Positions 1-31,757 of a stretch of DNA of 31,757 nt are shown here, piece after piece (position 1 is the stretch's first letter; each line of letters begins with the position of its first letter). The DNA is taken from positions 1 to 31,757 of the forward strand of contig DAHVLZ010000008.1 of assembly GCA_027320085.1 (NCBI GenBank). The letters run 5' to 3'. The position numbers were made by a program, and so were the translations under genes. The notes beneath the pieces were generated by a model, which did not search any database, was not told the DNA's origin, and worked only from the letters and a program-made list of their open reading frames with translations. The stretch is from Pseudomonadota bacterium (lineage in GTDB: Bacteria; Pseudomonadota; Gammaproteobacteria; JAKAQQ01).

Positions 1-131
1 CAACCCCCTGCCGCACGGGAACCGCATCCGTCATCATTCAAAGATGTGCCGCAAGGTTCTGGACCGGGCCATGGCACCTCGGAAGGGGCCGAAGGGCCTG
101 GGGGCTCGCAACGTCCGGGAGGATCCCGGGC

Positions 132-153
132 CGGGAGGCGCACCTGCCTCCCG
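132..153 (-). terminator. GC-rich hairpin downstream of the YVTN gene
   Basis: CGGGAGGC-gcacct-GCCTCCCG about 10 bp past the stop. There is no clear U-tract. Confidence 0.25.
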
Positions 154-162
154 ACTCCCGGC

Positions 163-1857
163 CTAAGCTTGAGGATTCCCCATCCGCCTCCGCCGGGTCC
201 AGCCCAAAAGACCCATCAACCCGGCAAGGATCCCCAGCCCCAGGGGCGAAAACCCGCCCCCCCCGCCTCCACTCGATGGGGGCGGCGGCGCAGTCGCCGT
301 CACCGCCACCGTTTCCGTCACCGTATCCCCAAAAGCGTCCTTTGCCGTGGCCGTCAGATTGGATGTCCCCGCCTGGCTCCCCGTGACCAGCTTGAGCGTG
401 CAACCCAGATCAGCCTCCGTCGTCCCGCAGGGAGCAGACAGTATCACCCCCGAGGCCGGAAGCACCGCCAGATTGCTGCTGGCCAAAGTCAGCGTGAAGG
501 GCGCCGTCCCGGTCAGATCGAAAGCCTCCGTCGTGCTCGCCTTCTCGCCCAGACTCACATCCGCCAGCCCGGCCAGTTGCGGGGTGATGGTGAACTGAAC
601 CAGGGCGGTGTTGCTCACCGGATCCGTCGGACTGTCCGCGGCCGTGCATGCCGCAGGCGCCTGGCCCTGCCAGGTGAAGACATCCGGTCCGCTGTAGGTG
701 GCCGAGGAAGGCGTGTAGGTATAGGCCCCGGTCGCGGCCGTGAAGACCACGCTGCCCCGGAGCGGTGACTGGACGAGGGCATCGGTGGTCGCACAGTTCG
801 TCCCGTTGCCGAGCGCCGGAACCGATGCCGTGATCTGGGTACCCACACTGCCCGAAGCACGGCTGTTATCCGCAATCAACGCCCCCGGACCCACGAATGC
901 ACCCAGGGAAAGAGGACTACTTCCCACCGTGACCGTCGTGACCACCGTGTCATTCGCGGTGTCGATCACCGAAACAGTGCCGTTGCCGTAGTTTGCGACG
1001 TAGACCCGGCTGCCATCCGGACTCACCGCGACGCCTGCAGGATCCAGGCCAACGGTCACCGCCCCCACTACCGTGTCGTTCGCGGTGTCGATCACCGAAA
1101 CGGTGGCACTGGTTAGGTTTGCAACATAGACGCGGCTGCCGTCCGGACTCACCGCAACGCCAAAGGGCTCAGAGCCAACACTCACCGTCGAGACCACCGT
1201 GTCATTCGCGGCGTCGATCACCGAAACGGTGGCGCTGCCTTCGTTTGCGACATAGACCCGGCTGCCGTCCGGACTCACCGCAACGCCTGTGGGGCTCGTG
1301 CCAACGGTCACCGTCGAGACCACCGTGTCGGTGGCGGTGTCGATCACCGAAACCGTACCACTGCTAGCGTTTGCGACATAGACGCGGCTGCCGTCCGGAC
1401 TCACTGCGACGCCTGTGGGGCCTGTGCCAACGCGCACCGTCGAGACTACCGTGTCGGTGGCCGTGTCAATCACCGAAACGGTGTTGCCGCTTAAGTTTGT
1501 GACATAGACGTGGCTGCCGTCCGGACTCACCGCAACACCATAGGGGACAGAGCCAACGGTCACTGTCACCACCACTGTGCCGGTGGCGGTGTCGATCACC
1601 GAAACGCTGCCGCTGCTATCGTTTACGATATAGACGTGGCTGCCGTCCGGACTCACCGCGGCACCATACGGACCTGTGCCAACCGCGACCGTCGAGACCA
1701 CCGTGTTGTTCGCGGTGTCAATCACCGAAACGGTGGCGCTGGCTGCGTTTGCGACATAGGCCTGGGGGGCGGCCCCGGCCGTGCTGGCCATCAGGCCCGA
1801 CAGCAACACCACCACGGGCAAAAGCCCCCGATACGGAGAAAATAGACGAGATTTCAT
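163..1857 (-). CDS. Secreted YVTN-type 7-bladed beta-propeller protein with Ig/cadherin-like stalk and GlyGly-CTERM anchor
   Basis: Signal peptide (LLPVVVLLSGLMASTAGA), seven ~42-aa repeats VYVAN..S.TVSVIDTA.DTVV.TV.VG..P.GVAVSPDGS, GAYTYTP...YSGPDVFTW (Big_9-like) and C-terminal SSGGGGGG-hydrophobic-RRRR. Start placed at ATG 1857, which follows GGAGG, rather than 1917. Confidence 0.88.
   Translation of the reverse strand: MKSRLFSPYRGLLPVVVLLSGLMASTAGAAPQAYVANAASATVSVIDTANNTVVSTVAVGTGPYGAAVSPDGSHVYIVNDSSGSVSVIDTATGTVVVTVTVGSVPYGVAVSPDGSHVYVTNLSGNTVSVIDTATDTVVSTVRVGTGPTGVAVSPDGSRVYVANASSGTVSVIDTATDTVVSTVTVGTSPTGVAVSPDGSRVYVANEGSATVSVIDAANDTVVSTVSVGSEPFGVAVSPDGSRVYVANLTSATVSVIDTANDTVVGAVTVGLDPAGVAVSPDGSRVYVANYGNGTVSVIDTANDTVVTTVTVGSSPLSLGAFVGPGALIADNSRASGSVGTQITASVPALGNGTNCATTDALVQSPLRGSVVFTAATGAYTYTPSSATYSGPDVFTWQGQAPAACTAADSPTDPVSNTALVQFTITPQLAGLADVSLGEKASTTEAFDLTGTAPFTLTLASSNLAVLPASGVILSAPCGTTEADLGCTLKLVTGSQAGTSNLTATAKDAFGDTVTETVAVTATAPPPPSSGGGGGGFSPLGLGILAGLMGLLGWTRRRRMGNPQA
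890..1761 (-). repeat. Seven ~126-bp intragenic tandem repeats (YVTN blades)
   Basis: Motifs gctgccgtccggactcaccgc and gatcaccgaaac recur with a 126-bp period. Confidence 0.9.
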
Positions 1858-2268
1858 GCGCTTCCCCTCCATTGATCTACTGGCTTGCAAGAGCCGGCTT
1901 CTTTTTCCAATTTTCATCGTACCCCTTCCAGGTCAGGTGTCAAATGGCACCCAGAAGCTGCCGGGCCGAGGTGGAATTGATCGTGTGGTTACCGGCCAGA
2001 AATGTCCCCCTTGAGGCCGCGACACAGGTCCGGAGCAAAGAGACGGTCGTTGTGCTCCTTGCCGGAGCAAGGCCGGGCCAGGGTCATGATCCCACCGCAC
2101 CATCCTCATTCCCGGGAAATCGCATTCGAGAAGCAGGGGGCTGCGATACTCGAAGGCGGAAAAGCCGGGACCTGCAACCCGGGTTGCCTCGGGTCTAGTG
2201 ATGCATTGCAACCCGTTCAAAAGTGACAAGCACAATCGATTACAAAATTTGATGAAAGGGGGTATCCC

Positions 2269-2712
2269 ATGACAACAAAACCGTGGGTGTCTCAAGTCAG
2301 GCTATTGCTTGCCTTTGTTCTTGCGCTTGGTTTCACCTCGTTGGCGTATGCGCACGGCTTCTGGGACGGGATCAGCTTCCATTGCGACGGACAGGAGCTG
2401 AGGTCACGCTACATCGCAACGTACACCGGTCTTTTTGCGGAAGGAGGACACACGGCCTGGCTGAAAGTGGGTACTTATGATCCGAATACCGTACTTCTGC
2501 ACGTTGCCGTCTACGACTACAGCAACAATCTAGTTGTCTCCTATCAATGCACGACCACACTTTCATCAAATTGCATCCTTCGATGGACGCCCAAGTGGAA
2601 TGGGGACTTCTATCTAAAGATCGAGAACGAGGGCAGCAGTACCGTGGAATATGAATGGCATTACACAAATACGGTGGGATGGTATTCGAGTCCTTTCATT
2701 AACTGCTATTAG
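2269..2712 (+). CDS. Secreted hypothetical protein, PPC-like beta-sandwich
   Basis: GGGGG RBS and signal peptide ending AYA. The segment VAVYD..NNLV....C.L.WTPKWNGDFYLKIEN.G resembles pre-peptidase C-terminal-like small proteins. Confidence 0.65.
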   Translation: MTTKPWVSQVRLLLAFVLALGFTSLAYAHGFWDGISFHCDGQELRSRYIATYTGLFAEGGHTAWLKVGTYDPNTVLLHVAVYDYSNNLVVSYQCTTTLSSNCILRWTPKWNGDFYLKIENEGSSTVEYEWHYTNTVGWYSSPFINCY

Positions 2713-2795
2713 TCTTGGTTGAGAGTACCGAGTTTTAGCCGATGATCGGCGCCGCCGGTGATCCTGCGTTTATGGAGCCGGCGCATCGGGCCCTG

Positions 2796-4127
2796 TCAGT
2801 TGCGTGCCCGTGACGCGGCGTTTCGGGGAAACTCCAGGCGAAAGGCTGAGCGTATCGAATCGCGTTGCGCGGGTCGCACTCCCGCCTCATCGGCATACTC
2901 CGGCCAACGCGTCACTGCCGCGCGCACCTCATCGAGTATTGTCTCGGCACGGCCGCGCTTGAGGCCTGCGGTCGCGGCGCAGGCCCGGAAGTCTTCAACG
3001 GCAAATCCATCTTGCTTGCCACCGATCGTCATCTGGTGATATCGGGTCCAGCGGCCTTCCGGGTTGTGCGCAAAGGTGAGGTCGAAGGCGGGCGCGAGCG
3101 ACCACGCGCCCCGCGGATTCATCAGGAACGCGATGTTCTTGACATGGTCATCCTGATTGCGGGCGACGACGTTGAAGGCCATCCGCCGGAATTGCTGCTC
3201 CAGGGCGCTCATCGGGAGCGCCAGCTTCCGGATGACGTCGAAGGCCTGCTCGTACGAATGCGCGCCGGCGGTATTGAAGTCGAGATGCGCGAGCGCCGCC
3301 AGTGACTGCATGTGGATCTTCCCGCCGGTGCTCGTGCGGTCGAAGCGGCGCGTCATGAAATGCCGGCGGCCGCCTTCCTCGAGCAGCCGGCACTCGGTCA
3401 TGTCGATACCCGCACTGCGGGCCATGAGCGAGTAGGCGTACTCGATGACCGTGTAGTCCTTGGGGTCTTCCAGCTCCTGGTCACGGTTGCCACTCACGCC
3501 GTCAAACTTGAGCAGCCAGTAGCCGAACCCCTCGGGCGCTGCCACTTGGCCGGAACGGACCTCATTCGTCCCGGGATTCCACGCGATGATCGCCTTTGCG
3601 CGTGCCCCGCCGGCCGACGTGCCGACGCGCAGGAGGTCCCGGAGAGCGACGTTGCGCTGGTTCGGGGTGAAGGAGCCGCGGAGCACATCCCGGTGAGTGA
3701 GGATGTCGGAGGCGAGCGCAACGAGGGCGTCGATACGGATTCTCGTCGATTGCCGGGGCCGCGGGCCCGTGACAGGCGCGAATTCAAGCGCACCCATGCC
3801 GCGCGATCCGGTGTAGCAGAGCCGCTCGACCGGGTTGAAGCTTGCGGGGGTCCGGCCCTGGGTCGCGAGCCAGGCGTCGATGAGCGCGTTGCCGAACTTG
3901 TCCGGCAGTGAGTCAGCGACCAACCCCGGCAACCCATGGAAGGAAAGTCGGGATAGCGCCGGGAAGGTGTAGATCCGTGGCGAGAGCGGCATGACGATCG
4001 GCGATACCTCAATGCCGCTGCGCGCGAATTCGGGGTCATACTGGAATGCAGCCGCATCGCCCGGCTCGTCCAGGGACACGGCCGCGATGCGCCGGCCCCA
4101 GAGCCTCACTTCGGCGATCGTGGTCAT
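2796..4127 (-). CDS. hipA: HipA-family serine/threonine kinase toxin
   Basis: HipA N-terminal couple domain (FQYDPEF, DSLPDKFGN), P-loop TSAGGARAK, NQDDHVKN and LAPAFDL. Confidence 0.95.
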   Translation of the reverse strand: MTTIAEVRLWGRRIAAVSLDEPGDAAAFQYDPEFARSGIEVSPIVMPLSPRIYTFPALSRLSFHGLPGLVADSLPDKFGNALIDAWLATQGRTPASFNPVERLCYTGSRGMGALEFAPVTGPRPRQSTRIRIDALVALASDILTHRDVLRGSFTPNQRNVALRDLLRVGTSAGGARAKAIIAWNPGTNEVRSGQVAAPEGFGYWLLKFDGVSGNRDQELEDPKDYTVIEYAYSLMARSAGIDMTECRLLEEGGRRHFMTRRFDRTSTGGKIHMQSLAALAHLDFNTAGAHSYEQAFDVIRKLALPMSALEQQFRRMAFNVVARNQDDHVKNIAFLMNPRGAWSLAPAFDLTFAHNPEGRWTRYHQMTIGGKQDGFAVEDFRACAATAGLKRGRAETILDEVRAAVTRWPEYADEAGVRPAQRDSIRSAFRLEFPRNAASRARN

Positions 4128-4130
4128 GGA

Positions 4131-4568
4131 TCAGGTCTTCTGCTTGCTGGAGCGTGCGCTCCTTGCGGGCGACTGGCCGGCAGCCGGGGGGCCATCCCAG
4201 CTCCACGGACGGGTCGGCGCGCCCTGCCCGACCTCGCCTGCACGCTCCGGAACTTCGCGCCGGCCGCGACGGTGCACGACCCGCTGGCGCGGCTTGCCCA
4301 GACGCTCGAGCCGCCCGATTGGGCTGGCGGGCAACTCGGGAAGCAGCCGCTCGAAACCGTCGAGGGCGTTGAGCGCCCTCAGTACACGGATGAGGGTGAG
4401 AAGCTCGGCACCGCAGCCAGCCTCGATGCGCTCGAGGGTGCGCTTACCAATGCCGGCCTGCTCGGAGAGCTCGGCCTGCGTCAAGCCTGCGTCGATGCGG
4501 TACCGCTCGATCCTGATCCCGATGATCTGGGTGATGGCCATGTCAGTCAGATTGGATTCAATTCTCAT
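4131..4568 (-). CDS. hipB: XRE/HipB-like HTH antitoxin
   Basis: YRIDAGLTQAELSEQAGIGKRTLERIEAG helix-turn-helix, 3 bp upstream of hipA. Confidence 0.88.
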   Translation of the reverse strand: MRIESNLTDMAITQIIGIRIERYRIDAGLTQAELSEQAGIGKRTLERIEAGCGAELLTLIRVLRALNALDGFERLLPELPASPIGRLERLGKPRQRVVHRRGRREVPERAGEVGQGAPTRPWSWDGPPAAGQSPARSARSSKQKT

Positions 4569-4718
4569 AACTCGTCTTTTATGGTGATTAATAAACTGAA
4601 ATTGGTAATTAATCGCCCTATATGATGGATAATATCATACAATAATTAAAACTACTAATCGTCATATATGATGATTAGTAATCATGATATATGTTCGTAT
4701 CGCCATTTATAACGAATA
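4569..4718. promoter_or_regulatory. hipBA promoter with four 22-bp imperfect palindromic operators
   Basis: AACTCGTCTTTTATGGTGATTA (4569), TAATCGCCCTATATGATGGATA (4610), TAATCGTCATATATGATGATTA (4656) and GTATCGCCATTTATAACGAATA (4697) in an AT-rich stretch. Confidence 0.8.
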
Positions 4719-4754
4719 ATATAGTCTATATATGAGAACCGGGTTCGGAGGGTC

Positions 4755-4786
4755 GGGGTCGTCTCAGAAAACGGAAAAAAATCGTA
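4755..4786 (+). repeat. Left Tn3-family terminal inverted repeat (32 of 38 bp recognisable)
   Basis: GGGGTCGTCTCAGAAAACGGAAAAAAATCGTA. The inner CGCTAAG end is absent. Confidence 0.88.
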
Positions 4787-4817
4787 TTACCATCTCAACG
4801 AGTTTCGATAAGAAAGG

Positions 4818-5114
4818 ATGCCCATGCGACCGTCCGTTGTGCTTGACATGAAGCGAATCGCAGTGCGTGAAGCGGTAGGCCGTTTTCGCACGGCGAACCC
4901 GCGCGTCTTCGGATCGGTGCTGCAGGGTACCGACCAGGACGGCAGCGACCTTGATCTGTTGGTTGACGCGCTGCCCGGTGCGACGTTGTTGGACTTGGGC
5001 GATTTGGAAGAAGAGCTGAAATCGCTGCTCGGCGTCGATGTCGATTTGCTGACCCCCGGCGACCTACCGCCGAAGTTCCGGGCCAAAGTGCTCGCGGAGG
5101 CGCAGCCGGTATGA
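4818..5114 (+). CDS. mntA: Minimal nucleotidyltransferase (MNT) antitoxin
   Basis: FGSVLQGTDQDGSDLDLL matches the GSX10DXD motif. The stop overlaps the HEPN start (ATGA). Confidence 0.9.
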   Translation: MPMRPSVVLDMKRIAVREAVGRFRTANPRVFGSVLQGTDQDGSDLDLLVDALPGATLLDLGDLEEELKSLLGVDVDLLTPGDLPPKFRAKVLAEAQPV

Positions 5115-5399
5115 GCGAGAACCACCGACTGCCCGGTTACCTTGACCACATCCAGCAGGCTGTCATCATGAGCCTCAATCATCGTCGGCGAGGCCGCCAC
5201 GAAGGTGATGGGTGGCTACGCCGAGTTCACCCAGGCGCACCCCGAGGTGCCTTGGCGCAGCATGCGCAACATGCGAAATCGCATGGCCCACGGCGATTTC
5301 GACATCAACCTCGACGTGGTGTGGGAGACAACACAGGAATGGCTGCCGGCATTGCTCGAACAACTGCCTGCCGTGCGCCAAGATGCGGACTCGAAATGA
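5111..5399 (+). pseudogene. hepT: HEPN/DUF86 RNase toxin (HepT-like), disrupted
   Basis: The N-terminus MSENHRLPGYLDHIQQAVIMSL shifts frame near 5177 into IIVGEAATKVM...PWRSMRNMRNRMAHGDFDINLDVVWET (RX4H motif). It is also short, consistent with an internal deletion. Confidence 0.85.
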
Positions 5400-5481
5400 G
5401 TCGCAACCGTCCAAACCCGCAAGAACACCTCCCTGAAGAAGTGCTTTCTGCGCAAGTAAAGGAGCAAATGAACCTTCATTT

Positions 5482-5772
5482 ATGAATCCATCCAAAGTTG
5501 ATCGCTTACGTGTCCGGTGCTTGACTGACTTGCCCAATGTCGGCAAAGAAACGGCCAAGGACCTTCGATTGCTTGGTTATACCAAGCCCGCAGACATTGC
5601 CGGCGAGTGTCCGTTTGATATGTATGAACGCCTGTGTGAAATCACTGGTATGCGCCATGACCCGTGCGTAATCGACGTTTTTGTGTCAGTCACGGAGTTT
5701 CTCGGCGGCAAGCCACCACGCCCCTGGTGGGAATTCACCAATAGCAGAAAAAACCAGCCCAGAAAGGTTTAA
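5482..5772 (+). CDS. Cdd1-like / mitomycin-resistance helix-hairpin-helix protein
   Basis: LTDLPNVGK..A.DLRLLG, MYERLC..TG.RHDPCVIDVF and PWWEFT. Confidence 0.8.
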   Translation: MNPSKVDRLRVRCLTDLPNVGKETAKDLRLLGYTKPADIAGECPFDMYERLCEITGMRHDPCVIDVFVSVTEFLGGKPPRPWWEFTNSRKNQPRKV

Positions 5773-5776
5773 TGAA

Positions 5777-6169
5777 ATGAAATTTGGTTACACGATCATC
5801 TACGTCAATTCGGTTGCCGATGTGCTGGCGTTCTATGAAAAAGCATTTGGATTCAAATCCAAGTTCTTGCACGAATCAGGCGAATACGGGGAGCTAGATA
5901 CCGGTGCTACAGCTCTTGCATTTGCATCCCTCGGACTTGCTGAGGCTAATTTCGGTAAGGGCTATCTCCCGGTAAGCGCGGAAGCTCTGCCACCTGGAAT
6001 TGAACTGGCGTTCGTAACCGATGACGTACAGGCGGCTTATCAGAACGCTGTTGACTGCGGTGCGAGCTCCGTTGGCAGCCCTGTCGAAAAACCGTGGGGC
6101 CAAGTAGTTGCTTACGTGCGTTCGATTGAGGGCACACTGATCGAACTGTGTTCCCCCATCGGCGGCTAG
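5777..6169 (+). CDS. VOC (glyoxalase/bleomycin-resistance) family protein
   Basis: MKFGYTIIYV....LAFYEKAFG and KPWGQVVAYVR...GTLIELC. Start at ATG 5777 after AAAGG. Confidence 0.88.
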   Translation: MKFGYTIIYVNSVADVLAFYEKAFGFKSKFLHESGEYGELDTGATALAFASLGLAEANFGKGYLPVSAEALPPGIELAFVTDDVQAAYQNAVDCGASSVGSPVEKPWGQVVAYVRSIEGTLIELCSPIGG

Positions 6170-6182
6170 TATTGGTCGGCAT

Positions 6183-6740
6183 ATGCTCATAGGCTACGCT
6201 CGCGTCTCGACGCACGACCAGAACCTCGAATTGCAGCGTGAGGCACTAACCAAGGCCGGATGCAAAAAGGTCTTCGAGGACAAAGTGAGCGGCACGCGGG
6301 CAGACCGGCCAAGCTTGGCCAAGACGCTCGAAATGCTGCGGGAGGGCGATACGCTGGTCGTCTGGAAGCTCGACCGTCTTGGCCGCTCGGTCAAGCAATT
6401 GGTTGATCTGGTCGGCGAGTTACACAAGCAAGGTGTCCAGTTCAGGAGCCTCACCGACTCCATCGGCACCGGCACGCCGTCCGGGCGCTTCTTCTTCCAG
6501 GCCATGGTGAGCCTGGCCGAGATGGAGCGCGAGCTGACCGTCGAACGCACCCGAGCCGGACTGGAAGTTGCCAAACAGCTAGGCCGCAAGGGTGGTCGCA
6601 AGCCCAAGATGACCGACAGCAAGATCGAATCGGCCAAGAAGCTCCTGGCCAGCGGCGTGCCGCCCAAGGACGTGGCCAAGAACCTCGGCGTGTCCATTCC
6701 GACGCTCTACCGCTGGGTGCCAGCCTCAGCACACGCGTAG
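6183..6740 (+). CDS. Serine recombinase (resolvase / Pin-Hin invertase type)
   Basis: MLIGYARVST catalytic Ser, KLDRLGRS, EMERELTVERTRAGL and a C-terminal HTH. The stop lies inside the right IR. Confidence 0.95.
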   Translation: MLIGYARVSTHDQNLELQREALTKAGCKKVFEDKVSGTRADRPSLAKTLEMLREGDTLVVWKLDRLGRSVKQLVDLVGELHKQGVQFRSLTDSIGTGTPSGRFFFQAMVSLAEMERELTVERTRAGLEVAKQLGRKGGRKPKMTDSKIESAKKLLASGVPPKDVAKNLGVSIPTLYRWVPASAHA

Positions 6741-6773
6741 CGTACGACTTGTTCCGTTTTCTGAGGCGGCCCC
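6736..6773 (-). repeat. Right Tn3-family 38-bp terminal inverted repeat
   Basis: The reverse complement reads GGGGCCGCCTCAGAAAACGGAACAAGTCGTACGCTACG. Confidence 0.9.
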
Positions 6774-7108
6774 AAGGTAACGTCCGGTTACCCAACCCCA
6801 GAGGACGCTCCATGAACACTCCATCGACCGAGTGCCCGAGCTTAAGGCCGGGTGTGCCATCGGCTTGACCGAACACGGAACCTGATCGGATCGCCAACGC
6901 CTTCAAACAAGCCGAACGCGCGGCAGTCCATCGTTCGTGTCCTTGCTGCCACGACCACGGCAACCGGATGCAGAAGCACGTGGGGCCGTGAAGCAGGAGA
7001 ACTCCACAGCCAGAGGTCGATTGCTTCCTCTCCGTCCCTCCACCACATCCACAACCTTGCTCCCCCGAACCCGCTGCAGGTCCTGCCATGGGCCAGAGAC
7101 CCACACTG

Positions 7109-7417
7109 TCATTCTACCGGGGCCGCACCCCCCCGGGTTTGATCCCCTCCCTTTTTCCGTTTGTGGGGTCTCGTCCACCATAGCAAGACCACCAGGGCCC
7201 ACAGGCCCATGATCTCAAGGAGCGTAAGCAGCGGACTGGGCGGGACTTCCCCGCGTAGGGTGCCGATCGAAAGCATTCCGACCACCAGTATCCAAATCCG
7301 GTACTGTTCAAGATAAACCCTGCGCTCGTGTCCCCGGAATTTCCACAGCACGTACGCTGCGAATCCGAACCAGATTCCTGAAAAAAGCAGTATTTCAATC
7401 CACATCGTCGACGTCAT
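7109..7417 (-). CDS. Small membrane protein (3 predicted TM helices), hypothetical
   Basis: Three hydrophobic segments and a basic C-terminal tail. Confidence 0.55.
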   Translation of the reverse strand: MTSTMWIEILLFSGIWFGFAAYVLWKFRGHERRVYLEQYRIWILVVGMLSIGTLRGEVPPSPLLTLLEIMGLWALVVLLWWTRPHKRKKGGDQTRGGAAPVE

Positions 7418-7480
7418 TGCGCTAGCCTGAGTTTCCCCCGCACCGAATTGCGCGAACGACGCCCCCTGATTTGTTCGGGA

Positions 7481-7915
7481 TCAGCACTGCTTCTTCTCGC
7501 GCATCACCGGCGTGAAGGTGATGCCAACCAGCAATCCTTCTGGTGAGATGAGACGACTGACCGTCTGTCCCCACGGTTCTTTCTTGCTTTTGACCAGGAC
7601 TCGATATCCCCGCGATTCAAGGGTCACGGTGGCCTGCTGGACGTTATCCACGTCAAACTCAAGCCACGCTTGGGGTACCGGGACATTGTCAGGCCAGGAA
7701 TCTTTGCCAAAGCACGATCGCGCGGCCTGGGAGAGCGGCCACAGTGCAAAAGTCTTTGCACCTTCGAGGGCTTCCGTATGGAGGTACTCGCCATTTTCCT
7801 CTGTGAAGGAGATGCCCAAGGTGTCGCTGTAGAGCTTCCGGCTTTGAGTCGTGTCGCGGACGATTGGACCAAAGCCTGCGATGAACCGTATGTTTATTCC
7901 TCCGGTTCTCTGCAT
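7481..7915 (-). CDS. VOC/glyoxalase family protein
   Basis: FIAGFGPIVRD, QAWLEFDVD and EPWGQTVSRLISPEGLLVGITFTP, with a GGGGGAG RBS. Confidence 0.85.
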   Translation of the reverse strand: MQRTGGINIRFIAGFGPIVRDTTQSRKLYSDTLGISFTEENGEYLHTEALEGAKTFALWPLSQAARSCFGKDSWPDNVPVPQAWLEFDVDNVQQATVTLESRGYRVLVKSKKEPWGQTVSRLISPEGLLVGITFTPVMREKKQC

Positions 7916-7961
7916 GGCCAAGATCTCCCCCGTTAAGCGCAGGCGCAGGTCGTTCCCCCGG

Positions 7962-8594
7962 CTACAGCTTGGACTTGACTGCAGAACCTGCCTTCCGTTT
8001 CTTGAAAACGATCACCTTGACCAGCCGACCCCGGTTCACGAACCACGCCGACTGGGGACGCCCGTGCGTCGTCACCTCCTCGAACTCATACCGTCCGCGC
8101 GCCGCCGGCAACTTCGCCAAAATCCGACGCAGTCGGTTCGGATTCACGAGATACATCTGGTCCGTCTCGAACTCCTTGAACTCCAGCGGACCACTAATCG
8201 TGCTCCCGCCCACGTTGCCCTCGGTCATGAAAAAATGTTTTTCCTGGAACAGGAAATGCTCTTTGTTCGTCTGGCAGAATAGCACCGCCCGGTCCTGGAT
8301 ATGGCTCCCGACCGGATAGTGAAACTGGCAGACGATCTGGTTCCCGTCCCGCGGCGCGGTCGACCACGTCCGCTGGAGCGCCGCCTTGATGATCTCGAAA
8401 ACGACCGGCTCCGGAATAAAGGAGACTCCCGCCGGAATCGTGGTGTGGGCACCGGCCTGGAACTGGGTCGCGGTCGGGCAGCGTGTACAAGAGGCCGTGG
8501 CGAAATTGGCCGCCGCCTGGGCCCGGCCGATCGGCCAGAGCATCAGGATCAGGCCGAAGACGGGGATTAGAGAAAAAGTCATGTACTTTTTCAT
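7962..8594 (-). CDS. Secreted hypothetical protein
   Basis: AAGGAGG RBS, signal peptide ending AQA and an N-terminal CTRC. No family recognised. Confidence 0.6.
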   Translation of the reverse strand: MKKYMTFSLIPVFGLILMLWPIGRAQAAANFATASCTRCPTATQFQAGAHTTIPAGVSFIPEPVVFEIIKAALQRTWSTAPRDGNQIVCQFHYPVGSHIQDRAVLFCQTNKEHFLFQEKHFFMTEGNVGGSTISGPLEFKEFETDQMYLVNPNRLRRILAKLPAARGRYEFEEVTTHGRPQSAWFVNRGRLVKVIVFKKRKAGSAVKSKL

Positions 8595-8710
8595 GACAGA
8601 CCTCCTTACTGGTTCAGTGACATTTCATGTCTTGAGGCGACCTCGAACTCACAATTGACCCTACACTCCACCCTCGAGATTTGTCAACTGACCATACCGG
8701 CTACCACCCT

Positions 8711-11700
8711 TCACGTCTGGCTTCCCGGGCGCATCGTCGAGTCCATTCGCCTTTTTCTCCCGACGCACAGGCAGACACCCAGCAGGAGGAGATTAACCAA
8801 AATCCCGAAACCACCACCTCCGCCACTTCCCTTAGTGATCACGGATGCGGACCCGCCGGTCGCTGGTGTTGTGTTGCTTGCCGTTCCCACGGCGATGTTG
8901 GTTGTAGCTCTGGCAGTCCCATTCTCGCTGTCAGTCACGGTCACACTCGCCACGTAGTTATCGGAGGTTTCATAGGTATGACTGATAGTCGGCGATGTCT
9001 GGTTGACCACCGCGGAACCATCCCCAAAGTTGAAACTGTAGTGGGTAATACTCCCGCCACTGTTCGGATCGTGCGATCCCGAAGCGCTAAATGCGACCGT
9101 TAACGGTGCTGCCCCATTTGTTGGCGTTGCGACCAGTGCGGCTGTAGGCGGCTGTACTGGCTCCTGCGCACTGATGACTACATTCGGGGAAGTTCCCGTT
9201 CCGCCCCCTGTATCAGTGGCCGTTACAGTCGCTGGGAAAGTTCCCGGTTGGTCGTAAGTATGGGTGACGGTGGGAGTCGTCTGGGTAACCGGATTGCTTC
9301 CATCGCCGAAATTAAACGTATATCCATTGATCTGGCCACCAGCAAGAGGGGGATGGGATGTCCCCGCATCCAGTGTAACGGCAAGCGGCGTGTCGCCACT
9401 TGTCGGCGTTGCAGCCAACTCTGCGATCACGGGCAGCTTCGGATTACAGGCTGCATTGCCCACAAGGGTATATGCCCCCGAGGGAGTCGTGTCGATCACT
9501 TCCAGCAAACCCGCACCGGCACCCACCAGCATCTGCGTTTCGCCATGGACACCGGCCAACACCGATCCTGGCCCCGGCGGAGTACCCGTGGTGCCCGGGC
9601 TGCATGAGCTGATACTGCATCCGGACGCCGGTGGAATGAGCAAACTGGTCGGGATTGTGAAGGTGATCGTGTTGTTCGACAAGCTGTAGCTGCCGGTCAC
9701 GGCGGGATTGGTGAAGGAAACATCCGTGCTCCCATTCGCGCTGGCCACCGTTACCCCATAGACAAACTCCGGAGTGGCTGGGGATCCGCTCGGAGCATTC
9801 GTATCCATGTCCAGGAAGTATTGTTGAGCGCTTTGGGCGCCCGGTTCCTGATAACTGAAATACACCTTCCAAAAGGTATTCGGGGGTAACGCCGGCAGCG
9901 CCGAGAGGTTCGCGATGTCCATCGTGATGACGAGTGTCGGGACCTTGGCGCTAAACGGTTCTGCGAACGCCACCCGGGTCACATCGTCTTCGGCGTTCGC
10001 CGGTGCGCCCGTCTGATTGCCTGCGGGTTGGGAGACGACCGTCACGCCGGATGGCAGACAGGGCGATCCAGCAGACCCACTCGACCCCGTTCCCGGAGTG
10101 ACCAGCAGTTCATTGACGTGGCTGATATCGAATGATCCCAGGCCGGTGTCGAAATCCCAGCCTGGCGTGGCCGGATAGAGGCCGTTTGAGCCGACCGTGA
10201 TATCGGTCATGCCGCCGATGGTCGAAAACGGCAGACCCGGTGTCGAGAGTGAATAGAGTACCGGTCCGGCATTACCCAATAGATTGTCGTGCGCACTTTC
10301 CAGGCGCGCCCACGAACCCAGCGAGAGCGGTGATGCCAGGCTTGTACCACCGTTGGTGGTATCCGTTCCGCCGCTGACGAAACCGGCGGGTGAAAGCAGA
10401 AAATCGGCATCCATGGCAACGTCGGGCACCCCTTTCCCCTCCGTGCTTGTTGGCACAAACGGTGCTTGCCATGGCGGAGAGGACTCCCATAGCGAGGTTC
10501 CACCGCCGCCCGCATCCCAGCTGGTCATCTGGATCACGTTGTAGTTGGAATCTACCATGAGGCTGGTCCCGCCAGCACCCATCACATACATTGAAGAGGC
10601 CGGATATTCAACAGTCGCAGGGACACCCGATAGTGGCACCCCGTTGGTGTCGCCAACGACACCACAGGCAGAGCCAGAATCACCCGATGAGGCAAACTGG
10701 GTCTGCCCCTGGGCGGCAATTTCCGAGAAAATCACGTCATAGGTCTGTGTGGCTCCCGCGAGATATTCCAGCGTCTCACACCCGCCGAATGAGGCACTTG
10801 CGGCCTGTGCCAATGGCAAGGCGGTTCCATTGGGACCCCGCCCCGTGGCAAATGCGTTGAAGGCGGGAATCAAGTCGGCATCATTGAGTGAACTCGCGTC
10901 ATACACGTAGAGTGTCTTGACATCGCCCGCCATGCCAGTGGATTCCTGGGTGTCCATATCCCATTCCACTGCGCCGCTCGTATCGTTGCTCGGAAGGCCT
11001 GTCGGAATCACCACGACTGGGACCTGCGGCAGGTTGTTTTCTTTCTCAAACTGTCGCAAGTCATTGGGGCCATCCGGATCACTGGCTGTGGGCACAATCC
11101 CGTTTAAATCTCCCTCTGCAATGATGGCGATGATGGTGTTCGATGCCGCGGGGACAGTCCCCACGTCATACACCTTCCAGAAATCCTGTGGGCTGAAGGT
11201 AAGCGGATTTGCCGGCGTGCCCGTGCTTTGGGCCGGATCCGGGTTGGTGGGAACGGAGACACGTTCTGCCACGGGCGACCGGCCCAGTAGTGTACGCATG
11301 TGATCAATGTTTTCGAGTCCGATGACCGAGAGGACGATATTGCCCAGAGAAGTGGGTACCTCAGCGGTCTGGGTATTGGCATAGACCGTACGGGCAGATT
11401 CATCGTTTGGACCGGACACCCTGTACTGCCACAGGGGAGTGTTAAAGGCCTCTTCCACCTGAGCCGCCGTCCCTTCGGCTGACACGTACACACGATTGGC
11501 GGGTGCCGTGATATGGGTAAAACCAGAGTTCCGCAGATAGTTCTCCACAGCCCACACGTCAGCTTGGGTGGGTGCATAGGTGGCAGCAAATTGAGCCGGT
11601 GTGAGGAAATGCCCGTAACTGGGATTGCCCGGGGTATTGACCGCGTTGATCAAACTGTCCAGCTGCACTTGTCCCCGTAGTCGTAACCCCACCAGAATCT

Positions 11701-11890
11701 GGAGCGGCGTGGAACCCGGTAGTGGCCCCAGTGGTTGTGCCGGAATAGTGAAATTTGACAGCGTAAACCCTTGTGTTGCTGTCGCAACCCAGCCGCCAGC
11801 CCGTGCCGCAGGACTCGCAAGAAGAAGTATGCAAACCAATGGCAGCACATGACGGTACGGTCGAAGGCTTGAAGCGATTCTGTTGGACAT
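8711..11890 (-). CDS. S53 (sedolisin/pseudomonalisin-type) peptidase with pro-domain, two PKD domains and GlyGly-CTERM
   Basis: Pro-kumamolisin domain (FLTPAQFAATYAP), EWDMD, SSGDSG, GGTSLASP, Ca-site GWDFDTGLG, two FNFGDGS PKD repeats and a GSGGGGG-TM-RKRR tail. Start likely ATG 11890. Confidence 0.93.
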   Translation of the reverse strand: MSNRIASSLRPYRHVLPLVCILLLASPAARAGGWVATATQGFTLSNFTIPAQPLGPLPGSTPLQILVGLRLRGQVQLDSLINAVNTPGNPSYGHFLTPAQFAATYAPTQADVWAVENYLRNSGFTHITAPANRVYVSAEGTAAQVEEAFNTPLWQYRVSGPNDESARTVYANTQTAEVPTSLGNIVLSVIGLENIDHMRTLLGRSPVAERVSVPTNPDPAQSTGTPANPLTFSPQDFWKVYDVGTVPAASNTIIAIIAEGDLNGIVPTASDPDGPNDLRQFEKENNLPQVPVVVIPTGLPSNDTSGAVEWDMDTQESTGMAGDVKTLYVYDASSLNDADLIPAFNAFATGRGPNGTALPLAQAASASFGGCETLEYLAGATQTYDVIFSEIAAQGQTQFASSGDSGSACGVVGDTNGVPLSGVPATVEYPASSMYVMGAGGTSLMVDSNYNVIQMTSWDAGGGGTSLWESSPPWQAPFVPTSTEGKGVPDVAMDADFLLSPAGFVSGGTDTTNGGTSLASPLSLGSWARLESAHDNLLGNAGPVLYSLSTPGLPFSTIGGMTDITVGSNGLYPATPGWDFDTGLGSFDISHVNELLVTPGTGSSGSAGSPCLPSGVTVVSQPAGNQTGAPANAEDDVTRVAFAEPFSAKVPTLVITMDIANLSALPALPPNTFWKVYFSYQEPGAQSAQQYFLDMDTNAPSGSPATPEFVYGVTVASANGSTDVSFTNPAVTGSYSLSNNTITFTIPTSLLIPPASGCSISSCSPGTTGTPPGPGSVLAGVHGETQMLVGAGAGLLEVIDTTPSGAYTLVGNAACNPKLPVIAELAATPTSGDTPLAVTLDAGTSHPPLAGGQINGYTFNFGDGSNPVTQTTPTVTHTYDQPGTFPATVTATDTGGGTGTSPNVVISAQEPVQPPTAALVATPTNGAAPLTVAFSASGSHDPNSGGSITHYSFNFGDGSAVVNQTSPTISHTYETSDNYVASVTVTDSENGTARATTNIAVGTASNTTPATGGSASVITKGSGGGGGFGILVNLLLLGVCLCVGRKRRMDSTMRPGSQT

Positions 11891-11926
11891 GGCGCACTCT
11901 CTCACTCTCTGAATAGAAGTGGACAA

Positions 11927-12190
11927 AAGTATGATAGTTATAGTACTACTACTACTTGAAGTTTGTCAAATATGCTTGTCGACAATATAGAAAAGGCTAA
12001 ACTACTGATTTAACTAACTATAATTAAAATTCTCAATAAAGTATAGTGGATACATGAGAATTTCATGTTATCGTTAACAAGGAAAATACATAAATATGAA
12101 TGTTTGTGAATACATATTTAGTTGATAGTAGTGTAACCGACGTATCATCCTGTTCCATGTAAAATATTAGGAGTCTTCGATACCCCATCA
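11927..12190. promoter_or_regulatory. AT-rich divergent promoter region between the S53 peptidase and TetR genes
   Basis: Very AT-rich non-coding gap between divergent genes, with short palindromes TAGTACTA (11941) and TTGTCGACAA (11976). Confidence 0.5.
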
Positions 12191-12192
12191 CG

Positions 12193-12885
12193 ATGGGGAG
12201 GACCTGTCGCACGATGGATCATCCGCAACCCCCCAACGCACAACTCCCCGTGGGTGATACCCGAGAGCGACTGATGCGAGCGGCCAAGACCCTCATGTCT
12301 CAGCGAGGTTTTGAGCAGACCACCACTTCAGCGATTGCGCGGGCTGCACGTACCTCGGAATCCCAGTTGGTGCATCACTTCGGCAGCAAAGTCGGACTGT
12401 TGCAGGCCTTGTTCGAATCGACATGGCAACTCCTCACCCCCCGTCTGCAAGTCCTTATTGCAACCGCTCCCTTGGGGATCGTGGCCTTGCAAGAAGTGTT
12501 TGCCCTGTTTTTAGATTTGCTCAACAATGATATGGAGCTTGCAACCCTGTTACTGTTTGAAAGTCGTCGATTGCGGAAGGGTGAGCAGATTGTATGGCTG
12601 TCGGCTGGCTACCTCACTTTCGAAAAATTGCTCCTTGACCAAGTCAAGCGGGCACAACAGGAAGGGCACTTGGACCCAAACCTTCACCCTGTTGCACTGC
12701 TGATGGCATTGATGGGGGCCGCCGAGGGCATGATTCGTGGACGTTTGCTCAGCGTGCGCCAAGACGGGGCAGCTGCGTTTGACATGAGCGATAGTCGACG
12801 CGCCTTCACGCATCTACTCCTGGGAGCCCGTCCGGGCAACGGTTCGTCCACCGACGCAGGAAAGTATTGGCGGGCGAACGACTGA
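12193..12885 (+). CDS. TetR/AcrR family transcriptional regulator
   Basis: TRERLMRAAKTLMSQRGFEQTTTSAIARAARTSESQLVHHFGSKVGL HTH. The start may be 12214. Confidence 0.92.
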   Translation: MGRTCRTMDHPQPPNAQLPVGDTRERLMRAAKTLMSQRGFEQTTTSAIARAARTSESQLVHHFGSKVGLLQALFESTWQLLTPRLQVLIATAPLGIVALQEVFALFLDLLNNDMELATLLLFESRRLRKGEQIVWLSAGYLTFEKLLLDQVKRAQQEGHLDPNLHPVALLMALMGAAEGMIRGRLLSVRQDGAAAFDMSDSRRAFTHLLLGARPGNGSSTDAGKYWRAND

Positions 12886-13096
12886 GTTGAGTCCGGGAGC
12901 ACGGCGATGGGCGTTGGACACTATGGCCTGACCCGGACAGGCAGCCAGGTTGGAGGGCTGGGGGAGAGAGGTCTGTCTCCGGTGTATCGTGGGTTGCACC
13001 CGTCATGGCAATGCTCAAGCGGTACCCGCATTTGACGGCCGAGGACCTGGCGAGGTTGTTAGACGAGCGCGCCTGATCGCAACAAACCGCGGGGCG

Positions 13097-13354
13097 TTAT
13101 CGTCCCGACCCCGCCGCCATCTCTTCCCGGAGGATCCGGCGCAAGGCCGCGGCCGTCAAGGGCTTGTCGTCTTTGGTCAGCGAGGCCTTCAACGCTTCAT
13201 TCATCAGGGTCTGGTATCCACTTCCCATCTGCTCCGCGCGCGTCCGAAACGCAGCCAAGGTACCATCGTCGATATAGATGGTAATGCGTGTCTTGCCCTT
13301 CGTGGGCAGGACCGCTCCGCGTTTCCCCTTCGAAAAATCGTATTCATCCCTCAT
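13097..13354 (-). CDS. brnA: BrnA-family antitoxin
   Basis: MRDEYDFSKGKRG, KTRITIYIDD and GYQTLMNEALK. Confidence 0.88.
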   Translation of the reverse strand: MRDEYDFSKGKRGAVLPTKGKTRITIYIDDGTLAAFRTRAEQMGSGYQTLMNEALKASLTKDDKPLTAAALRRILREEMAAGSGR

Positions 13355-13611
13355 GGTCTTTCACCTCGTGACGTGTCGCGCGGCGCGCCGATATCACCCG
13401 TATCTCATCGCCGCGTCATGTATAAACCACCACCATAACCACCCCGACGCTCCCATGCCCACCGCAATAAACCGCTCTTCATCCTGGGCGTCCGGATCTG
13501 AACGGTGAATAGCGAGCGGGTCGGTAAAGACCCCCCTTCGGCGTCGGCAAGCGAAACTCCGTGTTTCTTGAGGTTGCCTACACCCTTGTCGGGGTCGATT
13601 TGGAAGCGCAT
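13344..13611 (-). pseudogene. brnT: BrnT ribonuclease toxin, disrupted
   Basis: Three frames give MRFQIDPDK...NLKKHGVSLADAE / VFTDPLA...DEERFIAVGM / VVYT*RGDEIRVISARRAT, i.e. two frameshifts and an in-frame TGA. Confidence 0.85.
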
Positions 13612-13628
13612 GACCTCATTATACATAT

Positions 13629-13640
13629 AATATGCATATT
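13629..13640. promoter_or_regulatory. Palindrome upstream of brnTA (candidate operator)
   Basis: Perfect palindrome AATATGCATATT in the AT-rich stretch before the brnT start. Confidence 0.4.
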
Positions 13641-13674
13641 CGTATAGGGATGGGCGCCATCTGCAAGAGCACGT

Positions 13675-14013
13675 TATTCCATTTCCATTTCAATAAGACA
13701 TCTTTTGTCCAAGGCCACGAGACGATAGAGTGGATCCGCTCCGGATCTTTTTCGAATGCTCGCAGGACAGCCTCCAGATGGTTTTCCAAGGCGTCGATAC
13801 TATCGAAGAGTGGTTATGAAAATGCTTCTCCCGGAGCTCATCCCAGACGTGCTCCACGGGCCTGGGTTCCGGCGCATGGGGCGGCAGGCTCAAGAGCCTC
13901 ATATTCTCGGGGACCTTCAGGGTACTGCTGGCATGCCATCCGGCCCCATCCAGTATCATGATGATGTTGCGCTGGGCATGGCGGTCAGCGACCTCATCAA
14001 GAAACAGTTGCAA
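13675..14013 (-). mobile_element. IS630-family transposase 3' remnant (frameshifted)
   Basis: IIMILDGAGWH, LPPHAPEPRPVEHVWDELRE, then a shift to FDSIDALENHL...IVSWPW. It ends in an IS630-like TGGAATAA terminus. Confidence 0.85.
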
Positions 14014-14077
14014 GCGCAGCTTTCATGGGCATCCGGACGGGTCGGCCGGAAACCGGGATTGGTGACAAAATAGGTCC

Positions 14078-15010
14078 ATGAGCCAGCCTCCCCTCATTGT
14101 TCTTGCCGGTGGCAGCGGCTTTGTGGGCCGCCACCTCGCGCCGGCTCTCGTCAATGCCGGCTATCGGGTCCGTATCCTCACCCGGGATGCCGCCCGTCTC
14201 CGGGATCTCCGGGTGCTCCCCACCCTCGAGATGGCCGCGCACCCCCGGATTTACGAACCCGGGAGACTCGGCCCGGCCGTCCGGGGAGCCTCCGTGGTGG
14301 TCAGTCTCGTGGGTATCCTCCACCCGGGATTTCGCCGGGAGTCCCGCTTCTCCTGGGTTCATGGCACCCTGACCGGCCGTCTCCTGGAAGCGGCCCGTGA
14401 GGGAGCCGTCCCCCGCCTCGTGCACATGAGCGCGCTCCGGGCCGACCTGACCGATCCGCCGAGCCGCTATCTCCATTCCAAGGCCGAGGCCGAGGAGCGG
14501 GTCCGGCGCTCGGGGCTCGACTGGCACATCGTGCGTCCCTCGGTGATCTACGGGCCCGACGATGACTTCCTCCAGCGCTTCGCACGCCTCCTCAAGTGGT
14601 CGCCCGGAATCCTTCCCCTGGCCTGCCCAAGGACGCCACTTGCTCCCGTCGACATCGCAGACGTCGTCCGGGTGCTCCGGATGCTCGTCGACGGCGCGAG
14701 CGTGCCCGATCGCGCCATGAACCTCGAGGGTCCCGAGACCATGACCCTGAAGGGCGTGGTGGAAGCCATTGCAGAGACCCTGGGCGTCTCCCGTCTCGTC
14801 GTGGGCCTGCCCGACGGGGCCTCCTGGCTCATGGGCGCCCTCCTCCAGTGGATGCCCCACCCGCCCTTCACGCTCGACAACTACCGCTCGCTTCACGCCC
14901 TCTCCCGTGCGCCAGCCGGACCGGAGGCGGATGGATTTTCCATGCTGGGCATCACCCCCAAGCCTTTCCGCAACCGCATACCGGCCTATCTCGGACGTCG
15001 GGGCGCGTGA
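14078..15010 (+). CDS. NAD-dependent epimerase / complex I NDUFA9-like SDR
   Basis: GGSGFVG Rossmann motif, HMSAL.A, YLHSK..AE and RPSVIYG. Confidence 0.9.
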   Translation: MSQPPLIVLAGGSGFVGRHLAPALVNAGYRVRILTRDAARLRDLRVLPTLEMAAHPRIYEPGRLGPAVRGASVVVSLVGILHPGFRRESRFSWVHGTLTGRLLEAAREGAVPRLVHMSALRADLTDPPSRYLHSKAEAEERVRRSGLDWHIVRPSVIYGPDDDFLQRFARLLKWSPGILPLACPRTPLAPVDIADVVRVLRMLVDGASVPDRAMNLEGPETMTLKGVVEAIAETLGVSRLVVGLPDGASWLMGALLQWMPHPPFTLDNYRSLHALSRAPAGPEADGFSMLGITPKPFRNRIPAYLGRRGA

Positions 15011-15067
15011 AGGCCGTTCATGTCCCGGCCCCCCGCAAGGCGCCGGTGCCGGATTTCTGAGACCGCT

Positions 15068-16300
15068 GTGGAAATCTATCTCGTCGGTGGCGCCATCCGG
15101 GACCGCCTGCTCGGCCTGCCCGTCGGGGAGAGGGACTACGTCGTGGTCGGCTCCTCCCCCGCCGCGATGATCGAACGGGGATTCCGGCCGGTCGGACGGG
15201 ATTTTCCCGTTTTCCTGCATCCCGAAACCCGTGAGGAATACGCACTCGCCCGCTCCGAGCGGAAGAGCGGGATCGGTCACGGTGGATTCCGGTTCCAGAC
15301 CGGCCCCGAGGTGAGCCTCGTCTCCGACCTGGCCCGCCGTGATCTCACCATCAACGCCATGGCCGAGGGACCCGGCGGGGAGATCATCGATCCGTACGGC
15401 GGGGTGAGGGATCTCGAATCGCGATTGCTCCGGCACGTCTCGCCGGCCTTCGTCGAGGACCCGCTCCGCCTGCTCCGGGTGGCACGTTTTTCCGCCCGCT
15501 TCCAGGCCCTGGGATTCCGCCTCGCCCCGGAAACCCGGAGTCTCATGGCGTCCATGAGCCAATCGGGAGAGCTCACCACGCTCGTCCCCGAACGGATCTG
15601 GCAGGAAACCCGGCGGGCACTGGCCACCGATCATCCGGAAACCTACATCCAGACGCTCCGGGCGGTGGGTGCACTCAAGATCCTGTTTCCGGAAATCGAC
15701 TGCCTGTTCGGCATCCCGCAGGATCCCAAGGAACATCCCGAAATCGATACCGGCGAACATCTCCTCCTCGCGCTCGCGGCCGTGGCCCGAAAATCCAAGG
15801 ATCCCCTCGTGGCCTACGCGGTCCTCGTCCACGATCTCGGCAAGGGACGGACCGATCCCGCCCGCTGGCCCCACCATCCCGGCCATGCCGAATCCGGGCT
15901 CGCCGTCGTGCGCGAACTCAACGCCCGGCTCCGTGTCCCCCACACCTTCCGGCTGGTCGCGGAACTCACGACCCGCTGGCATCTCGAGATCCACCGTGCC
16001 CCCGATCAGGATGCCAGAAGCCTCGATGGCTGGCTGTCGCAGCTTCCCTACCGCCAGAATCCCGCGCTCCTCGATCCGGTGCTCGCCGCCTGTGCCGCGG
16101 ACTTCCGCGGGCGGCGGGGACATGAGGCGGACCCCTACCCTCAGGAAGCCTTCCTCTCCCGGCTCGCACCGGCCCTGGCCGCAATCCGTCTTGAACCTGG
16201 GGAGTATGACTGGACGCCCGATCAGAAACGGGCCGCCCTCGCCAACCGCCGCATGGCCCGGATCGCCCAGGCGCTCAAAGACGGTTTTCCGGAAACGTGA
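15068..16300 (+). CDS. cca: Multifunctional CCA tRNA nucleotidyltransferase/repair enzyme
   Basis: (M)EIYLVGGAIRD, EEYALARSERK, DLARRDLTINAMA, EDPLRLLRVARF, HPEIDTG and HDLGKG (HD domain). GTG start at 15068. Confidence 0.95.
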   Translation: MEIYLVGGAIRDRLLGLPVGERDYVVVGSSPAAMIERGFRPVGRDFPVFLHPETREEYALARSERKSGIGHGGFRFQTGPEVSLVSDLARRDLTINAMAEGPGGEIIDPYGGVRDLESRLLRHVSPAFVEDPLRLLRVARFSARFQALGFRLAPETRSLMASMSQSGELTTLVPERIWQETRRALATDHPETYIQTLRAVGALKILFPEIDCLFGIPQDPKEHPEIDTGEHLLLALAAVARKSKDPLVAYAVLVHDLGKGRTDPARWPHHPGHAESGLAVVRELNARLRVPHTFRLVAELTTRWHLEIHRAPDQDARSLDGWLSQLPYRQNPALLDPVLAACAADFRGRRGHEADPYPQEAFLSRLAPALAAIRLEPGEYDWTPDQKRAALANRRMARIAQALKDGFPET

Positions 16301-18159
16301 GCCGGATCCCCATGTCCCGCCCACAGACCGGGTCCCGGCCGGTGAATCTGCTGTCGCCCCGGCTCGCCGAGCCCCGCTTCGGTCCCCATGACCTCTTCTG
16401 GCTCGAGTCTGCAGCCACCGACCAAGGACGCTGGGTGCTGTACCGGGAAGGACGCGGTGTTCCCGAGCGGCTCATGCCTCCCGGCTGGGGCATCCGGAGC
16501 CGGGTCTACGAATACGGCGGGGGGGCCTACCTGCCGACGGTGCGCGGCGTCTTCTTCGTGGATGACCGGGAAGGCGCGCTCCACCGGCTCGGATCAGACC
16601 GCCGTCCCATCCGGATCGGTGGACATCCCACCGACCGCTACGGGGATCTGTCCGGTCATCCGGACCCGGATCTCCTCTTCTGCGTGGTGGAACGGGAGCG
16701 GCACGGTGGGGAGCCGGAACACCGGATCGGATACTGGCACACCCGGCGTCGCGAACTCAGTCTCCTGTGCCAGGGAGCGGATTTCTACCTGGCCCCGCGG
16801 GTGGATCCCACCGGAACCCGTCTGGCCTGGATCGAATGGGATCACCCACGCATGCCCTGGCAGGGCACCCGGCTCCGTATCGGACGCCTGGACCGGGCGG
16901 GTCGGCTCGTCGAAAGCCATGAGGTCGCCGGCGGGAAGCACGAGATGGTGATCGAACCGGTGTGGGGGAAGGGGGGCTGGCTGTACTTCGTCTCCGACCG
17001 GACCGGTTTTCCGAACCTCTACCGCTGGCATCCGCGTCAGGGGATCCAGTGCCTCAGCCGGTTGCGGGCCGAGCTCGGCCGGCTTCCCTGGAACCTCGGA
17101 CAGTCGAGCTACGGACTTTGGTCAGACGGGAGTCTCGCAGCGACCTTTGTCCGGAAGGCCAGAAGCGAACTCTGGCAGATCGGGAAGCCGGGATCCGGCC
17201 CCGCCATCCGGCTCCCGCTGCCCCCAGGCGACCTCTACCCGCTCACCGTCCGTGGTCAGCGGGCCGCGGCCCTCCTGAATCGGCCGGATCGGGCCTCGGC
17301 CCTCGTGTCCTGGTCCGGGGACAGCCGGACTGAAATGCGCATCGTCCGCGGCGGGGGAACCGAATTCCGCCCGAGCGGTCCGGTGAGCCGGCTCCGCTTT
17401 GCCGGACCGGATGGTCAGCCGGTCCACGCTTTCTTCTACCGGCCCCGAGGCCGGCCGCCCTATCCCTGTGTCATCCGCTGCCACGGCGGACCCACCGCCA
17501 TGGCCACGCTCGCCCGTGATGTCCGGATTGCGAACTGGCGGGCAGGCGGGCTCGCCGTGTGCGACATCAACTATCGGGGCAGCAGCGGATTCGGGCGGGC
17601 CTACCGCGAGGCTTTAGCCGGCCGCTGGGGAGTCCTCGATGCCGGCGACATCGAGTGGGGGACTCGTTTTCTCATCGAGACCGGGCTCGCGGATCCCGCC
17701 CGCCTCTACCTCGCCGGCAGCAGTGCCGGGGGATTTACCGCACTCCGGACCCTTCTCCGCTTTCCCGGCTTCCGCGCTGCAAGCCTGCTCTACCCGGTCA
17801 CGGATCTCATCGTCCTGGAACAAAACGCCCCCAAGTTCGAGTCTCACTACGGCCACTTCCTGATCGGCCCCCCCGAATCGAACCGGGCCACGACCCGGGC
17901 CCGTTCCCCCGACCACCACGTGGAGGCACTGCCCAAAATCCCCTACCTCATCTTCCAGGGGGGTGCCGATCCCGTGGTTCCGGCCCCGGGCACCCGGCGT
18001 TTCGTCGCGCGGCTGAAGGCGTCCGGGGCCCCTGTGCGCTACATTGAATTCAAAGACGAGGGGCATGGCTTCGGCCGACCGGAGTCCCTGGAACGGGTCC
18101 TCCTCGAGGAGTCCCGCCTGTTCGACCCCGGGCGTGCACCCACGCAATCGGACGACTGA
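16297..18159 (+). CDS. S9 family peptidase (dipeptidyl/acylaminoacyl peptidase)
   Basis: SRVYEYGGG, HGGPT, NYRGSSGFGRAYR, GSSAGG (Ser), QGGADPVV (Asp) and EGHGF (His). Confidence 0.93.
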   Translation: MSRIPMSRPQTGSRPVNLLSPRLAEPRFGPHDLFWLESAATDQGRWVLYREGRGVPERLMPPGWGIRSRVYEYGGGAYLPTVRGVFFVDDREGALHRLGSDRRPIRIGGHPTDRYGDLSGHPDPDLLFCVVERERHGGEPEHRIGYWHTRRRELSLLCQGADFYLAPRVDPTGTRLAWIEWDHPRMPWQGTRLRIGRLDRAGRLVESHEVAGGKHEMVIEPVWGKGGWLYFVSDRTGFPNLYRWHPRQGIQCLSRLRAELGRLPWNLGQSSYGLWSDGSLAATFVRKARSELWQIGKPGSGPAIRLPLPPGDLYPLTVRGQRAAALLNRPDRASALVSWSGDSRTEMRIVRGGGTEFRPSGPVSRLRFAGPDGQPVHAFFYRPRGRPPYPCVIRCHGGPTAMATLARDVRIANWRAGGLAVCDINYRGSSGFGRAYREALAGRWGVLDAGDIEWGTRFLIETGLADPARLYLAGSSAGGFTALRTLLRFPGFRAASLLYPVTDLIVLEQNAPKFESHYGHFLIGPPESNRATTRARSPDHHVEALPKIPYLIFQGGADPVVPAPGTRRFVARLKASGAPVRYIEFKDEGHGFGRPESLERVLLEESRLFDPGRAPTQSDD

Positions 18160-19345
18160 CCATCACGAGGAAGCGGAAACCGGGGCGGATGATCAGGGTG
18201 GGCGGAATCTCCTCGTTGCGGCCCAGGATGGCCTGGGAGGTGTTGAGGAGCGCCTGTCCGGCAGCCGGGCCGATGACGGCGGCCGTGGGCATCGCGGGTG
18301 AAACCACGACCGTCGACTGGTTCGTGGGCAGAATGGCCGAGAGGGCGGCAATCAAGAATGAGGAACCGAAGATCTTCCAGAAATGGGTGTTGACCCCGTC
18401 ACGGAGACCGGATGCCCCATAGGCGTCGGCGGCCTGCATGCCGGCCAATGCAACCCGCCGTCCGTCGGGGAAGATCACCTCGCTGAAGGAGGCGAGAACG
18501 CGGGTCTGCCCCTGGGCGATCTGGGACGAGTAGTAACCGACCAGCGTGGCGCCCCGCGGGATCATCGAAACCGCCTCATGCACCGAATCGAAAACCGTGC
18601 GGGTGACGCGCGCCACGATCATGCCCGGCAGGTCGCTATTGATCTCGCTGAGCAGGACGGCGGGAATCACCGAGCCCGGCAGGAGGACCGGATGACGGGG
18701 CGGTGGCAGGATCACTTCGGACGCCGGGAGACCCTCCCGTCGTTCCCGACGGAGCCAGTCCCGGTTCGCCCGATGGGAGGAAGCCTCCCGGTCAAGCGGT
18801 GACTGCCGCTTCCAGGCCCCGGCCATGCGCCCGAGGAGGGCGGGACTTTCCCCACCCGATCGGGCCGGCTCGAGCTTCCGGATCAGCTGATCGAGCCTCC
18901 GGGGAGGCCGCCGCGAGGCTTGGGGCTCCGGCCCGGACCAGGCGAGGATCGGGCTGGTCCGGCCGGCGACCCCACCGGATCCCCAGACCGGGTGACGAGC
19001 CCGCCGGGCGGATTTTGTGATCGGTGGAAATACGCGTCCCGGCCGTTTGGGTGGACGAGACCGGACGGCTCGTCCCGGAGGGGGCCTGCGGGTCGGCCTG
19101 TGCCGCCCGAGGTGGCTCAGGAACTGCCGCGCCGGTCTGAGCCAGCCCGGTCCGGGGCGCAGGAAGGGATGCGGGCGGGCGGGTCCGGGGGTGGGGGTTG
19201 GCCCCCCGCCGCCGATCCGGACGAACAGGAAACTCGCCGTGACGAGCAGGAGAATGAATCCCAAAATCCAGTAATGGATCCGTCGCGAGGGTCGATGGGG
19301 GGGGCGGACCTCGGAGTCGGGGGGCCCGGGTGCATCCGGATTCAT
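18050..19345 (-). CDS. trbI: TrbI/VirB10 T4SS core protein
   Basis: N-terminal TM, Pro/Arg linker, GSVIPAVLLSEINSDLPG, GASGLRDGVNTHF and IPPTLIIRPG. Confidence 0.92.
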   Translation of the reverse strand: MNPDAPGPPDSEVRPPHRPSRRIHYWILGFILLLVTASFLFVRIGGGGPTPTPGPARPHPFLRPGPGWLRPARQFLSHLGRHRPTRRPPPGRAVRSRPPKRPGRVFPPITKSARRARHPVWGSGGVAGRTSPILAWSGPEPQASRRPPRRLDQLIRKLEPARSGGESPALLGRMAGAWKRQSPLDREASSHRANRDWLRRERREGLPASEVILPPPRHPVLLPGSVIPAVLLSEINSDLPGMIVARVTRTVFDSVHEAVSMIPRGATLVGYYSSQIAQGQTRVLASFSEVIFPDGRRVALAGMQAADAYGASGLRDGVNTHFWKIFGSSFLIAALSAILPTNQSTVVVSPAMPTAAVIGPAAGQALLNTSQAILGRNEEIPPTLIIRPGFRFLVMVSRPIAWVHARGRTGGTPRGGPVPGTPVGRSHAPRL

Positions 19346-20118
19346 GGTGAATGCCGCCGCCTCCGGTCCAGACGGATCCGCCGCCGGCCCAGTTGGAGCT
19401 CCGCGGCACGGAAGCGGTGCGGATAAAGGATCCAGCGACCGGCCACCCGGTAGTTCGCCAGGCTGAAGCGGTGGCCATGGCGAACGAAAAGGGCCGGCAT
19501 GTCTTGGACCCCGCGACCCAACTCGATGAAGGTCCGCTGCCCGTCATCGAAGATCCGGACCGGCCGCCACGGCGCCCGGCCGTGGATCCGGTAGTCGAAG
19601 TGGAGCCTCCGATACCAGAGCCGACCGGTGGGCGCCGGCGGGCGGGCGGGGAGCGGCGGTTTCGGCCGACGGGGCGCCGGGGGAGAGGGCATTCGCGGGA
19701 GTGCCCAGAGCGAACGCGTCTGCCAGCTCACGGCCTGGTACCAGGGACTGCCGGGCGGGACACTCACGAAAATGAGCTCGTAGCGGCGCCGGTTGGTGAC
19801 CAGGGTCCCCGAGGTGAAGAGTCCCGCGCGCACGGGCTTGATGAAAATGTCATGGGCGTCCCGGGCGATGACCCAACGCACGGTGTCCCCGAGGGCCAGG
19901 CTGACCGGATGTTCCCCGGCCGGCAGGATGAGGTCGGTGACCGCGTCCGGACGGGTCAGGATGGTCTCGCTCCGGTTGGGATGATAATGGAAATGGACGA
20001 TCCGGCCGATGCTGTAGACCCCGGAGGTCCGGGCCTCGAGCCCGGGAGCGGTGAGGATCATGCCCCAGCCCAGAAGCAGGATGAGGGCCGCCCGGTGATG
20101 AATACGCCCAAGGTGCAT
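19342..20118 (-). CDS. trbG: TrbG/VirB9 T4SS outer-membrane core protein
   Basis: Signal peptide, ALGDTVRW, IFIKP, TNRRRYEL, WRPVRIFDDGQRTFI and MPALF. Confidence 0.9.
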   Translation of the reverse strand: MHLGRIHHRAALILLLGWGMILTAPGLEARTSGVYSIGRIVHFHYHPNRSETILTRPDAVTDLILPAGEHPVSLALGDTVRWVIARDAHDIFIKPVRAGLFTSGTLVTNRRRYELIFVSVPPGSPWYQAVSWQTRSLWALPRMPSPPAPRRPKPPLPARPPAPTGRLWYRRLHFDYRIHGRAPWRPVRIFDDGQRTFIELGRGVQDMPALFVRHGHRFSLANYRVAGRWILYPHRFRAAELQLGRRRIRLDRRRRHSP

Positions 20119-20157
20119 CAGGACCTCCCCGCCGGCGGCTTCGAGCCGCCGGCTGAC

Positions 20158-20868
20158 TTACCAATTTCTCTGGATGTTGAAGTTCGTGATGAAAAGTCCG
20201 ATCGGATCCTTGAGGACCGCGCTCGAGGTGCGCGGCGGCACGATCAGGTAGTTCAGGGTGAGGACCCACTCCGTCCGCTGGACCCCCGCGGACCGGTTGG
20301 ACCGTCGGGTGGTCCGGCAACGGATCAGGGCCACGTTTCCGGGAAGAAAGCTCAGGCTCTCGAGTCTCACCGTCCGCACGCGGTTCGGATGACGGGTGAG
20401 GACCGCGAGCGGTGCGGTGGTGCGGACCCAGTGGGTGAACTGGCCCACGGCAGCGCCCCGGGTCCACTCGTAGTCGGCCGCGAGGCTGCTGGCCGTGAGC
20501 GCCGGATTGAGGCTCAGCAGACGGACCGTCCAGCGTCCGAGAAAGTAACGCAGACTGTTGTGTCCGGGAGTGAAGGACAGCTGGCCCAGGGATTGGACCG
20601 TCACCCGACCGGAGGCGTGTTCGCGAACCAGGTAGGGCACCCGGTTGCCATCCGGACCCTGCGACAGGAAGGCCACCCCCAGGAGGATGAGGGCCACGCT
20701 TTCCAGGACGAGCAGCAGGAAGAGCCGGTTGCGGGCCAGGAGCGGAGCGGCGAAACGCTCGAAGTAACGCCCGGCATCCGGCGCGTCGGGTGGAAGGTGG
20801 CGCCTCTCCCCACCCGGGCTCTCATCCGGCGCCGCCCGGCGGAACCTCGGGATCCCGTTCAGAGCCAT
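20158..20868 (-). CDS. trbF: TrbF/VirB8 T4SS protein
   Basis: Single TM, VPYLV, and C-terminal DPIGLFITNFNI (NP.G..V..F motif). Start is approximate. Confidence 0.85.
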   Translation of the reverse strand: MALNGIPRFRRAAPDESPGGERRHLPPDAPDAGRYFERFAAPLLARNRLFLLLVLESVALILLGVAFLSQGPDGNRVPYLVREHASGRVTVQSLGQLSFTPGHNSLRYFLGRWTVRLLSLNPALTASSLAADYEWTRGAAVGQFTHWVRTTAPLAVLTRHPNRVRTVRLESLSFLPGNVALIRCRTTRRSNRSAGVQRTEWVLTLNYLIVPPRTSSAVLKDPIGLFITNFNIQRNW

Positions 20869-21125
20869 CGGATCGCCTGGGAGCAGAGGAGATGGATCAG
20901 GTAGGTGAAGCTGAGCAGGACGCCGACCCCGAACCGGATCCGGCGGTCCTGCCATTCACACGCCCCCAGCCAGAGGACCAGCGCCACGGGATGCTCTTCG
21001 AAGCCCGCCGGAGGGGCGAGGGTCCGTCTCTCCCCCGGTGATCGTCGCCGGCGTTCGGCCAGGGCCTCGGGCCAGCTCCTGCCGTCGACCGCAGGCAGCC
21101 TGAAAGTGAACCGCCTCCGCCTCAT
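20859..21125 (-). CDS. Small (88 aa) putative membrane protein inside the trb operon
   Basis: The ATG overlaps the trbL stop (ATGA) and the stop overlaps the trbF start. Arg-rich N-terminus and hydrophobic C-terminus. It fills the whole intergenic gap. Confidence 0.5.
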   Translation of the reverse strand: MRRRRFTFRLPAVDGRSWPEALAERRRRSPGERRTLAPPAGFEEHPVALVLWLGACEWQDRRIRFGVGVLLSFTYLIHLLCSQAIRWL

Positions 21126-22153
21126 TCGCCCCCCGCCGCCCAGGAACGCCCGATCCCGCCCAGGTGCGAACCGAGCGCACTCCAGGTTCCTGTCCCGGCT
21201 CCGCCGTGGCCGCTCGTGAGATGGCCCACGATGGCCGGAACCTGCCGCAAAAGAAGCAGGATGAAGGAGGAGGCCAGGAGAAGATAGAAGACATAAACGA
21301 AGATCAAGGCGCCGCTCCACAGGGTGGAACCCCGGGCCGTGGGGGCCGCGAGTGCCTGCGCGAGGGCATTGACCTGGGCGATGGAGGAAGAGAGCAGGAT
21401 GGATGCGATCATGAGCACAATGGCGCCCACGATCTTGTAGAGCCCGGCCCCCAGGAGATAGCGAAACCAGCCGTGGAACAGCCCGGCGAGATAGGGCAGG
21501 ACGAGGCAGGGCACGAGCAGCGGTCCGATCGCAACCCCGATCGCCGTGAGCGCCACGCCCATGAAGAAGACGCCGGCAAAGGCCAGGTAGGCCAGGGTCA
21601 GGAGGGCCACCACGATCACCATGAGAAAACTGGCCACGAAGGCGTCCAGAAGCACGATGAGATCGGCTCCGATGCGGGTCCATCCGGTCTCAATCGCCGA
21701 TCCCACCCGGAAAATCGGCAGTGACTGCCAGAGTCTCGCGACCGCACCCAGGAAGGAATGCGTGGCCGCCTCGAGCACCCCCGCCGACCAATGGGCCGGC
21801 CAGGGGTGGCCGGAACCCAGAATCACGTTCGCGACCGCATTGAAACCACCATCGAAGGCCCGGGTCAACGGGAGGTAGTCGTGGAGGATCCAGGCCGCCA
21901 GTCCCCAGACCATGACGCCGCGGAGGACCAGACGAATCAGGTTTTCCTGCGCCCGGCCGGAGAGTGCAAGGGACAGGCCGAGAAGGATGAGTCCGAGTTC
22001 GGTCAGGAGATAAAACAGGGAAAAGGGACCGCCGATCACGAGCTCGAGCAGGCGGTCGGCAATCATCCGGCTGGAAGCCCGGATTTCGTGGAAGACGAGT
22101 CGCAAGGCGGCACCCATCGTGGGGAGCACGGTGACTTCCGGGTGGAGGCTCAT
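21122..22153 (-). CDS. trbL: TrbL/VirB6 polytopic T4SS membrane protein
   Basis: Multiple TMs, IGVAIGPLLVP.L......LF.GW and QVPAIVGHLTSG. The ATG overlaps the trbJ stop. Confidence 0.85.
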   Translation of the reverse strand: MSLHPEVTVLPTMGAALRLVFHEIRASSRMIADRLLELVIGGPFSLFYLLTELGLILLGLSLALSGRAQENLIRLVLRGVMVWGLAAWILHDYLPLTRAFDGGFNAVANVILGSGHPWPAHWSAGVLEAATHSFLGAVARLWQSLPIFRVGSAIETGWTRIGADLIVLLDAFVASFLMVIVVALLTLAYLAFAGVFFMGVALTAIGVAIGPLLVPCLVLPYLAGLFHGWFRYLLGAGLYKIVGAIVLMIASILLSSSIAQVNALAQALAAPTARGSTLWSGALIFVYVFYLLLASSFILLLLRQVPAIVGHLTSGHGGAGTGTWSALGSHLGGIGRSWAAGGE

Positions 22154-23007
22154 GAGGGTGGGGGCGGAACGCCGGGATGGGGAGGATGCGGAATCACCGG
22201 TTTGAGTGACCCATTCTCGCGATCGAGCCAGCCTGCAAGTCCCGCTCCGGCGTTCCCGGCCGCGAGACGGGACGTGAGGCTCCGCACCCGCCGGTCCAGC
22301 CGCCGGTGCCGCCCGATCCAACCGGAGGTCGCGGCCAAAGACTCGCTCCGCGCACTCGCCCGGGCCCGTTCGAGTGCAGCCAGGACGGCGAGTTCGCCGG
22401 TATCGGCCCGGGCAACCACGCCCAGGGAGGCATTCAGGGACTCGAGCTGGCCCTTCATCGATCTCGCCACCGGAAGGGTGGATTCGACGAGACGCAGCCG
22501 GGCATAACTTCTGGCAATCGAGCGGAGGATGGCATTGTCCTCGTGAACCTGGGCATCCGCCTCCGCCTCGTGCCGGGTCACGCCCTGGCGCAGGATCCGA
22601 TCGTATCGACTCCAGCTGAGATGGGCCGAAGCCAGGGTACGGTTCAGGGAAAGCAGGCGGTGGTAGCCGGCATGGAGCGATCCCGCGCTCCCCTGGAGCG
22701 CAGTCAGGAAAACCCGGTACTCGTGAATCGTCCGGGTGACGCCGGTGACGCTCCCCAGGGCGGCCAGGGTCGCGGATGGCAGATTCCTGAGGGAGGCGAT
22801 TTCCATCTCGAGCGTTTCATACTGGATCAGGCTGCTCCGGATTTCCCACTCGACGTTCCGGATCGAATTGAGCGCGGTCACGGTATTGCGGGCAAAGTTC
22901 AGGGGATCGAAAACCGTGCTGCCGCTCGCCAGGGACCAGGCGGGCCGAGCCAGGAGTGCGAAGGGGACCAGCGCAAGGGAGGCGAGTCGGCGACGGGCAT
23001 CAACCAT
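22150..23007 (-). CDS. trbJ: TrbJ/VirB5-like protein
   Basis: Signal peptide followed by TVFDPLNFARN, helical body and position between trbE and trbL. Confidence 0.8.
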   Translation of the reverse strand: MVDARRRLASLALVPFALLARPAWSLASGSTVFDPLNFARNTVTALNSIRNVEWEIRSSLIQYETLEMEIASLRNLPSATLAALGSVTGVTRTIHEYRVFLTALQGSAGSLHAGYHRLLSLNRTLASAHLSWSRYDRILRQGVTRHEAEADAQVHEDNAILRSIARSYARLRLVESTLPVARSMKGQLESLNASLGVVARADTGELAVLAALERARASARSESLAATSGWIGRHRRLDRRVRSLTSRLAAGNAGAGLAGWLDRENGSLKPVIPHPPHPGVPPPPS

Positions 23008-25489
23008 GGAGGACTTCCCCGAGATAGGCCCGCTGCCAGTCGTCCGCGTGGGCCGCCCGGGCCTGTTGGAAACCGCGCTGTGCGCGGGCGTCCGAACGCA
23101 GGCCGGCCAACACCACCGGTGGGAAGGAACAGCGGAGAAGACGCCCGAAGCCGGGCCGGGTCAGGTAGTAGTCGCGTCCGGCAACCGCCGTCTCGATCCG
23201 GGCGATCTGTTCGGGCGAAAGACCGAACAGTCGGGCGTAAAGCTCGTGCTGGCCGTGGATCTGCGGGTTCGGGAGGAAAATTCGTGTGGGAATGTTCTCG
23301 AGCAGAAGTTTTCCGGCCGGCAGACGCGAGAGTTCCTCGACCGACTGGGTCACGAGCAGGAGGAAGGCGTTTTTCTTGGCGAGTGTCCGGACCCATTCCT
23401 CGATCTTGCCGGCAAAGAAGGGATCCGAGAGGATGAACCACGCCTCCTCCACCGAAATCAGGGTGGGTCTTCCATCCAGCCGCCGAAGGATCCGGTGGAA
23501 GAGCGCGTCCAGAACGAGCCGGGCGACCCGGGGCTGGCGGAACAGCCGTCCCACCTCAAAGGCCGCCAGGCGATCCGGCGCATCCCGGTCACCGGATGAT
23601 CCGTCAAAACACCAGCCGAAGGCCCCGCCCTGGATCCAGGGTGCGAGCGCCGTGACCAGTGATTGCTTGGGCAAAAGCTGCGCCAGGAGCGAAAGCCGCC
23701 ACTCCGAAGGGGGCAGTGCGGCGAGTGCGGCCAGGGCCTGGTCGATGTGTCCGGCATCGTCCGGCTCGAGCCGGGTGCCTTCCGACTCGAGCAGGGCCAC
23801 GAGCCAGGGGTGAAGCCAGGCCCGCCCCTCCGGATCCGCGAGTGGGTCCAGGGGATTGAGGATGGGAGTGGCGGTCGGTCCGGGTGCCAGGTCGCGGTAC
23901 TGTCCGCCCAGGAGGGCCACCAGGATCTCGGCGCTCCGGTCCTTGTCGAACAGGAAGGCCTGCGTGTCCGGCAGTCCGAGCCAGCAGGCAATCAGGAAGT
24001 TCGCAAAAACGCTTTTCCCGGAACGGGTGGGCCCGACGATCAGGGTATGGCCGTTTTGGCCGTGGTGAAAATGGAAATGAAAGAGTGTCCGGCGCCGGGT
24101 TTCGAAGCGGGCGAGCGCCGGTAACGCCTTCCCGTCCGCTCCCGTCAGGTGGGGATTTTCGGCTCGCCCGTCCGGCAGGCTGCGGGCCAGGGCCAGGTCG
24201 GCCGCGTTCGCGTCCGAAACCAGAAACCAGCGCACGGGCTCCGCCCACTGGCCGGGCAGGGTCCCCGCCCATGCGGAAAGCGCGTGCATCCGCTCGGTCA
24301 GGGCCATGAATCCCAGCGCATGGACGGCCGCCTCGATCCGGGCGGCGACGGCATCGGCGGCCTCGGGCGAGGGGCCGTAACAGACGAGACTGAGATTGAG
24401 GTAGCCGTACTGGCCCTCCTGGAGATACTCGAGGGCCCGGCTCGCTTCCCGGCTGGCCTGAACGTGCTGCTCGCGGTCCGCCGGAACATCCTTCCGGGTC
24501 AGCATTTCCCGGAGGTACGCCCGCCAGCTCTTCTCGAGCGCCCGGTGATGGTTTCGAACCCGGCTGATCCAGGCCTCGGCGGCTGCCGCCGGGATCGGAC
24601 GGAAGGCCAGGCTCACGGTCAGGTTGCCCTCGACCTCGAGCAGGGCATCCAGCATGCCCGGATAGGTTCCCGGTTCCTCCCCCTCGCCATGCATCCGCGG
24701 CCAGGCCTTGAGGGTCACGAGACTCGCCCACGTTTCCGGGCCCTCCGGCCAGTGCAACTGGTGCCCGGCCACCGCGAGGGTGCGGTCGGGCAATGCATCG
24801 TCGAGGTAGGCCCCCCGGGGAATCCTGAGTTCTGAACGTTCGTCCGGGGCGAGCCGGTTGCGCAGAAAGGCCAGAAGGCGGGATCCCTCGAGCCTCTCCC
24901 AGTCCCAGCCGGCGAGTGTGCCCACAAAGCGTTCCAGCCGTTTCTCGTGCTCGACCAGGAGTTCAGTCATCTCGAGTGTGCTGTACGGCCAGGCGGCCGA
25001 AGTCGAGAACTGGCTTTTCAGGGCCATCCAAAGGGCCATGGCCGGGCTTTTGCCGCGCGCGGTCTCGAGTCCGACCCGCTGCCAGAAATGATCGCGACGT
25101 GCCTGCGGCCGGGTCATGATCGCGAGGTAATGGCGGTTTTGGTAAACCGTTCGCGAGACTCCCGGCCGTGCGAGGTGGTCATGGCCGAGATGCTCCCAGC
25201 CCAGTGCCGGGGACCTCACCCCCTCTTCACGTCTCCGGTCGACGATCCACCAATAGTCCCCGTTGACTCCGGCCAGACGGTAGGCATGTTCGAGCCTGGC
25301 CGTCTCGACCTGCAAGGCCTCTTTTTCCAAAGACTCCACATCCACGCCGCCCAGCCGGTAAGCACTGAGGAGGCTCCCGTCCTTGAGCACACAGACGGCC
25401 TCGCCGAGGCGCAGCATCCACGGGATCAGATCCGAAAAGGGACGCGAGGACCTTCGAAAATCGCGACGTTTCCGCTCCAGGTCACGCAT
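23000..25489 (-). CDS. trbE: TrbE/VirB4 ATPase
   Basis: FSDLIPW, KDGSLL, GHTLIVGPTRSGKS (Walker A), FDKDRS, VEEAW (Walker B) and PTRIFLPN. Start ATG 25489 just after the trbD stop. Confidence 0.93.
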   Translation of the reverse strand: MRDLERKRRDFRRSSRPFSDLIPWMLRLGEAVCVLKDGSLLSAYRLGGVDVESLEKEALQVETARLEHAYRLAGVNGDYWWIVDRRREEGVRSPALGWEHLGHDHLARPGVSRTVYQNRHYLAIMTRPQARRDHFWQRVGLETARGKSPAMALWMALKSQFSTSAAWPYSTLEMTELLVEHEKRLERFVGTLAGWDWERLEGSRLLAFLRNRLAPDERSELRIPRGAYLDDALPDRTLAVAGHQLHWPEGPETWASLVTLKAWPRMHGEGEEPGTYPGMLDALLEVEGNLTVSLAFRPIPAAAAEAWISRVRNHHRALEKSWRAYLREMLTRKDVPADREQHVQASREASRALEYLQEGQYGYLNLSLVCYGPSPEAADAVAARIEAAVHALGFMALTERMHALSAWAGTLPGQWAEPVRWFLVSDANAADLALARSLPDGRAENPHLTGADGKALPALARFETRRRTLFHFHFHHGQNGHTLIVGPTRSGKSVFANFLIACWLGLPDTQAFLFDKDRSAEILVALLGGQYRDLAPGPTATPILNPLDPLADPEGRAWLHPWLVALLESEGTRLEPDDAGHIDQALAALAALPPSEWRLSLLAQLLPKQSLVTALAPWIQGGAFGWCFDGSSGDRDAPDRLAAFEVGRLFRQPRVARLVLDALFHRILRRLDGRPTLISVEEAWFILSDPFFAGKIEEWVRTLAKKNAFLLLVTQSVEELSRLPAGKLLLENIPTRIFLPNPQIHGQHELYARLFGLSPEQIARIETAVAGRDYYLTRPGFGRLLRCSFPPVVLAGLRSDARAQRGFQQARAAHADDWQRAYLGEVLHG

Positions 25490-25493
25490 GGGA

Positions 25494-25802
25494 TCAGCAG
25501 CAAGTGAGTCCCGGCGCGAAACCGGATGGACGGTGACGCCGGCAGTCCGCGTGGGGCCAGGGATCATAGGTGGGGCCCTGGCGGGCATAGCGCAGGTAGA
25601 TTTCGCGGGCCTGGGGCTCCTTGCGGCCCAAGTAGACCAGGCCCCCGTGAAGGAGCAAGAAAACCGGCGCGAGAAACCACAAGCCGGCACCGGCGATGAA
25701 CGCGACGGCCAGAATCCCGTTCAGGGCCACGAGGGGGCGTTCCCCTCCGAAGCTGAGCAGGGGTTCGGTGAGAACGGGATAAAGCGGCGAACGCCGGTCC
25801 AT
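25494..25802 (-). CDS. trbD: TrbD/VirB3 protein
   Basis: LTEPLLSFGGER, hydrophobic hairpin and KEPQAREIYLRY. Confidence 0.85.
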   Translation of the reverse strand: MDRRSPLYPVLTEPLLSFGGERPLVALNGILAVAFIAGAGLWFLAPVFLLLHGGLVYLGRKEPQAREIYLRYARQGPTYDPWPHADCRRHRPSGFAPGLTCC

Positions 25803-25810
25803 GAGCGGAT

Positions 25811-26119
25811 TCACGAAAAAAACAGGTTGAGCCAGGCACTCGCGAAGAACACCAGGCTGAGCCCCAGGGCCACACGCAAAAACAGGCTGAGGAATCCCCG
25901 CACTTCTCCGAAGGCCACGAGAAAGCCCAGGACGATGAGCAGGAGGGTGGCCACGAGACGGGCCGTGGTTCCACTGAGGTCCTCGACCATGGTTTCGAGA
26001 ACACCGTCCCACGGCAAGGTTCCGGCGGCCCGGGCCAGTACCGGCAGGCATCCGGTGGCGAGCCCCAGCGTGAAGCCCAGGATTTTTCGGTGCTGGGAAG
26101 GACGTCTGTTCTCAATCAT
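25811..26119 (-). CDS. trbC: TrbC/VirB2 pilin
   Basis: GGAG RBS, signal ending ARA, LPWDGVL......LSG..A, AFGE and two hydrophobic helices. Confidence 0.87.
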   Translation of the reverse strand: MIENRRPSQHRKILGFTLGLATGCLPVLARAAGTLPWDGVLETMVEDLSGTTARLVATLLLIVLGFLVAFGEVRGFLSLFLRVALGLSLVFFASAWLNLFFS

Positions 26120-26145
26120 TGCGATCTCCAGGAAAAAAAACCGTC

Positions 26146-27213
26146 TCAAACCCGGTCCCGATCCGTGATCCGGACCGGTTCCAGGCGGTAACCCTCCGCG
26201 TGTGCGGGGCCCACCGCCATGATCTCGGCGGGTTTCCGCCTACCGGAAACCCGCTCCATGTGCACGACGTAATCGAAGGCCGAGGCGACCTGGTTCCGGA
26301 TGGCCGCCTGGGGCCAGTCGAGGCCCGCCGTGAGCACCAGGTTTTCGAGGCGGACGAGACCTTCCCGCGCACTGTTGGCATGCACGCTCGTGAGCGTGCC
26401 CCGGTGCCCCGTATTGCAGGCCAGGAGGAGATCGAAGGCCTCGGCTCCCCGGACCTCTCCGATCAGGAGGCGGTCCGGTCGCAAACGAAGCGCCAGCCGC
26501 ACGAGGGAGCGGGCCTCGAGTCCCGGTGCATCGCGGGCCTCCAGGGACACCCAGTTGGCCGTGGAGATTCGGAGTTCCGGTGTCTCCTCGATGCTGATCA
26601 CCCGTTCGTCCGGCGCAAGTGCGGTGAGCAGACCGTTCAAAAACGTCGTTTTTCCGGAGGAGGTCCCGCCAGTGACCAGAAAATTCTTGCGCGCCCGGAT
26701 CTCCTCCTGGAACCAGCCCGCCCACCCGGACGAAAGACGGGACCGCTCCCCCGGCCGCTCCCCCGGCCGGTTCCCCGGCCGGTTCCCCGGCCCGGGCGAG
26801 GCTGGCTGGCCGATCGGGGCACAGAGGGCTTCCAGGCTGGGAGTCCGGGACTGCGGTTTCCGCATGCTGAGCACATCTCCCCGCACCGAAACCGGATGGC
26901 AGACGGCCGTGATCCGGAGATCCTCGAAACGCGTGTCCAGATAGGCCGGTGCCGGGTAGCCCGTTCCGATATCCCGGCCGGCGAGCCGGCCGAGCGCCGT
27001 GATGGCGCTGCGGATGGCGAGCGGTGGGAGCACGAGGCCGGGAGACTCGAAACGGCCCCGGGACTCAACCCAGATCTCGTCCGGCCGATTGACCATGATT
27101 TCCTCGACCTCGGGATCCGCAAGCCACGGTTGGAGGGGTGCGAACAGGAGGCCGAGAAGGGTGGTGGCGGGAGTCGTGGTCGACATGCCGACATTGGAGC
27201 ATGCCGGAGGCAT
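26146..27213 (-). CDS. trbB: TrbB/VirB11 traffic ATPase
   Basis: EIMVN, GGTSSGKTT, IEETPEL, LRLRPDRLLIGEVRG and NTGHRG.L.SVHANS. The start could be 27186. Confidence 0.92.
   Translation of the reverse strand: MPPACSNVGMSTTTPATTLLGLLFAPLQPWLADPEVEEIMVNRPDEIWVESRGRFESPGLVLPPLAIRSAITALGRLAGRDIGTGYPAPAYLDTRFEDLRITAVCHPVSVRGDVLSMRKPQSRTPSLEALCAPIGQPASPGPGNRPGNRPGERPGERSRLSSGWAGWFQEEIRARKNFLVTGGTSSGKTTFLNGLLTALAPDERVISIEETPELRISTANWVSLEARDAPGLEARSLVRLALRLRPDRLLIGEVRGAEAFDLLLACNTGHRGTLTSVHANSAREGLVRLENLVLTAGLDWPQAAIRNQVASAFDYVVHMERVSGRRKPAEIMAVGPAHAEGYRLEPVRITDRDRV
26743..26790 (-). repeat. 4 x 12-bp in-frame tandem repeat (PGNR PGNR PGER PGER) in trbB
   Basis: ccgctcccccgg x2 followed by ccggttccccgg x2. 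Confidence 0.9.
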
Positions 27214-27365
27214 AGAGCCCGGTTGGAAAAGCGCCGGTTAGGACCGTTGAGGGAAAATCACTCCCCCGAGCACGGGCACTCGGCCATCAGCTGAGCGTCC
27301 ACCGGCTGGCCCGATGTCCGTGTTGCGGCAGGTCCGCCTTGAGGCCCGGTTTACGAGACCGTAAG

Positions 27366-27408
27366 ATTAAGTCTACTATGCTAATATCATTGTCAGTATA
27401 GACTTAAT
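27366..27408. promoter_or_regulatory. Inverted repeat in the abiE promoter (candidate autoregulatory operator)
   Basis: Perfect 10-bp arms ATTAAGTCTA-N23-TAGACTTAAT immediately before the AGAGG RBS. Confidence 0.7.
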
Positions 27409-27413
27409 AGAGG

Positions 27414-28184
27414 ATGCCAATGGCAGACCCTCGCGAGCGGTTCCTCGAGCGCTTCGCCCGAGCACTCTTTCACACTCCCCACTCAGGATTTGTGCTGAAG
27501 GGCGGAACCGCCTTGCGCGCGCTTTTCGGCCCCGAACGCCTGACCCGGGATATCGACCTCGATTTCACGGGAGCCAGGCGCAGTGCCGACTCGTTATTTG
27601 CGAGCGTACGCCGCGCCATTGAGACCGCGGCACGGGGGCTTGAACTCAAGGATCTCACGGTCTCCGAGTCCAGCAAGGCCGAAATGAGCCCGCGCTTCAG
27701 GGTGAAGTTCACGACGCCGGAGGGGAGGGAGCACCATGTCGAGATTGAAGTTTCACGGGATCCGAAGCGTGCGCCGCCCGGGAAGGTGGTGCAGCAGGCT
27801 TTCGTGCCGGAGGCCGCGCCCGGGATCGCCCGTTTCTGGGTCGACATCTATGATGAACCCACGCTTGCCGCGACCAAACTGTCGGCGCTCCTCGGCCGCG
27901 AAACCCCTCGTGATGTCTACGACCTCGATCTCTTGAGGGGCAAGACCGGGATGATGGATGCGAAGCTCATCGAGTGGGCGGTCGACCGGGCGCAACTCGG
28001 GGGAGAGGATCCCATCCAGGTCCTCTGGGCGCATCTCGACGGCTTGAGCTATGGACGTTGTGAGGCTGAGCTCATTCCGTCACTCAAGCCCGGGGTGGCC
28101 GGGCGCCTCGACGAGACCGAATGGACTGCCATGAAACTCAGGGTCGGCGAGTATGCCGAACGCGTCCTCGGGACGGTCAAATGA
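27414..28184 (+). CDS. AbiEii/MenT-like (DUF1814) nucleotidyltransferase toxin
   Basis: FVLKGGTALR.....RLTRDIDLD, IEIEVS and KLSALLGR..PRDVYDL. Confidence 0.9.
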   Translation: MPMADPRERFLERFARALFHTPHSGFVLKGGTALRALFGPERLTRDIDLDFTGARRSADSLFASVRRAIETAARGLELKDLTVSESSKAEMSPRFRVKFTTPEGREHHVEIEVSRDPKRAPPGKVVQQAFVPEAAPGIARFWVDIYDEPTLAATKLSALLGRETPRDVYDLDLLRGKTGMMDAKLIEWAVDRAQLGGEDPIQVLWAHLDGLSYGRCEAELIPSLKPGVAGRLDETEWTAMKLRVGEYAERVLGTVK

Positions 28185-28843
28185 AAGCCTGGCAGAGGCG
28201 TCTCGAAGAAACGCTCAGGGCGACCGATGCCCCGGCCGTGTTGAGTCGGGATCTCCTCACCCGCATGGCGCGCACGGCCCGCGAAGGGGAGCCTGTGCCC
28301 ACGAGCAGCCTCACGCATTGGCTCAAGGGCGCGCGTGCCGCCGAGCACCTCGTTCCGGTCGTCCGGGGGCTCTATCTGAATCAATACCGGAGAAGCCCCG
28401 TCTCGCTGGTGGATGCGGCACATCTGCTCGTGGCCGATGCGGTTATTTCCCTGAACACGGTGCTGGGGGACGGGGGGATACTCAACAATCCGTCACGAAT
28501 TGTGACGGCGATGGTGCCGATTGACCGCCGCGCGCCACCGCCGAAGCTTGGGCGGCGTACGACACGGGTGGGGACCGTCCATTTCTTCGGTTTGCCGCGG
28601 CGGATCCTCGAGGCGGGCCGGCCGGAAGACCGGCTCGAATCCACGACCCCGCGCGATCACGCGCGTGCCACACCCGAGAAGGCACTCCTGGATTGGCTTT
28701 ACCTGTCAGAAAGCCCGCGTAGCCGCCGGACGTTACCGCCCAAGGGCGACTTGGATCTCGACTTGCTGGATCGCGCAAGACTCAAGCGCCTTGCGGCGGC
28801 GATGGGATTGACCCGTGCGCTCTCAAGCTGGTGGACGAGCTGA
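28181..28843 (+). CDS. AbiEi-like type IV antitoxin
   Basis: wHTH-like N-terminus (LVPVVRGLYLN), AVISLNTVL...G and ATPEKALLDWLYL. The ATG overlaps the toxin stop. Confidence 0.78.
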   Translation: MKAWQRRLEETLRATDAPAVLSRDLLTRMARTAREGEPVPTSSLTHWLKGARAAEHLVPVVRGLYLNQYRRSPVSLVDAAHLLVADAVISLNTVLGDGGILNNPSRIVTAMVPIDRRAPPPKLGRRTTRVGTVHFFGLPRRILEAGRPEDRLESTTPRDHARATPEKALLDWLYLSESPRSRRTLPPKGDLDLDLLDRARLKRLAAAMGLTRALSSWWTS

Positions 28844-28957
28844 GTGAACCCATGGCCTCCGGCACGCCAGGTACCGCTCGATTGGGAGCAACTTGAGGGG
28901 CAGATGCGGGGAAAGTCGGCCCGAATTACCAAAAAGCTTCATTGCGCCTGTGACAAC

Positions 28958-29300
28958 GAGTGAACTGTGCCAGCTGATGTGGGAGTGATGCGGTGTGTTG
29001 GATCAAGGTACTTCCACTTCACGGTCTTGGGGGCCTTGTTGTACTGACGGATATAGCGCATGAGCTTCCCCTTGAGATCCGGGACCGAGGTGAACACGCC
29101 ACGGGCGATGACATCGCGCTCGATCCTGGGAAACCACCACTCGACCGGGTTGAGCCGGGAGGAGTATGTCGGGGCAAGTGCAGATGAACCCGCGGATGCA
29201 TCACCCGGAAGTCCCCGACCCGCCCAGGCTTGTGGGCCAAGAGGTTGTCGGCCATGACATGGATCTCCCGGCCCCGAGAGTGGTTGACCACAATGTGATA
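28958..29300 (-). mobile_element. IS630-family transposase 3' remnant (frameshifted)
   Basis: EIHVMADNLLAHK / PTYSSRLNPVEWWFPRIERDVIARGVFTSVPDLKGKLMRYIRQYN. Confidence 0.87.
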
Positions 29301-29332
29301 CCTCTCCCCGTTCTTGCTCACAGTTCCGGGTG

Positions 29333-29779
29333 CTAGAGCGATACGCCAGGAGGACACACGAACCACGTGAAAAGCTGCCCCAGCCTCTTCTGCTTCGCTC
29401 TGCTGAAATCACCCCAAACTTGACCATGGAAGGGATTCTCTCCCGTTGGATCGTATCCGACTTGAAAGCCTTCACGTCGAAGCGACCCCGCAACAAATCG
29501 GATGGAGCCGGTCCAATGGGGTCTTGTCACCCATTCTCTGGCATCATGCCCAGCCTCCTCAATCTGCTGTTGGAGGTCAATGGACATGCCGCCATTTGTA
29601 CCTGTAGAAGCTCGAAAAGCCATGGAAGAGAGCCTCTGGCCGCCAATTACTTTCTCGTCCGGGACGAGCCAGAGTTTGGGGATCCGTCTGATAATTCCAT
29701 CCGTTGGCTGAATTCCCCCATGGTCATGGGGTGTTACATTTCCCGCGCCATCACGCGGGGGCTCATAAAGCGCCGGCAT
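29333..29779 (-). CDS. Hypothetical protein, possible ADP-ribosyltransferase-fold toxin
   Basis: Clean 148-aa ORF overlapping the upstream gene, with motif pattern IIRRI...SSMAF...GMSIDL...NPFHGQV. The fold call is inference. Confidence 0.6.
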   Translation of the reverse strand: MPALYEPPRDGAGNVTPHDHGGIQPTDGIIRRIPKLWLVPDEKVIGGQRLSSMAFRASTGTNGGMSIDLQQQIEEAGHDAREWVTRPHWTGSIRFVAGSLRREGFQVGYDPTGENPFHGQVWGDFSRAKQKRLGQLFTWFVCPPGVSL

Positions 29780-30254
29780 GCTGTTCCGTGACGTTCTGCA
29801 CCCACTTTGCAACGATTGAAAAGTCTGTCTTCAGTTCCCGTTCCTCGCCACCGGAATTTTCGTCATCAACCCTGGTGTACCACGCGCGGACGTTGTTCGG
29901 AGCCAGAACGTGCAATTCGATGTCGCCTTTTGCAGTGTGCCACTCGAGTTGAAGGTCTCCTCCAACCCCCGGAACGATCATTGGCGCTGGAGTAGCGGGT
30001 CCGCAAATTCTCTCAAGCACCCGGAATGCGAATACCGCGTTCACGAAGCTCACTGGCATCGCCCGGTATCCATCCCAACCGGGTTCCAACTTTACAAGCT
30101 CCCCCAACTTTTTGGTGATGTCCGCACTCCACAGCGGCTTAACCTCGTCAATCAGGACGCGCGCCTCAAACTGGAGCGGCGTAAACCGCGTGGAGCTGCT
30201 TGTCCTGCAAGACGACACATCAAGGTCGTGATTCATCAAGGCCGGAATGCTCAC
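29763..30254 (-). CDS. Hypothetical protein ('GWDGY' family)
   Basis: The GTG start overlaps the upstream TGA (GTGA). Motifs L..LEPGWDGY.A.P.S and P.IVP...GDLQLEW. Confidence 0.7.
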   Translation of the reverse strand: MSIPALMNHDLDVSSCRTSSSTRFTPLQFEARVLIDEVKPLWSADITKKLGELVKLEPGWDGYRAMPVSFVNAVFAFRVLERICGPATPAPMIVPGVGGDLQLEWHTAKGDIELHVLAPNNVRAWYTRVDDENSGGEERELKTDFSIVAKWVQNVTEQHAGAL

Positions 30255-31066
30255 CTAGTCCGTCTCCATTTCACATGAGCCGCTTTTGTCGTCAGGTCAG
30301 CAAATCGGGACACGATCAAACTCCTCCCCTTCGCCAGGAATTCAAAAGCCGACTCCTTAGAGTTATCCGTTGGAGCACCGCGCGCAGTCAGGGACATGAC
30401 AATGATCCGCTTCCCCTTTTGCGTGATGGCTATCTGGCATTCGCACGTCAACCGGCCCCAAGGCGGGCCATCAGCATCCCGGATGATCTCCCGAAACCCG
30501 ATCGAGAAGTCCTCCGGTTCAGGCCCACCAAAATCGACAAAGTGCAGCCAGTCCGAGACCTTCTGCCTGTCAGCAAGTTCGAAAGGGATATGATTAACGT
30601 AGGTTATTTCGCACTGACTAATAAACAACGACTGCGGAGACAACTTGCCGAAGTATTCCCCCAGCTTTTCGAGCTCATCACGGAACTGGGTCATCATGGC
30701 TTCAAATCGGGGATACTCGTTCTCCTCATTCCCAACCTTCCGCCAATTGTGAAGGAGGCGATCCTGCTGGAATTGAATCAGCTCAGTGCCATCAGGTCGC
30801 ACGAACCAAAAGCGATCGTGCACCGGTCCCGGCATGACCTCAAACTTGACCAATCGTGCCGGAAGGCCAAAAGTCTCAAACATCGGAGCAATCGGCTCGT
30901 GCTCCTCGACCTTCGGGAACCCAGAGCGAAATAGCCCCCATACTTCTCCTGCATTGATTTGCCGATAGCCTTTCGGCGGACTAAACTGGACACCCAGCAC
31001 CACTTCATTAATCGGCGGCGCCTCAAAATCAGGCAGGTCGGCGGGTCTCTTTGGAATATGCGCCAC
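30251..31066 (-). CDS. TIGR04255-family protein
   Basis: N-terminal LPDFEAPPINEVVLGVQF, RFWF, LIQFQQDRLLHNWRK, YPRFE, EITYVNHI and C-terminal F.DLTT..AH..W. GTG start 31066 after GAGG. Confidence 0.8.
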   Translation of the reverse strand: MAHIPKRPADLPDFEAPPINEVVLGVQFSPPKGYRQINAGEVWGLFRSGFPKVEEHEPIAPMFETFGLPARLVKFEVMPGPVHDRFWFVRPDGTELIQFQQDRLLHNWRKVGNEENEYPRFEAMMTQFRDELEKLGEYFGKLSPQSLFISQCEITYVNHIPFELADRQKVSDWLHFVDFGGPEPEDFSIGFREIIRDADGPPWGRLTCECQIAITQKGKRIIVMSLTARGAPTDNSKESAFEFLAKGRSLIVSRFADLTTKAAHVKWRRTR

Positions 31067-31617
31067 AGTTAAAGATGTCCTCACCGTTCTTGAGTTGCGC
31101 TGGACGAGCACTCGGTGCGTTCACAATCACTTCCCGCTCCTGAACACCAATTTTGCTCGTTTGGCAGCGCTCCGGAAATTTCCACCCTCCACCAGATGCC
31201 CCGGGGGATGACTCCCCTACTGGCATTTTGGGGATAGTTTGCTTGTGCGAGCGTCCCTTCTTGGGCTGGGGACTGAGGCACGCATTGAGGCATCCTCACC
31301 CGATCAGCCACCCGTCGGAACCACATGCCACGCGCCATGACCGGCTCTGTGCCAGCAGAGCCCAACGTGTTCAGCTGCAATCAATGTTAGCCCTCTCCAG
31401 GCCGCAAGGCAATAAAAGCATACTGCATGCTTGTCGCTCACACGTGCGTCTATTCAACCTTATTTTGCACAAAACAGCATTGCCGCAGTGGGCACCATGT
31501 CAACCATCGTTTTGCAAATGGACGAAAAATCACCGGACCGCCATAGAGGAGGCGGAAGGTGGGATTCCAGCTGCTCTGGGGTTCCTGGGTTAGCCCGCCT
31601 GGACGCAGTGGGGCGAA

Positions 31618-31757
31618 TCAGACCGTGAAGGAGGACCCGCACCCGCAGGTGGTCACGGCATTGGGGTTCCGGATCACGAACTGCTCGCCTTCGGCATCGT
31701 TCGCGTAGTCAATCTCCGCCCCCTGGAGATACTGCAGGCTGAGCGGATCAACCAGGA
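31618..31757 (-). CDS. erpA: Iron-sulfur cluster insertion protein ErpA (3' part, runs off the window)
   Basis: My translation is [45 protein letters not shown]. It is not in the ORF track. Confidence 0.92.

What the first reader, a model, noticed from the sequence alone, without database searches (positions are those of the whole stretch)
29333..31066. Coupled three-gene operon (TIGR04255 + GWDGY protein + putative ART-like enzyme): candidate new tripartite toxin/anti-phage system
Seen: three overlapping genes (GTGA overlap at 30251-30254, 17-bp overlap at 29763-29779). They are visibly less GC-rich than the host genes and lie between erpA and an IS630 scar plus AbiE pair. Known: TIGR04255 is a sporadically distributed family with no function known to me. 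Toxin-antitoxin-chaperone systems such as CmdTAC pair an ADP-ribosyltransferase toxin with an antitoxin and a SecB-like sensor. Inferred: the last gene shows an R...S.AF...S.D...NP.H pattern like small ART-fold toxins. The middle gene has a low-complexity Ser/Thr-rich N-terminal extension that could act as a degron or chaperone-binding tag. The TIGR04255 protein could be a non-SecB chaperone or sensor. Together this would be a TAC-like architecture with a different third component.
Basis: partly seen in the sequence, partly recalled or inferred. Interest (0 to 1): 0.8.

Follow-up and report, generated by a model that had tools for sequence, protein, structure and literature searches.

The report
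Three-gene ART-fold toxin-antitoxin-like cassette
A horizontally acquired, widely scattered three-gene cassette encodes a small enzyme with the fold of ADP-ribosylating toxins, a partner predicted to plug its active site, and a third protein of an uncharacterised family that heads many different three-gene cassettes, so it looks like an unstudied kind of bacterial toxin-antitoxin or immunity module.

Summary
In detail: three translationally coupled minus-strand genes with lower GC than the host, lying between erpA and an IS630 scar/AbiEii/conjugation genes.

- **g1** is a TIGR04255 protein (59.5 bits, cut-off 30).
- **g2** (GWDGY motif) and **g3** have no Pfam or NCBIfam family.
- **Conservation:** the order g1-g2-g3 is kept in 44 of 47 testable loci from many bacterial lineages. 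g3 was found in 0 of 40 relatives of this genome.
- **g3 fold:** a confident model (pLDDT 92) matches almost only ADP-ribosyltransferase-superfamily structures (KptA/Tpt1, HopF, Tse2, DarT, diphtheria toxin and others), at modest Z (6.3 or less).
- **g2-g3 binding:** a complex model passes its controls (0.85 against 0.30). The invariant GWDGY loop sits on g3's invariant R32/S66/H118 face.
- **Known relatives:** g2, and weakly g3, are distant relatives of the uncharacterised PADLOC candidate PDC-M32.
- **TIGR04255:** it is a two-repeat alpha/beta protein with few conserved polar residues. It heads tightly coupled operons with at least four recurring unrelated partner pairs (26 of 29 loci sampled).
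- **Chaperone idea:** copies with broken or missing g1 but intact g2-g3 argue against a TAC-type addiction chaperone.

Verdict: a new tripartite variant of ART-toxin/antitoxin modules. Toxicity, chemistry and phage defence are untested.

The parts
30251..31066 (-). g1: TIGR04255-family protein (271 aa from GTG 31066; alternative GTG start at 31111 gives 286 aa). First gene of the operon and the proposed accessory sensor/regulator component.
   Evidence: NCBIfam TIGR04255 E 4.2e-16, 59.5 bits against cut-off 30, positions 2-251 of 252. Homologue alignments start at residues 1-7 of the 31066 form. AF2 model pLDDT 87.9 with two beta-alpha-beta4-alpha repeats. Foldseek finds TBP at E 2.4e-5 but TM only 0.25-0.33. 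VIA finds phosphagen-kinase catalytic domains at Z 8.7/8.5 and McsB at 7.7.
29763..30254 (-). g2: 163-aa GWDGY-domain protein, the proposed antitoxin. It has a variable Ser/Thr-rich N-terminal ~44 residues (30123-30254) and a conserved core with GWDGY (30066-30080) and VPGxxGDLQLEWH...DIELHV.
   Evidence: No Pfam or NCBIfam family. Matches the PADLOC PDC-M32A C-terminal third at E 9e-11; hhalign probability 95%, E 3.3e-8. 24 homologues found, 29 invariant columns in the 23 aligned. Predicted to bind g3.
29333..29779 (-). g3: 148-aa minimal ADP-ribosyltransferase-fold protein, the proposed toxin/effector.
   Evidence: No family in Pfam, NCBIfam, PADLOC or PHROGs at E<=1. 32 homologues. 831 representative clusters at E<=1e-3. 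AF2 pLDDT 92.1. The VIA top 50 is almost entirely ART-superfamily chains, with best Z 6.3.
29426..29689 (-). Candidate active-site face of g3: R31/R32, S51/S52-x-A-F55, S66-x-D68, D110-P111, N115-P-x-H118-G-Q120.
   Evidence: These residues are invariant or >=90% conserved in 30 sequences. R, the S of the 'SV' motif and H are the only invariant columns apart from the initiator Met in the divergent Y-type-1 relatives. R32, S51-53, S66, N115 and H118 lie in the predicted g2 interface.
30251..30254 (-). GTGA overlap: stop of g1 and start of g2 (translational coupling).
   Evidence: Read directly from the sequence. Overlaps of -1 to -8 nt between TIGR04255 and the next gene recur in 11 other loci.
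29763..29779 (-). 17-bp overlap between the end of g2 and the ATG of g3.
   Evidence: Read directly from the sequence.
31067..31620 (-). Upstream non-coding region between erpA and g1, the presumed promoter region.
   Evidence: No sigma-70-like site on the minus strand, no notable repeats, and no Rfam match. The promoter was not located.

Best explanation
A self-contained, horizontally mobile three-gene toxin-antitoxin-like conflict cassette. g3 is a minimal ADP-ribosyltransferase-fold enzyme. It most likely uses NAD+ either to modify a macromolecule or to deplete NAD+, and so arrests growth. g2 is its cognate neutraliser: it binds g3 directly and covers the conserved R32/S66/H118 pocket with its invariant GWDGY loop and the GDLQLEWH sheet. 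g1 (TIGR04255) is not needed for neutralisation. It is an accessory sensor or regulator that decides when g3 is released, for example on phage infection or loss of the element. What is shown: gene structure, conservation of the trio, horizontal acquisition, the fold of g3, distant kinship to PDC-M32, and the modular use of TIGR04255. What is predicted by a model: g2-g3 binding and its interface. What is inferred: toxicity, NAD+ chemistry, the role of g1, and defence or addiction as the biological function.
For: (1) Tight coupling: a GTGA overlap and a 17-bp overlap.
(2) Conservation: g1-g2-g3 in the same order and strand in 44 of 47 loci where upstream DNA exists, spanning Alpha-, Beta- and Gammaproteobacteria and a Pirellulaceae MAG; a Chloroflexota (Chloroheliaceae) MAG, L038, carries g2-g3 without g1.
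(3) Horizontal acquisition: g3 found in 0 of 40 relatives (3 same genus, 6 same family, 31 same class), with GC 0.53-0.57 against 0.62-0.70 for the host.
(4) Context: the cassette lies beside AbiEii, an IS630 scar, Trb conjugation genes and HipBA.
(5) g3 fold: pLDDT 92. The VIA search of 48,161 chains gave only 70 with Z>=2. By their titles and my knowledge of those families, at least 44 of the 50 listed are ARTs, Tpt1/KptA, DarT, RES or NADase toxins. Top rows are KptA Z 6.3 (90 aligned, rmsd 2.9), Tpt1 6.2, AvrPphF 5.8 and Tse2 5.4. Foldseek's weak top rows also recur on Tpt1/KptA.
(6) Complex model of g3+g2: ipSAE 0.85 against a best control of 0.30. That mark was reached by 58 of 80 solved complexes and 2 of 110 mismatched pairs. 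The runs share >=85% of contacts and partner pLDDT is >=74. The interface joins g2 W60-Y63 and residues 92-115 to g3 R32, S51-53, S66, N115 and H118. No similar complex is known to me, so a pass from memory is unlikely.
(7) Kinship to a defence candidate: g2 matches the C-terminal domain of PDC-M32A (E 9e-11; hhalign 95%). PDC-M32B aligns colinearly with g3, motif on motif (hhalign E 0.0024), and is linked through intermediate Y-type-1 proteins (E 7e-5 and 0.0013). One PDC-M32 copy sits between hsdM and hsdS.
(8) g1 is dispensable for viability while g2-g3 stay intact: L034 has CGA>TGA, L026 a frameshift, and L038 no g1.
Against: - No experiment exists on any of the three families: 0 papers for TIGR04255, and one paper that only lists PDC-M32.
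- Structural Z scores for g3 are modest (<=6.3) and Foldseek gave no hit at E<=0.001. The ART assignment rests on how consistent the hit list is.
- The position matching the catalytic Glu of R-S-E transferases is Gln in this copy (E in 16, Q in 13, D in 1 of 30) and hydrophobic in PDC-M32B. Transferase activity is therefore uncertain.
- g3 gave no match in PADLOC, in 72,556 plasmids, in 50,697 phages, or in IMG/VR contigs.
- Only 7 of 32 examined loci have clearly mobile or defence neighbours. The rest sit between housekeeping or unknown genes, so defence-island enrichment is not shown.
- In Nitrobacter L048, g3 looks intact while g1 is gone and g2 is cut to its last third. This is awkward for a constitutive toxin, unless the deletion also removed the promoter.
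- g2 has no recognisable DNA-binding domain.
Confidence: 0.55

Rival explanations
1. g3 is the toxin and g2 is an unstable antitoxin whose Ser/Thr-rich N-terminal tail is a chaperone-addiction element. g1 (TIGR04255) is a non-SecB chaperone that must hold g2 for the cell to survive, and phage proteins titrate the chaperone.
For: There are three coupled genes. g2 has a variable N-terminal extension of about 45-100 residues before the conserved domain in all type-1 partners. TIGR04255 conserves mostly hydrophobic core positions and few polar ones across 35 divergent members, as expected of a binder rather than an enzyme. It is shared by unrelated X-Y pairs, as SecB-like chaperones are shared by different TA families (the TAC comparison is from my knowledge and the abstract listing).
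Against: g1 is broken in L034 and L026 and absent in L038, with intact g2-g3. This should be lethal in a chaperone-addicted system. SecB is not among the listed structural matches of g1 (this absence is not decisive). The gene order is reversed relative to CmdTAC. No g1-g2 binding test could be run.
Confidence: 0.12
2. Not a toxin. g3 is a Tpt1/KptA-like NAD+-dependent nucleic-acid-modifying or repair enzyme (2'-phosphate removal or 5'-phosphate ADP-ribose capping), and g2 and g1 are regulatory or substrate-presenting subunits.
For: The best structural matches are the NAD+ lobes of KptA/Tpt1: Z 6.3, 6.2, 5.0 and 4.4, plus Foldseek's weak rows. The acidic catalytic residue is not conserved, as in the Tpt1 clade (from my knowledge).
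Against: g3 spans only the NAD+ lobe (model residues 15-141 against chain residues 85-180 of KptA) and lacks the N-terminal RNA-binding lobe. The distribution is sporadic, with 0 of 40 relatives carrying it. It has mobile-element neighbours. Its partner is predicted to cover the conserved pocket, and it is kin to a defence candidate. All of this fits a conflict system better than housekeeping.
Confidence: 0.1
3. An interbacterial effector-immunity pair, like Tse2-Tsi2, Tne2-Tni2 or TreX-TriX. g3 would be exported, g2 would be the immunity protein and g1 an adaptor.
For: Tse2, Tne2, TreX and TreTu are among the structural matches of g3 (Z 5.4-3.4). Type IV secretion genes lie nearby in the window.
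Against: The binder is encoded upstream of the toxin, as in type II TA systems. g3 is a bare 148-aa domain with no delivery domain, and nearly all of the top 150 relatives are 140-160 aa stand-alone proteins or shorter fragments. The 32 loci examined show no secretion-system neighbours, and their flanks differ from genome to genome. The Trb genes in the window are conjugation genes of a mobile element.
Confidence: 0.06

Closest known systems
PADLOC candidate system PDC-M32 (genes A ~375 aa and B ~125 aa; function untested)
   Same: The C-terminal ~120 residues of PDC-M32A are homologous to the g2 core (E 9e-11; hhalign 95%). The overlapping downstream gene B has the same length class and the same colinear motifs as g3: R-[RQ], [ST]SxAF, [ML]SV, DP..P.H. 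One copy lies inside a type I restriction-modification operon.
   Different: PDC-M32 has two genes. Its A protein has its own ~250-aa N-terminal domain, with no detectable relation to TIGR04255 (hhalign probability 0.2%). g3 does not hit any PDC-M32B model at E<=1, and profile-profile support is weak (probability 12%). PDC-M32 itself is uncharacterised; one paper only lists it (passages read).
CmdTAC (ART toxin CmdT, antitoxin CmdA, SecB-like chaperone CmdC)
   Same: It is also tripartite, with an ART-fold effector and a protein antitoxin. It is a plausible working analogy for a third component that couples toxin release to infection (PMC11618068, seen only as a search listing and abstract start; the rest is recalled).
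   Different: No PADLOC model other than PDC-M32A matched any of the three proteins. The third component is TIGR04255, a two-repeat alpha/beta protein, not SecB-like in the listed matches. The gene order differs. g1 loss appears to be tolerated.
ART-superfamily toxin-antitoxin pairs: DarTG, RES-Xre (MbcTA), ParST
   Same: These have a small ART-fold toxin encoded after, and overlapping, its neutraliser. DarT and RES chains are among the g3 matches (Z 4.7, 4.3, 2.8). In RES-Xre the antitoxin blocks the active site (recalled), as is predicted here.
   Different: g2 is neither a macrodomain nor an Xre-HTH protein. g3 has no sequence match to DUF4433/DarT or RES models in Pfam. There is an extra first gene.
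Tpt1/KptA RNA 2'-phosphotransferase
   Same: It is the best structural match to g3 (Z 6.3 and 6.2).
   Different: Only the NAD+ lobe is matched, there is no sequence similarity, and the genomic behaviour is that of a mobile cassette.

Membership tests
TIGR04255 (NCBIfam) | Full-length match above the curated cut-off of 30 bits | tested here: met
   g1 scores 59.5 bits, E 4.2e-16, over model positions 2-251 of 252. The genome scan gives the same result.
ADP-ribosyltransferase superfamily (g3) | Split beta-sheet NAD+-binding ART fold | tested here: met
   The model has pLDDT 92. The VIA wide search gave only 70 chains with Z>=2, and at least 44 of the 50 listed are ART-superfamily by title. The best is Z 6.3 with rmsd 2.9 over 90 residues. 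Z is modest and Foldseek alone was not significant.
ADP-ribosyltransferase superfamily (g3) | Catalytic triad (R-S-E or H-Y-E) in strands 1, 2 and 5 | tested here: inconclusive
   R31/R32 and S66 (also S51/S52) are invariant or nearly so. The strand-5 position is H118-G-[E16/Q13/D1 of 30], and Q in the window copy. Assigning motifs to strands rests on predicted secondary structure, not on a residue-level superposition.
ADP-ribosyltransferase superfamily (g3) | NAD+ binding and ADP-ribose transfer or NAD+ cleavage | not testable with these tools
   Needs biochemistry.
PDC-M32 (PADLOC candidate) | Full-length PDC-M32A (~375 aa) followed by PDC-M32B | tested here: not met
   g2 matches only profile positions ~250-371 of 375. 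g3 has no PDC-M32B hit at E<=1. g1 is unrelated to the N-terminal part of A. True members L053-L057 score E 1e-38 to 1e-52 in the genome scan; for L053, direct PADLOC scans give A 3e-151 and B 2e-49.
Toxin-antitoxin-chaperone (TAC) systems | SecB-like chaperone that is required to stabilise the antitoxin | tested here: inconclusive
   No SecB family hit for g1, and SecB is not among the listed fold matches. Copies without a functional g1 keep g2-g3 intact, which argues against addiction. Binding was not tested.
Type II toxin-antitoxin module | Antitoxin gene upstream of and overlapping the toxin gene, with direct protein-protein neutralisation | tested here: met
   There is a 17-bp overlap. 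The complex model scores 0.85 against a best control of 0.30, with the conserved motifs in contact. This is a prediction only.
Type II toxin-antitoxin module | Toxicity of the toxin alone and rescue by the antitoxin | not testable with these tools
   Needs expression experiments.

The most novel reading that the evidence does not exclude
TIGR04255 marks a large, unrecognised class of modular three-gene conflict systems. A common first-gene 'hub' protein (a two-repeat TBP-like or guanidino-kinase-like alpha/beta fold with no universally conserved catalytic residues) is translationally coupled to interchangeable adaptor-effector pairs. At least four recurring pairs, unrelated by BLASTP, turned up in only 29 loci. 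One of them is the GWDGY antitoxin plus a previously unnamed R-S-H/E clade of minimal ADP-ribosyltransferase-fold toxins, to which PDC-M32B also belongs. On this reading, TIGR04255 would be a new kind of infection sensor or release switch, not a chaperone.
Probability: 0.3. Interest if true: 0.85.

Novelty: new variant of a known kind. Interest (0 to 1): 0.66.

Why it matters
All three proteins belong to families with no experimental data. TIGR04255 is an NCBI-named family with no literature in the library searched.

If the model holds, it would do three things:
- It would add a new clade of minimal ART-fold toxins, with an unusual R-S-H/[EQ] site, to the NAD+-based conflict repertoire.
- It would give a first functional handle on the GWDGY domain, which also occurs in the PADLOC candidate PDC-M32.
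- It would assign a role to TIGR04255 as the shared first gene of many different three-gene cassettes.

The predicted g2-g3 interface gives precise, cheap mutational tests. Natural g1-less variants offer a ready comparison for what the third component does.

Tried and rejected
- **Sequence families for g2 and g3:** Pfam, NCBIfam and PHROGs gave nothing meaningful. PDB sequence searches with profiles of g1, g2 and g3 gave only chance-level rows.
- **Foldseek on g3:** no hit at E<=0.001. The fold call comes from VIA.
- **Fusion test:** I asked whether PDC-M32A is a TIGR04255+g2 fusion. The 'longer' search for g2 found none, NCBIfam found no TIGR04255 in L053 A, and hhalign of g1 against A gave probability 0.2%. 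The idea was rejected at sequence level.
- **g3 on plasmids, phages and IMG/VR:** no matches.
- **Promoter, terminator, repeat, Rfam and tRNA scans around the cassette:** nothing above background.
- **ESM Atlas:** only unnamed clusters for g3 and g2. One structural neighbour cluster of g2 has PhdYeFM_antitox in 16% of members, which is a lead only.
- **Partner genes of other TIGR04255 operons:** 47 of 49 have no Pfam hit above the family's own cut-off. The two that pass are MazF in L070 and HTH_3 in L072 (E 3.4e-5, 24.2 bits against cut-off 23); further weak HTH matches fall below cut-off. The same partners, minus the L070 pair, gave no NCBIfam hit apart from one weak match far below cut-off. 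In PADLOC only type-1 partners hit PDC-M32.
- **g1 as an enzyme of the guanidino-kinase/glutamine-synthetase type:** considered because of Z 8.7/8.5/7.7 over about 180-200 residues. It was not adopted because Z is middling, rmsd is 4.4-5.1, and few polar residues are conserved family-wide.
- **Correlation of divergence among the three genes:** Spearman 0.32-0.57 over 42 loci. This is weak, and the loci are not independent.
Full report
**Observation.** The minus strand of 29333-31111 carries three ORFs.
- g1 runs 30251-31066. This GTG start is the one the homologue alignments support; an upstream GTG at 31111 is possible.
- g2 runs 29763-30254, and g3 runs 29333-29779.
- The sequence shows the GTGA stop/start overlap at 30251-30254, with a GGAG nine bases before the g2 start, and the 17-bp g2/g3 overlap.
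- GC is 0.53-0.57 here, against 0.62-0.70 in the neighbouring host and element genes.
To the right lies the end of an Fe-S assembly (ErpA/IscA-type) gene. To the left lie the last ~44 residues of an IS630 transposase, AbiEii, then Trb-type conjugation genes (TrbB/VirB11-like, TrbC, TrbE, TrbL, TrbI) and, further on, HipBA. The ORF beside AbiEii has no family hit, so an AbiE pair is not shown.

**Family assignments.** g1 is a bona fide TIGR04255 protein (59.5 bits, cut-off 30, full length), and it is the only one in this 2.14-Mb genome. g2 and g3 have no Pfam or NCBIfam family. The only meaningful hit is g2 to the C-terminal third of the PADLOC candidate PDC-M32A (E 9e-11).

**Are the genes real and linked?** g3 has 32 homologues in the 5.8-billion-protein set. 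A profile of 30 of them (two fragments dropped) finds 831 representative clusters at E<=1e-3 among 1.84 billion. Nearly all of the top 150 are 140-160 aa stand-alone proteins or shorter fragments. g2 has 24 homologues.

A pattern scan of 185,579 species genomes returned 51 loci encoding g3 relatives.
- In 4 of them the contig starts at g3, leaving 47 testable loci.
- 44 of the 47 have g1, g2 and g3 in the same order and strand. In two of the 44, g1 is disrupted: L034 has CGA>TGA relative to its sister L035, and L026 has a one-base frameshift, which could be an assembly error.
- The three exceptions are L038 (g2+g3 only), L003 (g2 N-terminally cut, no g1) and L048 (g1 gone and g2 reduced to its last third, apparently by a deletion upstream, with g3 intact).
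- The hosts are Alpha-, Beta- and Gammaproteobacteria and a Pirellulaceae MAG, with g1-less or contig-cut copies in Chloroflexota.
- None of 40 relatives of this genome has g3.
- Flanks differ from genome to genome. Taking the two nearest ORFs on each side in 32 loci (128 ORFs), 7 loci have integrase, transposase, plasmid Rep/ArdC, phage, restriction-modification or TA neighbours. The rest have housekeeping or unknown genes.

So the trio is a compact, mobile, selfish-looking cassette. Defence-island enrichment is not demonstrated.

**g3.** The AlphaFold model built from 30 sequences is confident (pLDDT 92.1, pTM 0.86). Foldseek against the PDB gave no significant hit, but its weak rows recur on Tpt1/KptA and AvrPphF.

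The Foldseek-independent VIA search of 48,161 representative chains found only 70 with Z>=2. The 50 listed are almost entirely ADP-ribosyltransferase-superfamily proteins:
- KptA (Z 6.3, rmsd 2.9, 90 residues), mouse Tpt1 (6.2), AvrPphF/HopF (5.8), Tse2 (5.4) and DarT (4.7, 4.3).
- Below these come Scabin, diphtheria toxin, TreX, Tne2, pierisin, NarE, Certhrax, pertussis toxin, C3, SidE-family mART, RES and SPN.

The Z values are modest, and the tool warns that middling Z is common. The argument is the near-exclusive membership of the list, which I judged from the entry titles and my knowledge of those families.

Conserved positions, placed on the predicted strands, give R31/R32 on the first core strand, S51/S52-x-A-F, G-M-S66-x-D68 on a strand followed by a helix, D110-P111, and N115-P-x-H118-G-[E/Q]120 at the start of a late strand. 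The residue where R-S-E transferases have their catalytic Glu is E in 16, Q in 13 (including this copy) and D in 1 of 30. Whether g3 transfers ADP-ribose, cleaves NAD+ or does Tpt1-like chemistry cannot be decided here.

**g2 and its relation to g3.** A complex model of g3 with g2, each supplied with its own alignment, scored ipSAE 0.85, 0.86 and 0.85 in three runs. The controls scored 0.00, 0.30 and 0.00. That mark was reached by 58 of 80 solved complexes and 2 of 110 mismatched pairs. The runs share >=85% of contacts and partner pLDDT is >=74.

The interface is informative. The invariant W60-D61-G62-Y63 loop and the invariant 92-115 segment of g2 touch R32, S51-53, S66, N115 and H118 of g3, which is the conserved face. 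This is the geometry expected of an antitoxin that occludes an active site. It is a model's confidence, not a measurement.

**Relation to PDC-M32.** Full PDC-M32 systems were found in five genomes of the phylum sample. In L053 the pair (A E 3e-151, B E 2e-49) sits between hsdM and hsdS.
- The g2 profile aligns to the last ~120 residues of A (hhalign 95%, E 3.3e-8).
- B proteins (alignment A3) align colinearly with g3 over 96 columns, with R-R/R-Q, SSxAF/TSQAF, MSV/LSV and DP..NPxH/DP.PFPEH in register. Support is weak, however (E 0.0024, probability 12%).
- Intermediate proteins (the Y type-1 set below) link them: B against Y1 gives probability 63%, E 7e-5, and g3 against Y1 gives E 0.0013. 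In that divergent set, apart from the initiator Met, only R, the S of 'SV' and the H of 'NPxH' are invariant.
- The N-terminal 250 residues of A show no relation to TIGR04255.

The window's cassette is therefore a distant relative of PDC-M32 with a different architecture. It is not a member.

**g1 / TIGR04255.** The model (pLDDT 87.9) has two beta-alpha-beta4-alpha repeats.
- Foldseek finds TBP at E 2.4e-5 but with TM only 0.25-0.33, so the topology of the repeats matches but their mutual arrangement does not.
- VIA's best full-length matches are the catalytic domains of phosphagen kinases (Z 8.7 and 8.5, about 190-200 residues, rmsd 4.4-5.1) and the protein arginine kinase McsB (7.7). Half-domain matches to SRPBCC, AdoMetDC and TBP folds follow.
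- I do not claim kinase function. Across 35 divergent TIGR04255 proteins the conserved columns are mostly hydrophobic, with only a few polar ones (E21, Y118, Y156, N158, R248). The many polar residues conserved within the g1 subfamily are subfamily-specific. That pattern suits a binding surface matched to its partners.

**TIGR04255 as a shared first gene.** In a 401-genome sample of the phylum, 32 genomes carry TIGR04255.
- In 26 of the 29 loci fetched, the next gene on the same strand starts within 24 nt or overlaps, and 23 have a similarly coupled third gene. ORF starts were taken as the longest ORF, which exaggerates some overlaps. One of the coupled pairs, in L070, is an ordinary MazF module.
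- BLASTP clustering gives four recurring partner pairs plus several further recurring or single X and Y types:
  1. A GWDGY protein plus a small g3/M32B-like protein (7 loci).
  2. A 108-129 aa protein plus a ~190-208 aa protein (5 loci; the five Y form one cluster, the X fall into two).
  3. An HTH-containing protein plus a 205-308 aa protein (4 pairs; a fifth locus, L085, has only the X).
  4. A 176-213 aa protein plus a 225-233 aa protein with HLAWH and GLTCxTF motifs (3 loci).
  5. In addition, L087 and L088 share a related X (only L087 has a Y in the fetched stretch), and L067, L075 and L089 have partners that cluster with nothing.
- Almost none of these has a Pfam, NCBIfam or PADLOC family.

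**Mechanism.** Putting this together, I read the cassette as follows.
- g3 is an ART-fold, NAD+-using growth-arresting effector.
- g2 is its active-site-covering antitoxin.
- g1 is a shared accessory component.
- Because copies with broken or missing g1 keep g2-g3 intact, g1 is unlikely to be an addiction chaperone of the TAC kind. A sensor or release switch, or a regulator, fits better.

Toxicity, NAD+ use, the trigger and any anti-phage effect are inferences. The intact g3 beside a truncated g2 in L048 is a caution, although the same deletion probably removed the promoter.

**Literature.** There were no papers for TIGR04255 or its InterPro synonyms. One paper names PDC-M32 only as a PADLOC hit in Sinorhizobium prophages (PMC12429752, passages read). 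CmdTAC and TAC papers were seen only as search listings and abstract starts, and comparisons to them rest on my knowledge. Supplements were not consulted.

**Verdict.** The ART and co-occurrence parts of the interpretation are supported, and the chaperone analogy is not. This is a new tripartite variant of ART-toxin/antitoxin modules, and its most interesting aspect is the modular role of TIGR04255.

Noticed in passing
These fall into four recurring partner pairs, unrelated by BLASTP, plus several singletons, and almost all partners lack any family annotation.
   Followed up: partly
L064:243-944, L065:383-1072, L068:2734-3411: The third genes of one TIGR04255 operon type share HLAWH and GLTC[AS]TF motifs, which are reminiscent of a Cys/His hydrolase. 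They have no Pfam, PADLOC or NCBIfam hit.
   Followed up: no
L053:1486-3028: A complete PDC-M32 A+B pair is inserted between the hsdM and hsdS genes of a type I restriction-modification operon.
   Followed up: partly
L034:3729-4538; L026:3686-4517; L048:4775-5426: These are natural decay variants. g1 has a CGA>TGA nonsense codon in L034 (its sister L035 is intact). g1 is frameshifted in L026. g1 is lost and g2 truncated in L048, where g3 is still intact.
   Followed up: yes
window 2796-4568 (-): A HipA-like kinase toxin (HipA_C E 3.6e-52) sits next to an HTH (HipB-like) gene, forming another TA module in the same window.
   Followed up: no
window 18050-27213 (-): A set of Trb-type conjugative type IV secretion genes is present: TrbI, TrbL, TrbE/VirB4-like, TrbC pilin and a VirB11/TrbB-like ATPase. 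This points to an integrated conjugative element whose edge the cassette adjoins.
   Followed up: no
window 27414-28843 (+): AbiEii (E 2.6e-26) is followed, not preceded, by an overlapping 240-aa ORF with no family hit. The usual AbiEi partner was not recognised.
   Followed up: partly
window about 29038-29172 (-): Only the last ~44 residues of an IS630 transposase remain (NCBIfam E 4e-6), directly downstream of g3.
   Followed up: partly
window 13997-16324 (-) and 19351-20904 (+): Two long ORFs (775 and 517 aa) have no Pfam hit. They may be spurious frames in GC-rich DNA or unknown element genes.
   Followed up: no
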